A DNA stretch of 64,000 nucleotides. Origin: Candidatus Altimarinota bacterium (GTDB lineage: Bacteria; Patescibacteriota; Gracilibacteria; UBA4473). Below, piece by piece: positions 1-64,000 of this stretch (position 1 is its first letter; the number at the start of each line of letters is the position of its first letter). The notes under the pieces were generated by a model. The model saw only the letters and a program-made list of their open reading frames with translations, searched no databases and was not told the DNA's origin. A program made the translations under genes and the position numbers. The stretch is from positions 1,262,060 through 1,326,059 of the forward strand of contig OZ246423.1 in NCBI GenBank assembly GCA_965231215.1, given 5' to 3'.

Positions 1-1317
1 CTACCACTCGTGATTATGGAAGTGGCTTTTGGTCAAAGAGCCCAGACAGAAATTGTACAAGCTTATAATAATGTAGCAGGCAGAATAGGAAGGTTTGTTG
101 GATGGTTGGTGATATGTATTATCGCTTTAGTTATAGGATATTATGCAACCATTGTAGCCTGGGGAGTAGATTTCTTTATGGCGAGTCCTACTTTGGCGTG
201 GGGCAATGACGCACAAGGGTTTTTTAATGAGAGAATTCTTAATTTGTCAGCCGATGTAGATACCTGGGGTGGTTTTTCTCGCCCTGTAATACTGGGCCTT
301 ATAATGACTTATTTAGGAGTCTATTTTTCTATTTACAAAGGAATAAAGTCAGTAGGGGCTGTGGTAAAATGGACCGTTCCCCTCCCCTTTGTGTTGTTGT
401 TTATCCTCTTTTTAAATAGTTTATCTCTAGAGGGAGCTATGACTGGTTTTGCCTATTTCTTGGTACCAGATTGGAGCCAGTTAGCCGAGCTTACGCTCTG
501 GAAGGAAGCCCTTTCTCAGGCGTTTTTCTCTATGAATATTGGGTTAGCGTTGACGATTATGTATGCGAGTTTTAATCCTCAAAGACAATCGATTATGCAG
601 TCAGGGATTTTGATTGCTTTGGGAGATGCCTTGGTCAGTATAATGGCTGGATTGGCTATATTTGGAACTTTAGGATGGATGGCTCATAGCCAAAGCATGA
701 ACATAGAATCCGTAGTAACGGCTGGTCCGACATTAGCTTTTGTAACCTTCCCAACGGCGCTTTCGCTGCTTCCATTTGGAGCCAAACTTTTTGCAATGAT
801 GTTTTTCTTAGCCATCTTGATGTTAGCTATAGATTCACTATTTGCAATGGTGGAATGTGTTTCAGTGACGCTTCGAAGACAGTTTCCAGTACTAACAAAA
901 TACAGCCGTGAAAGATGGACTCAAATGCTATGTGTCGTGTGTTTTTTGTGGTCACTTTGTTTTGCTGGAGGAAATGGGTTGTATCGCTTAGATATTTTGG
1001 ATCACTATTTATTTGCTCATTTATTCTACCTCGGGATATGGCTTCAACTCCTAATTATTGGATGGATGCTGCCGATAGAGAAACTCCGTTTGTACATTAA
1101 TCATGTTTCTAAGTCTGAGATACCTGAGGTTTTTAATACATTAGTTAAGTATATTGCCCCAACGGTATTTATGCTGCTCTACTTTTCGACTTTTAGAGAA
1201 GAAATAGCTTTAGATTATGAAGGCTACTCAAAAAAAGCGCTGCTCTGGTGGGGGCTATTCCCTATGTGTTTAGCGGTAGGGATTTCCTGGATACTCTCGT
1301 CTGAAGAAACTAAATAA
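1..1317 (+). CDS. Sodium-dependent transporter (NSS/SNF family), 5' end outside window
   Basis: Frame open from base 1 (LPLVIMEVAFGQ). Motifs YYATIVAW, W..A.SQAFFS, GPTLAFVTFP, LAIDS; about 11 TM segments. Confidence 0.9.
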   Translation, partial: LPLVIMEVAFGQRAQTEIVQAYNNVAGRIGRFVGWLVICIIALVIGYYATIVAWGVDFFMASPTLAWGNDAQGFFNERILNLSADVDTWGGFSRPVILGLIMTYLGVYFSIYKGIKSVGAVVKWTVPLPFVLLFILFLNSLSLEGAMTGFAYFLVPDWSQLAELTLWKEALSQAFFSMNIGLALTIMYASFNPQRQSIMQSGILIALGDALVSIMAGLAIFGTLGWMAHSQSMNIESVVTAGPTLAFVTFPTALSLLPFGAKLFAMMFFLAILMLAIDSLFAMVECVSVTLRRQFPVLTKYSRERWTQMLCVVCFLWSLCFAGGNGLYRLDILDHYLFAHLFYLGIWLQLLIIGWMLPIEKLRLYINHVSKSEIPEVFNTLVKYIAPTVFMLLYFSTFREEIALDYEGYSKKALLWWGLFPMCLAVGISWILSSEETK

Positions 1318-1368
1318 TAAATACGCGCTATAATTTAAAGAAATCTAGAGACAGTAAAACAAAATTCT

Positions 1369-2760
1369 CTATGGCCCAGATTCGACCTTCCTTAATCGCA
1401 GTTTTTGTAGAATATCTTCATATAAGTTATTTTTACTGGTGGTCTCTTTTTGTGTAGTTGTATCAACCGTTGATGGGAGAACCTTTTTAGTCGTTTGTCT
1501 TGTGTTTGTGGTTGTTGGACGAACAGCCTTTTGTTTAGCTAGAAGTTTTTTTCTCAGTTCGGTTCTTTTTCTCAGGAGTTCGGCTTTGCTCATTTTGCTC
1601 GTCTCTGTAGTGTTGGTATTGAGAGCCTTGCGGGCTTGATTATAACGATCTATAAGGAGGGTGTTGGTCCTTCTTAAAACTCGTTTTGGACGAGTCAAGT
1701 GGCTTCTGCTGGCTTTGGTTACACCACTGCCTGAATTGGGGTGGGTAGTAGTCGTATTTTGAGTAGCGGTTTTGTCTTCAACCAAAATTCCATCTTGCCG
1801 TTTAAAACTTTTGTATCGTTGAACTTTTTTAACTCGTTCTCGAATAGTTTTTAGAAATTCTGTTCGAGGTTTTAAAAGATAAGATCCGAGCCCAAAAGAC
1901 TGGCACGTATATCCTTTAAAGCAGTTATCGTCATCAAATCCTCTAGAGATAAGAATGCCTCTACTACAGCTAGGAACTTCATACTGAGGGCAACTAGGGT
2001 TTAAGGGGTCTGGTTCTGGGGTGTTTGGATTTTCAGGATTCAGATTTTTAGGATTCTCTGGAATACCTGGGACTTTTGGGACAGTACTTTCACACCGAAG
2101 ACCTTTAGAACATCCATTGTTATCAAATCCTTGGAAAACCATAAACTGATTTGAGGCACAGTTTGGAACATTAAACCTCGGACATCCAGCGTGTTTTTCT
2201 GAGTCAGTGGCACATCGGTATCCCCTATCGCATCCATCAAGGCTTTCAATTCTCACCCAGTCAGATTCAGCACATTCTGTAGGACGAGCCGGAGCGGGGC
2301 AACTGTTTGTAATGCTACGACATTCAAATCCTAAAAAACAACCATTAGCATCACTGCCCAGAGAAATCCTTTCTTGCTCATTTTCACATACAGGATTAGC
2401 CGGTTCGGCGCAGCTTACTCTATCTGAGACTTTAACCACTTTTCGAGCCATTTCAGCCTTAGTTGAGCCTTCAAAAATAGTGACTACGTAATTTCCAGGT
2501 CTATCAAAACTATGAGTAAACCTTTTAAGCCCCAAAAATTGCGCAGTCTGACTATTTCCGTCTCCAAAATCTATAATAAAAGAAACAAAGGCGTTCTCGT
2601 CATTGGTTTCAGTGGCGACAAACCAGGTTCCAGTTTCATTTGTAAAAAGGGAAAAAGGAGATTCAAAGAGTGCAATATCAAAGCTTTGTGCTTGTGTCAC
2701 TGCTGGCCACAAAAATAAGGGAGAAAACAGAGAGAAGAGACCGAGTTTAAGCGCTTTCAT
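1369..2760 (-). CDS. Secreted protein: PKD-like domain, four 4-Cys repeats, basic K/R/T-rich tail
   Basis: Signal peptide ending TQA; PKD motif IDFGDG..HSFDRPGNYVVT; repeats C-x5-P-x-C-x12/14-GC-x2-G[YF]-x-C. Confidence 0.75.
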   Translation of the reverse strand: MKALKLGLFSLFSPLFLWPAVTQAQSFDIALFESPFSLFTNETGTWFVATETNDENAFVSFIIDFGDGNSQTAQFLGLKRFTHSFDRPGNYVVTIFEGSTKAEMARKVVKVSDRVSCAEPANPVCENEQERISLGSDANGCFLGFECRSITNSCPAPARPTECAESDWVRIESLDGCDRGYRCATDSEKHAGCPRFNVPNCASNQFMVFQGFDNNGCSKGLRCESTVPKVPGIPENPKNLNPENPNTPEPDPLNPSCPQYEVPSCSRGILISRGFDDDNCFKGYTCQSFGLGSYLLKPRTEFLKTIRERVKKVQRYKSFKRQDGILVEDKTATQNTTTTHPNSGSGVTKASRSHLTRPKRVLRRTNTLLIDRYNQARKALNTNTTETSKMSKAELLRKRTELRKKLLAKQKAVRPTTTNTRQTTKKVLPSTVDTTTQKETTSKNNLYEDILQKLRLRKVESGP

Positions 2761-2850
2761 AAATATCTGTATTTATTTCGAAACCAAAAATAACAAGAAC
2801 TATATTTTTGTTCAACCAAAAGTCCTTTACTAAGGCTTTAATATATAGGC

Positions 2851-3762
2851 TTAGTAAATAGTAGTAACCTTGGTTGTTCGGCGGGTATTGGTGGTGGCTC
2901 TTGGTTCGCAGCTATAGCCTTGATTACATCCGTTTACATAGGGCTTAGCAATCAGCCTTCCTTCAGCACAATCCGGAACATTAAATACGGGGCATCGTGA
3001 CTTTGGCGTGTTTGAATGGCTTGTGGTATTTCTTGCCTCACAGCTATAGCCTTGATTACACCCATCTTTGTAGGGCTGAAGGACCAATCTTCCATCTGGA
3101 CACGCTGGTACTTTAACCACTGGACAAATAGGTTTTAGAGGGGGAGGAGTTTGAGTGGTTATAGTAATTTCACATTTATACCCCATATGACATCCATTTT
3201 CGTAGGGTAATTGAACCAGTCTTCCATGAGGACAGGCTGGAACTTTAACCACTGGACAGGTTTGCGGTTTGGCCTGGCAAGTATATCCAGGAAAACAACC
3301 ATTGGTTCTCGGTTGTGGTACTAATTTTCCTCCATCACATTGAGGCACTACCGGGGCTGGGCATCTTCGTGGAACTCTGGGTTCCCAGAATCGTACACAA
3401 TGGTAAGTTTTACAGCCTCTTCCATCAGTTCTAGTTTCAAGTTTTCGATCAGTACTACAGGTTGGAATGCTTGCTTCTTTACATTTTTTCGGTTCAGGAA
3501 GACTATATGGAATGGTCTTAGGTCCTTGGGTATTAACCGTTTGTCTAATGGGGCCTACCGTATATCCGTGAGTCCAATAATCATCGTAGTAATCAGTAAG
3601 TCTATAGTCATCATAATGATTAAAAACACTATCCCCCCAATAAAGATCTATACCAAAATCTAAATCATAATAGGCATAACTCGCCTGGGTCATTCCAAAT
3701 CCAAGGAATCCAATTCCTAGAAATAAAATAAGAGACTGTAGCTGTGTGATAAATTTTAACAT
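2851..3762 (-). CDS. Secreted protein: Tyr/Asp-rich N-terminus and five 4-Cys repeats
   Basis: Signal peptide; five copies such as CPVVKVPACPDGRLVLQPYKDGCNQGYSC. Confidence 0.75.
   Translation of the reverse strand: MLKFITQLQSLILFLGIGFLGFGMTQASYAYYDLDFGIDLYWGDSVFNHYDDYRLTDYYDDYWTHGYTVGPIRQTVNTQGPKTIPYSLPEPKKCKEASIPTCSTDRKLETRTDGRGCKTYHCVRFWEPRVPRRCPAPVVPQCDGGKLVPQPRTNGCFPGYTCQAKPQTCPVVKVPACPHGRLVQLPYENGCHMGYKCEITITTQTPPPLKPICPVVKVPACPDGRLVLQPYKDGCNQGYSCEARNTTSHSNTPKSRCPVFNVPDCAEGRLIAKPYVNGCNQGYSCEPRATTNTRRTTKVTTIY
2909..3258. repeat. Intragenic direct repeats encoding Cys modules (132-bp offset)
   Basis: CAGCTATAGCCTTGATTACA at 2909-2928 and 3041-3060; ACTTTAACCACTGGACA at 3110-3126 and 3242-3258. 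Confidence 0.85.
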
Positions 3763-3897
3763 TTCTATCTAGTTTTATTTTATTAATATTTTTCATAAAA
3801 AAGTCAATGTTTAATTAAGTAAACCTTTATTCTTAGCGGTTAAAACACTAGTAATTACATGAAAAATCTGGTATAATCACGAGAAATAAAAACAAAA

Positions 3898-5970
3898 ATG
3901 CATTTAAAATCATTTTTTAACCCACAATCGGTAGCTGTAGTAGGTGTTTCAGAAAGCCTAAACAAGCTTGGATCAGTGATTTTTCAAAATATTTTAGAAT
4001 CTGGATTTAAGGGGGATTTGTATGGAATTAATCCAAAATTAGATGGTCAAAAACTCTTGGGGCAAGATTGTTTTAAAAGTATTGCTCAAGCGCCACCAGC
4101 GTTAGATCTAGTCATCGTAGTAATTCCAGGAAAGTTTGTCGAATCTGTCATAGATGACTGTGTCCTCATGCAGACCAAAAATATTGCGATCATTTCAGCT
4201 GGTTTTGGAGAAGTTGGGAACCATGATTTAGAGGAATCGATTAAAGAAAAATGTGAAAGAAGTGGAATAAATCTGTTAGGCCCAAACTGCCTGGGAGCTA
4301 TATTCCCCTATGCTAACCTCAATGCTAGTTTTGCTGATGGTTATCCAAAGAAAGGGAATATTTGTTTTGTCAGTCAATCTGGAGCCTTTTGTACAGCGAT
4401 GCTTGATTGGGCGACTGAGAAAGGTATTGGATTTTCTCATTTTATCTCCCTAGGCAATAAGGCTGGAATTTCAGAAATTGATATCTTAGAACATCTAGGA
4501 GATGACCCGAATGTAGATATTTTTGCTTTTTATCTTGAATCTTTGGCTGATGGTCCAGCTTTTCTCGAACAGATTAGAAAAGTGGGGCCTCACAAACCTA
4601 TTATTATTTTAGAACCTGGAAAGTCAGAGAAAGCCGCTGAAGCGGCTTCAAGCCATACCGGCTCTCTGGCTCCAAATTCACGGGTATTAGAAATGGCCTA
4701 CCAACAAGCAGGCGCTATACAAGTATTCTCTATGCGTTCCATGTTTGGGTTGCTAGAAACCCTCACCTACAACGCTGAAAAATCTTTTGGTAAAAATTTA
4801 GCCGTAATTACTAATGCTGGAGGAGTTGGCGTTTTAACGACTGATTTAACTGAAGAAAATAACCTAAATTTGGCTCAATTTAGCACTGAAACTCTCAAAA
4901 AACTTAAAACAGAACTGCCTCTTGAGGCCAACATTAAAAACCCTGTAGACATCATCGGTGATGCTCGAGCTGAGAGATACCAAAAAGCTTTAGAAATATT
5001 GTTAGAAGACAAAAATGTAGATCAAATTTTAGTGCTACTCACGCCACAAAGAACTACAGAAGTGGAAGAAACAGCTAGAGTTATTGGTCAAATTGCTCAA
5101 AATACAACCAAAAATATTGTGGCTAGTTTTATTGGTGGACAGCGAATCTCAAATGGTATTCCCGTTTTAGCCAAACACACCATTCCTCACTTTGAGTTTC
5201 CTGTAGATGCAACACGCGTTTTAGGCCTGCTCGCCAACAGACTCTCAAAAAATATAGCTCAACCAATAGACCTGCTTACCAGACAAGACGAAACCATTGT
5301 TAAACATATTGAAGCAGCGAAAAAAGCAAAAATGAAATCACTGCCACAAGAACACGTGAATGCTCTTTTAAAAGCGTATGATTTTGATTTTCCTCAAAAT
5401 TGTAATTTTGAGGATTATAAAGAAGCACTAGAATGTGCTTCCTCATTTTTCCCCGAGAGTGTGGTAATGAAAATTTCAGCCCCAAACGCTCTACACAAAA
5501 CAGACCTTAAAGGAGTGGTTCTTAATGTCGATACACCAGTAAAATTTAAAGAAGTATGGGAGGGTTTTCAGGCTTCAATCAAAGCCGCTGGCCTCAAAGA
5601 CGCTCGCATCCAGGTACAAGAACAAATCCCTCAAGGCACAGAAATTATTGTCGGTATTACTCGTGATCCAAACTTTGGAAGTGTCATGCTGTTTGGCTCT
5701 GGAGGTATTTATACTGAAGTCTTTAAAGACACTACCGTCCGAGTACTCCCTACCACTGACTTTAATGACATGATTGAAGAAACTAAGATTGGTGAAATCC
5801 TCCATGGAGTCAGAGGGGAAGAGCCTAAAGCGGTTAAACCACTTATCAAAACGATGCAAAAAATGCAGCAACTAGTCCTCGACTATCCAGAAATTGCCGG
5901 TATTGATGCCAATCCAGTTATGGTCACAGAAGATCGAGCCGTAACCGTAGACTTTAAAATCTTAGTGTAA
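3898..5970 (+). CDS. Acetate--CoA ligase (ADP-forming), fused alpha/beta
   Basis: FNPQSVAVVG, LLGPNCLG, SQSGA, SLGNKA, phospho-His SHTG, HKTD and C-terminal ATP-grasp DANP; no GNAT domain. Confidence 0.92.
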   Translation: MHLKSFFNPQSVAVVGVSESLNKLGSVIFQNILESGFKGDLYGINPKLDGQKLLGQDCFKSIAQAPPALDLVIVVIPGKFVESVIDDCVLMQTKNIAIISAGFGEVGNHDLEESIKEKCERSGINLLGPNCLGAIFPYANLNASFADGYPKKGNICFVSQSGAFCTAMLDWATEKGIGFSHFISLGNKAGISEIDILEHLGDDPNVDIFAFYLESLADGPAFLEQIRKVGPHKPIIILEPGKSEKAAEAASSHTGSLAPNSRVLEMAYQQAGAIQVFSMRSMFGLLETLTYNAEKSFGKNLAVITNAGGVGVLTTDLTEENNLNLAQFSTETLKKLKTELPLEANIKNPVDIIGDARAERYQKALEILLEDKNVDQILVLLTPQRTTEVEETARVIGQIAQNTTKNIVASFIGGQRISNGIPVLAKHTIPHFEFPVDATRVLGLLANRLSKNIAQPIDLLTRQDETIVKHIEAAKKAKMKSLPQEHVNALLKAYDFDFPQNCNFEDYKEALECASSFFPESVVMKISAPNALHKTDLKGVVLNVDTPVKFKEVWEGFQASIKAAGLKDARIQVQEQIPQGTEIIVGITRDPNFGSVMLFGSGGIYTEVFKDTTVRVLPTTDFNDMIEETKIGEILHGVRGEEPKAVKPLIKTMQKMQQLVLDYPEIAGIDANPVMVTEDRAVTVDFKILV

Positions 5971-6926
5971 TGGAACACTTTTTTAACCTCATCATCGCCT
6001 CCCCTTTCCCGGTACAGATATTTCTGGCGGGAATTTCTATATTGGGGCTATGGTATGGAAGTGAAAAAGTAATCTGGGGCATTAAGCGAATCGCTCGAAA
6101 GTTTGGCATTTCGGAGCTTATTATTGGTCTAACTATCGTGTCTATTGGTTCAAGTCTACCAGAAATTTTTGTAAATATTTCAGCTGGACTCAATGGAGTG
6201 GATGATATTGGGGTTGGGAATATTGTGGGAAGTTGTTTTGTGCAGATATCGTTCATACTAGGACTTTGCGTGCTCGTTGGTGGTACGATGAAAGGGCAAG
6301 GGAAAGAACTGCATCGCGATGCCCTGATGGTGGTAGGATCAATTATGGCGCTATTTCTTTTAGGGTTAGATGGGGAAATCCAGACCGGTGAGGCCTTGCT
6401 ACTTATCTTTGCGTACGTTTTTTATACGTACTATTTGCTCGTCGCTAATAGAAAAGGATGGAAGGTCCGAAAAAGTGTCTCAAACCTATGGCTTAATATT
6501 GTAGCTTTTCTTTTTGGGGTAGCCCTAGTCTGGTTTTCTGCTGAAATGCTTCTCAAAATTGGGATCAATGCCGGAGAGCAACTAGGCGTAAATCAAGGAG
6601 TGATTGGACTTTTCTCTGGAATTGGAACTTCTATTCCAGAACTTTCTATTTCCCTCATTGCGTTGCTGCGAAGATCTTCAGGATTATCCCTTGGGAACTT
6701 ACTTGGCTCCAATATTACCGATCCTCTTTTCTCACTGGGCGTTGGGGCCGTCCTAGCTCACGGGTATAAAGTCTCTGATTTCTTACTCTTCACCGCTATT
6801 CCTATTTGGTTTGTCGCCAGTTTTGGGGCTATGTCAGTATTTTACCTTTACGGGAAAATGACCTGGAAGCACGCCTCGGTATTAGTCGCTTTTTATATTG
6901 GAGCGTTTTTAGTATTTTTGACTTAA
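5970..6926 (+). CDS. Na+/Ca2+ antiporter (CaCA, YrbG-like)
   Basis: Alpha repeats GSSLPE..GNIVGS and GTSIPE..GNLLGSN. Confidence 0.92.
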   Translation: MEHFFNLIIASPFPVQIFLAGISILGLWYGSEKVIWGIKRIARKFGISELIIGLTIVSIGSSLPEIFVNISAGLNGVDDIGVGNIVGSCFVQISFILGLCVLVGGTMKGQGKELHRDALMVVGSIMALFLLGLDGEIQTGEALLLIFAYVFYTYYLLVANRKGWKVRKSVSNLWLNIVAFLFGVALVWFSAEMLLKIGINAGEQLGVNQGVIGLFSGIGTSIPELSISLIALLRRSSGLSLGNLLGSNITDPLFSLGVGAVLAHGYKVSDFLLFTAIPIWFVASFGAMSVFYLYGKMTWKHASVLVAFYIGAFLVFLT

Positions 6927-7025
6927 AGTTTTCCAAGGCCTAATGGCTTTTGATCTGCTAATTACTTCACCTATTGATTTGTATGAGTTATGGATTTTGG
7001 ATTGAGTTCAAAATGATGGTTGAAC

Positions 7026-8444
7026 CTAATCTTTTTTCACAAACTTACCCACACACTCTACGTGAGATGTGTGTGGAAATTGATCTACTAAACTGAATTT
7101 TTTAAGTTCATATTGTTCTCTCAGTATTTCCGTATCTCTCGCAAGAGTCGCAGGATTACAGGAGACGTAGATAATTTCTTGAGGTCTAAAATCAATAATA
7201 GATCGTAAAGCTTTAGGGGAAATGCCAGCTCGTGGAGGATCCAAAATTACCGTAGGGGGACGACCTTCATATTCCTTCATAAATTTAGTTACATCGTCAC
7301 ACACAAAATTTATGTTATGAATGCCATTTTTAGCAGCATTAGCCTCGGCATCTTCTACCGCAGATTTTATAATTTCTACACTTGTGATTTTGGTATGAGG
7401 ATTTTGACGAGCCATAATCTGACTGATGGTACCTGTTCCGGAAAAGAGTTCTAAAATTTCATCACCACCAGAGACATATTCCTCTACTTTTTTATATAAC
7501 TTTTCAGCCGAAAAAATATTGGTTTGAAAGAAGGAATCTAAAGAAATATCAAAATCTAAATTATTAATATTTTCTGTGATTTTTGCTTCGCCAAAAAGGA
7601 AATTTCGTGAAACATAGTGGTGACTAGCATTTCCCAAATCATTGCTTTGGGTCCAGCAAAATCCCTGGATACGCTCCCCTAGTTCTGATTTTAAAAGTTC
7701 AGCAAGAGCCTCAATGTTTTGAGCCTGGGTTTCATCAACGGTGGTTATAATCTCTACCAAGAAATGAGCTTTTGAAAAACTTTTTCGTACGGTTAACTGC
7801 CTCCAAAATCCTTGATTTTTGCGAGTATTGTACGCGGGCAATTTAGAAGCCTCGCAAAGCGTACGAATTTTGGGAATAATATTTTCAAAGGCCTGATCAA
7901 AAAGGCCTGATGGTTTCTGTAAATTCTGCACAAGCCAAAACTGGCCTCGTTTTTTGGAACCTAAGCCAAATCCCGTATGTGTCCAGGCTCCTTTTGGCCC
8001 TTCTTGGATTAAAGAGGGAGTTGTAGGGTGTTCGTCAGTTGGCCCAAAAGAATACTCCATTTTGTTTCGGTAAAACCAAATTTCAGGAGATTCAATATAC
8101 TCATCAAACAGGGGTTCAAGGTCAGTTTGAGCCAGCCTTTTGAAAAGTTCAAATACTTGTGATTTTTTATGCTGTTGCTGGATTTCTATAGGCAATCCCA
8201 TCCAGGGCGCTCCTGGAGTTTCTTGAAAATCAAGCAAGACTTCATCGGCGGCCCTTTGTAATACTCTTAAAATTTTGCCTTCTGCGTGTCGTCTTTTTTT
8301 TAGCGATATTTTGGCTTCAACTACCTGCCCTGGTAATGCCCCATCTATGAAGATCATAAACGCATCAACTTTAGCTATTCCCTTCCCGCCAAAGGCAAGG
8401 TCTTGAATTTTTAGTTCCAAAATCTGTCCTTTCTTTATTTCCAT
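7026..8444 (-). CDS. rlmD: 23S rRNA m5U methyltransferase (RlmD/TrmA family)
   Basis: N-terminal TRAM domain, YRNKMEYSF, SFFQTN, ELFSGTGT, DPPRAG, YVSCNPATLARD, DQFPHTSHVE. Confidence 0.88.
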   Translation of the reverse strand: MEIKKGQILELKIQDLAFGGKGIAKVDAFMIFIDGALPGQVVEAKISLKKRRHAEGKILRVLQRAADEVLLDFQETPGAPWMGLPIEIQQQHKKSQVFELFKRLAQTDLEPLFDEYIESPEIWFYRNKMEYSFGPTDEHPTTPSLIQEGPKGAWTHTGFGLGSKKRGQFWLVQNLQKPSGLFDQAFENIIPKIRTLCEASKLPAYNTRKNQGFWRQLTVRKSFSKAHFLVEIITTVDETQAQNIEALAELLKSELGERIQGFCWTQSNDLGNASHHYVSRNFLFGEAKITENINNLDFDISLDSFFQTNIFSAEKLYKKVEEYVSGGDEILELFSGTGTISQIMARQNPHTKITSVEIIKSAVEDAEANAAKNGIHNINFVCDDVTKFMKEYEGRPPTVILDPPRAGISPKALRSIIDFRPQEIIYVSCNPATLARDTEILREQYELKKFSLVDQFPHTSHVECVGKFVKKD

Positions 8445-8486
8445 TATTTTGATTCTAGATAAAGTTTAACTGTTTGAAACTTAAAA

Positions 8487-10238
8487 ATGTCGATACAAGT
8501 ATTACCACACAACATTCGTGATCAAATTGCTGCAGGAGAGGTGGTAGAACGGCCAGCCTCTGTGGTCAAAGAGTGTATAGAAAATGCACTAGATGCCGGG
8601 AGTACTAATATTGAAGTTACTCTAGAGGAAGGAGGCAAAAAGCGTATTGTTATCCTCGATAATGGCACCGGAATAAAAGCCACAGAGTTAGAACTAGCAG
8701 TAGAACGTCATGCTACTTCAAAGATTAAATCTATTGACGATCTTTTTGCGATTCAGCATTTTGGGTTCAGGGGGGAAGCTTTGTCAGCGATTGCCGCCGT
8801 GTCGGACTTTACGATTACTTCCAAAACAAAAGAAGCTCAAAAGGCTTCACAACTTACCGTTTATGCGGGACGCAAAGAACCTATCCAAACGGTAGCTCAT
8901 CCAAAAGGGACGACCATAGAAATTAAAAATTTATTTGCCCCCACCCCGGCGAGGTTGCAGTATCTGAAAACTTCAGAAACAGAGTACAGACAAGTTTTGA
9001 AAACCATACAACAATTTGCTTTAGCACATCCTCATGTGGGGTTTCGGCTTAACAAAGAGGCAAAAACAGTTTTAGATTTACCAACGGGTGAGACGGCTAG
9101 AACTCGGGCAGAAACGATTTTGAAACTTTCTAAAAATCAGATTTTAGATTTGGATTTTGGGTATGACAATGTGAAAATTTCAGGATTTATTTGCGCGTCT
9201 GGATATTGCGCTAGAAGTCGGAATCATCAGTTTTTATTTGTAAATGGGCGCCCTATTGAGGATTCACGTATGGCTTATGCTATTCGGGAAGGGTATGTGC
9301 AAAGTGCAGGAATAGAAAAACACCTACACCCAATTTTTGCGCTCAATATTGAGCTAGATCCTTTACTCGTAGATGTAAACGTACACCCACGAAAATTAGA
9401 AGTGAAATTTGCAGAACCTGGAGAAGTGTTTGTAACGGTAAAAAAATCAGTAATGGAAGCGTTAAGATCCTTTAGTGAAATGGCAGCACTACCCCCAATA
9501 CAACACAAAACTTTTACCTCTCCACCGCCTAAAACGCCCCAAAAACCAACGCTAATGTTAGTGCCAAAGTTTAGCCATAACTTTGCTTCGCGCAACACTC
9601 AAAGGGAACAACGGATTCCTAGACTTGAGAAAACAAATATTGAACCTGCCCCTGAAACTCCACAAAGCCTACGAGTTATTGGGCAAGTAGATAAAAAATA
9701 TATTATAGCTGAATCTGAAAAAGGGATGTATATTTTTGATCAGCATGCACTACATGAAAGGCAGCGATTTGAACAGTTTTGGAATGAATGGAAGACTTCA
9801 AAAATTAAGAGTGAAACTTTGTTAGTCCCTCAAGTATTATCAATGAATGAAACACAAATTTCAGTGCTGGCAGAAAATACTAAAGCCTTAAATAAACTCG
9901 GTTTTAAAATAAACTTTACGACAGATAGTTCTGTGGAATTTTTAAGGGTACCAACTGTTCTAAAAGATGAAGATTTACAAAAAATTGCGGAATTAATGGT
10001 CAATTATTTTGACACAGAAAAGTTGGGAGAGCATGTCCTAGATCAAGTAATGCGAAAAGCTTTAGAATACAAAGCGTGTCGTGGATCGATTATGTTTGGC
10101 GATAGACTTGATATTGCAGAAATGGAAAAACTTATTGCGGACTTTGACTCTACTTCATGGAAATTACTCTGTCCTCATGGTAGACCTAACCATACGTTCA
10201 TCCCCTTTTCTGATTTAGATCAACAATTTCATCGTTAA
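8487..10238 (+). CDS. mutL: DNA mismatch repair protein MutL
   Basis: IAAGEVVERPASVVKE, GFRGEAL, DVNVHP, DQHALHER, CPHGRP. Confidence 0.97.
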   Translation: MSIQVLPHNIRDQIAAGEVVERPASVVKECIENALDAGSTNIEVTLEEGGKKRIVILDNGTGIKATELELAVERHATSKIKSIDDLFAIQHFGFRGEALSAIAAVSDFTITSKTKEAQKASQLTVYAGRKEPIQTVAHPKGTTIEIKNLFAPTPARLQYLKTSETEYRQVLKTIQQFALAHPHVGFRLNKEAKTVLDLPTGETARTRAETILKLSKNQILDLDFGYDNVKISGFICASGYCARSRNHQFLFVNGRPIEDSRMAYAIREGYVQSAGIEKHLHPIFALNIELDPLLVDVNVHPRKLEVKFAEPGEVFVTVKKSVMEALRSFSEMAALPPIQHKTFTSPPPKTPQKPTLMLVPKFSHNFASRNTQREQRIPRLEKTNIEPAPETPQSLRVIGQVDKKYIIAESEKGMYIFDQHALHERQRFEQFWNEWKTSKIKSETLLVPQVLSMNETQISVLAENTKALNKLGFKINFTTDSSVEFLRVPTVLKDEDLQKIAELMVNYFDTEKLGEHVLDQVMRKALEYKACRGSIMFGDRLDIAEMEKLIADFDSTSWKLLCPHGRPNHTFIPFSDLDQQFHR

Positions 10239-10627
10239 AATTTTGAACTTTTAAAAAATTCAGGCGAATAAGGTTGAGCTCGTTCTACCAAAATATTAGG
10301 AAATGTGTTTGCAAAGTTTTCTAAATTAAATTGTTGATCATACCCTAATAAAATCCTTTCTGGGGCGACTTCTTCTATCGTTTTAAAGAAATTTTGATCG
10401 GCTCTCCCCAAACGCACCTCTACATTCTCAAAATGCGTAAATTCATAAATAACTCTTTCATATCTTTTTACCTCTGAATTTCTTGGCTTTTTGCCTTTAA
10501 TTTTAAAAACAGTGTTGTCGCGGGCAATGATAATATGCAGCTCTGAAGAATGTGTATAACCAGACCACACATAGTGCTGATGACCAATATGAAAGTTGTC
10601 GAAGGTTCCAGCAATAAGTGTTTTCAT
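10235..10627 (-). CDS. Cytidylyltransferase-family nucleotidyltransferase (archaeal-type FAD synthase RibL-like)
   Basis: GTFDNFHIGH, IARD, LGYDQ, C-terminal KSSK. Confidence 0.85.
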   Translation of the reverse strand: MKTLIAGTFDNFHIGHQHYVWSGYTHSSELHIIIARDNTVFKIKGKKPRNSEVKRYERVIYEFTHFENVEVRLGRADQNFFKTIEEVAPERILLGYDQQFNLENFANTFPNILVERAQPYSPEFFKSSKF

Positions 10628-10641
10628 AAAAAAAGTTTAAC

Positions 10642-12942
10642 CTAAACTTTTAAATTTTTCATATTAAACCCATGAAGATTTGCTAGCTCTGTATTTAGCC
10701 TCTTTCGGTTTTTTTTAATTTTTATTTTTTCAGGTTTTTCTAATTTACTAGGGTTTACCAAAATTTTATCCCAAAGTTCATGAGAGAAATTTACATCACA
10801 TCTTTTATTTAATAGATCGTATAATCTTATTTTCATTTGAGTGAGGTCTATATCTTCTTCAAATTTGATGGCTTTTAAAGTATCCACTAAAGAAGCAACA
10901 TTAGCTCCAATTCTAGTAAAAATAATTTCATCTGAAAGGTCTTTGTCCTCATCAAAAAGGATTTTCCAATCTTGAGCATGTAGAATGACCTCGCACCTAG
11001 CATTTAGCGCTTCTGCCATAAGCCTAAAGGCTTCATCCTCACCTGGAACTATATCAGAAATATCCCTAATTCTGAGTACATGCTGATAGGCAAAAAACTC
11101 TTCTTCTTTTGGACCTTTAAAAAAGGAATTTTTAAACCTATTTTTAATATCTTTCTTAGCTCTTTCAATAAAATCCTGCTCCTTTTTTCCTTCTTCGTAA
11201 TCTATATAAGATCTATAGATTTCTGGATTGTTGGCTAAGTCCTTAACAATGTTCCACATAGAAGACTCTAATATTGGAATTGTAGGTCTAGATTCATCTA
11301 CTAAATCTTGTAAAGCAACATATACATCGTGGTGATTAGCTCCGGACTCATTTTTTTTATAATCTTCCTCCGTCATAATTTGTATTTCAACTGGGATTCG
11401 GATGATTTCTTCTCCATATTTAATAGGGAAAGATCCCAATAATTTGTACTCTTTTCTCTGGCTGTCTGCAGTTAAATTTTGTGAGGTTGATTCTTTAACT
11501 TTTAAGTTCCAAGATTCATCATATGGACTATTAGGACGGCCAAAATCAATTTGAAGTTTGTTTATTACCTCTCTAATATCATTTTCATTTGCTACGATAA
11601 TACTTGCTCGATAAACGTCTTTTATATTACTTGGATCTACTTCTGATTTCCTTGTGCATTTAGTGGCCATTCTTTCTATGGCTTTAGCATTTGAATCTAA
11701 TTTAAGGTAACACTTTCTCCCCCCTGTAAACCCTTTAATAAGTCTTCGACCTGTTTTTTTGCCCTGCGTTACCTCCTCTTCAGTTTTATCCCTTAGAGCT
11801 TGCCTAAATTCTTTTTCATGGGCATCGATAAACTGATAGTATGGCAATTTGGATATTTTTTTGAATCCAACAAAAGATTTAAGCATTCTCCTGCCTAGGG
11901 GTGATTGGTTAGCCTTTTTTGCGAATTCAAAGAAGCTTTCAGGGTCTTGGATTTTGCGTATGAGAGGCATTAGATTTTTCTCAACCTTAGCTTGCAAGGC
12001 CCTAGCATCGTATTTAATGTAATCTCGCATAAATTGAGTTCTGGAAACTATGTGTGGCAAGCATCTCATTGCCATTAACCCTCCGGCCTGGATTGCTTCA
12101 GGTACATCTAAAGGAACTTCAAAGTGAGTTTCATATATTTTTTTAAATGCTTCAAAATCTGGACTGATACTAATAATATCCAACGGAGATATTATTTTAT
12201 TCGTTTCTTGTACTGAATTAGAATCATTAATATCTTTAACAGTCATAGGCTTCCCTGAATTGGCTACCGCTAAAGCTTTGGCTCTAGTTTCTTCAGTCAC
12301 CTGCTCCATTCGCTTTAGAGCCTCTTCTACTTGGGCTGCTCCTAAATGACTATTGCTAGCGATAAGTTCTCTAGTTTCTGGATCAGATAGTATAGCTGGA
12401 CCAGAGGGCTCCCAGCTAATTTCTTCATGACTATCATCGCTGTGTTGTAAAGCGGTCCAAGTCTCTGGAAGATTTTCATATTCTTCAGGTTCTAAGATAA
12501 CAAGCCAAAAAGTAATTCTTTTGTGGTCGATATGAGGTATTTTTTTAAAGGAGCCATTAGTCATAGCGGTTTCAGTGGTATACAACTTTTGAAATCGATT
12601 GAGATGCACATATAGCCCACTTTCTTCTTCTAATTCTTCGCCGGCCTTTTTTAAACGTGAAAGTTCTTTTTCTGGCTCTGACATAGCCAAAAAAGCGGTT
12701 TGTGCTGCTTTATCATCAAAAGTCTTTCCCCCAGGGATTTCATATTTGCAGGCTTTGTCTGGACTTTTTCCTATACGATCTCCACTTTCACCATGATTCG
12801 AAGCCACAAGGATCGGTGGGTGGTTTTCTTCTCCTGGTTTTGGTTTTCGCATTACAAGGACTCTCTGAGTCTCCAAAAACCTTTCAGCTCTAATTGCTTG
12901 GGGTTCCTTTTCTAACATTATGCTTGAAGGTCTCTCATTCAT
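10642..12942 (-). CDS. Nudix domain fused to RelA/SpoT-like nucleotidyltransferase domain
   Basis: YEIPGGK...AGEELEEESGL (Nudix box with insertion); K..ERM..K, IKDVYRASII, VEIQIMT, HHDVY (RSH synthetase-like motifs). Confidence 0.7.
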   Translation of the reverse strand: MNERPSSIMLEKEPQAIRAERFLETQRVLVMRKPKPGEENHPPILVASNHGESGDRIGKSPDKACKYEIPGGKTFDDKAAQTAFLAMSEPEKELSRLKKAGEELEEESGLYVHLNRFQKLYTTETAMTNGSFKKIPHIDHKRITFWLVILEPEEYENLPETWTALQHSDDSHEEISWEPSGPAILSDPETRELIASNSHLGAAQVEEALKRMEQVTEETRAKALAVANSGKPMTVKDINDSNSVQETNKIISPLDIISISPDFEAFKKIYETHFEVPLDVPEAIQAGGLMAMRCLPHIVSRTQFMRDYIKYDARALQAKVEKNLMPLIRKIQDPESFFEFAKKANQSPLGRRMLKSFVGFKKISKLPYYQFIDAHEKEFRQALRDKTEEEVTQGKKTGRRLIKGFTGGRKCYLKLDSNAKAIERMATKCTRKSEVDPSNIKDVYRASIIVANENDIREVINKLQIDFGRPNSPYDESWNLKVKESTSQNLTADSQRKEYKLLGSFPIKYGEEIIRIPVEIQIMTEEDYKKNESGANHHDVYVALQDLVDESRPTIPILESSMWNIVKDLANNPEIYRSYIDYEEGKKEQDFIERAKKDIKNRFKNSFFKGPKEEEFFAYQHVLRIRDISDIVPGEDEAFRLMAEALNARCEVILHAQDWKILFDEDKDLSDEIIFTRIGANVASLVDTLKAIKFEEDIDLTQMKIRLYDLLNKRCDVNFSHELWDKILVNPSKLEKPEKIKIKKNRKRLNTELANLHGFNMKNLKV

Positions 12943-13028
12943 CCCCTTATTATATCAAAAAATTTAATTTAAATCGATTTTTTTTTGCTTTATGATTCTT
13001 ACTGGTAAAAATGAAACAAATCATAAAC

Positions 13029-13313
13029 ATGCTTTCACAAGACGAAGTCGTACATATTGCAAAATTGGCTAAAATCAAGCTAAAAAATTCAGAAATTGAA
13101 AAATTTTCAACGGAGCTTTCCAGTATTCTTGGTTTTTTTGCTGACTTACAAGAGGTAGATACTAAAGGCATAACCGAAACCTCACAAGTAACCGGACTAG
13201 AAAATGAAACCAGACCCGATGAAGTAAAAGTGACAGAAAATGAAGACGAACTCCTTGAATGTAGTCCTCACCCAGTGGAAAACCACAGCATTAAAATTCC
13301 TAAAATTATGTAA
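13029..13313 (+). CDS. gatC: Asp/Glu-tRNA amidotransferase subunit C
   Basis: LSQDEVVHIAKLAKI..RPDEV..KIPKI; abuts gatA. Alternative start at 13011. Confidence 0.93.
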   Translation: MLSQDEVVHIAKLAKIKLKNSEIEKFSTELSSILGFFADLQEVDTKGITETSQVTGLENETRPDEVKVTENEDELLECSPHPVENHSIKIPKIM

Positions 13314-14755
13314 TGCCCTTAGTCAAAAAATCTTTAGCGGAGCTTTCAAGCCTACTTCAGTCTGGTGAAATCACTTCACGAGAACTGACCGAGGCGTTTA
13401 TTGCCGAAATTGAAACCAAAGACAAAGACCTCAATGCCTTCGTAACAACTACTTTTGATTTTGCTCGTGAGCAAGCCAATAGTAGTGATAGTCGTTTGCA
13501 AACGGGAAAGGCGCTTTCGCCTTTGGATGGCATTCCGATGACGCTTAAAGACGTAGTATCAACCAAAGGGATTAAAACTACAGCGAGTTCAAATATACTA
13601 AAAGACTTCAAACCCCCATATGATGCTACGGTTTGGCAGCGCCTTAAAGACGCAGGAGTAGTATTGCTTGGGAAGGTCAATACCGATGAATTTACTATGG
13701 GAGCCTCCACTGAAACTTCTGCTTTTGGGGTTACTAAAAATCCTCATGATTTGACCCGAGTAGCCGGAGGTAGCTCTGGAGGCTCTGCCGCTGCTGTGGC
13801 GGCCAATATGTGTGCTGGAAGTATTGGCACTGATACTGGTGGGTCTATTCGACAACCAGCTCATTTTTGTGGCTGTACGGGGCTTAAAGTCTCGTATGGA
13901 CGGGTGTCTCGTTGGGGCACTATTCCAATGGCTTCAAGTTTAGACACCGTAGGCCCTTTAGCCAAAACCCCAGAAGACTGTGCGATGATTATGAATATTA
14001 TCGCGGGAAAAGATCCAAAAGACAGTACGACTCCCAATAGAGAAACTCCAGATTATACAAAAACACTAGGAGATAAAATCGCGGGAATGAAGATAGGGAT
14101 TCCTAAAGAGTACTTTGTTGAAGGGATTGATCCAGATATTGTCGCGGTGTTAGAGTCTACTAAAGCTATTTTAGAAAACCTTGGAGCAAAAGTAGTAGAA
14201 GTCTCACTCCCTCATACTAAATATGCAGTGTCTGTGTACTATATTGTGGCTCCCTCAGAAATTTCGGCCAATATGTCGCGGTTTGATGGTATACGGTTTG
14301 GGACAGCCTATGGTGAGAAAGACCTACAAGAAATCTACACAGAAACCCGCGAATCCGGATTTGGAGATGAAGTAAAAAGAAGAATTCTTATTGGTACTTA
14401 TGCTCTCTCTGCCGGATATTATGATGCTTTTTACCGAAAAGCGCAGAAAGTAAGAACTTTGGTAAAGCAAGACTTTGAGAATACGTTTGAAGAAGTAGAA
14501 GCTCTTTTAGCTCCAAGCTTCCCGAGTGTGGCTACCAAAATTGGGCATACCAGTGAAGACCCTCTACAGGCCTACATTGAAGACCTGTTAACGCTTCCCT
14601 CTAGTTTGGCTGGAATTTGTGGATTAACCGTTCCCGTAGGATTTTCTAAAGACAAATTGCCTATTGGGCCTCAAATACTGTGTCCCGCTTATAAAGAAGA
14701 AAAGGCATTACAGATTGGACATCAGATTTATCAAGCAGTACATAAAAACGATTAA
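13313..14755 (+). CDS. gatA: Asp/Glu-tRNA amidotransferase subunit A
   Basis: GGSSGGSAAAVAA, GTDTGGSIRQPA, FGDEVKRRILIGTYALSAGYYDA. Confidence 0.97.
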   Translation: MPLVKKSLAELSSLLQSGEITSRELTEAFIAEIETKDKDLNAFVTTTFDFAREQANSSDSRLQTGKALSPLDGIPMTLKDVVSTKGIKTTASSNILKDFKPPYDATVWQRLKDAGVVLLGKVNTDEFTMGASTETSAFGVTKNPHDLTRVAGGSSGGSAAAVAANMCAGSIGTDTGGSIRQPAHFCGCTGLKVSYGRVSRWGTIPMASSLDTVGPLAKTPEDCAMIMNIIAGKDPKDSTTPNRETPDYTKTLGDKIAGMKIGIPKEYFVEGIDPDIVAVLESTKAILENLGAKVVEVSLPHTKYAVSVYYIVAPSEISANMSRFDGIRFGTAYGEKDLQEIYTETRESGFGDEVKRRILIGTYALSAGYYDAFYRKAQKVRTLVKQDFENTFEEVEALLAPSFPSVATKIGHTSEDPLQAYIEDLLTLPSSLAGICGLTVPVGFSKDKLPIGPQILCPAYKEEKALQIGHQIYQAVHKND

Positions 14756-14799
14756 TTTTACTTGTTGAATAACCTTGGACTTACTAGAATACTGGCCGA

Positions 14800-15867
14800 A
14801 TGAAAAAACTCTTTCTAGCTTCTGGTGAAAATTTTGCCGGAACGGTTTTTGGAGCAGATACAGACACTTTAGGAGAAGTAGTTTTTACAACAGGAATGAC
14901 TGGATATTTAGAAACTTTAACCGATCCAAGTTATTACGGACAAATTGTGATCTTTACTTATCCATTAATTGGGAATTATGGTGTTTTCGACCCCAAACAA
15001 ATGGTGCCAGGGGTAGATAAAACCTATGAATCAGAACGCATTTGGGTAAAAGGAGTTATCCTTACAGAAGTTTCTGAAGCATTTTCGCACTGTGAAGCTT
15101 TCCAAAACTTTGATGCATGGCTTAAAGCGCACAACATTCCAGGGCTCGCAGGCGTAGACACCCGAGCCCTTACCCAAAGTTTGCGAGAGCATGGATGCAT
15201 TATGGGAAATATGGGAAAAAATCCGGCAACAGACTTTGAAGATAAGCTTAAAGGACGTTATGTACCAGAAGTTTCCCCTACAGAAACCACTATCTTAGAA
15301 CCTGAAAATCCAAAAGGGAAAACGATAGCCTTTGTAGACTGTGGAGCTAAAAATGGAATTTTTAGAAACTTTTTAGACCGAGGTATTCGGGTAATCCGAT
15401 ATCCCTTTGATGTGAATCCATTTGAAGGGGAGCATAAATTTGATGGGATTTTCTTTTCTAACGGCCCTGGAGATCCAGAAGCCGTTACAGAAACTATAGA
15501 CACTATGAAAGTAGCATTAGAAAAAGATATACCAATCTTTGGAATTTGTTTGGGGTGCCAGATGTTAGGACTTGCTGCTGGCGGAAAAACTGTGAAAATG
15601 AAATATGGACATCGAGGAGTGAATCAGCCAGTTCAAGAATGTTCAAGCGGGCACTGTATGGTAACGACTCAAAATCACGGATATGTGGTAGAAGCCGAAA
15701 GTTTACCTGCTGATTTTGAAGTCTGGTTTAAAAACCTGAATGACGACTCGGTTGAAGGAGTACGACACAAAACCAAACCAGTCTTTGCGGCCCAATTTCA
15801 TCCTGAAGCTTGCGGAGGCCCCGAAGATGCACAGTATTTATTTGATGATTTTATAAAAGCCCTCTAA
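14800..15867 (+). CDS. carA: Carbamoyl-phosphate synthase small subunit
   Basis: GEVVFTTGMTGY..LTDPSY.GQ, SNGPGDP, GICLG, GHRG.NQP, QNHGY, QFHPE. Confidence 0.96.
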   Translation: MKKLFLASGENFAGTVFGADTDTLGEVVFTTGMTGYLETLTDPSYYGQIVIFTYPLIGNYGVFDPKQMVPGVDKTYESERIWVKGVILTEVSEAFSHCEAFQNFDAWLKAHNIPGLAGVDTRALTQSLREHGCIMGNMGKNPATDFEDKLKGRYVPEVSPTETTILEPENPKGKTIAFVDCGAKNGIFRNFLDRGIRVIRYPFDVNPFEGEHKFDGIFFSNGPGDPEAVTETIDTMKVALEKDIPIFGICLGCQMLGLAAGGKTVKMKYGHRGVNQPVQECSSGHCMVTTQNHGYVVEAESLPADFEVWFKNLNDDSVEGVRHKTKPVFAAQFHPEACGGPEDAQYLFDDFIKAL

Positions 15868-15882
15868 ACTGGACGAGATTAG

Positions 15883-16737
15883 ATGACTTTAGAAAATACA
15901 GCACTAAAATTCCAAAACGTTCACAAGAAATATGGCGATTTTACCGCACTTAAAAACGTTACTTTTGAAGTAAAAGAAGGAGAATTTATTGCGCTTCTTG
16001 GGCCGAATGGAGCCGGAAAAACAACGCTTATTAATTGTCTAAATGGATTGACCTCCCGTAATGGAGGTGAAATATCTGTATTTGGTGAAGACCCAGAAAA
16101 AAATCCCCTATCGACTAAAATGAATTTGGGAATTGTAGAACAAGAACTGGTATTTGATCCCTTTTTTACGCCTTTAGAGATGCTTCGTCTACGTCGAGGT
16201 CTATTTGGCCTTAAACCGGATGAAGCCTATGTAAATTGGTTACTGGAAAAACTCAGCCTTGAAGATAAAAAAAAGGTTCGTGCGAGAGAACTTTCTGGCG
16301 GAATGAAACGAAGACTTATGATTGCTAAAGCTTTAGCTCATGAACCCAAAATTTTAATTCTAGATGAACCTACAGCTGGAGTAGACGTTGAATTGCGTAA
16401 TGCTTTATATGACTTTTTACGAGCATTGAGAAAACAAGGTCTTACGATTGTGTTAACTACCCATTACCTAGAAGAAGCAGAGTTGTTGGCTGATCGTGTA
16501 GCGATTCAAAACCTAGGAGAAACCGTTGTCTTTGAGGATACAAAAAAACTTTTAGCCACTAAAAATAGATGGTTATGTGTGGAATTTGAAGATGGAACTG
16601 TTGGGAAATTTGAACTTAAAGCCGATACCAGTGTTAGAAAAACGCTTGATAGCTTTGGTTCTAAGAAAATTAAAGATCTCAAAATCCAAGAACCCAATTT
16701 AGAAGAAATATTTTTAGAATTTACGCACCAAAAATGA
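15883..16737 (+). CDS. ABC-2 type transporter ATP-binding subunit (YadG-like)
   Basis: GPNGAGKTT, LSGGMKRRL, LDEPTAGVD, TTHYLEEAE. Confidence 0.93.
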   Translation: MTLENTALKFQNVHKKYGDFTALKNVTFEVKEGEFIALLGPNGAGKTTLINCLNGLTSRNGGEISVFGEDPEKNPLSTKMNLGIVEQELVFDPFFTPLEMLRLRRGLFGLKPDEAYVNWLLEKLSLEDKKKVRARELSGGMKRRLMIAKALAHEPKILILDEPTAGVDVELRNALYDFLRALRKQGLTIVLTTHYLEEAELLADRVAIQNLGETVVFEDTKKLLATKNRWLCVEFEDGTVGKFELKADTSVRKTLDSFGSKKIKDLKIQEPNLEEIFLEFTHQK

Positions 16738-17501
16738 TTCACCCTATTCGGCTCTGGACCCTTACCTGGAAAGAAACTTGCCGGTTTCTGAAAGTCTGGA
16801 GCCAAACCGTAGGATCACCAGTCGTAATTGCGGTGATGTATTTTGCTGTATTCGGTGGGGCTCTAGGATCAAAAATCACAGAATTAAAAGGCGTCCCCTA
16901 CTCTATTTTTATTATTCCAGGATTAGTGCTTTTACAATCCACCACTAACGCCTTTATGAATCCTTCAAGTTCCCTTATTATCGCTAAATATAGTGGAACT
17001 ATGTCTGATATATTGCTGCCTCCCCTGTCGGCCTTAGAAAAAACTTTGGGGTATTTGTTGGGAGGGCTTTTTCGGGGAATAATGGTGTCCATTTTGATAT
17101 TTTTGGTAGCTGGATTTTTTACTGGAAAATATATTCCAGAACATTGGGACGTATTTATTTTAATGCTTATTTTGGCTAATGGAGCCTTTGCCCTTCTAGG
17201 AACGCTTGTTGGAATTTGGGCCAAAAACTTTGATCAAATTTCAGGATTTTCAACTTTTGTAATTACCCCGATGGGGTTTTTAGGAGCTATCTTTTATAGT
17301 CTGGAAATGTTGCCGCCACTGGCCCAAAAAATGTCACTCTTTAATCCGTTCTTTTATTTTTCTGATGGCCTTAGATATGGCTTTTTGGGGGTTAATGAAG
17401 TCGATCCACAGTTTAGTATTGGGATGACTCTAGCCATCTTTGTAGTCCTGTTTATATTAAACCTTTGGGCCTTTCATAAAAATTGGCGATTAGGTATTTG
17501 A
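16734..17501 (+). CDS. ABC-2 type permease (YadH-like)
   Basis: KE..RF.KVW.QT, PGL, P..FLG..FYSL..LP, NPFFY..G.RYGF; ATGA overlap with the ATPase gene. Confidence 0.92.
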   Translation: MIHPIRLWTLTWKETCRFLKVWSQTVGSPVVIAVMYFAVFGGALGSKITELKGVPYSIFIIPGLVLLQSTTNAFMNPSSSLIIAKYSGTMSDILLPPLSALEKTLGYLLGGLFRGIMVSILIFLVAGFFTGKYIPEHWDVFILMLILANGAFALLGTLVGIWAKNFDQISGFSTFVITPMGFLGAIFYSLEMLPPLAQKMSLFNPFFYFSDGLRYGFLGVNEVDPQFSIGMTLAIFVVLFILNLWAFHKNWRLGI

Positions 17502-17532
17502 TTGTTTTGTAAAATATTCTAGAATTCATCAG

Positions 17533-19179
17533 ATGAAAATATTACTACTTGGCTCTGGAGCTCTAAAAATTGGAGAGGCCGGAGAGTTTGATTATTCTGG
17601 TTCTCAAGCCATTAAAACTTTCAAAAGACATGGGCATGAAGTAGTCCTAATAAACCCAAATATTGCGACGGTTCAAACAGATCCAAAAAACTTTGCCCCC
17701 TCAGAAAACTGTGCTGATAAAGTTTATTTTTTGCCCGTGACTCCCAACTTTGTAGAAAAAGTAATAGAGAAAGAATCACCAGAAGCGCTCGTGCTTTCAT
17801 TCGGCGGACAAACAGCGCTTAACTGTGGACTAGACCTGGAAGAAATGGGAATTCTCAAAAAGCATAAAGTAAAGGTTCTTGGCACCCCCGTAGAGGTTAT
17901 TAGAGCCACGGAAGATCGAGAAATTTTTGTAAAAAAATGCACGGAAATTGGAGTGAAAACACCTAGATCCATTCCGGCTTATTCTATGCAAGAAGCTAAA
18001 GCTGCGGCTAAAGAAATTGGGTTTCCTCTTATTATGCGTGCCGGTTTTGCTTTAGGAGGGAAGGGGTCAGGATTTTGTGAAACAGAAGATAAATTTGAAG
18101 GCATGGTAAAAGATGCACTTTCATTTTCTCCTCAGGTACTAGTAGAAGAAGACCTTCGCGGATGGAAAGAGCTAGAATATGAAGTAGTTCGAGATGGCGA
18201 AGATAACTGTATTACCGTAGTGAATATGGAAAATTTTGATCCATTAGGAATTCATACCGGTGAATCTATTGTTATTTCTCCATCACAAACTCTTTCTAAT
18301 GCAGAATGGCAACTACTCAGAACTACCGCTATCAAAACGATCCGACATTTAGGCATTGTAGGAGAATGTAATATTCAATATGCTCTCGATCCAAATAACT
18401 CGGAAGAATATAGAGTCATTGAGGTAAATCCGAGGTTGAGTAGAAGTTCTGCCTTAGCCTCAAAGGCCACAGGATACCCTCTGGCTGCCGTGGCGGCAGA
18501 AATTATTTTGGGAAATCCTCTGTATAAGATCCCAAATGCTATTACGAAAGAAACAACCGCTTTTTTTGAGCCAGCACTGGATTATGTAGCGCTCAAAATA
18601 CCTCGATGGGATCTTCAAAAGTTTAGAAAGGTAAGCCATCAAATCGCTACAGAAATGAAATCTGTAGGGGAAGTTATGGCTTTGGGACGAAACTTCCCTG
18701 AAGTGGTACAAAAAGCGGTTCGAATGTTGGGTATTGGAAGCCATGGAATACTTGATGCGCCAGCTAAATTTGAAGATAAAGCCGATGTTGAGGAAAATTT
18801 GAGAATGGCTTCTCCCAGAAGAATCTTCGCAGTCGCAGAAGGACTCTATCAAGACTACTTTACCGTAGATGAAATCTTTGAGATGACCAAAATTGATCGA
18901 TGGTTTTTAATGCAAATGAAACGAATTACTGATTTTGCTCAAAGATTAGAAAAATCAGGAATAAAAAATCCAGAAATAATTAAAGAAGCTAAGGTTTTAG
19001 GATTTGCTGATCAAGAAATTGCACGTCTCACAGGAAAATCTTTTAAAGAAATATACCAAATGCGTAGAGACCACAATATTGCGCCTGTAACCAAGCAAAT
19101 AGACACTCTGGCAGCGGAATTTCCAGCTCAAACAAATTACTTGTATACGACCTACTTAGGAAACAAAAACGACGTCTAG
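17533..19179 (+). CDS. carB: Carbamoyl-phosphate synthase large subunit, N-terminal half only (carboxyphosphate + oligomerization domains)
   Basis: GSGALKIGEAGEFDYSGSQA, GWKELEYEVVRD, GIHTGES, IEVNPRLSRSSALASKATGYP, KQIDTLAAEFPA.TNYLY.TY, then stop at 548 aa. Confidence 0.93.
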   Translation: MKILLLGSGALKIGEAGEFDYSGSQAIKTFKRHGHEVVLINPNIATVQTDPKNFAPSENCADKVYFLPVTPNFVEKVIEKESPEALVLSFGGQTALNCGLDLEEMGILKKHKVKVLGTPVEVIRATEDREIFVKKCTEIGVKTPRSIPAYSMQEAKAAAKEIGFPLIMRAGFALGGKGSGFCETEDKFEGMVKDALSFSPQVLVEEDLRGWKELEYEVVRDGEDNCITVVNMENFDPLGIHTGESIVISPSQTLSNAEWQLLRTTAIKTIRHLGIVGECNIQYALDPNNSEEYRVIEVNPRLSRSSALASKATGYPLAAVAAEIILGNPLYKIPNAITKETTAFFEPALDYVALKIPRWDLQKFRKVSHQIATEMKSVGEVMALGRNFPEVVQKAVRMLGIGSHGILDAPAKFEDKADVEENLRMASPRRIFAVAEGLYQDYFTVDEIFEMTKIDRWFLMQMKRITDFAQRLEKSGIKNPEIIKEAKVLGFADQEIARLTGKSFKEIYQMRRDHNIAPVTKQIDTLAAEFPAQTNYLYTTYLGNKNDV

Positions 19180-19244
19180 CCGTGTTTTCTGACTTAAGCC
19201 TTTGATAGATTGATTTTGTACTTGTTTTATGATATAATTAAAAG

Positions 19245-20015
19245 ATGGCACAAGATGCATCTTCGGATAAAAGAATTTTAAAGGGCTTTACCTCAGGTAC
19301 TGAAAAATTAGTAAAAGGGGCTGGAGACTTTGTAGGAGGCACTCTAAATACCGTTGGAGATGCCGTTTCTGCGCCTTTTAAGCTGACACAAGATAAAACC
19401 TCATATGAGATTTTTAAATTTAAAAGGAAAATTTATGATATAGAAAAAACTTGTACCTTTGACAATGAATGGCTTACAACTGCCGTATTTTCATTTGTTA
19501 CTGGAACTGGGAACACCCATGATGAAGTACTTTTAGCACTTCATGAAGTTCAAAAAGAGTACTTTTTTGGGGATAGGGCTAAAAAGTTATTGAGATGGAG
19601 GCAATACAAAGTGATAGATGGTGGTATTGAAATTGAGTGGGATGAAACGAAACAGGGATTCTTAATGACCTACAAAATCAAAGTGGTTCGAGCTGAAGAT
19701 CCTAAAGAAACTCAAAACATGCTATTTGGGAGGGGGTACTTTAGAGTCTTTTTTGGGGATACGTCAGAAGAGGAGATGAAAAAATTTATTACCTCCAAAA
19801 TAAGACCAGAAGTGGAAGACCTAAATAACACTCTTAGAAGTGATGATAAGCGGTATCCATACTTTAAGCCCGCTAACTATAGAAAAGATCCACCAGAGGG
19901 CTCTAAAAATCAACCTCTAATTTATTTTTCAAATAAATTGGACATAGAGGGGCCAGAAAAGATAACTGTTCTAGGGGGGGAACAGTTTACCGCCTTCTTT
20001 GATACTATGAGGTAG
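19245..20015 (+). CDS. Hypothetical protein (256 aa)
   Basis: Long ORF with its own promoter (TTGATT-17-TATAAT, extended -10); Gly-rich amphipathic N-terminal segment; no recognised family. Confidence 0.65.
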   Translation: MAQDASSDKRILKGFTSGTEKLVKGAGDFVGGTLNTVGDAVSAPFKLTQDKTSYEIFKFKRKIYDIEKTCTFDNEWLTTAVFSFVTGTGNTHDEVLLALHEVQKEYFFGDRAKKLLRWRQYKVIDGGIEIEWDETKQGFLMTYKIKVVRAEDPKETQNMLFGRGYFRVFFGDTSEEEMKKFITSKIRPEVEDLNNTLRSDDKRYPYFKPANYRKDPPEGSKNQPLIYFSNKLDIEGPEKITVLGGEQFTAFFDTMR

Positions 20016-20016
20016 C

Positions 20017-20571
20017 TTACTTAGAGGCTTGTTCAGCCTCATCAGCAGGCGCGGCTTCTTTTTTGGTTTCAGCTTTTACTTCCTCAGTTACTTCAGGAGT
20101 TTTTGCTGTTGCCTCTTCTGGTGCTTCTGCTGGAGTTTCAGCTGTTTCAGCCGCTTTGGCCTCGCTCACAGGAGCTTCTGCAGTTTCTGGTTTAGGCAAT
20201 TCAAATGCTTTTTCTTGAAGTTCTAGTGGCACCTCTTTCATTCGAAGAGCTTTTCCACTCAGATCCCTGAGGTAATTTAATTTAGCTCGTCTAACTTTAT
20301 GAGCTCGAATAACTTCAATTTTAACAATAGTAGGAGAGTGTACCGGGAAAGTTTTTTCTACGCCAATTCCTTCTGACACCTTTCTTACTGTAAAAGTGTC
20401 ATTTACCCCATGTCCAGCATTAGTCGCAATAACGGTTCCCTGAAACACTTGTACTCGTTCTTTATTACCTTCCTTGATCTTTTGATGTACCGCCACTAGG
20501 TAGCCTGGCCTCACATCGGGTACTTTAGCCTTACAAAATTGAGCTTCAAATTGGTGGATGGTTTTTGACAT
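20017..20571 (-). CDS. rplS: 50S ribosomal protein L19 with A/E/K-rich C-terminal extension
   Basis: [47 protein letters not shown]. Confidence 0.96.
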
Positions 20572-20597
20572 ATCTAAATACGGGTAAATTCTGGGCG

Positions 20598-20625
20598 ATT
20601 ATATGAAGGTAAAAGCACTTGGCAA
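20598..20625 (-). promoter_or_regulatory. Sigma70-type promoter of rplS
   Basis: Minus strand TTGCCA-16 bp-TATAAT, 26 nt upstream of the start codon. Confidence 0.6.
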
Positions 20626-20649
20626 ATTTTTTGATGAAAAAATGTATTC

Positions 20650-21219
20650 TTATAAAAGGCCTTCTGTGTCTTTCTTTAACTTATTTTTTAAAATAAGGTT
20701 ATCTTTGTTTCCAAAAAGATTCATAACAAACTTATCTTTTAGCGTGATTCGATATAAGAAATCTTCTCGAGTCATTACGCCGAATTTAACGTCTTCACCT
20801 GCAAATTGCTCTTTAACAAAAACCCCTAGATCAGATTCTTTAACACTGCCCACTACAAAAAGGTCAATGTCAGACTTTGTGTCCACAAATTGCCCTGTAA
20901 GTACACATAGGTCAACATCCCCTAACTTGGAAAGTTTCTTGAGCAGGTTTTGATTGCCTTCATCTGTCTTACGAATAATAGAGGTAAATTCATGCAGTAA
21001 TGGAAAGTGTGGATTCACATGATAGTATTTTTTGCGGTTTTTTTCTCTAGATTTAAGCATTCCAATCGATTCTAGATTTTCTAGTTCTCTACGAAGTGAG
21101 TTAATTTGTTCATCTAAGATACGAGTAAGTTCCCTGATAAAAAACTCCTCTTCTGGGTTGAGAAGAAATTGCTTGAGGAGCTTTACTCTAGCCCCGGAAC
21201 CAAATACTTTTTTGAGCAT
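20650..21219 (-). CDS. Winged-helix DNA-binding protein with degenerate nucleotidyltransferase-like C-terminal domain
   Basis: FGSGARVKLL..FFIRELTR..QINSLRRELENL..GML; C-terminal SDIDLFVVG. Confidence 0.8.
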   Translation of the reverse strand: MLKKVFGSGARVKLLKQFLLNPEEEFFIRELTRILDEQINSLRRELENLESIGMLKSREKNRKKYYHVNPHFPLLHEFTSIIRKTDEGNQNLLKKLSKLGDVDLCVLTGQFVDTKSDIDLFVVGSVKESDLGVFVKEQFAGEDVKFGVMTREDFLYRITLKDKFVMNLFGNKDNLILKNKLKKDTEGLL

Positions 21220-21249
21220 TATTTGTGTACGTAACCCTACAGTGCAAAA

Positions 21250-21278
21250 AATGTATTCGGTTTTGAGTTAAATGTCAA
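21250..21278 (-). promoter_or_regulatory. Sigma70-type promoter of the wHTH gene
   Basis: Minus strand TTGACA-17 bp-TACATT. Confidence 0.6.
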
Positions 21279-21285
21279 TTTTTTT

Positions 21286-21319
21286 TTATTACAAAATTAA
21301 TAAAATCCTTTTGTAATAA
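21286..21319. repeat. Perfect 11-bp inverted repeat (candidate operator)
   Basis: TTATTACAAAA-N12-TTTTGTAATAA immediately upstream of the -35 box. Confidence 0.6.
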
Positions 21320-21433
21320 GGTTTTTGTTGATTAAAAAAACTTATCATGAACCTAATATTTTATCAGATTGTTCAAAAATTTTGTTCATTTCCTGCGGTA
21401 TTGAATAAAATTATTGTTCAAAAATAAGAATAC

Positions 21434-21458
21434 AAAAAAAGCCTTTATACAAGGCTTT
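21434..21458 (-). terminator. Intrinsic terminator after tig and the small membrane protein gene
   Basis: Minus strand AAAGCCTT-GTATA-AAGGCTTT followed by a T run. Confidence 0.6.
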
Positions 21459-21482
21459 AAGATGATTTGGATGAATCAAGAA

Positions 21483-21728
21483 TTAAATGTCGGCGTCTTC
21501 ATAATCATTATCATCCTTTTTGCCAGAAAGGATTGCCAAACCACAAAATATGCCCCCAATAAACCCCATCATCATAATGAAGAGCATCGGCCAGAACATA
21601 CTGCCTATCACTGGCTCAAAGAAAATCATAACTCCTGGAGCCTGAATAACGATATTTTCAAAACATACAATAAGCCCTAGCACCAGAATGAATGCCATAA
21701 AACCGAGATAGACATACCGCATATTCAT
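21483..21728 (-). CDS. Small two-TM membrane protein (LapA/DUF1049-like)
   Basis: Two hydrophobic helices around FEN, acidic tail; directly downstream of tig. Confidence 0.7.
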   Translation of the reverse strand: MNMRYVYLGFMAFILVLGLIVCFENIVIQAPGVMIFFEPVIGSMFWPMLFIMMMGFIGGIFCGLAILSGKKDDNDYEDADI

Positions 21729-21741
21729 TTCTATTTTTGTT

Positions 21742-23010
21742 TTATCCCTCCATTATAGCCGATCTAAGGAATTTGTCAATCTTCATATTCATGACAGCCT
21801 TCTCGACCTCTAGGTCATGGGCATAGCCTTTTTGACCATCTTGACCGAGATTATTATGCGCTATTTGTTTGGCTATCGCAAATTCATCTTTGTCCAACTC
21901 AATATTTTCTTGCTTAACGATTTCAGAGAGTCCCAAAAATACTTTAAGGTCTTTGGCCCCTTCTGCACGCATTTCTTCTTTATAATCCTTTTCAGACTTA
22001 CCCATAACCTTCCAAAAGGCTCCCGGATCATTTTTAAACTGTGGATTGTGTTCTAAGCGTTGCATTCGTGTATGCACTTCCCTATCAAGCCAACTTTCTG
22101 GGAGGTCGGTTTTTACCAGTGGGGCTAGTTTGTCAGTATAAGTTTCCGTGTCTTTTCGTTCAGTTTCTCGGGCTTTATTCTGGGTGATATTATCTTTTAC
22201 CTTTTCTTTGAGTTCTTTTACTGAAATCTTTTCACCACAGAGCTGCTCCACTTGTGCTTCAGTTAGGGCTTCCACGTCAATTTCAAAGACCTGGTGAAGT
22301 TTGATGTCAAAAGGAACGGTCTTTCCAGCGAAATCTGGAGAATGGTAGTCCTTTGGGAATTTAACTTTTACCGCTTTCTTTTCATCCCCGGCCTTCATCC
22401 CGATATAAGCTTTCTCTAGATCAGGTAGAAAGTGCCCCATTCCGAGTCTGAATTTTTGGTTTTTTCCTCCCGTATTAGGGAGCTCTTCGCCTTTTTCATC
22501 CTTACCTGAAAAATCAACTTCTACTAAATCTTTATCTTTAGCTTCTCTGGGGACGGGGTTGCCTAAGCTTAGTTGGCTACAGGCTGTTTCTAGAGCCTCA
22601 ATAGCCTCATGGTCTTTTACTTCTACTTTGGTCTTTGTAACTTTGATTTTTTTATAGTCTCCCAGTTTTACTTCTGGATAAACCTCTACAGTAATGTTAA
22701 CACTCATGGGCATTTCTTTGGCGTCTTGTATATCTACTTCAGGCTGATTAATAACAGAAAGTTGATTTTTGGTTATAAAGGCTGAATAAGCTGAATCAAT
22801 GCTGTGGCTCATGGACTCATGCATTAACCGCTCTGGACCAATAGAACCAATAACCATATCATCTGGTGCATGTCCTTTTCTAAACCCTTTTATGGCTAAA
22901 TGTTGCCGAGCATTATCAACCACTTTTTTCTGAGCGGCTTTTAAATCTGGTTCTTCAATTGTTAAAACAAAGTGAACTTTTGATCCTGGAAGTGTTTTGT
23001 AGTTTGCCAT
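21742..23010 (-). CDS. tig: Trigger factor
   Basis: GFRKGHAP, VEVYPEVKLGDYK, FKBP domain FPKDYHS..AGK. Confidence 0.95.
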   Translation of the reverse strand: MANYKTLPGSKVHFVLTIEEPDLKAAQKKVVDNARQHLAIKGFRKGHAPDDMVIGSIGPERLMHESMSHSIDSAYSAFITKNQLSVINQPEVDIQDAKEMPMSVNITVEVYPEVKLGDYKKIKVTKTKVEVKDHEAIEALETACSQLSLGNPVPREAKDKDLVEVDFSGKDEKGEELPNTGGKNQKFRLGMGHFLPDLEKAYIGMKAGDEKKAVKVKFPKDYHSPDFAGKTVPFDIKLHQVFEIDVEALTEAQVEQLCGEKISVKELKEKVKDNITQNKARETERKDTETYTDKLAPLVKTDLPESWLDREVHTRMQRLEHNPQFKNDPGAFWKVMGKSEKDYKEEMRAEGAKDLKVFLGLSEIVKQENIELDKDEFAIAKQIAHNNLGQDGQKGYAHDLEVEKAVMNMKIDKFLRSAIMEG

Positions 23011-23034
23011 AGATGAGTAAAAATTAGTGCCCGC

Positions 23035-24177
23035 ATGCTAAGAAAAACCCTTAAATTGGCAACGCTTTTTTATCTAATTTACATTCACACTAGCTTTGCT
23101 GGATGGGAAACCCATACTGTGAAAGCCATTTTGGAAAGTGATCAGTACTTACTTTCTCATAATAAAATAGTTAAGCCTTTGGACTTAGAAATACCTTCCT
23201 TCTATACTAAAAATCCTGAATACACCTGCTTTTTGAGATCTATGGAGCGGTTTTTAGATCAAAAGCTGCTCGGACAATCTATCAAAATTAAATTCCCCGA
23301 GGCAAAACCTAAAAACCAGATAGTATACGGGGCTATGAAATTTGATAAAACCGTTAAATTGGACGATTTTTTTGTATCTCAAGGGTGGGCCAGAAGTGCT
23401 AATGAAAATTTAAAAACAGCTCAACACAACGCAAAAATAAATAAAAAAGGATTATGGGGACAGTGTAATGGGTGGAACCAGTTGAAGCATTATCAATCAA
23501 AAAAAGGAACAAATTTTGGATTTCCCCAAAAATACCGCCCTTATTTGCAAGGAGGGCAAACCGCTTGGGTTTCAAAAGTCTTATCTGCTAACTTAATAGA
23601 ACTAAAAAACGGATTAAAAATTCGCCTTATAGGCGTCGGAATACCTCAAAATGAAGGGGCGACACAAAAGTGTTTCAAAGCTGTGTCAAAAAAATATCTT
23701 GAAGCAAAACTTATCGGCAAAAAAGTTATTTTAGAGAAAGACATTTCTCAGATAGACAAAGGCTATACGCTCTGGCGATATGTATTTTTACCTCAAACTA
23801 AGTTTCAAGCCCCAGTCTTTATAAATGAGTTGATGATCAAAGAAGGTTTTGCGAGATACAGCAATATCTCGAAGCAAGACCAAAAGTATGCACAAAACCT
23901 TGAATCAGCTCAAATGGCAGCACTTCAATCCCCTACCGGCGGCTGGAAAGTATGTCTAGATTCAACGATCAAGGAATCTCAAGACAAAGAAATTGAAGCC
24001 CCAGAGTTGCAATATGATCCAGACTGTCGGATAAAAGGGAATATAGCTGGCTCAAAGAAAAACCCCAAATTCACCTATCACACGCCCCTTTCTGGGTGGT
24101 ACAAGCGTCTTAAATATGAACGATGCTTTGAAACTGAACTAGAGGCTGAAAGCGCCGGATTTATAAAAGTGAAGTAA
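23035..24177 (+). CDS. Secreted tandem thermonuclease (SNase)-like domain protein with C-terminal IKGNI..YH..CF..E.EA..AGF domain
   Basis: Signal peptide; two SNase-like repeats (GWAR..AK..KKGLWG.C; IRLIGV..INELMIKEGFAR..GGW..C); catalytic residues appear substituted. Confidence 0.8.
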   Translation: MLRKTLKLATLFYLIYIHTSFAGWETHTVKAILESDQYLLSHNKIVKPLDLEIPSFYTKNPEYTCFLRSMERFLDQKLLGQSIKIKFPEAKPKNQIVYGAMKFDKTVKLDDFFVSQGWARSANENLKTAQHNAKINKKGLWGQCNGWNQLKHYQSKKGTNFGFPQKYRPYLQGGQTAWVSKVLSANLIELKNGLKIRLIGVGIPQNEGATQKCFKAVSKKYLEAKLIGKKVILEKDISQIDKGYTLWRYVFLPQTKFQAPVFINELMIKEGFARYSNISKQDQKYAQNLESAQMAALQSPTGGWKVCLDSTIKESQDKEIEAPELQYDPDCRIKGNIAGSKKNPKFTYHTPLSGWYKRLKYERCFETELEAESAGFIKVK

Positions 24178-24750
24178 TTAAGCGGCCATTCTTTGTTCTA
24201 CAGAGTTGTCATTTCCAGCTTTGGCAATAATGGCATTAATTTCTGCGTTTTGGCCATCACAGTACAAATCTAACATTGTAGTAATAGAGACCCCTGCTTT
24301 TGCAGCGATAGCTCTGGTTTCAGCAATTTCTGAGTGATAGGTCATGGGACTGCCTCCATCATCATTGGCTGCAGACATTTCAGTTAAGCCTTCTTCAACG
24401 TCTAAAGAGTTTATTATGTGGTTATCCCCCGTTACTTTGTTTGTATGATGTCTTTCCTCATGGCGTAATATGCGGATTACAACTGCTTGAGTACCCATGG
24501 TTAGTTGATCTGTATCAATGCGTGTTTTTTTTGAGGCTAGTTCATATTGACCTGCTACACCAGAATCTAAATCTGTAACTTCAGAATGACCTACATCTCT
24601 ATTTGTGGTCTGATTAACCCTTCTCCTAGCCTCAAAAATTACAGCTTGCTGGGCTATTATTGATTCAACAGATCTATATTGGCCAAAAAGTTCTTGAGCT
24701 CTTTTACTTTCAGGATCAACATTTATGTAATCGGTAACTCTTTCTGGCAT
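24178..24750 (-). CDS. Putative zinc metalloprotease (gluzincin-like)
   Basis: GVAGQY strand, HEERH, downstream EEGLTE; ATG at 24750 preferred over the longer ORF start. Confidence 0.65.
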   Translation of the reverse strand: MPERVTDYINVDPESKRAQELFGQYRSVESIIAQQAVIFEARRRVNQTTNRDVGHSEVTDLDSGVAGQYELASKKTRIDTDQLTMGTQAVVIRILRHEERHHTNKVTGDNHIINSLDVEEGLTEMSAANDDGGSPMTYHSEIAETRAIAAKAGVSITTMLDLYCDGQNAEINAIIAKAGNDNSVEQRMAA

Positions 24751-24931
24751 GGTGCATTTGATTAGGTAACTTAAAAATATATAAATTTTAACTATATGGT
24801 CAAATTTTTTTAATAAAATCATTAAAAATAAAAGATTATTATTTTCTTATTAGATTTAAAAGTCTAAAAAATAAAAGCTAGATCAAAGTTCTAAAATAAA
24901 TAAAATTGTTTCGTATTAAATGAAAATTTGA

Positions 24932-26632
24932 ATGCGTTACTCACAACTATTCGGAAAACCTGTAAAAGAAGACCAAGGGGGATCGGATCTAAAAAGCCAT
25001 CAACTCCTCACAAAGGGAGGATTTATTGCTGAATCTGTAGCGGGAAGGTATTTTTTCTTGCCACTGGGGTGGCGAGTTCACGACAAAATAAAAGCGGTTA
25101 TTAAAGCGCGAATGGACAGCTATGGAGCTCAAGAAATGATCACCCCTACCCTACACCCATTAGAGCTATGGGAAGAAACTAACAGAACCTCAACGACAGG
25201 ATTTGAACTTATGCAGGTAGAAGACCGTCGTGGGGGCCAATTTGCTCTTGGAGGAACGGCCGAAGAAATGATGGTAGACGTGGTGCGCAAAAGGCAAATC
25301 AGCTATAAAGAACTGCCTTTTAATATCTATCAGTTCTCTACCAAATTCCGGGATGAAGCCCGAGCTCGTGGAGGGCTTTTGCGGGTAAGAGAGTTTGTCA
25401 TGAAAGATGCCTACTCTTTTGACACCGATGAGAAAGCCTTTGCCAAAACTTATGAGGATATGGCGGAATGTTACACTGCTATTTTTAATGACTTGGGACT
25501 CAAAACTAAAAAAGTAGAAGCTGATGGAGGGTATATTGGTGGAGATTATTGTCATGAATATCAAGTAGAAACGCCTATTGGTGAAGGCACTTACTTTGAA
25601 ACCGAAGATGGATCTTATATTGCTCATGAAGATGTAGCGGTATTTGAACGCGATATGATTAACCCGGATGAGGAAATCCAAGATATGATCGTTATAGAAC
25701 AACCAGAATGGGTCAAAACCATGGATGATAATGAAAAACATTACGGCCTACCAGCTTCAAGATTCCTCAAAAACGTCGTGTATAAAAATGTCACTACCGA
25801 TGAGATTATCATTATTACGATTCGTGGAGACCTAGAAGTAAACAAAACCAAGGTAGAGCGTCGTTTGGATGCTGTCGGACAGCTTGAGGCTGCCACAGAT
25901 GAAGATTTAGCTAAACTAGGTACCAAGTCAGGGTTTGTGCATGCTTGGGGGCATGAGGCCCGGTATATTGGTGATTTGTCGCTTAAAACGGTTGTAAACT
26001 TCATTGGAGGACAAAAAACCGATACTACAGATACGAAGAACGTAAATTATGGAAGCGACTTTGAATGTGAATTTTTAGATGATTTAGCGGTAGCCTATGA
26101 CGGAGCCAAAACCAAAGAGGGTAAAATCCTACATCAAAAGACCGGCGTTGAAGTTGGAAATATTTTTCAGTTAGGCACTCACTATACGTCTAAAATGAAA
26201 GACGCTACTTACGTAGATGAGTCTGGGAAAGGGGTGCCATACTATATGGGATGTTATGGAATTGGCCTTGGTCGAACTATGGCCACTGTTGTAGAAATGC
26301 ATCACGATGAAAATGGAATTATTTGGCCAGAGAACATCGCCCCATTCCAAATTTATTTAGCCCCTATTGGGAAAGATCCAAAGGTCTACGAACTCGCCGA
26401 AAAAATGTACAAAGAAATGCTAGATAAAGGCATTGAAGTGCTATTTGATGACCGGCAAGACAAAAAGTCTGGCCCTGGAGCCAAGTTTGGGAACCATGAG
26501 CTGCTTGGTATCCCCTACCGAGTGGTACTTTCTGAAAAATTACTCGAAGCTGGAAACGCTGAAGTTGTAAAAAGAGCCACCCTTGAAAAACAAGAAGTAG
26601 CCCTAGATAAAGTTTTGGGAATGTTTACTTAG
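24932..26632 (+). CDS. proS: Proline--tRNA ligase (bacterial type with editing insertion)
   Basis: YQFSTKFRDEARARGGLLRVREF.MKDAYSF, EVGNIFQLG, MGCYGIG..R. Confidence 0.97.
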   Translation: MRYSQLFGKPVKEDQGGSDLKSHQLLTKGGFIAESVAGRYFFLPLGWRVHDKIKAVIKARMDSYGAQEMITPTLHPLELWEETNRTSTTGFELMQVEDRRGGQFALGGTAEEMMVDVVRKRQISYKELPFNIYQFSTKFRDEARARGGLLRVREFVMKDAYSFDTDEKAFAKTYEDMAECYTAIFNDLGLKTKKVEADGGYIGGDYCHEYQVETPIGEGTYFETEDGSYIAHEDVAVFERDMINPDEEIQDMIVIEQPEWVKTMDDNEKHYGLPASRFLKNVVYKNVTTDEIIIITIRGDLEVNKTKVERRLDAVGQLEAATDEDLAKLGTKSGFVHAWGHEARYIGDLSLKTVVNFIGGQKTDTTDTKNVNYGSDFECEFLDDLAVAYDGAKTKEGKILHQKTGVEVGNIFQLGTHYTSKMKDATYVDESGKGVPYYMGCYGIGLGRTMATVVEMHHDENGIIWPENIAPFQIYLAPIGKDPKVYELAEKMYKEMLDKGIEVLFDDRQDKKSGPGAKFGNHELLGIPYRVVLSEKLLEAGNAEVVKRATLEKQEVALDKVLGMFT

Positions 26633-27210
26633 GCGGAAGCTTGATCATTATTAGCATCAATATCAGCATTGGTGCCTCCATGAGTTTGGTTTTCTCCAGC
26701 TTCAGCTACTCGACTGTTGTTTTCACCTGGACGACTTCCTGCATTTTCATTGTCACCTCCCTCAACTTTTTTAGCATATTGTTCAGTTTCTCCAGTATCT
26801 TCAGCTCGAACTTGTTGAGCTGTTTTATGAGGATTTTGGTCTTCTGGCATTTGTCTGTTTTTTACTCTAGCTTCTACTGTCTTAGCGTCTTCTTCTAAAT
26901 CAGCGGTTCTTTTTGCAATTTCAGGGTCCTTCTGAGCAGCATCCTTGATTCCTCTTTTTTCTAATGATTTACCATTTTTTCGACCAAATCCACTCTCAAA
27001 TTTATCTTTTTGGGCTTTAGCTTGCTTTCTCCCTCTTTCTTCGTATTTTTGCCTTTCTTCAGGATTCATATCCTCTGGCTTTTTTGGTTGCCTACTAGCT
27101 AGATCTGCTTCTCCTTCCTCTAGGTTATCTTTATCTTTATCTTCAGGTCCACGTTTCTTATAAATAAATTTGTAATCATATTCCGAAGCTGATTTGTAAA
27201 AATTTTTCAT
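26629..27210 (-). CDS. Hydrophilic, likely disordered hypothetical protein with (F/Y)IYK leader motif
   Basis: 193-aa charged ORF 23 nt downstream of the 732-aa gene, same strand. Confidence 0.65.
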   Translation of the reverse strand: MKNFYKSASEYDYKFIYKKRGPEDKDKDNLEEGEADLASRQPKKPEDMNPEERQKYEERGRKQAKAQKDKFESGFGRKNGKSLEKRGIKDAAQKDPEIAKRTADLEEDAKTVEARVKNRQMPEDQNPHKTAQQVRAEDTGETEQYAKKVEGGDNENAGSRPGENNSRVAEAGENQTHGGTNADIDANNDQASA

Positions 27211-27233
27211 GTTTTATATAAGAGGTTATTTGT

Positions 27234-29432
27234 TTATGTTTTGCTGTCCTTAAATCTTCCTGGATGCCGAGCATCTTGATCTGGACTAATAATTTTTAGG
27301 TCTAAATGGTCTGGATCGTGACGATAAATCATAACCTTTGTTCCACTAGCAAGAGTTAAATCATAAGTCTTGCCATCTCGGGCATTACCATGTTGTTTAG
27401 CAAACTGCCACAAAGCCTGACCATAATTGGACGTTGCTCCTTTTGAGGGATTACATCGAATATCCCATTTACAACCAGCACCATGTGATTGATCTCCACT
27501 ACCATGCTTTCCACCAGTTGCAGAGTTAATGTATCCTTTTGGTCCAGAATACCCCATTGAATTACGCATAAGTTGGTCTAATTCCATTAGCCCTTTAGCA
27601 GAACCTAGTTGAACACCATTAATTCCGTTTTCAAAATTGGCCATACTTCCACTACTAGCATTATCAAAACGAGAAGAAAGAATTTTAACCAATTCAGCTC
27701 TTTCTGCTGCACTTTCAATCTTGTAAGTACCATCTTTTCCATCAAACATTTCAAAACCTGGAACGTTATTTTCTAGATAATCCATAACTTCATCATGGGT
27801 CATATCGGTTCCATCAGGATTTTTTATCATACCTGAAAAATCGGCTCCACTGTGTTTAACGTAATTTTTAAGACCTTCGTTATTAGCTCCTAAAAGTAAT
27901 CGTAGATATTTAGGCTTAAGGTGTCGTCGTCCATCAGGATTAGTTGTATAGGCTTCATCTCCAATTTTACCTAAAGCTCTATCAATGCCTCGTGCATTCA
28001 TATTGAGCTCTTTTAGGTAATCAGTTCCAGAGGTAGAAAGATCCTTAGATTTCAGCATCAAAAGATGAGGATCAATCCCATATCTTTGAGCCATCTGATT
28101 GATCAGTTCGTGTTTTTTAAACTTTTTGCCTGGAGCAATCTCAACCTCCTCGTTCATCCAGGCATTCCCTTCTTGAGCGGCTAATTTTTCTCCTTCAAAG
28201 CCAAATTGCTTTATGTGTTCATCTACTTTTTTACTAATAGCAGACATTTCTTTTTCTGTAGCCATTTTTAACGGCTTAACCTTTGTCCCATTTACGATTT
28301 TGGCATATTCATCTGTAATATTTCCTTGGCCATCAACATAGAAAAAACTTCCTCCTTCTGCATTGTCCTTTCTAATAGCCCTTCGTCCATCTACTTCAAT
28401 TTCTCTTACTTCAGATGGATACCTATCTCCGGCTCCAATCGTCCTTAAATTGTCGTTATTGTTGAAACTAATAGTTTCGATTGTGCCTGAATCTATTAGT
28501 TTTTTGGCTTCTTCAGGGCTTAGAATTCCATTCCCACGAAGCCTTAGCTCATGGGTTTCTTCGCCAGTTTCTTCATTTTTGATTGTTTCTATATTTCCAG
28601 TGGCAAAAGCTTGGTTTGTAAACTCTTTTTTTGTATAGGCTTCTTCTTTTTCAGTCTTTAATGGTGCTTCAAGTTCAGTTCGAACTTCTTCAGCCATAGA
28701 TTTCACAGTTTCTTTTAGAGTAGCTTCGTCCATTGTGGCTAACTTTGAAGGATCCATAGCCTTAAGCTTAGCCTTTATAGCCTCTATAATACGTTCATCC
28801 ATAATTTTTTTAGCACCTTCCATACCTGTTTCACGCAGTGCATCATTTATCCCAAACTGAATTTTTCCGCGTACAATTTCAGCCTCTACTTGTTGCTCTA
28901 TCGATTTAGAAAATTCAGGATCATTTAGATCAATATCCTTAAAAGCTGTTCCAGCTTCTGTTTTTTCTTTTATAAGGGCTTCTACGGTTGTTTTAATAGC
29001 TCTATCCAAAGTTTCATCTCCATGCTTATACTTATCAGCCATCTTAGAGCGAATGGCTTCAGAAAGGTTCCCAACAACCTCTTCGCGCTTCTTGTTATGA
29101 AGTTCTGTTAATTTAGTTTCAATCTTAGATTTATCGGCTGCAATTCTGTCAAAATCCGCTTGAGTGAATTCTACTTCACCTGTTTTTTTTGCCCCTTCTG
29201 GACTAGCTTTCATGCCTTTAATTATTTGGGCTACTTGGTCTGGCGGGAGGGATCTGCACTTTTCAACTAAAGCACAAGCTTGCTTATGAATTTCTTCATT
29301 AGTAAGAGATGGGTTATCAGTGGTATTTTCAGATTCATCTGCCCTAGTTTCAGTATTTTCTGCCTCTCCTGGCTTTTCTTTGTAAATGTACTGAGGAACT
29401 TCTTGTGAATTAAATTGAAAAAGTTTTTTCAT
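27234..29432 (-). CDS. Putative peptidoglycan hydrolase: helical N-terminus, degenerate SLT-like segment, C-terminal M15-type zinc peptidase motif
   Basis: INSATGGKH..SHGAGCKWDIR...HLD matches S-x-H-x-x-G-x-x-x-D...H; INQMAQRYGIDPHLL resembles the SLT N-terminal helix. Confidence 0.6.
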   Translation of the reverse strand: MKKLFQFNSQEVPQYIYKEKPGEAENTETRADESENTTDNPSLTNEEIHKQACALVEKCRSLPPDQVAQIIKGMKASPEGAKKTGEVEFTQADFDRIAADKSKIETKLTELHNKKREEVVGNLSEAIRSKMADKYKHGDETLDRAIKTTVEALIKEKTEAGTAFKDIDLNDPEFSKSIEQQVEAEIVRGKIQFGINDALRETGMEGAKKIMDERIIEAIKAKLKAMDPSKLATMDEATLKETVKSMAEEVRTELEAPLKTEKEEAYTKKEFTNQAFATGNIETIKNEETGEETHELRLRGNGILSPEEAKKLIDSGTIETISFNNNDNLRTIGAGDRYPSEVREIEVDGRRAIRKDNAEGGSFFYVDGQGNITDEYAKIVNGTKVKPLKMATEKEMSAISKKVDEHIKQFGFEGEKLAAQEGNAWMNEEVEIAPGKKFKKHELINQMAQRYGIDPHLLMLKSKDLSTSGTDYLKELNMNARGIDRALGKIGDEAYTTNPDGRRHLKPKYLRLLLGANNEGLKNYVKHSGADFSGMIKNPDGTDMTHDEVMDYLENNVPGFEMFDGKDGTYKIESAAERAELVKILSSRFDNASSGSMANFENGINGVQLGSAKGLMELDQLMRNSMGYSGPKGYINSATGGKHGSGDQSHGAGCKWDIRCNPSKGATSNYGQALWQFAKQHGNARDGKTYDLTLASGTKVMIYRHDPDHLDLKIISPDQDARHPGRFKDSKT

Positions 29433-29524
29433 TATTTGTATTTATTAATATGTGATTATATCACACTTTAAGCCGAAAAAAAAGTCTTCTGGCAAAGATT
29501 TTTAGAATCCATAGAATAACTTCA

Positions 29525-29965
29525 ATGAATGATCTTTTTAGTGACTTGAATAGTGATAAACCAGTCAAATCAGCCACGCTCTTTTGTGATGGCGGATCAA
29601 GAGGAAATCCTGGCCCTGCTGGGTGTGGAGGGGCTTTATTTGATGCAAATAAAAAAGAAATTGGTGCCTATTATGAATTTTTGGGACATCAAACTAATAA
29701 CTTTGCGGAATATACTGGATTGATTTTGGGACTTAAAAAGGCTTTAGAATTAGATATAACCCACCTAAAGGTCTGCATGGACTCTAAGCTAGCCATAGAG
29801 CAAATGGGCGGCAATTGGAAGGTGAAACACCCAGATATCAAAAAACTTTGGGAGCAAGCCAAGTTGCTCTGTGAAGATTTTATAGAAGTTACCTATGCGC
29901 ACGTCCCGCGAGAAAAAAACAAGCGTGCAGATGCACTCGCCAATAAGGCTATGGATTTGGGATAG
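29525..29965 (+). CDS. rnhA: Ribonuclease HI (archaeal-like type)
   Basis: DGGSRGNPGPAG, TNNFAEY, DSKL..EQM.G.WKVK, HVPREKNKRADALANKAMD. Confidence 0.93.
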   Translation: MNDLFSDLNSDKPVKSATLFCDGGSRGNPGPAGCGGALFDANKKEIGAYYEFLGHQTNNFAEYTGLILGLKKALELDITHLKVCMDSKLAIEQMGGNWKVKHPDIKKLWEQAKLLCEDFIEVTYAHVPREKNKRADALANKAMDLG

Positions 29966-31139
29966 GAAACTCAGTACACTGATCTAGTATAGCTTCTGGA
30001 GTATAAAACCTATTCCGTACTGCTCCGCCCAAAAACAGACCGTTAACAAAAATAATGCCATTATGTGCTTTTTGCCAGCTTTGAGCTGCTTCAAGAGCTT
30101 CCTTAGGATCAGCTATAGCGCTCCCTACTTTGAACTGTTTATAAAGCATTTTAGCTGGCCACGTAAGCCTCAGGTTAGGAACTGCTGACCAAATCACTTC
30201 ATCAAATTGATCTAAGATAATATTAAATATTTCGGGATCATGATTTTTTCCTAGACCTAAAATAGCGCATCGAGGTGATTTTAATTTTTTAATTTTTGGT
30301 AAAATATACTCAAATCGAGGAGCCGAATGGGCTCCATCTATGACCAAATGGGTACTTATTTTCTCCCATCGGCAGGGCATGTGTGGAGTAATCATTTCAA
30401 AACTATTTGAATCTAAAATTTGTTCGCATATATTGCGAGCAATTTTTTTGTTCATTTTTTGTTTTATTCCTTTTAAAAAAAGAATTTTAGAGCTAGATTT
30501 TTTTTCTAAAATTGATCTATATTTTTGTTCAAATGAGATATTTAATTTAGAATCTTTGGTAAAGATCCCAGCCTTAGCTTCGGCCAATTTTTCTATAGAA
30601 TCATCAAACATCTCCAAGTGATCATGCCCAATAAAAGTAAGGGCTGCAATGCGCTTCCCTTTGAGGGCATTTACGGCATCCATTTCACCACCAATTCCTA
30701 CCTCGCAGATACAAATCTCTACTCCAGCTTTTTTAGCCGCCAAAATACCCGTTAGAACAATCGCCTCATAGTAAGTCGGATGAACTTGTAGTTTTTGGGT
30801 GATAGCTTTTATTTCTAATACATTTCCCCCAAATACCTCTGAGTCAATAAGTCTACCATTTAATCGAATCCTTTCAGTTATAACTTGTAGGTGAGGCGAG
30901 GAAATAAGCGCGACACTTTTCCCCTGAGAAAGCAGTGTCTGCTCTGTATAGCGACAAACACTCCCCTTCCCGGCCGTACCACCTACAATGACACGCCATT
31001 GAAAGTCTTTATCGGGATTCCCTAAAGCTTCTAAAACTTTTAATGTGACTTCTAAATTTGGCTTGGCTTTTGTATGGAAAAACTTCTTTTCTGAAGCGAG
31101 TTTATCAAGCCATTCTGTGGCCTCTTTGTATAGGTGCAT
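29949..31139 (-). CDS. folC: Folylpolyglutamate synthase/dihydrofolate synthase
   Basis: VGGTAGKGS, SPHL...ERI, EVGIGG..DAVN, IG.DH, K.GIF, IDGAH; ATG at 31139 preferred. Confidence 0.88.
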   Translation of the reverse strand: MHLYKEATEWLDKLASEKKFFHTKAKPNLEVTLKVLEALGNPDKDFQWRVIVGGTAGKGSVCRYTEQTLLSQGKSVALISSPHLQVITERIRLNGRLIDSEVFGGNVLEIKAITQKLQVHPTYYEAIVLTGILAAKKAGVEICICEVGIGGEMDAVNALKGKRIAALTFIGHDHLEMFDDSIEKLAEAKAGIFTKDSKLNISFEQKYRSILEKKSSSKILFLKGIKQKMNKKIARNICEQILDSNSFEMITPHMPCRWEKISTHLVIDGAHSAPRFEYILPKIKKLKSPRCAILGLGKNHDPEIFNIILDQFDEVIWSAVPNLRLTWPAKMLYKQFKVGSAIADPKEALEAAQSWQKAHNGIIFVNGLFLGGAVRNRFYTPEAILDQCTEFPIPNP

Positions 31140-31187
31140 GCGTGAGAAATATACAAAAAAAGTCCATTTAACCAAATGAACTCTTTA

Positions 31188-31264
31188 TGGTGGGCGATAT
31201 AGGATTCGAACCTATGACCTCCTCGGTGTAAACGAGATGCTCTAGCCAACTGAGCTAATCGCCC
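31188..31264 (-). tRNA. tRNA-Val (anticodon TAC)
   Basis: GGGCGATTAGCTCAGTTGGCTAGAGCATCTCGTT-TAC-ACCGAGGAGGTCATAGGTTCGAATCCTATATCGCCCACCA; cloverleaf, T-loop and encoded CCA. Confidence 0.97.
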
Positions 31265-31346
31265 TTGAAGCTGGAGGAATATATATATTTTTTTATGAGG
31301 TGCAAAATTTTTTGAGCGAATTTAAATCTATGTAAAATGTTTAAGA

Positions 31347-31739
31347 ATGAAAAACCCACTAAACCGTCTACTCCACCGGAAACCTAAAATAAAGAAAGGT
31401 CAGCATCTAGAACCAATTCATCATTATCATGTAAGAAAGCGGGTATTCCATAAAGATGAACCCTACCCACATCCTGATAGGTTTAAGCGATTGCTAGATA
31501 GAAGTGTTTATTTTGTAGGCGTTATTGGGCCCATAATGACGCTGCCGCAACTTTATATGATTTGGCATAATCAAAATGCGGAAGGCGTTTCTATTTGGAC
31601 CTGGGGAGCCTATGGATTTGTTTCTGTTTTTTGGTTTCTTTACGGCACGCTTCATGATGAAAAACCTATTGTTTTTACCTATAGCTTTTGGATTTTGGTT
31701 CATGCATTTGTGATCACAGGAATAATTTTGTATGGTTAA
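31347..31739 (+). CDS. SemiSWEET/PQ-loop family transporter
   Basis: LPQL..IW..Q.AEGVS..TW, W..YG, three TM helices. Confidence 0.82.
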   Translation: MKNPLNRLLHRKPKIKKGQHLEPIHHYHVRKRVFHKDEPYPHPDRFKRLLDRSVYFVGVIGPIMTLPQLYMIWHNQNAEGVSIWTWGAYGFVSVFWFLYGTLHDEKPIVFTYSFWILVHAFVITGIILYG

Positions 31740-31742
31740 ACT

Positions 31743-32270
31743 ATGAAACTTGTTGAACAATATGTATCCCTAAATGACAACTACAAAGCGGTAGTTTTTG
31801 AGCCAGAGGCTGAAGAAGTCATGTTTGAAGTAAATGTATATAAATGGAACGAACAACAGCTTGACGATGAAGGAAATCCAATCTGGGAAAGAATTGCTGG
31901 GCCGTTTGCTATACAAAATCTAGAAGCGGCTAAAACGCTTGCTCTAGACCAATTGCACTTACTTTCTGGTGAGACTGAAGACCAAAGTATTCCAGAAGAT
32001 ATAAAAAATGAAGTGCTAGAGACGCTTGGAAATGATGAATTTATATTTTTGGACATTAAAAACTATTCACTGAGTTATCTCCCGGACTCCCAAAGCGAAA
32101 ATTTTGAAGATTTTGAAGGTCAAATCCTACTGGCGGCTGATGAGTTCTATTTTGTGCAAGCCAAAGATAATTGTTGGTGGTCAGGGTTTTTGTATGATGA
32201 AGGGCAAATACGCTGTTGGCAAAAATTTGAAGCCCTCAACGTAGCGCTTATAAACACCATAAAAAGCTAA
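31743..32270 (+). CDS. Hypothetical acidic protein (175 aa)
   Basis: ORF 3 nt downstream of the SemiSWEET gene, same strand; no recognised motif. Confidence 0.65.
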   Translation: MKLVEQYVSLNDNYKAVVFEPEAEEVMFEVNVYKWNEQQLDDEGNPIWERIAGPFAIQNLEAAKTLALDQLHLLSGETEDQSIPEDIKNEVLETLGNDEFIFLDIKNYSLSYLPDSQSENFEDFEGQILLAADEFYFVQAKDNCWWSGFLYDEGQIRCWQKFEALNVALINTIKS

Positions 32271-32272
32271 AA

Positions 32273-33067
32273 TTACTCTTGTTTCTTTAACTCACCGGTT
32301 AGTACTAAACGGTTTTTATTTGTCCCTACAGGGGTACAGGTCATCAGCGTAATCAAAAACTTATCGGTAGGCTGGTTTAGTACCTCTACGGCGGTAGGGG
32401 GCACTACTTCTGAATACTTCATTTTATAAACGTACTTTTTGCCTTCCCAGTATACTTCTACCAAATCTCCTACTTTGACTTCATGTAAAAGTGCAAATAC
32501 ATCTTTAAATCGCCCTTTATCCCAAGCATAGTAAGATGAATGCCCCGTAATAAAGAAGTTTCCAAAATTTCCAGGGGTATGGGAAATAGGGTGCACTACT
32601 ACGCCTTGACGAAGTCCTGACTGAATATTTTTTTCTAATTCATTCCAGTTTTGGTGGTTTGGCACATTTACAAGCGGCACATTTTTATCAATTCTAGGGA
32701 TATAAAGCCTATTGTCTGAAGGATAAATCTTCATATCAGAAAATACTTTCTTAGCTTGGTTTTTGGGGGGGAGATTTTTTCTACGGAAGTTTCTCCGTGA
32801 TTTCTTTACTTTTTTTAGTCTAAGGGCTTCAATATTTGTTATTTCTTCTTCAGTGATTTTGGTCGCTTCTTCACTGGATTCAAAAGTTTCAATTACTGAA
32901 GCTTTAAGTTGCTGGTATTTAAAATCGGCAATCTGCCCATAAGCGTCTTTATTAAGACCCATATGAGCGATACCCCAGATGACCAAACTAACTCCAAAGA
33001 AATAGCATAGATCTTTCCAAAGAGGTCTTCGTTTTTCTAGATTTTTGAATTCAAATTCGTGATTCAT
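32273..33067 (-). CDS. Sortase
   Basis: N-terminal TM anchor; GNFFITGHSS, TLMTCTPVGTNKNRL (His/Cys/Arg triad). Confidence 0.93.
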   Translation of the reverse strand: MNHEFEFKNLEKRRPLWKDLCYFFGVSLVIWGIAHMGLNKDAYGQIADFKYQQLKASVIETFESSEEATKITEEEITNIEALRLKKVKKSRRNFRRKNLPPKNQAKKVFSDMKIYPSDNRLYIPRIDKNVPLVNVPNHQNWNELEKNIQSGLRQGVVVHPISHTPGNFGNFFITGHSSYYAWDKGRFKDVFALLHEVKVGDLVEVYWEGKKYVYKMKYSEVVPPTAVEVLNQPTDKFLITLMTCTPVGTNKNRLVLTGELKKQE

Positions 33068-33180
33068 ACTAATTTATAAACAAATCACGCGATTTTAGTA
33101 AAAAACATTATTTTTGGCAAGTTATACAGGTTGCCAGAATTAGTATTTTGAGTTTTTTTAAAAGAGTTAAGAAGCGGCAC

Positions 33181-34164
33181 TTAACTCAAATGTTTTGGAT
33201 CTAAGCCAAATTTAGACCGCACAGTATGAAGCTTGGCCTCAGCAATAAGGTTCGCTTTTTCAGCTCCTTTTTTTAGAATATTTTCTACTTCTGCGGGATC
33301 AGATTCTAGCTTCGTGCGTTTAGCACGCGCTTCAGCAAAATAATCCCACACAAATTCAAAGAGTTGTTTTTTGCTCTCCCCAAAACCAATACTTCCCTCT
33401 CTATAAGCGTTTTCTAATGTTTCAGTATTGGGATTTCCAAAAAGTCGGTGATATTGCATGACATTACAGGTATCTGGATCAAGAGGTTCTCCTAGTGCTT
33501 TTGACTCTGTCTGGATAGACATAATCTTTTTCTTGATATCTTTTTCTTCTCCAAAGATTTCAATCGTATTTCCGTAACTTTTTGACATCTTGGCTCCGTC
33601 TAGTCCTGGAATGGTCTGTACTTCTTCTTTGATCTGGGATGTTGGTAGAACAAAAGTCTCTCCAAAATGGTGATTAAATTTTTGGGCTAAGTCTCGAGCC
33701 ATTTCTACATGTTGTTTTTGATCTTTCCCGACAGGTACTATTGCTGCGTCATACAGAATGATATCAGCGGCCATTAAAATAGGATAGGTAAAAAGGCCTA
33801 CGTTAGCCTCCAATCCCTTAGCCACTTTATCTTTATAGGAATGAGCTCTCTCCATCAGTCCAAATGGAGTAAGGCATGAGAGATACCATAAAAGCTCTGT
33901 ATGTGCCCGAATATCGGATTGACGATAAAATACGGATTTTTGAGGATCAATGACTATCGCTAACCAATCTAATACCCCAGCTTTTTGATTTTTATGAAAC
34001 AATTCAGGATCTTGTTTTGAGGTGAAGCTATGCAGATCTGCTACAAAATAGAAACACTCATTTCCAGGCGTTTCTTGCAGTTTTTTGGCCTGTTTCATCA
34101 TGCCAAAATAATTCCCTAAATGAGAATTACCACTCGATTGCATACCGGTTAAAATTCTGGGCAT
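33181..34164 (-). CDS. trpS: Tryptophan--tRNA ligase
   Basis: HLGNY, YPILMAADI, VPVGKDQKQHVE, KMSKS. Confidence 0.97.
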   Translation of the reverse strand: MPRILTGMQSSGNSHLGNYFGMMKQAKKLQETPGNECFYFVADLHSFTSKQDPELFHKNQKAGVLDWLAIVIDPQKSVFYRQSDIRAHTELLWYLSCLTPFGLMERAHSYKDKVAKGLEANVGLFTYPILMAADIILYDAAIVPVGKDQKQHVEMARDLAQKFNHHFGETFVLPTSQIKEEVQTIPGLDGAKMSKSYGNTIEIFGEEKDIKKKIMSIQTESKALGEPLDPDTCNVMQYHRLFGNPNTETLENAYREGSIGFGESKKQLFEFVWDYFAEARAKRTKLESDPAEVENILKKGAEKANLIAEAKLHTVRSKFGLDPKHLS

Positions 34165-34212
34165 TGACTGTGGCCCAATAGTACTTTTTGTCGATTTTGA
34201 AACAAGTAAAAA

Positions 34213-34599
34213 CTACACTTCAGGGACATCTAAACCCTTTGATTCCATAATTTTTAAAACTTTTTCTACCACTTCTTGTGGAGTGTAATCAACTTTTCTG
34301 AGGTAGGCATCGGCTCCCCCTTCCAATGCCTGGTGTTGGGTATAATCTTCAGAGAGATTACTGGTTACTATAATAGGAGCATTGAGCTGAACCTCCTTTT
34401 TCAGATCCTTTAGAACCTGAAACCCATCAATATGGGGCATCATTATATCTAGCAGTATTACATCCACTCCCCTGCTGTAGGCTAATTTCTTACCGGTCTC
34501 TCCATCCTTGGCTTCTAGGACTTCAAATCCAGCACTGCCAAAGGCCAGAGCAAATAAAGCTCTCAGGTCGCTATTGTCTTCAATAATAAGTATTTTCAT
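34213..34599 (-). CDS. Single-domain response regulator (receiver)
   Basis: KILIIEDN, LLDIMMP..DG, SN, GA..YLRK. Confidence 0.9.
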   Translation of the reverse strand: MKILIIEDNSDLRALFALAFGSAGFEVLEAKDGETGKKLAYSRGVDVILLDIMMPHIDGFQVLKDLKKEVQLNAPIIVTSNLSEDYTQHQALEGGADAYLRKVDYTPQEVVEKVLKIMESKGLDVPEV

Positions 34600-34777
34600 G
34601 GAGAATTGACTTAAAATTCTATACGAATTTAAAGCAAAAAAAAACCCCTCAGTCTCATCAAAACTTAATTTATGAAAATGCTAATCATGCAGAGACGCAC
34701 ATATAAAATACGGAATATTTCAAGCCCTGATTTAACATTATTTTCCGCTAACCTGAGTATATAAAGACATCGACAGA

Positions 34778-34804
34778 TTTTCACTCGCAAGTAAAGAGTG
34801 CTAA
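34778..34804 (+). promoter_or_regulatory. CIRCE element 1 (HrcA operator)
   Basis: TTTTCACTC-N9-GAGTGCTAA versus consensus TTAGCACTC-N9-GAGTGCTAA; upstream of groES. Confidence 0.85.
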
Positions 34805-34810
34805 AAGATC

Positions 34811-34840
34811 TTGACACTCTAGCTTTTGGAGTGCTAAAAT
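34811..34840 (+). promoter_or_regulatory. CIRCE element 2 overlapping the groESL promoter
   Basis: TTGACACTC-N9-GAGTGCTAA; contains -35 TTGACA (34811-16) and extended -10 TGcTAAAAT (to 34840). Confidence 0.9.
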
Positions 34841-34868
34841 CCGCACGTTTAATTAATCTCAGAACAAC

Positions 34869-35159
34869 ATGTCCAATCTTACCCCCCTACTTGATAATGT
34901 GATTGTGAAACCGCTAGAAGGTGAAACTACCACGGCTTCTGGAATCGTAATCCCAGACACAGTGTCTAAAGAAAAACCTATGCGTGGCGAAATTATTGCC
35001 GTAGGACCAGGAAAAGTAAAAGACGGGCAAAAAATTGAATGCCCAGTAAAAGTTGGAGACGTAGTAATTTTTACAAAATACGCACCAACAGAAATCAAAG
35101 TAGACAATCAAGAACTCTACATCCTTGGATTTGACTCGCTCTTAGCAGTTGAATCTTAA
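34869..35159 (+). CDS. groES: Co-chaperonin GroES
   Basis: PL.D.V, TTASGIVIPD..KEKP, AVGPG, VKVGD.V.F.KY. Confidence 0.97.
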   Translation: MSNLTPLLDNVIVKPLEGETTTASGIVIPDTVSKEKPMRGEIIAVGPGKVKDGQKIECPVKVGDVVIFTKYAPTEIKVDNQELYILGFDSLLAVES

Positions 35160-35178
35160 TTTTTTAAATACTTATTAA

Positions 35179-36831
<1,653 letters not shown>

Positions 36832-36854
36832 ATCTATTCTAAACTTTAAATTAA

Positions 36855-36896
36855 AAAATCTGCTTAGGGTTTATAAAGACACCTTAAGCAGATTTT
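36855..36896. terminator. Bidirectional hairpin terminator between groEL and the convergent gene
   Basis: AAAATCTGCTTAGGGT-loop-ACCTTAAGCAGATTTT stem. Confidence 0.75.
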
Positions 36897-39003
36897 AGAT
36901 TTCTACTACTGTATATTCAAACGGGATAGCTTCTGTATTAATGCCTTCGAGTGAACATATATCCTCAAGGGTAGCGAGCGTAAAGAGTAAATTTTGAGTC
37001 CCATCACCAATGAAATCACCGGTTTCTTCGCTACAGCTCACAAGCGCCATTTCTGTACCGGCTTCATCATGAATATAAAAATATCCAAAATCAGGAACCA
37101 TTGAACTCATTTCTGAAAACTCAAATCGGCCTTCTAAAAACAAAATTTCTTCAAGCCATTCTCCAGCAGTTTGCTCTGCAAGAGGATCAGGGGAAAATCC
37201 ACTAATCTTGCCTCTTGTTGCCGCTACATTTAGAAAGGTTGTAGCCAATCTGACATCATTTCGCCTGTTAGAATCCCTATCAAAAGCACCACCTTCAAGT
37301 ATAACTTCCTCATTCACAGAATCTTCAGCAGAGAATTCTAAAGTGTCTATTGCTTCAATGTCTTCTACAGGTATTTCACTGTCTGGTGCTTCTGGTTCTC
37401 CAACGAGAAGTCCTTCTTCAACGGCTTCACCAATAACTTCTGCAAGATTTTCAACTAAAGCTTCCTCAACGGGTAAAGGTTCTACTGCTTCTAAGGAGTT
37501 TTCAGGAGGCTGAGGCAGGGACAAAAAACAATCATTCGCTACTTTCATCATGTAACCTGAAGCCAAATCCATAATCTGAAAATTTTCTGTATCTTCTTTC
37601 CTCCACTGCCCTGATTCATTTTGATAACTATTGAGACTTAAAATTTCACAAGTTCCAGCAACAGAGCTCAAACGATGGTTAAGCATTAACGGAGTAAAGG
37701 CCATAAAGTTCCAACCTCCAAAAAGTGCATGTCCATAACCTTCATACACACTGTCTAAGAGCGTTTGATGTTCAATTGGATAATTATACTCAAGGCTCGT
37801 GTCTTGAGGGAGGTTAATAATGACTCCATGAAGTACGAGTTCTAAATTTCCGTACAATTTTTGGTAAGCCGATTTAAAGCTCTCCCAAAAGCGCCTATCT
37901 TCTGTAGGGGGATACGTGATTTTTCGTTTATAAACCGGATCATAAAAGAGTGCTGGATTGCCCGCTAAAATATCTTTACCTAAAAATCCTTGAACAATAA
38001 GAGATTTAAAGACGGCATATGAAACTAGATTAAGCCCAGCTTTAAGCACCACAGTTGGCTTAGATTCAGCTACCACTTCAGGTATGCTGGGCATAAATGA
38101 AACCCAAAAATCTTCACTATTTATACTTTCTTTATTTTGATCGACTTCAAGTAAATCAATCATTAGTGTTTGTGAATCCACTATATCACCAATTCCTGAA
38201 TCTATAATTTCACCAGGAACAACAATGGTATAATGAGCCTCCATTCCAAAAGCATCTGGGGAAAACCCTTTTATATTCCCAGCCTCAAGGGCTTCTTCCT
38301 GTTCTAAGTCTTCTTCTAAAATATTCTCGTCTTTAGTATTATCTTCACCAAAAGTATCTGAGAAAAGATAGATAATGTTGCCATCTTCATTTTCAATCCA
38401 GGTAGCTTCATCTACAGGTTTTTTTAGAACTATTTTTCCTACTCCTGGGATTTCTGCTTCTTCACAGCTCACAACCTCAAATGCATCATCGGTATCAACC
38501 TGGTCGCAAAAATCGGCATCTGGCCCTGCCTGCATATCAAACTGAAAGAATTTATTTTTACCACCAAAATTATTACTAAAATCAGTCTCATTAAATACTT
38601 GATCTACCTCCCCTACAAAATCTTCTGGCGAAATCTCTTCAGTTTCTGAAACCATTTTAGGTTCTAAAATTTTGGTAGAAAAGTTTTGAGTTAATGCTGT
38701 TGGAACCTCTTCAATAAAGGGGGTCTCTTCCTCTTCTTTGGTATCAAAAACCTCTAAAAGAGTGGTTTCTGAATCTAAAAAATTTTCTTCTTCAAGTTCA
38801 AGCGCTAAATTGGCCGATAAGGTCTCGCCCATAGCTTGAGTTTGAGAGTCTATGATTTTATAAAGCCCAGACATATCCATCTCAATAACCACTTCCGATG
38901 AGCCATCAAAATCCAACGTTTCAGTTATATCAACTTTAAAACAGCCACTCAAAAAAAATGGTATTACCCCTACCATTAGAAGCCGAAAAGGCGATTTAAT
39001 CAT
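36895..39003 (-). CDS. Very acidic multidomain lipoprotein with a C-terminal pilin-head-like region
   Basis: Lipobox FLSG/C at Cys21; LKAGLNL and GGWNF surface-protein-like motifs; C-terminal RDSNRRNDV...YFY..ALVSC.E. Confidence 0.65.
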   Translation of the reverse strand: MIKSPFRLLMVGVIPFFLSGCFKVDITETLDFDGSSEVVIEMDMSGLYKIIDSQTQAMGETLSANLALELEEENFLDSETTLLEVFDTKEEEETPFIEEVPTALTQNFSTKILEPKMVSETEEISPEDFVGEVDQVFNETDFSNNFGGKNKFFQFDMQAGPDADFCDQVDTDDAFEVVSCEEAEIPGVGKIVLKKPVDEATWIENEDGNIIYLFSDTFGEDNTKDENILEEDLEQEEALEAGNIKGFSPDAFGMEAHYTIVVPGEIIDSGIGDIVDSQTLMIDLLEVDQNKESINSEDFWVSFMPSIPEVVAESKPTVVLKAGLNLVSYAVFKSLIVQGFLGKDILAGNPALFYDPVYKRKITYPPTEDRRFWESFKSAYQKLYGNLELVLHGVIINLPQDTSLEYNYPIEHQTLLDSVYEGYGHALFGGWNFMAFTPLMLNHRLSSVAGTCEILSLNSYQNESGQWRKEDTENFQIMDLASGYMMKVANDCFLSLPQPPENSLEAVEPLPVEEALVENLAEVIGEAVEEGLLVGEPEAPDSEIPVEDIEAIDTLEFSAEDSVNEEVILEGGAFDRDSNRRNDVRLATTFLNVAATRGKISGFSPDPLAEQTAGEWLEEILFLEGRFEFSEMSSMVPDFGYFYIHDEAGTEMALVSCSEETGDFIGDGTQNLLFTLATLEDICSLEGINTEAIPFEYTVVEI

Positions 39004-39075
39004 TGAAAATGAGTTTATTTTTGTATTTTCTAGGGTATTGTATCACAAAAAAAAGTTACATCACAAGCGCTTCCT

Positions 39076-41213
39076 TTACAGTAAGCTAGAGGGGTTTATG
39101 TCAATCTTTGCTTGGGACTCTAAATTTAATGAAGTAATAAACTCAACTAATTTAGTTTTATTCGGTCCAGTAATAAATACATGAAACCAGTATTGGTTAT
39201 GTGCACGAGGAAAAAAAGCCGGAGCCCAATTTACTTCAAATTCCGCTTCTTTAGTTTCTGATAACTTTTGTTCTAACATTTTATAAGTTCCAAAAGCTTC
39301 AGCAAAAGCCTGCGCTTTATCTCTATGTTGAAAAACTATTTTTCCAACAGTGCTAAATGGAGGGAGCCCCAAAGCTTTGTGTTGATTTAACCGGGCTTCT
39401 AAAAATCCTTTGACGTCATGGGTCTTCAAGTAGGTAACAATGGATTTTCATCCTGATAAGTCTGAATAATAATTTTGCCTTGGGTATGCCTTCTACCAGC
39501 TCTTCCAGATACCTGTTCTAACAGATTGAAAACTCTTTCCTCTGTGTTGTAGTCAGGCAAATTAAGACCTACATCGGCTAAAATAACCCCAACAGTCTGC
39601 ACCTTTTCAAAATCCAAGCCTTTGGCCACCATTTGGGTTCCGAGTAAAATATCAGCTTTATGGTCCTTAAACTGTGCATGAAGTTTTTCAAAATCATATT
39701 TACCGGTAATACTATCTTTATCAGCTCTCAGGATAGTTCGGTTGGGGAAATGTTCTTTTAGTACGGCTTCTACTTGTTGTGTCCCCCACCCTTTGAAACT
39801 AAAGTCTTTGTTATTACATTCTGGGCATACTTCTTTAAAAATCTCCATCTTCCCACAAGTATGACAAAGCAATGTGGGTTTTCCAGACTTGTGTAGTTTC
39901 ATAGGTAAATCACAATTTGGACATTTAAAGGTATGCCCACAGGCACTACAAAAAAGTGAGCCACTCCAGCCACGCTTATTTAAAAATAAAACAGCTTGTT
40001 TTCCAGCTTCAAAAGTGGCCTTTAAAGTTTCTACAAGTTTTTCAGAAAGGGGTGAAAAATTTCCTTTTTTAACTTCATTTTTTAAATCTACAATTTGTAT
40101 ATCTGGTAGATTTGTCCCAAAGATCCGCTCTTTTAATTCTACTAATTCAAAATGTGCCTCTTGCACCTGCAAAAAGGTAGCTAATTTAGGAGTAGCGGTA
40201 CCAAAACATAAACCGGCATTAAACTTTTTTGCCAATATGGCCACTACATCATGAGTCCAAAATCGAGGGGCAAATTCATTTTTATATGTCCATTCATGTT
40301 CTTCATCTACGACAATAGCTTTAAGTTTTGGAAGTGGAACTAGGCACGCTGACCGGGTGCCTACCAAAATTTGAGCAGCCCCTGTTTGGAGTTGCTTCCA
40401 TACTTGTACCTTTTCTTGAGGGGTAAGGTTTGAATGCCAAACGACCGCCTTACCTGGAAAAAATTGATGAAATTCTGAAAGCAGTTGAGGCGTAAGATTT
40501 ATCTCTGGAACCAGCATTAAAGCCTGGCCATCCTTCCCTATTTTTTCAGCAAGAAATCGTTTATAGATTTCTGTTTTTCCACTCCCCGTTATTCCCCAAA
40601 GCAATACGGGCTTGGTTGAATGTATACACCTATCTAAAGCTTTTTTTTGGAGTGCCGTAAGTCTGTTTTGTTTTTTGGGCTCGTCTGAACTACCAAAATC
40701 TTTCCGAGCAATAAGCTTCTTTTGTTCACAAACCAAAAACCCCTTAGATACAAAATTTTTAAACACGGGTTTTAATTCTTGAGGCACTTTCTGATCCTCA
40801 AAAAAGGGGTTCTTTTTAAGCCATTCTAAAAATTCAGTTTGTTTAGGTCCTTGTCTTTGAGGCTTTTCAAAATCCAGCTTTAGAGAATAAAAACGACTAT
40901 ATTTTTCTGGTACTTCTTTTAGTAAAAAAGGTTCAGGAATCTGCAAACTTAACACCTTGGCCAGTTTGGTGAAATTGGCTTGGGCTACCTCGCGTGCGAG
41001 ACTTAAATAATCTTCAGATAAAAAAGATTCATCTAAAATATTCAAAACTTCCTGAGTATCAAAATCGCTTGATTCAGTGGCTTCAATCACAATTCCAATT
41101 CTTTTTTTGTTTCTAAATAAAACCTGAACCCGAGATCCTAAAGGAATTTCGACTGTAGAATGCCACGTATAAAAATCAGGCACATTTCGTAAATAAATTC
41201 TGTAATAGCGCAT
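39076..41213 (-). pseudogene. priA: Primosomal protein N' with a single frameshift near 39430 (real or sequencing error)
   Basis: GITGSGKTE, LVPEI.LTPQ, VDEEHE, ATP, four CxxC, GTQMVAKGLDF, QVSGRAGR. The C-terminal LPPF region continues in another frame (39076-39429). Confidence 0.88.
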
Positions 41214-41245
41214 TGAAGACAAAACCATTCTATGTAAAATAACAA

Positions 41246-41965
41246 ATGATGAAAGAGCGTACTATAGTAATTTTGCAGGCGTTAGTAGAAGATTTTATTG
41301 AAAGCGCCAGCCCGGTGGCTTCAAAGAAGTTACTAGAGGCTAAAGGATTTAAAATTTCTTCAGCTACCGTAAGAAATGAATTCGCCACACTTGAAGAAGT
41401 GGGGCTTATCCAGTCACCTCATGTATCGGCTGGAAAAGTGCCAACCTCAAAGGGGTATCGATTTTTTGTGGATCAAATGATGGCTGAAAGTGATCAAACT
41501 CATTATAAAACAGTTCAGTCTGTTTTTGATAAGTATGCCCAAGAATACAAATTACAAAAATCTAAAGAAAGTCTACTTGATGCACTACGCATCACCGCTC
41601 AGCTTTCTGAAAATGTAGCTTTTACTAGTGTTAATGATGATCAAACTTTTTACCTAGGGCTTTCTAATGTGCTGAGAAGTCCGGAGTTTGTGTCTGAACC
41701 AGAAAAGGCCGCACAAATTGTAGAAATACTAGAAGGACGGCAAAGGTTTCAAGCTTTTTTGAACCAGCTAGAGGCAAATGACCGAGAAGTAAAAATATTT
41801 ATCGGAGAAGAAAATATCCTCGATGAAATTTCTAGTTGTGCTGTATTGGTGGCGCCTTTTCAAACTCAAAACATGAATGGTTTCTTGGGAATATTGGGGC
41901 CAATGCGAATGAATTATGGGTTTAATAAAGCCCTTATTGAAAATGTTCTAGAGCTAGTAACTTAA
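41246..41965 (+). CDS. hrcA: Heat-inducible transcription repressor HrcA (short form)
   Basis: PVASK, SSATVRNE, PHVSAGKVPT.KGYRFFVD, LGPMRMNY. Confidence 0.93.
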   Translation: MMKERTIVILQALVEDFIESASPVASKKLLEAKGFKISSATVRNEFATLEEVGLIQSPHVSAGKVPTSKGYRFFVDQMMAESDQTHYKTVQSVFDKYAQEYKLQKSKESLLDALRITAQLSENVAFTSVNDDQTFYLGLSNVLRSPEFVSEPEKAAQIVEILEGRQRFQAFLNQLEANDREVKIFIGEENILDEISSCAVLVAPFQTQNMNGFLGILGPMRMNYGFNKALIENVLELVT

Positions 41966-42634
41966 ATCATACAACATTTCTCTATCAACCCCTGTAGTGT
42001 TAAAGAAGGGGCTTGAAAAATTTAGAGTCGAAAATTGAAAGTCATAACCAGGTATATTGATGCTTTCAGAGTTTTTAGATACAGCTTTTTCTGCGGGATT
42101 AATTTCCACAGGATTACACTGAAAGTGTTCAGCTTTTAAATGTTTCTCTCCCCAATTCTGCAAATCTGGAGTTCCGACAATAACCGCCTCTTTTTTTCGC
42201 TTGTTCCATGCCGCAATAAGATACCCTGGATTTTTTTTATCACGAAAATCTGCATGAATCCTCATAAGCTTTTGAGGCCAGTAGGAAAAAATATAACAGG
42301 TATCCTTTGACGGTTTAGCGACACTAAATTTTCTCTCAATAAAAAGCTGAGCGAGGGTTTTGGTCGCTTTGAATGGATATTTTTTTCTCTCATCTTTGAG
42401 GGGAACCGCATAATCATTAGGCGAATGAATATAGGCATACTTAGAACGAGAATCTTGATCCATACTGTCGGTTTCAATCATCAAAGCCATTTTATTAAGC
42501 TGCCCTTGGACTTTAGTATCATGACTGACCAATAAGTATTTATTAATCTGAAACACAAAAACCCCAATAAAAAATATAACCAGCAGAGCCACCATGATGA
42601 CTTTTAGAGGCGAATCTCCAGATTTCTTTTTCAT
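41954..42634 (-). CDS. Membrane-anchored protein resembling a degenerate type IV pilin
   Basis: Short basic leader KKKSG, one TM helix, then SHDTKVQGQL..MA..IE; Cys pair; lacks canonical F1/E5. Confidence 0.5.
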   Translation of the reverse strand: MKKKSGDSPLKVIMVALLVIFFIGVFVFQINKYLLVSHDTKVQGQLNKMALMIETDSMDQDSRSKYAYIHSPNDYAVPLKDERKKYPFKATKTLAQLFIERKFSVAKPSKDTCYIFSYWPQKLMRIHADFRDKKNPGYLIAAWNKRKKEAVIVGTPDLQNWGEKHLKAEHFQCNPVEINPAEKAVSKNSESINIPGYDFQFSTLNFSSPFFNTTGVDREMLYDLSY

Positions 42635-42643
42635 TGGTCCAAA

Positions 42644-43603
42644 TTATACAAAATTATTAAGGCGAGTGCCACGTCGAATTAATTTTCGGTTTATATCTAC
42701 TCCACTGAGTTCACATCCTTCATCAATAACACTTCGAGAGATATAGCAATTTTTGAGTTTTGTATTGGGGTAAATGATTGAATCTACGATAGTACAATTT
42801 TTGATCTCGCACCCACTACCAGCATATACTTTCCCTTCAATTCTGTTTGTATCAGCTTTTATATTGGCATGCTTAAATGAATCTTTTTGTAAGGCTTTGT
42901 GTGCTTCCAAATAGGTATCATAATCCCCTACGTCAAACCAGGAATCAACTTCAATAGCTAAAACTTCAGCTTTTTTTTCAAGTAAGATTTCAAACACAGC
43001 TCCCAAAGCATCTGGTGTTTTTTTGGCCTGGGAAGCTACATAACCAAGTAAATGCTTACCAATTCCAAAAAAAGCGGTAGACACATACTTGGATTCAGGA
43101 TTTTGTGGTTTCTCCTGAAAATGTAAAACGTGGTGATGGGCTCCTATTTTTTCACCAAGCTTTATAACCCCAAATCTTTGAGCCTCATGTAGATTTTCAA
43201 CCTGAAATGTAGTTAATATAGCTTGATTAGATTTTGGGTAAATCGTTTTCAGATCCAAATCTGGAACTAAATTATCCCCGGCTAAAATAATAACACTGTC
43301 AGTAATCTTAAAGTGATCCAAAACCAAAGCTACCGCTGATAAAGCGCCTGGTTTGTTTTGGTCTGAATGAGCATCTTCGCAAAAAATTTCAATATTGAGA
43401 TCTGGGAATTTTTTAATTTCTTTTTCAAAGTCTTTATAAAAAATAGAGTTGGTAGAAATAATAACTCGGTCCTCCGGCGAAACCTTTTTCAATTTATGAG
43501 CTAAAATAGTTTTACCATCCAAAAGTAATAATGGTTTAGCTCTTTTCTCTGTTAAGGGCCAGAGTCTTGTAGCAAATCCACCAGCCAAGATAATAATATT
43601 CAT
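42644..43603 (-). CDS. Sugar-phosphate nucleotidyltransferase with C-terminal left-handed beta-helix
   Basis: IILAGGFATRLWPLT..AKPLL, AGDN, EKP, WFDVG. Confidence 0.9.
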   Translation of the reverse strand: MNIIILAGGFATRLWPLTEKRAKPLLLLDGKTILAHKLKKVSPEDRVIISTNSIFYKDFEKEIKKFPDLNIEIFCEDAHSDQNKPGALSAVALVLDHFKITDSVIILAGDNLVPDLDLKTIYPKSNQAILTTFQVENLHEAQRFGVIKLGEKIGAHHHVLHFQEKPQNPESKYVSTAFFGIGKHLLGYVASQAKKTPDALGAVFEILLEKKAEVLAIEVDSWFDVGDYDTYLEAHKALQKDSFKHANIKADTNRIEGKVYAGSGCEIKNCTIVDSIIYPNTKLKNCYISRSVIDEGCELSGVDINRKLIRRGTRLNNFV

Positions 43604-46600
43604 GAAGTAAGGATGTAGGCGATATTATCTTCCAAGAATTTTGTTTTGCGAACCCTGAATGGCAGATTTACAACCTGGGTTGAGAATTTAACTTGAACCT
43701 TTATTCCATCGTTTGAAGTGTCTTCATTTTCTTTAAGTAAAATCTTTAGTGCCTCTACTTGAGACTTCAAAGTGCTTTGGGGAATATCAATAACAAAAAT
43801 CTCATCTACAGGAGGGACTGAGACCCCATGAGATTTATCATCCTTAGCTTCAAATAAATGTTTATTGCCTTGTACATCCTTTAGGTTTCCAAGTTTAGCT
43901 TCATCAACAATACAGTTGAGTTTACCATTTCTATCTTCTATTTTACCTCTGATTCTTACAAACGCATCAATATTAAAAATATCAGGCAGGATTGAGTCAT
44001 ACATTTTAGGAAAGATTGCGCATTCAATTTTTCCAGAAGTATCTTCTATTTCTAAGAGGGCCATATTTTTTCCAGATTTTGTAATGATCTTTTTTACATT
44101 AGTAACAAGACCATGGAGAGTTCGCCTTTTTCCCGCGTCTTCGGCTTCATTTAAAGCCCCGATAAGACTCCCATATTTTTCAAAATATTGATTAAGGCCT
44201 CTTAGAGGATGATCTGATACAAACAGTCCCAAACTTTCGCGTTCCCATTTCAAGATGTCTTCTTTAGTAGCTTTTGTATTTCGCACAGAAAATTCTATAG
44301 CGCTTTCGTCAGCCCCACCAAAAAGCCCCATCTGTCCACTGTCTTGTTTTTCTTGATAGTCACGGGCAAATTTAGCCAAATCATCAAGAGAATCTACAAT
44401 CCCTTTTCGATCCCCAAAGGCATCAAAAGCCCCAGAAAAAGCTAAAGCTTCGAGTGTTTTTTTATTCATTAGTTTAGCCGGCACCCTTTTGGCAAAGTCT
44501 TGTAGAGACTCAAAAGCACCCGTGGCATTTCGTTCAAAAATAATTTGGTTTACGGTTTCTTCTCCTAGCCCTTTAATGGCGGTAAGGCCAAACCGAATTT
44601 TTTTGGAATGCTGAATTTCTTTATTCTCAACTAAAACTTCTTGCCCAGATTCTACAGGCTTTATGACAGTAAAATGACTCCCGGATTCATTTACACTCGG
44701 AGGTAAAACTTCAATTCCCATGAGCTGACACTCATTCATTTCTAATACAATACGATCTGTATTGTTCCTATCGGTAGTCATCATAGCCGCCATAAACTCA
44801 ACTGGATAATTGGCTCTTAGATAGGCTGTTTCATACGCAATCCTGGCATAACACACTGCATGAGAACGATTAAATCCATATCCAGAAAATGGGACTACAA
44901 TTTCATCAAAGATTTTAATAGCGAGTTTTTTATCATACTTTTTTTCGGTAGCCCCTTTGATAAATTTTTCCCGTTGTTCAGCCAAAATCGAAGCAATTTT
45001 TTTACCGATAGCTTTCCTCAGAATATCGGCTTCTCCCAAAGAAAATCCGGCAAATTCTTGAGCAATTCTTAGGACTTGTTCTTGGTATACGGCAATTCCA
45101 TAAGTTTTATTTAAAATAGGTTTAAGATCCTCATGCAGGTATTCCACAGTTTCAGGTTTATGTTTTCCCTGAATATATTGAGGAATATATTCCATCGGTC
45201 CGGGCCTATAGAGGGCATTCATAGCCACTAGGTCTTCTAGTTCAGTTGGACGAAGGTCTCTTAAATACCGTCTCATTCCAGCTGACTCAAACTGAAAAAC
45301 TCCAGTAGTTTCTCCCTCTGAAAGCATGGCAAAGGTTTTGGTGTCTTTAAGCTCAATGGTATTGAGGTCGAGTTCAATACCTTCCGTATTATAAATATTC
45401 TGAATCGTTTTTTCTAGAACCGTGAGGTTCTTGAGCCCTAAAAAATCCATTTTCAAAAGCCCCAAGTGTTCTAACTGTTGATATGGAAATTGAGTAATTT
45501 TTATAGCCTCAGTTCCTGGCGCCCACTGCAGAGGGGTATAGTTAGTTAGATCTGATTTTCCAATAATAACCGCACAAGCATGTACCGATACATGTCTCAC
45601 ACATCCTTCTAGTTGTTGCCCAACCTCAAAAATCTTTTTGAGTTGCGGGTTTTTATCTACAAAGTCTGTAAATTCTTTTACCTTTTTGGCATCATCCAAA
45701 GTAAACCCTGGTTTATTGGGTAAAAGTTTAGTCATAGCATTCATAAGTCCAAACTCAATTCCATGAGCTCTCCCGACATCTTTGAGAGCGGCTTTAGCCG
45801 CTAAGGTTCCAAAGGTGCATACTTTTGAGACCTTTTCAGTGCCATATTTTTCAATCACATACTGCAAAACTTCATCTCGCCTTTCATCCGAAAAATCAAT
45901 ATCAATATCGGGCATAGAGATTCGTTCCGGATTCAAGAATCTTTCAAAAAGCAATTCATACTCCAGCGGATCAATATTAGTAATTCCCAGTAAATAAGAA
46001 ATGATTGACCCAGCCGCACTCCCTCGCCCTGGGCCTACAGAAATCCCATTCTCCTTCGCAAAGTTAATAAAATCAGCCACAATAAGAAAATAAGATTCAA
46101 ATCCCATTTTTCCTACCACGTTTAATTCATAAGCGAGTCGCTCTTTGGCTTCGGTTTTTTGGTCATCGGTTTTATATTTCTTTTTAATCGCTTCTAGACA
46201 TAAGCCCTTTAGCTTATCAGCTGTTGAACTGCCATCATCCGTTTCAAAGTTAGGCAACAAACTTTGATCAAAAACCATTTCAAAATCAATCCCTTCACAA
46301 ATTTTAAGGGTATTAAGGCGGGCTTGTTCTAAGAGGGTTGAGTCTAAGTAATCTAATTCCTTGGTTATTTCGTCCCAAGATTTGAACCAATTTTTTTCTA
46401 AAAATTTAAACCTATTAGGATCGCTAACCAGTTGGTTTTTCCCAATACAGTAGAGAGTATCCGCGGCTTCTTCTCCTTTTGGATCAGCGTATCTAGCATC
46501 ACTGGTAACCACAAACTCACTGTTAAGGTTCAAGTCTCCTACCCATTTATTAAAGTTTATTTGTTCCTCAAAATGTCTGGCCACAATTTCTAAAAACACA

Positions 46601-47118
46601 TTTTCATGGCCATAAATCGATTGGATTTCAGCCAGAAAACCTAACGCTTTTTCTTCACCAAAATCACGCCAAAGCCGGCCAAATACTCCTCCAGAAGTTC
46701 CCGTCAGGCAGACCAGACCTTTTGAATATTTTTTTAAAAGCTCTATATCAGCCCGTGGTTTATAATAAAACCCTTCTAGTTGACTCAAAGAGAGAATCTT
46801 TACCAGGTTTTCATAGCCTTGAGTATTCTGAGCCAATAGCACAATGTGCCCTTCTTTTCCATCTATTCCAGCCCTTCGCTCAAACCGTGAATCAAGCGTC
46901 AAAAAAACTTCTGCACCCGCAATAGGTTTAACCCCTTCAAACTTTGCAGAAGCTTCAAAAAAATCTAAAATTCCATACCCCACTCCGCTATCGGTAATGG
47001 CTACACCAGGAGCTTCATGGCTTTGCGCTAACTCCAAAATATTCTTTGGAGACAACGTTCCCGAAAGAATCGAATAAAAGGAGTGCGTATGCAGGTTAAC
47101 AAATAAATTTTTTGGCAT
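43600..47118 (-). CDS. dnaE: DNA polymerase III subunit alpha
   Basis: LHTHSFYS, GPGRGSAAGS, FERFLNPERISMPDIDIDF, KMDFLGL, YGFNRSH; ATG at 47118 preferred. Confidence 0.98.
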   Translation of the reverse strand: MPKNLFVNLHTHSFYSILSGTLSPKNILELAQSHEAPGVAITDSGVGYGILDFFEASAKFEGVKPIAGAEVFLTLDSRFERRAGIDGKEGHIVLLAQNTQGYENLVKILSLSQLEGFYYKPRADIELLKKYSKGLVCLTGTSGGVFGRLWRDFGEEKALGFLAEIQSIYGHENVFLEIVARHFEEQINFNKWVGDLNLNSEFVVTSDARYADPKGEEAADTLYCIGKNQLVSDPNRFKFLEKNWFKSWDEITKELDYLDSTLLEQARLNTLKICEGIDFEMVFDQSLLPNFETDDGSSTADKLKGLCLEAIKKKYKTDDQKTEAKERLAYELNVVGKMGFESYFLIVADFINFAKENGISVGPGRGSAAGSIISYLLGITNIDPLEYELLFERFLNPERISMPDIDIDFSDERRDEVLQYVIEKYGTEKVSKVCTFGTLAAKAALKDVGRAHGIEFGLMNAMTKLLPNKPGFTLDDAKKVKEFTDFVDKNPQLKKIFEVGQQLEGCVRHVSVHACAVIIGKSDLTNYTPLQWAPGTEAIKITQFPYQQLEHLGLLKMDFLGLKNLTVLEKTIQNIYNTEGIELDLNTIELKDTKTFAMLSEGETTGVFQFESAGMRRYLRDLRPTELEDLVAMNALYRPGPMEYIPQYIQGKHKPETVEYLHEDLKPILNKTYGIAVYQEQVLRIAQEFAGFSLGEADILRKAIGKKIASILAEQREKFIKGATEKKYDKKLAIKIFDEIVVPFSGYGFNRSHAVCYARIAYETAYLRANYPVEFMAAMMTTDRNNTDRIVLEMNECQLMGIEVLPPSVNESGSHFTVIKPVESGQEVLVENKEIQHSKKIRFGLTAIKGLGEETVNQIIFERNATGAFESLQDFAKRVPAKLMNKKTLEALAFSGAFDAFGDRKGIVDSLDDLAKFARDYQEKQDSGQMGLFGGADESAIEFSVRNTKATKEDILKWERESLGLFVSDHPLRGLNQYFEKYGSLIGALNEAEDAGKRRTLHGLVTNVKKIITKSGKNMALLEIEDTSGKIECAIFPKMYDSILPDIFNIDAFVRIRGKIEDRNGKLNCIVDEAKLGNLKDVQGNKHLFEAKDDKSHGVSVPPVDEIFVIDIPQSTLKSQVEALKILLKENEDTSNDGIKVQVKFSTQVVNLPFRVRKTKFLEDNIAYILTS

Positions 47119-47203
47119 AAAAATAACCAGTCTACAGGTAAGACAATGGTACCCAAAAAGAGAGGCCATCTCAAAAGAATCAACTACCTTTTTTGTGGAA
47201 AAA

Positions 47204-48283
47204 TTACTTTACCACTTGGTACCCGCTAGTTTCTAAAATATAGTCTAACTGTTCTACTGAATTGGCGTTTTGGGCCGCTACTTTGTAATCAACTCTGTCA
47301 TTAATAACTAGTTCGGCCAAAGATTGGTCAAATAGAACCATTCTTCCAGTTCCATCAGTCTGCATAGCATTTGGAATCTGGAAAATACTGTTTTGTCTAA
47401 TATGGTTAGCAATAGCGTAATTTGAAGTAAGTATTTCATAGGCTAGAGCTCGTCCGCCCTCCCTAGCGGGAATGAGTCTTTGGCTCACTACCATAGCTAG
47501 AGTCGCGGCTAATTGTGAACGAATTTGTCCTTGTTTCTCAGCTGGAAAAGCATCAATAATTCGATGAATAGTTTCAGCCGCACTATTGGTGTGAAGTGTA
47601 GAAAATACGACATGCCCAGTTTCGGCCGCAGTAAGAGCGGCTGAAATAGTTTCCAGGTCTCGCATTTCTCCTACCATCATTACATCTGGATCTTCTCTTA
47701 GGGCGGCTTTGAGGCCTCTTTCAAACCCCTGAACATCTCTTCCTAAAGAGCGCTGATGGACAATACTTCTATCAGAATCAATCAAAAACTCAATCGGATC
47801 CTCCATGAGCACAAAATGCTCATTTGCGTTATCAGCCCGATGCTTAATCATAGAAGCCAGTGTTGTAGATTTACCATGTCCCGTTGGACCGACCACCAAA
47901 ACAAGGCCTTTATTGAGACTCATCATATATTGAAGAACAAATCGAGGTAAACCTGTAAAAGCAAAATCAGGAATTTTTTCAGGAATTTGACGGAAAGCCA
48001 TAGCTAAACCGTCTCGTGTATGATAGGCGTTCCCTCTAAATCTATTTTTACGAATGGTCGTATACACAAAGTCAATATCTCTAAATTCCTCAAGCTTTGC
48101 GTTTTGCTGGGTAGCTAACATCTCTGCACAAAAATTTTGAATATCAACAGCTTGAATAATTTCTCCTACGGTCAAAATTTTACCACTAATCCTTAGATAG
48201 GCTGGTTTATTAGGGCTCAGGTGAATATCTGAAGCGCCCTTTTCAATGGCATAATCTAAGATTTGGTCAAAATTTTTCACCAT
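47204..48283 (-). CDS. pilT: Type IV pilus retraction ATPase (PilT/PilU family), copy 2
   Basis: ASDIHL, GPTGHGKSTT, EDPIE, LREDPD, GEMRD, AETGH..TLHT, AIANHIRQ. Confidence 0.9.
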   Translation of the reverse strand: MVKNFDQILDYAIEKGASDIHLSPNKPAYLRISGKILTVGEIIQAVDIQNFCAEMLATQQNAKLEEFRDIDFVYTTIRKNRFRGNAYHTRDGLAMAFRQIPEKIPDFAFTGLPRFVLQYMMSLNKGLVLVVGPTGHGKSTTLASMIKHRADNANEHFVLMEDPIEFLIDSDRSIVHQRSLGRDVQGFERGLKAALREDPDVMMVGEMRDLETISAALTAAETGHVVFSTLHTNSAAETIHRIIDAFPAEKQGQIRSQLAATLAMVVSQRLIPAREGGRALAYEILTSNYAIANHIRQNSIFQIPNAMQTDGTGRMVLFDQSLAELVINDRVDYKVAAQNANSVEQLDYILETSGYQVVK

Positions 48284-48286
48284 TTA

Positions 48287-49357
48287 TTAGCTTATATTAT
48301 TGAGTTCAAATAAAGCTCTAAGTTGATTTTTGTCATTAGCGTATTCAAACGCTACCTCCTTACTAATCTGTTTTGACATCACCAACCCGACCAAAGATTG
48401 TTCGAACTGGATCATTCTTCCAGAACTGTCTGTTTGCATCACATTTGGAATTTGGAAAATTTTGTCCTGACGAATGTAATTAGCAATAGCGTAATTCATT
48501 GTCAGAATCTCAAAGGCCAAAACTCGACCATTACCATCAGCTCGTGGAATAAGGCGTTGTGAAATAATCATAGAAAGGTTACTTGCTAGCTGACTTCGTA
48601 CCTGTGGTCGTTGTTCAGCGCTAAAACTATCAAGGAAACGGTTAATCGTTTGTACGGCACTATTGGTATGAAGCGTTCCAAACACTAAATGACCAGTTTC
48701 AGCTAGAGTCAGGGTTGCAGCCATAGTTTCTTTGTCTCTGATCTCCCCAATCATTAACAAATCTGGGTCTTCTCTAAGCGACCCCATAATGCCTTCACTA
48801 AAGTCTACCACATCACGTCCAATTTCACGCTGTTGTACAATACTTTTCCCATTGCTCGGAATCAAATACTCTACCGGATCTTCAATCGTAAGAATATGTT
48901 CGTTAACTTGTGCTGAACGACTTTTAAGCAGAGCCGCAAGGGTGGTAGATTTTCCCTGTCCAGTAGGGCCTACTACCAATACTAATCCTTCACGAGATCG
49001 CATAAGCTCTTCCCCTACAAAAGCCGGAAAACCAAGCTGAGCAAACTCAGGAGCCTGGCTCATGATTACTCGGAAACAAAGAGAGAGCCCCGTATTGGTA
49101 TAAAAGGCATTGCCTCTAAGTCGATTTCCTTTGGGGGAAGAGTATAAAAAATCTACCTGTCTAGACTCTTGAAGTGTTTTTTTCTGCAAATCAGAGAGCA
49201 TGCCCTCAACCAGCTTAGTAATAAAAGCCGCATCTACAGGATTTCCCACAGGTTGCATGGTGCCATCAGATCTCATGAAAATCGGAGATCCCGCAGCAAT
49301 ATGGATATCTGAGACACGGTTTTTTAAGGCGTAATCGATAATTTGGTTAAAATCCAT
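48287..49357 (-). CDS. pilT: Type IV pilus retraction ATPase (PilT/PilU family), copy 1
   Basis: SDIHI, GPTGQGKSTT, EDPVE, LREDPD, GEIRD, AETGH..TLHT, AIANYIRQ. Confidence 0.9.
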   Translation of the reverse strand: MDFNQIIDYALKNRVSDIHIAAGSPIFMRSDGTMQPVGNPVDAAFITKLVEGMLSDLQKKTLQESRQVDFLYSSPKGNRLRGNAFYTNTGLSLCFRVIMSQAPEFAQLGFPAFVGEELMRSREGLVLVVGPTGQGKSTTLAALLKSRSAQVNEHILTIEDPVEYLIPSNGKSIVQQREIGRDVVDFSEGIMGSLREDPDLLMIGEIRDKETMAATLTLAETGHLVFGTLHTNSAVQTINRFLDSFSAEQRPQVRSQLASNLSMIISQRLIPRADGNGRVLAFEILTMNYAIANYIRQDKIFQIPNVMQTDSSGRMIQFEQSLVGLVMSKQISKEVAFEYANDKNQLRALFELNNIS

Positions 49358-49417
49358 AGATTTTTGAGCATATTAATCTAGGGATTATATCACAGTTGGA
49401 GCCTTTTTTCAATAGGT

Positions 49418-50461
49418 CTAAGCGCTTTTTTTATAGATATTACTTCGGTATGGACTTTTGCTTAAAGAAAGGGTGTTTTCTTTTTTGAATTTTTTCCATT
49501 CCTCACGCTGCTCTTCCTCTGGAAGAAGAGCGATACGAGCACATTTACTACTACAACAATTCCCATACTTTTTTTTACAATTTTCACACTGGATAAACAG
49601 TAAATTACAGGCCTTGTTAGCACAATTTGTATGCGCATCACAGGGAGCTCCACACAAATGACACTGAGCAATTACATCATCGGTAATGCGCTCTCCGATT
49701 CGTTCATCAAAGACAAAATTTTTTCCAATAAACTTATTCTCAAGGTTCTTAGACTCTACCTCATGTTTGTATTGAATAATGCCACCGTGAAGCTGATAGA
49801 CTTTTTTAAATCCATGATGTCGGAGGTAGCTACTCGCCTTTTCACACCGAATTCCACCGGTACAGTAAAGCAGTACTGGTGAATCTTCCTTTCCTTCTAA
49901 CATATCTTTAGTCATAGGCAGCTCTTCCCTGAAAGTAGCCGCATCTGGAAGCACCGCTCCATCAAAATGGCCAACTTCAGACTCATAAAAATTACGCATA
50001 TCCACACATACTGAGTCTTCTGATTCAAGCATTTTATTAAAATTCTCAGCATTTAGATGTTCGCCAACATCTCCAGCATCAAAGGTAGCATCATCAATCC
50101 CATCGGCTACGATTTTATGTTTAACTTTGATCACCAATTTCCAAAAAGATTCTTTAGGTGATTCTACAGCGTGCTTAAAAGGTACATCCTTGAATGCTGG
50201 TTGAGCATAAAGATCTGCTACAAAAGCCTCCCAACTATGTGCTGGTACATTCATCTGGGCATTAATCCCCTCTTTAGCCAAATAGATTCGCCCTAGACAT
50301 CCAAATTCATTCCACTTCAAAAAAAGAGCATCTCGCAACGCTTCTGGATCTTCAATTTTCGTGTATCGATAAAAAGAAATAGTCTTTCGCTCAAAATCTT
50401 CTTGAGCCAGTTTTTCTAAAGCCTGCTCTTTGTTAAGCCGATTATGTAAAAACTTCGTCAT
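49418..50461 (-). CDS. trhO: tRNA uridine(34) hydroxylase, rhodanese-domain (TrhO/YceA)
   Basis: SFYRY, GRIY.A.EGINAQ, DMRN.YESEVGHF, YCTGGIRCEKAS, GKNFVFDER; ATG at 50461 preferred. Confidence 0.92.
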   Translation of the reverse strand: MTKFLHNRLNKEQALEKLAQEDFERKTISFYRYTKIEDPEALRDALFLKWNEFGCLGRIYLAKEGINAQMNVPAHSWEAFVADLYAQPAFKDVPFKHAVESPKESFWKLVIKVKHKIVADGIDDATFDAGDVGEHLNAENFNKMLESEDSVCVDMRNFYESEVGHFDGAVLPDAATFREELPMTKDMLEGKEDSPVLLYCTGGIRCEKASSYLRHHGFKKVYQLHGGIIQYKHEVESKNLENKFIGKNFVFDERIGERITDDVIAQCHLCGAPCDAHTNCANKACNLLFIQCENCKKKYGNCCSSKCARIALLPEEEQREEWKKFKKENTLSLSKSPYRSNIYKKSA

Positions 50462-50495
50462 AGCGCACGTGATCCTACAAAAAAACAAAAAGAAT

Positions 50496-51395
50496 TCAAG
50501 ATACACTGAAAATTCCAGCTTCTTTCATCTGTCTAAGCATCTGCATTCGAGTAGTGTGATTAGCGGTACCACTTATTTTAAAGTGTCCAAGTACTCTTCC
50601 TGGGAAAAAAGATTTCAACTCTCCTAAAAAATCAGCTATAGCCGTATGGGCACAGTGTTCATTTCGTCCATCTTGATATTGTGAATGCATTTTAGAAACA
50701 ATATCATCAACTGATTCACCTCTTCTGGCCAAAATATAAGTATCGTCAGTTATCCCTTTATTCAAAGTGCTTAATGCTCTAAATACAAAAGCATTTACAC
50801 ATGTCTGAAGTCTTGCTACTGGACGAGCAGAGACATGACTCTCTATCTCTTTATAAACGTCTTCTATTACTAATGGTTGAGGGTCTAAATCAACAAGATC
50901 TCGATGATAGGTTTGCACAATCATACTCAACTTATCACTAGGAGAAACATCTATTCTCCCTCCCCCATACTGAAAGCTCTCTGAACTTTTTACAGCATAG
51001 GTCTCAATAGAGTTTTCTAGTTTAATTTTATGCTCTAGAAGCTTGCCATATAACGGTGTTATCCCCGGCCCTACAACAGGAAAAAAATTCCAAGTAATGC
51101 CCTCAGGAAAGGCAATATCGACATCAGTAATACTACTAGCACCTAGAGCTGACAGTGTATGCTCCAATACTTTAACTACTGTTCCTTCAATATCGCACTC
51201 CAAATATCTAGCTAAACCATTATGAGCTCTCAAAGAGTTATCATTAACAGCTGTATATCCCCCCGTTTTTGGAGATATAATTCGTAGTCCTTTTCCATCA
51301 TTAGGAGAAAATATAACAGGTGTTTGGGCCTTTCCTAGTCCAAGATAAGATGGTAATTTTACCTCAAGGGATTTATTTAAAGTGGCGCGCCTCAT
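50496..51395 (-). CDS. Divergent LpxC-like zinc deacetylase
   Basis: RATL.K, VLEHTLSAL...ITDV.I, FPVVGP, VAR, NEHCAHTAIADFLGEL, G.F..SG.ANH follow the order of LpxC motifs. Confidence 0.65.
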   Translation of the reverse strand: MRRATLNKSLEVKLPSYLGLGKAQTPVIFSPNDGKGLRIISPKTGGYTAVNDNSLRAHNGLARYLECDIEGTVVKVLEHTLSALGASSITDVDIAFPEGITWNFFPVVGPGITPLYGKLLEHKIKLENSIETYAVKSSESFQYGGGRIDVSPSDKLSMIVQTYHRDLVDLDPQPLVIEDVYKEIESHVSARPVARLQTCVNAFVFRALSTLNKGITDDTYILARRGESVDDIVSKMHSQYQDGRNEHCAHTAIADFLGELKSFFPGRVLGHFKISGTANHTTRMQMLRQMKEAGIFSVS

Positions 51396-51511
51396 TAATT
51401 ATTTTTTAAAACTTTATTTGAAAAAGTCAATATTTTCACTTCTCAATGCTACCAAAACTATTTTGAAATTCCAAATTTTTAGTATAGTGCGGCTCGACTG
51501 AAAAAAACTCT

Positions 51512-54091
51512 ATGATCCAACAATTTATTGACGCACTACTCGGAAATTATAACGCTAAGCAAATCAAAAAATGCGAACCTACCATAAAGCGTATTAATGC
51601 CTTAGATGAGGAATATAAAGCCCTTTCTGACACGGAGTTAAAACAAAAATTTGAAGAGTGGAAACAGCTACTCACTGAAGATCCAAAAAAAGTAGACCCC
51701 CTCTTGCCAGAAGTTTTTGCTGGCTCTCGTAATGCCTCGAGAAGACTTTTAGGACATAAATATGATGTCCGTGGTAAAGAAATGGAGTGGGATATGGTGC
51801 ATTATGATGTCCAACTCATTGGAGGAATGATTCTTCATCAAGGGAAAATTTCTGAAATGAAAACTGGTGAGGGAAAAACTCTCGTTTGTACTTTGCCCGT
51901 AATCTTAAACGCTCTAACAGGAAAAGGCGTTCACATTATTACCGTAAATGATTATCTGGCTCAACGTGATGCTGAATGGATGGCTCCACTCTATGAATTT
52001 TGTGGACTTTCTACAGGAGTAGTCATTAATGAGAAAGACAAACAAGCTCGCCAAGAAGCTTATAATGCCGATATTACTTATGGAACCAATAATGAATTTG
52101 GATTTGATTATCTACGAGATAATATGGCTCAAAGTGCCGATGAAATTGTACAAAGAGAGCTTCATTTTGCCATTGTAGATGAGGTAGATTCAATTCTTAT
52201 TGATGAAGCTCGGACACCCTTGATTATTTCAGCTCCAGCCGAAGAATCCACCGATAAATATGAGCGATACGCCAAGCTTATTACACACCTTAATCAAGGA
52301 GAAGATTATACCATCGATCTCAAACAAAAATCAGCTCATATCACAGAAGATGGAGCCAAAAAATTGGAAGGCCTTTTGGGTGTTTCTAATATGTTTGCCG
52401 AAGGCGGATTTGAAGAAGTCCACCATATGGAAAACGCCCTGAAAGCTAATGTAGTAATGATTAAAGATCAAGACTACGTAGTAAATAATGATGCGGTAAT
52501 TATCGTGGATGAATTTACTGGACGGCTCATGCCAGGAAGACGTTTTGCCGATGGACTTCACCAAGCCCTAGAAGCTAAAGAAAGCGTAACTATTCAAAGA
52601 GAATCAAAAACCCTAGCTACTATCACCTTCCAAAACTACTTCCGATTATACGAAAAACTGGCTGGAATGACCGGTACGGCTGAGACTGAAGCCGAAGAGT
52701 TTGCCAAAATCTATAAACTCGACACTATCGTCATTCCTACCAATAAACAAATCCAAAGAGCCGACCTTCCAGACAAAATCTTCAAAAACGAATCCGGTAA
52801 ATTTAATGCTATTATCCAAACGGTTCGTGAACTAAATGAAAAGGGACAACCAGTTCTTATTGGTACCGTAAACATTGATAAATCAGAAGAACTTTCATAC
52901 GCCCTTCAATCACAAGGAATAAAACATGAAGTTCTAAATGCCAAACAACATGAACGTGAAGCTGAAATTGTTGCCAATGCAGGACAAAAAGGAGCCGTAA
53001 CTATTGCCACCAATATGGCCGGACGAGGAACCGATATTAAGCTGGGGCAAGAAGTAAAAGCCTTAGGCGGGCTCGCTATCATCGGAACCGAAAGGCATGA
53101 ATCTAGACGTATTGATAACCAACTTAGAGGACGTGCTGGGCGACAAGGAGATCCAGGATTTACCCAGTTTTATGTCGCTATGTCCGATCCCCTTATGCGA
53201 CGATTTGGAGGGGAACGCCTAGAAGCGCTTATGGAAAGAATGGGACTACCAGAAGAAGAAGCCATACAAAATAATATGATCTCTAAATCCGTAGAAAATG
53301 CCCAGAAAAAAATTGAAGGATTCCACTTTGATGCCCGTAAACACGTAGTGCAATACGATGATGTGATGAATATTCATCGTGAAAAAATCTATACTCAAAG
53401 ACGAAAACTACTGGGCTCTGAAGCTATTCTTGAAGATACAGAAGAAATGCTAAAAGCACTGGTAGCCCAAATCATAGAAATGCAGGCACCAACGCTAGAA
53501 GTAGATAAAAATTGGGACATAGAAGAGATTGCCAGACTTATAAACACCATAGCCCAAAACGAGCATGATTCAGTAACTATCGAAGAGCTTGAGGCGTTCC
53601 AACATAGAAGTGAAATGATTGAATCTATGCAGAACTACCTCTTAGACGCCTGGGACAAAAAACAATCAGAATTTCCACCAGAATTAGTAGACGAAGTATC
53701 TAAACAAGTAATTCTACGATCTATTGACCAACTCTGGCTGGAACACATTGATGAAATGACTCACCTTCGAGACCGAGTAGCCTTAGCTGGATACGCCCAA
53801 AAAGATCCTATTATGGAATATAAGGCCGAGAGTTTCAGAATGTTCTCACGGTTACTACAAAATGTGAGAATGACTTCTATTGCCAACCTTTTTCGAGTGA
53901 AATTCCGAGAAAAACCAAAACTAGAAGCTACAGACTACAGTAATGTGCAAACCAATGCTGACCAAATCAACGCAACGTTAGAAAATACGGGTGAATACGG
54001 GAATGACAAATCTCTCAGACATTCGAAACTTGGTAATGAGCCATCAATGAGTCGTCAGCAAAGAAGAGCCATGAAGCGAAAAAAGAAATAA
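51512..54091 (+). CDS. secA: Protein translocase subunit SecA
   Basis: EMKTGEGKTL, TVNDYLA.RD, FDYLRDNM, IVDEVDSILIDEARTPLIIS, IATNMAGRGTDI, QLRGRAGRQGDPG. Confidence 0.98.
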   Translation: MIQQFIDALLGNYNAKQIKKCEPTIKRINALDEEYKALSDTELKQKFEEWKQLLTEDPKKVDPLLPEVFAGSRNASRRLLGHKYDVRGKEMEWDMVHYDVQLIGGMILHQGKISEMKTGEGKTLVCTLPVILNALTGKGVHIITVNDYLAQRDAEWMAPLYEFCGLSTGVVINEKDKQARQEAYNADITYGTNNEFGFDYLRDNMAQSADEIVQRELHFAIVDEVDSILIDEARTPLIISAPAEESTDKYERYAKLITHLNQGEDYTIDLKQKSAHITEDGAKKLEGLLGVSNMFAEGGFEEVHHMENALKANVVMIKDQDYVVNNDAVIIVDEFTGRLMPGRRFADGLHQALEAKESVTIQRESKTLATITFQNYFRLYEKLAGMTGTAETEAEEFAKIYKLDTIVIPTNKQIQRADLPDKIFKNESGKFNAIIQTVRELNEKGQPVLIGTVNIDKSEELSYALQSQGIKHEVLNAKQHEREAEIVANAGQKGAVTIATNMAGRGTDIKLGQEVKALGGLAIIGTERHESRRIDNQLRGRAGRQGDPGFTQFYVAMSDPLMRRFGGERLEALMERMGLPEEEAIQNNMISKSVENAQKKIEGFHFDARKHVVQYDDVMNIHREKIYTQRRKLLGSEAILEDTEEMLKALVAQIIEMQAPTLEVDKNWDIEEIARLINTIAQNEHDSVTIEELEAFQHRSEMIESMQNYLLDAWDKKQSEFPPELVDEVSKQVILRSIDQLWLEHIDEMTHLRDRVALAGYAQKDPIMEYKAESFRMFSRLLQNVRMTSIANLFRVKFREKPKLEATDYSNVQTNADQINATLENTGEYGNDKSLRHSKLGNEPSMSRQQRRAMKRKKK

Positions 54092-54162
54092 AATCACAAC
54101 AACATCATTGGTAATTTTTTCAACCTCTCCCCTCTTTTCTTCTCTACTTTCAATACTATATA

Positions 54163-54927
54163 ATGAAGATAATCATGAAGGTACAAATCAGTATTATCAT
54201 CCTCAGTTTAATTTTAAGCGCCTCTGCTGCAGAGGCGAGCTTAGGATACACTGGATTAGGAAAAAGCAAAATTGAATGCCCAGATGAGCTCGTCAAACTC
54301 ACGAAGGCTGATATTGATGGGGTTACTAACTTTTTTTACAAAAATAAAGAAAAAATATTTAAATCCCATAATGACACTCTGGATTATGGGAAAGATAAAA
54401 AACCAGACAGCAAAGGCGGAAGAGAATCTGTCACAGCTGATGCCAGTCACCAAAACACCGCCAAAGGAACGGCGCCACAGATATATAAAGACCTAAGAGC
54501 CTATTCAACCTGTATGCAAGAAATTCCTCAAAGACTACGGGCAGATATTGCTGAAGCCATAGAACAAGGGGCTCATGTGTCACGAACCGTAGCCAATTTA
54601 CAAATTTATCTCGCCTATAAAACAGTCATAAGACTCATGATGGCTCAGCTAGCCACGAGTTCCAATATCGTCAATGATCATCGGTCGAGAACCAAAAGAG
54701 CCCAACAAATGGCGCAAGCTGATCACCTCAGAACCAACCGCCGAAATATTGCTTTTCGTGAGCATGGAGATTTTAATACCCAGGCTAGAGCCGCAGCAGA
54801 CAACCATAAAACCAATATTAAAAATCCTGCCGAAAGGACTATAAATGCTCAAAATCCAGTACCTCAAAACTGGTTTATACGCCTAGCACAAAATATCAAA
54901 AGAATGATCCCAAATATCTTTGGATAA
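54163..54927 (+). CDS. Secreted helical hypothetical protein
   Basis: Signal peptide ending AEA, two Cys, long helical region, amphipathic C-terminal helix. Confidence 0.7.
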   Translation: MKIIMKVQISIIILSLILSASAAEASLGYTGLGKSKIECPDELVKLTKADIDGVTNFFYKNKEKIFKSHNDTLDYGKDKKPDSKGGRESVTADASHQNTAKGTAPQIYKDLRAYSTCMQEIPQRLRADIAEAIEQGAHVSRTVANLQIYLAYKTVIRLMMAQLATSSNIVNDHRSRTKRAQQMAQADHLRTNRRNIAFREHGDFNTQARAAADNHKTNIKNPAERTINAQNPVPQNWFIRLAQNIKRMIPNIFG

Positions 54928-54928
54928 T

Positions 54929-56869
54929 CTAAGATTCTAAGGCTTCCTCTCTATTTTCTTGATCAAAGATATCAATGGCTTGTTCTAAAAATTCTTCTAT
55001 TTGGTAAATGGTAAGCAATTCTTGGATAGCCGTACCTTCTGTTACGGGTTTAAATCGAGCCAGGCCCGCAAAACAGAAGCTTTCAGGCTTAAACACGGCA
55101 CTTCCGGTCATAGCACCGTCCATATCCGGAAGACTGAAATTTTTCTTATCAAATACATCCGCAGAGATTATGTCTCCTGCCTCTGTCTGGAAAAGTTTTC
55201 GGTCTAAATCATCTTCCCCAATGAGACCATCCTCATATTCCGTTCTACTTGGAGCTGGATATCCCAGTCCAAAAATCTTAGTCCCCAGAGAGAAGTCTCT
55301 ATCACATTTTTCGTTAGTTTGAGCTTCATAATCTAAAATAGTTTCAAATTTCCGGTCTTCTGCTTTTACACCAAGGAATTGATTGTTTTCAATATGGATG
55401 CTTTCTGGAACCGCAAATACCATCTTGTATTCATCACTAATGGCTGGCATTGAGGTAAGTCTAGCCTGGTAGACCTGATATTTTCTATTTTTACTAACAT
55501 CAGGTTCACCGATACTTACCAAACACCCTTTCTCATGAAAATCGAAATCCATAAGATCTGAAGTCGTCAGTACAATCCCTTTTGGAGAAAGTACTAACCC
55601 TGTAGCCCACATGCCTTTAGTGCCGGCAAGAATAAAGTTTTCTTCTGGCGCTGGGCAATAGATTTTAGCGACATATTTTTCTGTCACTTTGCTTTTTTTG
55701 GCTACCACTGGTTTAGGTGGTGGTGGAGGGCCTCCCCCTCCAAACGGTGGGGGAAGAGGTGGTGGAGCATTCCCGGTTTTCTTCCAACACGGAATACCCG
55801 CTCTATTTTTTTGGCACAGACGAGAGGTCTGTCTGATAATTTCTTGTAGTACATCACTGGTCTTTTTTAAAGTAGCCACTTGGGCATCGTGACGTTCATT
55901 GAGTGAAGCTTCTCCTTGCCCTGCAATATGACCTAATCGACGGACTTGTGAATTAATCTTGGCTTGATGCTTCTGGCTAAATTTTTTGAGCCACGCTTCT
56001 CCTTTTTGAGCCGCTAGTATCTTACTTGCAACTCTATCTGAACCTTTAAATTTGGTAGAGTCTTTTCCCCAAAAATCCACATTCCTATTGGGTTTAATAG
56101 CCGCTAAGGCTGTCTGATCTTCAAGGAGCGAAAACGCAAACTGCTGACCCCATTTAAAAGGCATAAAAGCACTTTTAATAGCCCCAATTTCGCTCTTTCT
56201 TTGGCTTCTAGGCACTTCTCCTTTGGCCTGGTTAGCTGGTTTTTTATTTCTTTCTGCCTCTTCTTCAAAATCTCTATCTGGTTTGAGCGCCTGAGCAAAT
56301 GAGGGAGTTCTGGGTTGTTCAAGCTTTGCACTCGGTTCAGAAACATTCTTAGCAGCAATTTGTTCAGTCACACTAGCTACGTCAATTAAACTATACTCAG
56401 CTCGAGCATCTCGATCTCGCCCCCTGGCTTGGACACCATGTGTGTAATATTCGTTAATAGCTTGTTCTCCAACTGAAGCTGGACCTTCATGATCTAGAGG
56501 ATTATTTGAAATAAAATTAATTAAATTTTTATTCTCTTGTAAAAAAGACTGATGAAACAAATTAGCCAACTGACGGGCATTATCACAGGCTGCTTGATTG
56601 CCTTCATCACAGGCCGCAAAGTCATTTGCCGTGTCTCCTTTAATTCGTGTGAATTCTTGTGTATAGGCTTTGTCTGCATTCTCTTCAATTAACTTTTCGG
56701 CCAGATGAGTCCGTGGATCAGCTTTAAAAAGCTTCGCTGATGGAGAATTCTCAATATCACCTACTGCAATCCCTCGAGCATTTCTATACAGATCTGGTCC
56801 TTTATACGTTTTTCCCTCGACCTGAAAAGGTGTCCAGAGTAAAAGCAAAAGTGAAACAATAATTCCCAT
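54929..56869 (-). CDS. Secreted protein with Pro-rich linker and C-terminal inactive trypsin-like domain
   Basis: Signal peptide; PPPLPPPFGGGGPPPPP; VAKIYC, TGLVLSPKGIVLTTSD, LGYP, GAMTGSAVF. Confidence 0.7.
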   Translation of the reverse strand: MGIIVSLLLLLWTPFQVEGKTYKGPDLYRNARGIAVGDIENSPSAKLFKADPRTHLAEKLIEENADKAYTQEFTRIKGDTANDFAACDEGNQAACDNARQLANLFHQSFLQENKNLINFISNNPLDHEGPASVGEQAINEYYTHGVQARGRDRDARAEYSLIDVASVTEQIAAKNVSEPSAKLEQPRTPSFAQALKPDRDFEEEAERNKKPANQAKGEVPRSQRKSEIGAIKSAFMPFKWGQQFAFSLLEDQTALAAIKPNRNVDFWGKDSTKFKGSDRVASKILAAQKGEAWLKKFSQKHQAKINSQVRRLGHIAGQGEASLNERHDAQVATLKKTSDVLQEIIRQTSRLCQKNRAGIPCWKKTGNAPPPLPPPFGGGGPPPPPKPVVAKKSKVTEKYVAKIYCPAPEENFILAGTKGMWATGLVLSPKGIVLTTSDLMDFDFHEKGCLVSIGEPDVSKNRKYQVYQARLTSMPAISDEYKMVFAVPESIHIENNQFLGVKAEDRKFETILDYEAQTNEKCDRDFSLGTKIFGLGYPAPSRTEYEDGLIGEDDLDRKLFQTEAGDIISADVFDKKNFSLPDMDGAMTGSAVFKPESFCFAGLARFKPVTEGTAIQELLTIYQIEEFLEQAIDIFDQENREEALES

Positions 56870-56873
56870 TAGG

Positions 56874-57872
56874 TTATCTCATGGTAAAGTTAAGAAATTC
56901 ATACCAATGGTCATTTTGAGCCGTAACGGTTGGCGCATCGGCCATTTCTTTAGTCTTTGCCATCTCATATTCATACATCTTGAGGATAGCATCATCGTCT
57001 CTAAGTGTTAGCTCTGCCATTTGTTGTTTCGCATGATACTCTTCGGCTTCTTCATTATCTTTAGCCAGATCAAACATACTTTTATCATTGGCACTTGGAG
57101 AAAATTTGTTATTAAATCGTAATTCACTAATGCTACTCTCCAATTCTTCTAAAAGAGAAATTTTTCTAGTAGAAGCTTGATCGGTTAAAGCAAATGCCGT
57201 TTCTAGAGGAATATACCCTTCAGAAAAAATAGCTAAAAGCTGCTGGATACGAGCAATCTCTTTTTTCTGTTCTTCTGGGGAAGGCAAGGGGAAGGTAAAA
57301 TAAGCATATCCATTATCATAGACTCCAGCCGTCTGAGAGCCTTTAGCCACAATACTGACATCAGCTGATTGTACCACTTTATCAATGTATCCACGAGGGC
57401 CTTTTACAAAACGCTGGAGTCTTTCATCGGCTTTGGTTTTATCGGCTACTGGATATTCATTCCTGCTATCGGCTACTGGGTATTGTTGATCTTTATGATT
57501 GTCAGTTTCAACTCCAGAATGAGCTTGTCCTCCCTGTGGGCCTAACATTGGGTTTGCATTTACATGAGTTGTGTTTCTCTCCTTTCCATCTTGAGAGCCA
57601 ACCATTTCGCAGTAGCAGGTTTTCTGCATACATCGTTGATGATAAGTGGGTTTAGATTTCTCAGATGCGGTTAAAAAACTATTTCCAGCTCCATTTCTCA
57701 ATGGACAAGAGCACCCATCTGCAAAAGTGGGTTTACAGGCATCTTGTATTCTAGCTCCAGATTCATATCCTCGAGCCCCCAGAGAAGCTTCTAGGGTTGC
57801 TGGGCTGTATAAAGCCTCAACACTAAATGTCATGCACATAAACGGAACCAATAATAGAGTATATTTACGCAT
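56874..57872 (-). CDS. Secreted Cys-containing hypothetical protein (332 aa)
   Basis: Start MRKYTLLL at 57872 overlaps the upstream stop and gives a signal peptide ending VEA; six Cys in the mature N-terminal part; short YPVAD duplication. Confidence 0.72.
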   Translation of the reverse strand: MRKYTLLLVPFMCMTFSVEALYSPATLEASLGARGYESGARIQDACKPTFADGCSCPLRNGAGNSFLTASEKSKPTYHQRCMQKTCYCEMVGSQDGKERNTTHVNANPMLGPQGGQAHSGVETDNHKDQQYPVADSRNEYPVADKTKADERLQRFVKGPRGYIDKVVQSADVSIVAKGSQTAGVYDNGYAYFTFPLPSPEEQKKEIARIQQLLAIFSEGYIPLETAFALTDQASTRKISLLEELESSISELRFNNKFSPSANDKSMFDLAKDNEEAEEYHAKQQMAELTLRDDDAILKMYEYEMAKTKEMADAPTVTAQNDHWYEFLNFTMR

Positions 57873-58563
57873 CAACAGTGGTGTTAGGATCTCCAATAAT
57901 ATCTTTTTTACACTGAGGGTCTTTACACAGACTTTGATCCCCTGGGCTTGGATTATTGGTTTTAGCTTCTTCAAAGACACTATCTGGGCGATGTTTTTTG
58001 CAATGTTCCTTCCCAAAATGAATCAGGCATTCTTGGTACTGCATAGAGATTAAATCAAATTTGGTGTCTTTAGGTTTCGCAATATCTTTATTATCATCAT
58101 CTGGACGATCATTACTGTTCCTATCGCCTTGTTCGGCTTTGTAAGTATCTTTTATTTCTTGGATTCGAGCGGTTTCATTAAAAGCCTGAATATTTTCAGC
58201 TTCTTCTTTGAGCGTTTGTAAGACCCGTGAAACAATAAAGCCGTCCTTTTCTTGTATTTTACTAGGGTCTCCTTTATCAACAAGATCTTGTATTTCTGTT
58301 TTAAGCAAATTCCTATCAAAGGGGTTATTGGCAAAGGTTTCGTTTTGGTCATCCAAAACTCTCCCTTCTCCATAAGCGGCACTGGGCTTGGCTCTATCTA
58401 CTCCTTTTGAAACCTTGTTAGGACCAGGCGTTTGATCTTTTGGGATTCCAAGCTTAGTATCCTCCCCCAAATGCACTGGAGGTAGAGCGGCCATAGCATC
58501 ATAGTCCGGAGCCGTAATGCTCAGGATATTAAAAAATGAAAGCCATCCTATAAGTAATTCCAT
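57865..58563 (-). CDS. Secreted hypothetical protein with four C-terminal Cys
   Basis: Hydrophobic N-terminus; within operon (3-nt gap upstream, 8-nt overlap downstream). Confidence 0.7.
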   Translation of the reverse strand: MELLIGWLSFFNILSITAPDYDAMAALPPVHLGEDTKLGIPKDQTPGPNKVSKGVDRAKPSAAYGEGRVLDDQNETFANNPFDRNLLKTEIQDLVDKGDPSKIQEKDGFIVSRVLQTLKEEAENIQAFNETARIQEIKDTYKAEQGDRNSNDRPDDDNKDIAKPKDTKFDLISMQYQECLIHFGKEHCKKHRPDSVFEEAKTNNPSPGDQSLCKDPQCKKDIIGDPNTTVDA

Positions 58564-58566
58564 ATT

Positions 58567-59547
58567 TTATCCACTACCGGTTTTAATACCGGAAACGTCA
58601 GTAGTAATCCTATCCCCCATTTTTTGTAGGAACGCACTACGAGCTTCTGTCAGCTGAACATTCTGTTCACGTTGTTTATTAGCCGCAGTATTCCGTGCCA
58701 TCTGCCGACCTTTATCAGCTAAGTCTTTTTTCACTTGATGGTCTTGCTCAATCGTAGCATCAACGTTGTCAGTCAGTTGTTGGTTGATCGCCGCTAACTT
58801 TTGGCGATGTCTTTGAATGGCGGTAGAAATTTGAAGCTGGCTATAGGCTTTAGCATTAGGGTCTGAACGAACCGAAGCATAGGCCGCATCTACAAAATAA
58901 TCTAAAAAGGCAAATTGAGTTCCTTTAAACGCTGTTTCTGAACAAGCATGACTTCCCTCTCCACCATTAGCGCAATAAGAAGCTAACGCACAAGAACGAC
59001 AGTTCTGTACAAACTCATTATGAATCTGTGCTTTGGCATTTAAATTTGTCGCCGCATTAGCAAAATTCATAGAATTATTCTTATCTCCCATCGTTGTTTT
59101 ATGACCATCCGGATGACCTGAGGCAGCTACAAACCCCGCTTTTTTCTGATCTTTTTGAGCTTTGGCTAAATCATAATCACAGTTCGGTTTTTCTATAGGT
59201 TTATATTTATCACTCGAACCTAATTTCTTGTTATCTCCATCTACTTTTTTACCTACTGTTTTTTTATCATATTCAGCCAAGCCTGTTGTTTGCATACACT
59301 GTATTTTTTCTTGTTGGTCTTTTACGATATCTTCAATTTTTTCATCAAACCCATAAGGCTTTTTATCTTTGGTGATTCCTTCCGTGGCTAGCTTATAACG
59401 CTCTTGGGTAGTTTGGTCAGTTTCTTTCTGGTTATTAGCCTGAGCTACTATAAAAAGCACTTCTAGGCCTAAGAAAAACGGCACAGCTACCACTGGAATC
59501 ATCACCAGAAGTAGTAAGTGTCGAAAAATTTTAGAAATTTTTATCAT
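58567..59547 (-). CDS. Secreted/anchored Cys-containing helical hypothetical protein
   Basis: Long hydrophobic N-terminus, six Cys, C-terminal coiled-coil-like region; ATGA overlap with the upstream gene. Confidence 0.7.
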   Translation of the reverse strand: MIKISKIFRHLLLLVMIPVVAVPFFLGLEVLFIVAQANNQKETDQTTQERYKLATEGITKDKKPYGFDEKIEDIVKDQQEKIQCMQTTGLAEYDKKTVGKKVDGDNKKLGSSDKYKPIEKPNCDYDLAKAQKDQKKAGFVAASGHPDGHKTTMGDKNNSMNFANAATNLNAKAQIHNEFVQNCRSCALASYCANGGEGSHACSETAFKGTQFAFLDYFVDAAYASVRSDPNAKAYSQLQISTAIQRHRQKLAAINQQLTDNVDATIEQDHQVKKDLADKGRQMARNTAANKQREQNVQLTEARSAFLQKMGDRITTDVSGIKTGSG

Positions 59548-62500
59548 TGGTTCTCGAGTATTCTACTAGGAATAAATAAATTTCTGAAGTAAGTTGGCAC
59601 CCCCTCTTTGAGAGCCATCAGTATAGCGTATAGCTGAGTATAATTTGTCTCTGGTAAAAGGATATCAAAATCATCATTAATTTCTTGCTGTACATGGAAT
59701 CGGTAATCAATAGGGCCTTGCAGGGCTACTTTTTCTCCGTTAAAGAGATCCATAATCACTTTGTCTGAAGCACTTTTTAGGCTTATAATGCTTTGATCAA
59801 ATACAGGGATTCCGACACTTACATTTTGAGCTGATAAAAATTCTCCAGGATCATCCTCATACATTTTTGGGTTGCCTTCAAAGACGCATATTTCTACGTC
59901 TTCAAGCCGAACCTCTTTCCCCGCTGGAAGAACCTGAATTACGGTTTCGGCTTCTACATTTGGTCCAGAGTAGTAGAAAATAAACATTTCGGTATCTTGA
60001 TCCCCAGAAAGAATAGTCGCATCATTAATATACGTATTCTCAGCCACTTCATTCAGACACGCATCATACGGGAATTTTTGTATATTAGTGTAGAGTGGTG
60101 ATTTTATTTGAGGTGTTCCGGACACGCTTTTTACCAATGCATTGGGAGTGCGAATAACATTAAGATCACTTGGAGCGCGTAGAAGGAGTGCTTCTACTCT
60201 TTGGTATTGCGCCACTTTTTGAGTCTTTGGCACCATAATCTCAAACTGAGTATCTGGTCGTTCTGTTAGATACCATTCATAATACTCTGGTGGATCGGTA
60301 TCCTGATGATTAAAGGTAATTCTTGGGCTTTCCCCAAACATAAAGCTCTCGTAATAACTCACAGGAGAAAAAGATTTTTTAAGCGTTTCTTCTAGTGTTT
60401 TGGTTTTTAGAGTAAATCTAAGCTCATCACCAACTGGGTCTGTTTTTCTTTTTACATAAATTTGATCATTCATAGCCCAAAGGACTTCATTGATTCCGTC
60501 ATCATCCAAGTCATCAATAGCTAAAGGAATATCAGGAGTTGCAATGGGCATTCGGAATAAAAACTCTGGCCGATCGTCTTTGTGCTGAGAATAATACAGT
60601 CCAGACTTAATCATATAGCCAGCATCATCTTCATTTTGGGCGTTTACCAGTTGCATCTCTGTAGGTTGCTGGCTTACGCCAGTGGTATTGATAATAGTGG
60701 TGAGGTTGCCAAGATTTTTGAGTAACTCACCCCCTTGATTTGGACTGCTGATGTAACCCGAACCTTCTAAATCGGTCAGGAGATTTCCGAGTTTCGCTAA
60801 ACTAGCTACATTCTCTAAACTTCCGAGGCTTCTGACCTGATCCGCTATTTCAGCTAGCTTGGTTTCATCTACAATATTTCCAAGCGATTTAAGTAGCTCT
60901 TGTTGAGCGGCAGTCTTCAAATCCCCAAGTTGTGGTAGGTTTCGGATCAAAGCGGCCGCTTGTTTAAGGTTCGCGATATGTCCAAGACTTTGTAGGTTTT
61001 GGAGCATACCTCCAATTTCACCAATTTTAGCTATATCTCCTAGTTTCCCAAGGCCCTTAATTTTATCGGCTACTTGCGTGAGCTTTTTGAGGTCTTTAAG
61101 GTTTCCCAGTTTTTCTAAAGCACTGGTAATCTCCGCTAACTTATTAAGTTGCTCTAAACCAGCAAGTTGTTTTAGGCTCGGTAGATCTTTCACTAAGTCT
61201 CCAGCTTTACCAAAACTATGAATACTACGCTTAAAGTCTGGGGCTGAAGGTAGTTTGAGATTCCCCAGTCCGCCACTTCCACTGGAAGCTAAATATCGTT
61301 TGTCTTGCTCTAGAATTTGTTGAACCGTACTATGAGCAAAAAAGTTTTCAGGATTAGACTTATAGATATTGGCCAACATTCGAGTTTCTTGAGCTCGAGA
61401 TTTTTTGTAGTTTTCAAGTTGAGCTATATAGGCATCAAAAGTCTCTTTTACTTCTTTTCTATACGCAAGGTTATAGTCTGGTTCTGGAACTCGAATATTG
61501 GCTAAAACCGCCCTTAGTTCTTTCTGCTCTGGAGAGTACGCTGGCATATGAGCCGCTAATCTTTTTAGATCTTTTACCATCCTATAAGGAGTTGAAGTTG
61601 CCGGCTGGGAAGCTGTAATTCTTTCAATCCAGCTTCGATCTTCTCGAAGCGATTCTGGAATAAATCCGCCATCGGCTACGGTTATAGGCAGTGAAGCTGA
61701 GGCGTTCTGATTAAAGAATTTAAGGTGTTGCTGAGCCTGATCCCTTAATTTTTTAAGGACGCCTTCAAAGAGGGTTTTTCTTTTTCCATCTCCATCTTTG
61801 TTTTTAGATTTCCCAAAGGTAGAAAGTAGGTTTTTTGGAGCTTGAGCGTGGAATCCTTTTAGCTGTCCATTCCCAAAGTCTCGCTTTCTATCAAGGGATC
61901 TTCTGTCGGTAATTTTTTCACCTTGAGCTTTACCCCATCCTTCAGGAACTGATGTCGCATTAAGGGCAATATTACATTCCAAATTCATCCACTTTAGTGG
62001 TTTTTGAATCATCCCCATCAGGTCACCAACAATATTATTTTGTTGTGTAGCTGGGGGGCTCAAGTTTGGCTGATCAAATGGAATATTTGGCATTGGCATC
62101 TGCATCAGCTGTGGTATTGGCAGTTTTAGTAGTTTCTTTACTTTTGGAATTTTTAGAGGGAGTTCTTGTACTGGTTCAGGTAAGGACTCAATATCTAGTT
62201 CTGCCAAAGTTTTAAGACTGGCCTCTTTTGGAAGTTTTGTAAACATATCCCCCAGTAATGGATTTTGTGTGGCCTTAGTGACAATATTGCCTTCAACATC
62301 AAGTGTCGGGAAAAATTTAAAAGTATCCCCATTTTCCCACTCTCTCAAACTCAACCACCCTTGGGCTGCATCAATGTTAGCTTTAAGGTCAGTGGCTAAC
62401 CCTTGAGGAATTTTAATTTTAGTCTGAGCTTCTACGATATCTTCAGAATAATTTGGAACTGATGGTGGAGCATCCATAGTATTAATCTGCCCCATGTCTA

Positions 62501-64000
62501 CCCGATTAATCTGTGGCGTGGGAAGCGTGATATCCATATTCCCCCCTGGAGTCATTAACCTTCCATCATATTGGGTATTAGGATTTTTTGGCATATGCAT
62601 AACCTCTTGGTTAAAGCCTTTGTTGAAGGTGTCTCCATGTAACCAAGGGAAAAGCCCGCCTACGTGAACTTGGGGAACTCGACATTTATCACTGTATTTA
62701 AAATTAATATTTTGCACGCCTTGAATAGCCTTTAAGATTTGTTTATTGAGTAGAGATTTTGCATCCCACTTAGCCTGCCGGCTACTTTGTTCGGCTTTAA
62801 GCCCCTGACTGTAATTAGACATTTTCTGTACCACTTGAGTCGCTGCCGCTACAATTCTGTTTTCCATATCACGCATCTGCAACACCTGTTTTGCCGCCTG
62901 ATTTACCATTTGGCCGAGCGCTTTAAAATTCTGATCATGTTGAGCGGTATGATTCTGAATACTGTTTCGAGCTTCTAAGGCTTTTTCTAAAGAACCAGCA
63001 TATTCATTAAGCGCTATAACTAGTTTTGGAATTTTGGGTCTAACCTCTTCTAAATCTGTCACAAGCCCTTCCCATCGAGTGGCAAAAGTATCATAATCTA
63101 CGGCAATAAAGGTCTTCATTTCATCCAAACGCTGAACCGATCGTGTGATAAGTTGGAGTGATTTTTCACATACTTCTTTGTTTTCACTTGCCTTGGGCCC
63201 TTGGCATAAAGTCTTTACTTCTTCAGCAAAGGCTCTTAGCTGTGTTTCGTAGGCTTGAACTCCAGTAGTTAGGGCGGCTTTTTCTGGTAAAACTAATTGA
63301 GCAGATTTAAGGGTCGTCAGCGTTTCCAGAACTTCAATACTAGAGGTGAGAGTCTCCATTACCTGATTAACAGCAAATGGAATTTTTTCTTCTAGCTCTT
63401 GCATCAGCCCTTGTTTATTTTGGTCAAATTCTTGTTTTTTATTCTGCATGTCTTCTTGCGACATTGCTGGAATACTAATCGGTACTGGTTCATATTGAGT
63501 GTTTATAAGATCGGCTCCAAGCCTGTCCATAGCCAGTCGCATATCTCCGGTAGCCTGTGAAGCACTTTGAGCCATTTTAGCTCCAAAATCGGTAGAAGGT
63601 TTAAAGCTCGCATTCCCTGCATTTCCCTGCCCAATACCTTTACGGAAACTGGCATGTTGAGCTCTTTGACCATCACCAAATTTAGAAGAACCTACTCTTT
63701 GGGCCGGAATTTTTCCTTTATGGCCGCGAGGGGCAGAACCAATAATAGAATTAGCCGCGGCCAATCCTTCACTGAGTTTCAAAAATATATTACTTCCACT
63801 TTTATATTTACTGGCCGCAGCGGCCATTTGTAAATTATTAGGGAAAAATTTGGAGAGTTTGCTGTCCAGAGCTTTCCCAATTTTATTCTGAAGGAAGGCT
63901 TGCTTACTTGCCCTCAAGAAAGAATTGGGATCCCATTTTGGTTTAGGCGGGCCAGCCATATGTCTTATTTTAGAACCAAAAGCATCCATAATCACGGACT
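59544..64000 (-). CDS. Giant protein (>1483 aa, 5' end outside window): coiled coil, Pro-rich region, Leu/Gly quasi-repeats, FG-GAP/VCBS-like motif
   Basis: Frame open to the window edge; IDDLDDDGINEVLW Ca-binding-type motif; beta-rich acidic C-terminus. Confidence 0.75.
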   Translation of the reverse strand, partial: SVIMDAFGSKIRHMAGPPKPKWDPNSFLRASKQAFLQNKIGKALDSKLSKFFPNNLQMAAAASKYKSGSNIFLKLSEGLAAANSIIGSAPRGHKGKIPAQRVGSSKFGDGQRAQHASFRKGIGQGNAGNASFKPSTDFGAKMAQSASQATGDMRLAMDRLGADLINTQYEPVPISIPAMSQEDMQNKKQEFDQNKQGLMQELEEKIPFAVNQVMETLTSSIEVLETLTTLKSAQLVLPEKAALTTGVQAYETQLRAFAEEVKTLCQGPKASENKEVCEKSLQLITRSVQRLDEMKTFIAVDYDTFATRWEGLVTDLEEVRPKIPKLVIALNEYAGSLEKALEARNSIQNHTAQHDQNFKALGQMVNQAAKQVLQMRDMENRIVAAATQVVQKMSNYSQGLKAEQSSRQAKWDAKSLLNKQILKAIQGVQNINFKYSDKCRVPQVHVGGLFPWLHGDTFNKGFNQEVMHMPKNPNTQYDGRLMTPGGNMDITLPTPQINRVDMGQINTMDAPPSVPNYSEDIVEAQTKIKIPQGLATDLKANIDAAQGWLSLREWENGDTFKFFPTLDVEGNIVTKATQNPLLGDMFTKLPKEASLKTLAELDIESLPEPVQELPLKIPKVKKLLKLPIPQLMQMPMPNIPFDQPNLSPPATQQNNIVGDLMGMIQKPLKWMNLECNIALNATSVPEGWGKAQGEKITDRRSLDRKRDFGNGQLKGFHAQAPKNLLSTFGKSKNKDGDGKRKTLFEGVLKKLRDQAQQHLKFFNQNASASLPITVADGGFIPESLREDRSWIERITASQPATSTPYRMVKDLKRLAAHMPAYSPEQKELRAVLANIRVPEPDYNLAYRKEVKETFDAYIAQLENYKKSRAQETRMLANIYKSNPENFFAHSTVQQILEQDKRYLASSGSGGLGNLKLPSAPDFKRSIHSFGKAGDLVKDLPSLKQLAGLEQLNKLAEITSALEKLGNLKDLKKLTQVADKIKGLGKLGDIAKIGEIGGMLQNLQSLGHIANLKQAAALIRNLPQLGDLKTAAQQELLKSLGNIVDETKLAEIADQVRSLGSLENVASLAKLGNLLTDLEGSGYISSPNQGGELLKNLGNLTTIINTTGVSQQPTEMQLVNAQNEDDAGYMIKSGLYYSQHKDDRPEFLFRMPIATPDIPLAIDDLDDDGINEVLWAMNDQIYVKRKTDPVGDELRFTLKTKTLEETLKKSFSPVSYYESFMFGESPRITFNHQDTDPPEYYEWYLTERPDTQFEIMVPKTQKVAQYQRVEALLLRAPSDLNVIRTPNALVKSVSGTPQIKSPLYTNIQKFPYDACLNEVAENTYINDATILSGDQDTEMFIFYYSGPNVEAETVIQVLPAGKEVRLEDVEICVFEGNPKMYEDDPGEFLSAQNVSVGIPVFDQSIISLKSASDKVIMDLFNGEKVALQGPIDYRFHVQQEINDDFDILLPETNYTQLYAILMALKEGVPTYFRNLFIPSRILENQ

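Follow-up and report, generated by a model that had tools for sequence, protein, structure and literature searches.

An orphan LpxC-fold protein with a conserved catalytic core and an altered substrate pocket in a Gracilibacteria genome without a lipid A pathway

The window analysed here is a DNA segment of 64,000 nucleotides from Candidatus Altimarinota bacterium, a CPR bacterium of the class Gracilibacteria. The genome is a single closed contig of 1,326,059 bp and is 99.29% complete. Its small closed form agrees with the CPR label that a preliminary description had given this DNA from its letters, as does the occurrence of TGA=Gly recoded genomes in the same class. The gene of interest encodes a protein of 299 aa; in the ORF listing its reading frame starts with ATG and is intact, without stops. 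It lies upstream of trhO, two pilT genes and dnaE, and is divergent from secA. The locus comprises the following features:

49418..50506, minus strand: trhO (UPF0176/rhodanese), downstream of the gene and conserved left border of a variable slot (Pfam; orthologs)
50496..51395, minus strand: coding sequence of the 299-aa LpxC-fold deacetylase-like protein, P0001 (ORF list, Pfam, AlphaFold2, Foldseek)
51396..51511, no strand: divergent intergenic region of 116 bp separating the gene from secA; it contains a promoter-like TTGACT-18-AAAAAT at 51430-51401 on the minus strand (consensus scan)
51512..54091, plus strand: secA, conserved right border of the slot (Pfam; 76% identical ortholog beside the slot in the same-genus genome G004)

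The true start of trhO is probably the ATG at 50461, judging from the ortholog in G004. The consensus scan of the intergenic region returned four promoter-like sites where 3.8 are expected, which is not significant. Both borders of the slot are conserved within the genus (63-76% identity, with trhO orthologs at 63-74% in four same-genus genomes), while the content of the slot varies. For example, G004 carries a 270-aa PlsC-type acyltransferase at this position (PF01553, E 4.9e-9), and G002 and G003 carry membrane-anchored proteins of 121-133 aa; neither type of occupant has a tblastn match in the closed genome. The gene is a dispensable accessory gene in this variable secA-trhO slot. A 36.6-kb public contig, possibly from the source sample, covers the whole stretch without a difference. 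No listed RNA run contains this DNA, a result that counts neither for nor against the gene. The GC3 of the gene is 0.237, which is the 2nd percentile of 776 ORFs, and its codon-usage distance is ordinary (54th percentile); the foreign-DNA signature is weak. A genus singleton of this kind could also be a gene on its way out.

The relationship of the protein to LpxC emerges from profiles and structure. Its score against the Pfam LpxC family (PF03331) is 17 bits (E 0.0043, profile positions 56-266 of 268) and does not reach the cut-off of 27 bits. A search of NCBIfam gave 0 families at E <= 10, single-sequence phmmer against the PDB gave 0 matches, and when the closed genome was searched by tblastn with E. 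coli LpxC, even the gene itself was not recovered. Against 1.84 billion cluster representatives, phmmer found 47 proteins at E <= 0.001 and 39 at E <= 1e-10, the nearest family member having an E of 7.7e-58. The alignment and profile built from 38 full-length family members (hereafter A2) is informative: all 38 members match PF03331 (E <= 1, with a lowest value of 2e-16), and the A2 profile finds the LpxC of Aquifex aeolicus in the PDB at E 1.7e-22. A2 and E. coli LpxC are collinear over 262 columns (hhalign probability 96.5%, E 7.8e-10), and the alignment pairs Glu78/His79 of the window protein with Glu78/His79 of the E. coli enzyme, His250 with His238, Asp255 with Asp242, Glu259 with Asp246 and His280 with His265.

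An AlphaFold2 model built on A2 has a mean pLDDT of 94.2 and a pTM of 0.92. In Foldseek it gave 54 matches at E <= 0.001, every match listed being an LpxC, with a best E of 2.4e-19 and TM values of 0.75-0.85 against LpxC structures. The model and the Foldseek matches display the two-domain beta-alpha-alpha-beta fold of LpxC. The model strands 47-69 correspond to Insert I and the beta-alpha-beta unit 175-196 to Insert II, both assigned by position only. With the profile and structure comparisons bearing out the LpxC likeness first proposed from motifs, we are confident in the prediction that the window gene encodes an LpxC-fold protein despite its sub-threshold Pfam score.

The motifs quoted earlier are all present in the translation, namely VLEHTLSAL (Glu78-His79), NEHCAHTAIADFLGEL (His250, Asp255 and Glu259) and ANH (His280). 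The two motifs earlier described as altered are indeed so: Thr251 stands at the position of Lys239, and P-V-V-G-P-G replaces P-I-M-D-G-S. In LpxC itself, His79, His238 and Asp242 are the Zn ligands and Glu78 and His265 are catalytic; Thr191 is the oxyanion residue, Lys239 the diphosphate-binding residue of the H-K-x-x-D motif, and Insert II forms the acyl tunnel. Residues were compared among 43 family sequences (the 38 members plus five recoded ones), eight intermediate sequences from archaea or CPR bacteria, and 59 canonical LpxC sequences plus E. coli. The codons concerned are these:

50556..50561, minus strand: Asn279-His280 codons (His265 equivalent), the His being invariant in all 110 aligned sequences
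50619..50648, minus strand: His250-Glu259 codons (H-T-A-I-A-D-F-L-G-E; CAT and GAT read), covering the putative metal ligands two and three and the acid predicted to orient His280; His250 and Asp255 are invariant
50811..50828, minus strand: codons 190-195, A-R-P-V-A-R replacing canonical A-R-T-F-G-F (alignment; hhalign pairs ARP with ART)
51159..51164, minus strand: Glu78-His79 codons (GAG CAT; putative general base and first metal ligand), invariant in 43/43 family, 8/8 intermediate and 59/59 canonical sequences
51207..51209, minus strand: Arg63 codon, the family-specific Arg (41/43 family sequences) at the E. coli Leu62 position in Insert I, where canonical LpxC has Leu in 35/59 and Arg in 16/59

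Six catalytic or metal-binding residues are invariant in all groups: Glu78, His79, Glu234 (Glu246 in the window protein), His238 (His250), Asp242 (Asp255) and His265 (His280). The 43 family sequences that keep all six share 24-41% identity, and it would be difficult to account for such invariance if catalysis were not under selection. The surroundings of this core have changed. Four residues found in 59 of 59 canonical sequences are replaced as follows: Thr191 by Pro (32), Ala (7) or Gly (4) among the 43 family sequences, with Pro192 in the window protein; Phe192 by Ile, Leu, Val or Met, with Val in the window protein; Lys239 by Thr (26), Ala (6), Ser (5) or Gly (4), which are the residues tabulated for 41 of the 43, Lys not being among those listed; and Asp246 by Glu in 42 of 43, here Glu259. 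Gly264, likewise present in 59/59, becomes Asn in 29 of 43 (Asn279 here). His19, found in 56 of the 59 canonical enzymes, is variable across the family and lost in the window protein.

New residues also appear at fixed places. Arg63 has a counterpart at the Phe194 position, which is Arg in 40 of 43 family sequences (Arg195), and the Gly210 position takes a bulky Ile, Val or Leu (Ile215). The alignment of A2 to the PDB sequence covers positions 5-167 and 253-305 only and is weak in the middle third, so the Phe194-Arg195 and Gly210-Ile215 equivalences are less secure than the motif-anchored ones. The ART/ARP anchor between LpxC and the family is clear in hhalign. The signature of the family, i.e., Arg63, A-R-P/A-x-x-Arg195, N-E-H-x-x-H-T, Glu259 and Asn279-His280, is present in full in the window protein.

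Taken together, we consider it fairly probable that the gene, an accessory one, encodes an active, metal-dependent amidase of the LpxC fold, whose pocket would have shifted from UDP-3-O-acyl-GlcNAc to another substrate, probably a soluble anionic N-acetylated molecule. The earlier proposal of a repurposed Zn deacetylase with a new substrate fits this picture, in which the catalytic core is invariant and the canonical substrate-binding residues are systematically replaced. The protein would be a cytoplasmic amidohydrolase in which a metal, most likely Zn, is held by His79, His250 and Asp255 and activates water; the conserved residues suggest LpxC-like chemistry. Glu78 would act as the general base, and His280, oriented by Glu259, as acid and stabiliser, and the outcome would be the hydrolysis of an acetamide or a similar amide. 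The substrate is presumably not UDP-3-O-acyl-GlcNAc, because the protein has lost the oxyanion Thr, the diphosphate-binding Lys, Phe192 and His19. The conserved Arg63 and Arg195, located by alignment at the Leu62 and Phe194 positions of Insert I and Insert II, point instead to a soluble anionic N-acetylated substrate, for which an amino-sugar phosphate, an acidic nucleotide sugar or another acetylated metabolite would be candidates. With the oxyanion Thr lost, the enzyme might be a poor catalyst.

This loss also bears on a different explanation, namely that the protein is non-catalytic, with a structural or binding role like that of PEPS6, or that the gene is a decaying relic. A role of an LpxC domain outside lipid A synthesis has been reported in a preprint (bioRxiv 10.64898/2026.06.23.732312), and the gene is dispensable within the genus. 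We regard this explanation as improbable. The six catalytic and metal residues are invariant in 43 sequences of such low mutual identity, and the reading frame is intact and gives a high-confidence fold.

An amidase of this kind would stand alone in its genome. Pfam annotation of 50 window ORFs identified a sortase, two ATPases of the PilT type, DnaE, SecA and GroEL/ES; genes for envelope lipids were not among them. In the closed genome, the only match of the LpxA and LpxD models was a hexapeptide-repeat protein of 410 aa, which scored 16.5 and 24.9 bits versus cut-offs of 231 and 242; LpxB, WaaA, FabA/FabZ, Omp85 and LpxK had no match at E <= 1. The same searches in control genomes recovered the LpxA/D, LpxB, WaaA, FabA/Z, Omp85 and LpxK families. 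The preliminary description had held that the lipid A partners were missing nearby, and they are missing both among the 50 window ORFs and throughout the closed genome; the full lipid A pathway that would have made the gene an ordinary lpxC was not found, with none of lpxA, lpxB, lpxD, lpxK and WaaA above cut-off. The view of an orphan LpxC-fold protein in a genome without the pathway thus holds. Likewise, LpxA exceeded its cut-off in 0 of 13 other carriers of the family, and LpxB was found in 0 of 13.

CPR bacteria live on hosts, and this lends some interest to the idea of a genuine LpxC acting on UDP-3-O-acyl-GlcNAc from or in a Gram-negative host, either for salvage or as an anti-host effector, the more so as the model retains the full fold with the Insert I and Insert II elements and the catalytic residues are intact. 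Even so, this idea seems to us very improbable. Thr191, Phe192, Lys239 and His19, invariant or nearly so in the 59 canonical enzymes, are all replaced, and the genome has no LpxD, LpxB or LpxK to use the product. Nor is there space for a leader peptide, as the protein aligns with strand 1 of LpxC from residue 3 onwards, and Nanoarchaeota hold members of this family that carry the same replacements. The earlier suggestion of an effector perturbing the host envelope is not supported, given the alignment from residue 3 and the archaeal members.

The distribution of the family is narrow and uneven. With the A2 profile, it was found in one of the 41 nearest relatives, which is the source genome itself, and was not found in the other 40, four of the same genus included. 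Sampling across the phylum gave 1 match in 401 genomes, and sampling across the class gave 9 in 401. Besides the source genome, five strong class matches carry 4-13 in-frame TGA codons; when read with table 25 (TGA=Gly), these five give full-length proteins with the family signature. A further recoded copy, with 20 TGA codons, came from a search of 141 genomes of one taxonomic family, 7 of which match. The three weaker class matches are other LpxC types by Pfam score (L027, 164 bits; L029, 51 bits; L028, 315 bits), and L028 is probably a contaminant contig, because it lies beside a T9SS-type protein.

On the archaeal side, the databank member P0014 (NCBI MFC1728274.1) comes from a Nanoarchaeota single-cell genome (SAG AM-311-K19), and its neighbours are archaeal: thermosome, Spt5, L11 and FtsZ. 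Among 401 genomes of the sampled archaeal phylum, 9 match the A2 profile at E <= 0.001. Two of these, G435 and G817, hold family members, six hold LpxC types over the Pfam cut-off (60-164 bits), and the ninth, L019, has no ORF of at least 100 aa in the ORF listing. Scans of genome_contigs and metagenome_contigs with family patterns found no relatives, and the scan for P0014 returned its own record only.

Two trees were built. The first, a quick maximum-likelihood tree of 87 rows, separates the family (the 38 members and the G817 copy), by a branch with an SH-aLRT of 99, from the canonical LpxCs and the other Nanoarchaeota copies; these archaeal copies lie at the base of the canonical side. In the second, also quick, with 54 rows and rooted by choice of outgroup on canonical LpxCs and the other Nanoarchaeota copies, the family has a support of 100, and the window protein falls in a 15-row subclade (support 90). 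This subclade adjoins an 8-row clade containing all six recoded copies (support 90) and another clade that includes the archaeal G817 copy. P0014 diverges close to the base. As far as these comparisons of sequence go, the family is a distinct clade derived from LpxC.

Part of the family is hidden by translation. Of the 38 databank proteins, 11 contain 3-6.5% Trp and have Trp at 2-7 of 11 conserved-Gly columns, which indicates that they are TGA=Gly genes translated as Trp. Of the 14 sequences most closely related to the window protein, nine are mistranslated entries of this kind; its closest kin are thus genes of CPR bacteria of the same class. It follows from the 11 entries that the family is under-counted and partly mistranslated in public protein sets. 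As observed, the family is small (47 of 1.84 billion representatives) and patchy, occurring in TGA-recoded CPR bacteria of the same class and in Nanoarchaeota.

Across the approximately 15 loci examined, no stable partner pathway accompanies the gene. In three recoded CPR loci from two genera, the gene directly upstream encodes an M24 or Map peptidase. In three archaeal loci cmk lies directly downstream, and in a fourth cbf5/truB lies upstream; these cmk/cbf5 loci are probably one syntenic site. In G817 the gene is divergent to a GT2 glycosyltransferase gene and an LPG_synthase_TM/UPF0104 membrane protein gene, and G908 has a Polysacc_synt flippase-type gene at a distance of about 3.5 kb. Elsewhere the neighbours are unrelated.

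Three ideas about function were dismissed. A substitute for peptide deformylase, prompted by the upstream M24/Map peptidases, is ruled out by a normal def in the genome (154 bits). A defence or phage gene finds no match in PADLOC or PHROGs and no relative in viral_contigs. The third, a substitute for NagA, is bound up with a refinement of the main reading, in which the protein would be a salvage deacetylase of amino-sugar phosphates or nucleotides, such as a GlcNAc-6-P deacetylase replacing the missing NagA. GlmS is present in the genome (tblastn E 1e-92) alongside a ROK-type kinase-like match, and NagA and NagB are missing; the conserved new arginines could hold a phosphate; and cmk adjoins the gene in three Nanoarchaeota loci, two of the three being of the intermediate LpxC type. 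We nevertheless hold this refinement to be unlikely. NagA is over its cut-off in 0 of 5 genus genomes, including the four without the gene, so no complementary pattern links the two; there is no NagB for catabolic use of GlcN-6-P; and the adjacency of cmk may be plain synteny.

A second refinement would have the protein deacetylate a lipid-linked or envelope GlcNAc glycoconjugate, by analogy with the PIG-L or ArnD steps. The genes beside the G817 copy and the flippase-type gene of G908 suit this version, as does the Insert II scaffold, which is kept in the model. It strikes us as distinctly unlikely, however: such envelope context occurs in only one or two of the approximately 15 loci examined, and the tunnel-lining residues become bulky or charged. 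CPR and archaeal carriers also have chemically different membrane lipids, which argues against a common lipid tail in the substrate. The preferred reading remains the amidase acting on a soluble anionic N-acetylated molecule.

A bolder form of this reading is possible, although we consider it doubtful. The family may be the first catalytic branch of the LpxC fold outside lipid A synthesis, an amidase confined to episymbionts with tiny genomes (Gracilibacteria-class CPR bacteria and Nanoarchaeota), which would have arisen when archaea captured an LpxC and which would then have passed between domains to process an anionic N-acetylated metabolite common to these scavengers. Examples of such a metabolite in this proposal are an amino-sugar phosphate, an acidic nucleotide sugar or an acetylated nucleotide from host material.

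Errington 2013 (PMC3603455) calls lpxC the best single marker for lipid A and an outer membrane, and in PMC5220378 CPR genomes are described as being without lpxC. Among the papers listed, our literature search had none that deals with LpxC homologs of CPR or DPANN organisms. What is new here includes the Nanoarchaeota and TGA-recoded CPR members, the mistranslated databank entries, the slot that varies at genus level, and the residue-by-residue contrast with 59 canonical enzymes. Databanks label such proteins 'UDP-3-O-acyl-GlcNAc deacetylase', and the analysis argues that this label is wrong for the family. Surveys that use lpxC as a marker would score false positives from the orphan LpxC-like genes of CPR bacteria and archaea. 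The LpxC fold is known as an antibiotic target, and a version with a rebuilt pocket would extend its chemistry. The spread across CPR and DPANN organisms points to gene sharing between both groups of ultra-small symbionts.

Among known systems, the nearest is LpxC itself (EC 3.5.1.108; PF03331; E. coli b0096; Aquifex aeolicus 1P42/4OZE). The window protein shares with it the two-domain fold, the metal ligands, Glu78 and the His265 equivalent, but has 13-18% identity, scores below the Pfam cut-off and belongs to a separate clade. The A-R-T-F motif with the oxyanion Thr191 and Phe192 is absent and reads A-R-P-V in the window protein. Whereas LpxC works within the Raetz pathway, the carrier genome is without LpxA, LpxD, LpxB, LpxK and WaaA.

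The LpxC-type proteins of Nanoarchaeota (MFC1728274.1; 'Candidatus Woesearchaeota' GF345_04345) are annotated in databanks only. P0014 and the G817 protein (P0037) belong to the same family as the window protein, with the same signature residues, and are orphans too. The other Nanoarchaeota copies (L013-L018) are intermediate, being over the Pfam cut-off (60-164 bits) and on the canonical side of the tree. The intermediates mostly keep Lys239 (6 of 8), unlike the window family, and the archaeal L013-L018 adjoin cmk or cbf5.

The remaining comparison is with PEPS6, an LpxC-domain homodimer in the plastid-encoded RNA polymerase of Chlamydomonas. The preprint states only that some enzyme-like PEPS subunits are without conserved active sites, PEPS6 not being named in that statement (bioRxiv 10.64898/2026.06.23.732312). 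PEPS6 works outside lipid A synthesis, as the window family probably does; it is a structural subunit of a eukaryotic complex, whereas the window family keeps every catalytic residue and is found in prokaryotes with tiny genomes.

The slot between secA and trhO, which holds the LpxC-like gene in the window, is occupied by other genes in same-genus genomes and is a hotspot of gene replacement within the genus. In one sister species (G004) it carries an acyltransferase gene, and in two further sister species (G003 and G002) genes for small membrane-anchored proteins:

L009:7111-7923 (G004), PlsC-type acyltransferase
L006:2722-3087 (G003), small membrane-anchored protein
L007:2604-3005 (G002), small membrane-anchored protein

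The true start of trhO, the GTG at 50506 notwithstanding, is probably the ATG at window position 50461, since its ortholog in G004 (L009:7995) begins at the corresponding Met. With this start, the 11-bp overlap with the LpxC-like gene is replaced by a 34-bp gap past its stop codon.

Elsewhere in the window, an ABC-2 transporter pair separates carA from a half-length carB (548 aa). priA is present as two abutting ORFs of 600 aa (helicase and Zn-ribbon) and 117 aa (PriA_C), the result of a frameshift or else of a real division of the gene. Two further large ORFs, the smaller of which contains a proline-rich PPPLPPPFGGGGPPPPP stretch, have no Pfam match.

14800-19179 (+), carA, ABC-2 transporter pair and carB
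39076-41228 (-), two-ORF priA
54929-56869 (-), 646-aa ORF
59544-63995 (-), large ORF, 1483 aa

Among the public members of the LpxC-derived family, 11 proteins (P0005, P0007, P0009, P0010, P0012, P0015, P0018, P0023, P0035, P0038, and P0045) contain 3-6.5% Trp, and in the family alignment the same proteins have Trp in conserved-Gly columns. Their genes seem to use TGA=Gly (table 25) and to have been translated by pipelines with TGA=Trp.

Other LpxC types were also met in CPR genomes of the same class. A canonical LpxC (315 bits; L028:1084-2010, G1159:C4) adjoins a CHU_C/T9SS-type protein in a MAG of 88% completeness, and this contig is probably a contaminant. An orphan Pfam-grade LpxC (164 bits; L027:1105-2004, G1005:C20) neighbours a pheT-like gene, and neither LpxA nor LpxB was found in that 99%-complete genome.

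In Nanoarchaeota, the LpxC-type gene adjoins cmk (three loci) or cbf5/truB (one locus):

L010:9980-11582; L016:432-2040; L017:1489-3356; L013:813-2409, LpxC-type gene with cmk or cbf5/truB

These loci may be a single conserved site joining the intermediate and divergent LpxC types. In E. coli (L021), lpxC lies between ftsZ and secM-secA, in the order ftsZ-lpxC-secM-secA. The LpxC-like gene abuts secA in the window (50496-54091), and in the Nanoarchaeota SAG (L010) the LpxC-type gene is two genes away from ftsZ; this shared proximity to secA or ftsZ is probably a coincidence.
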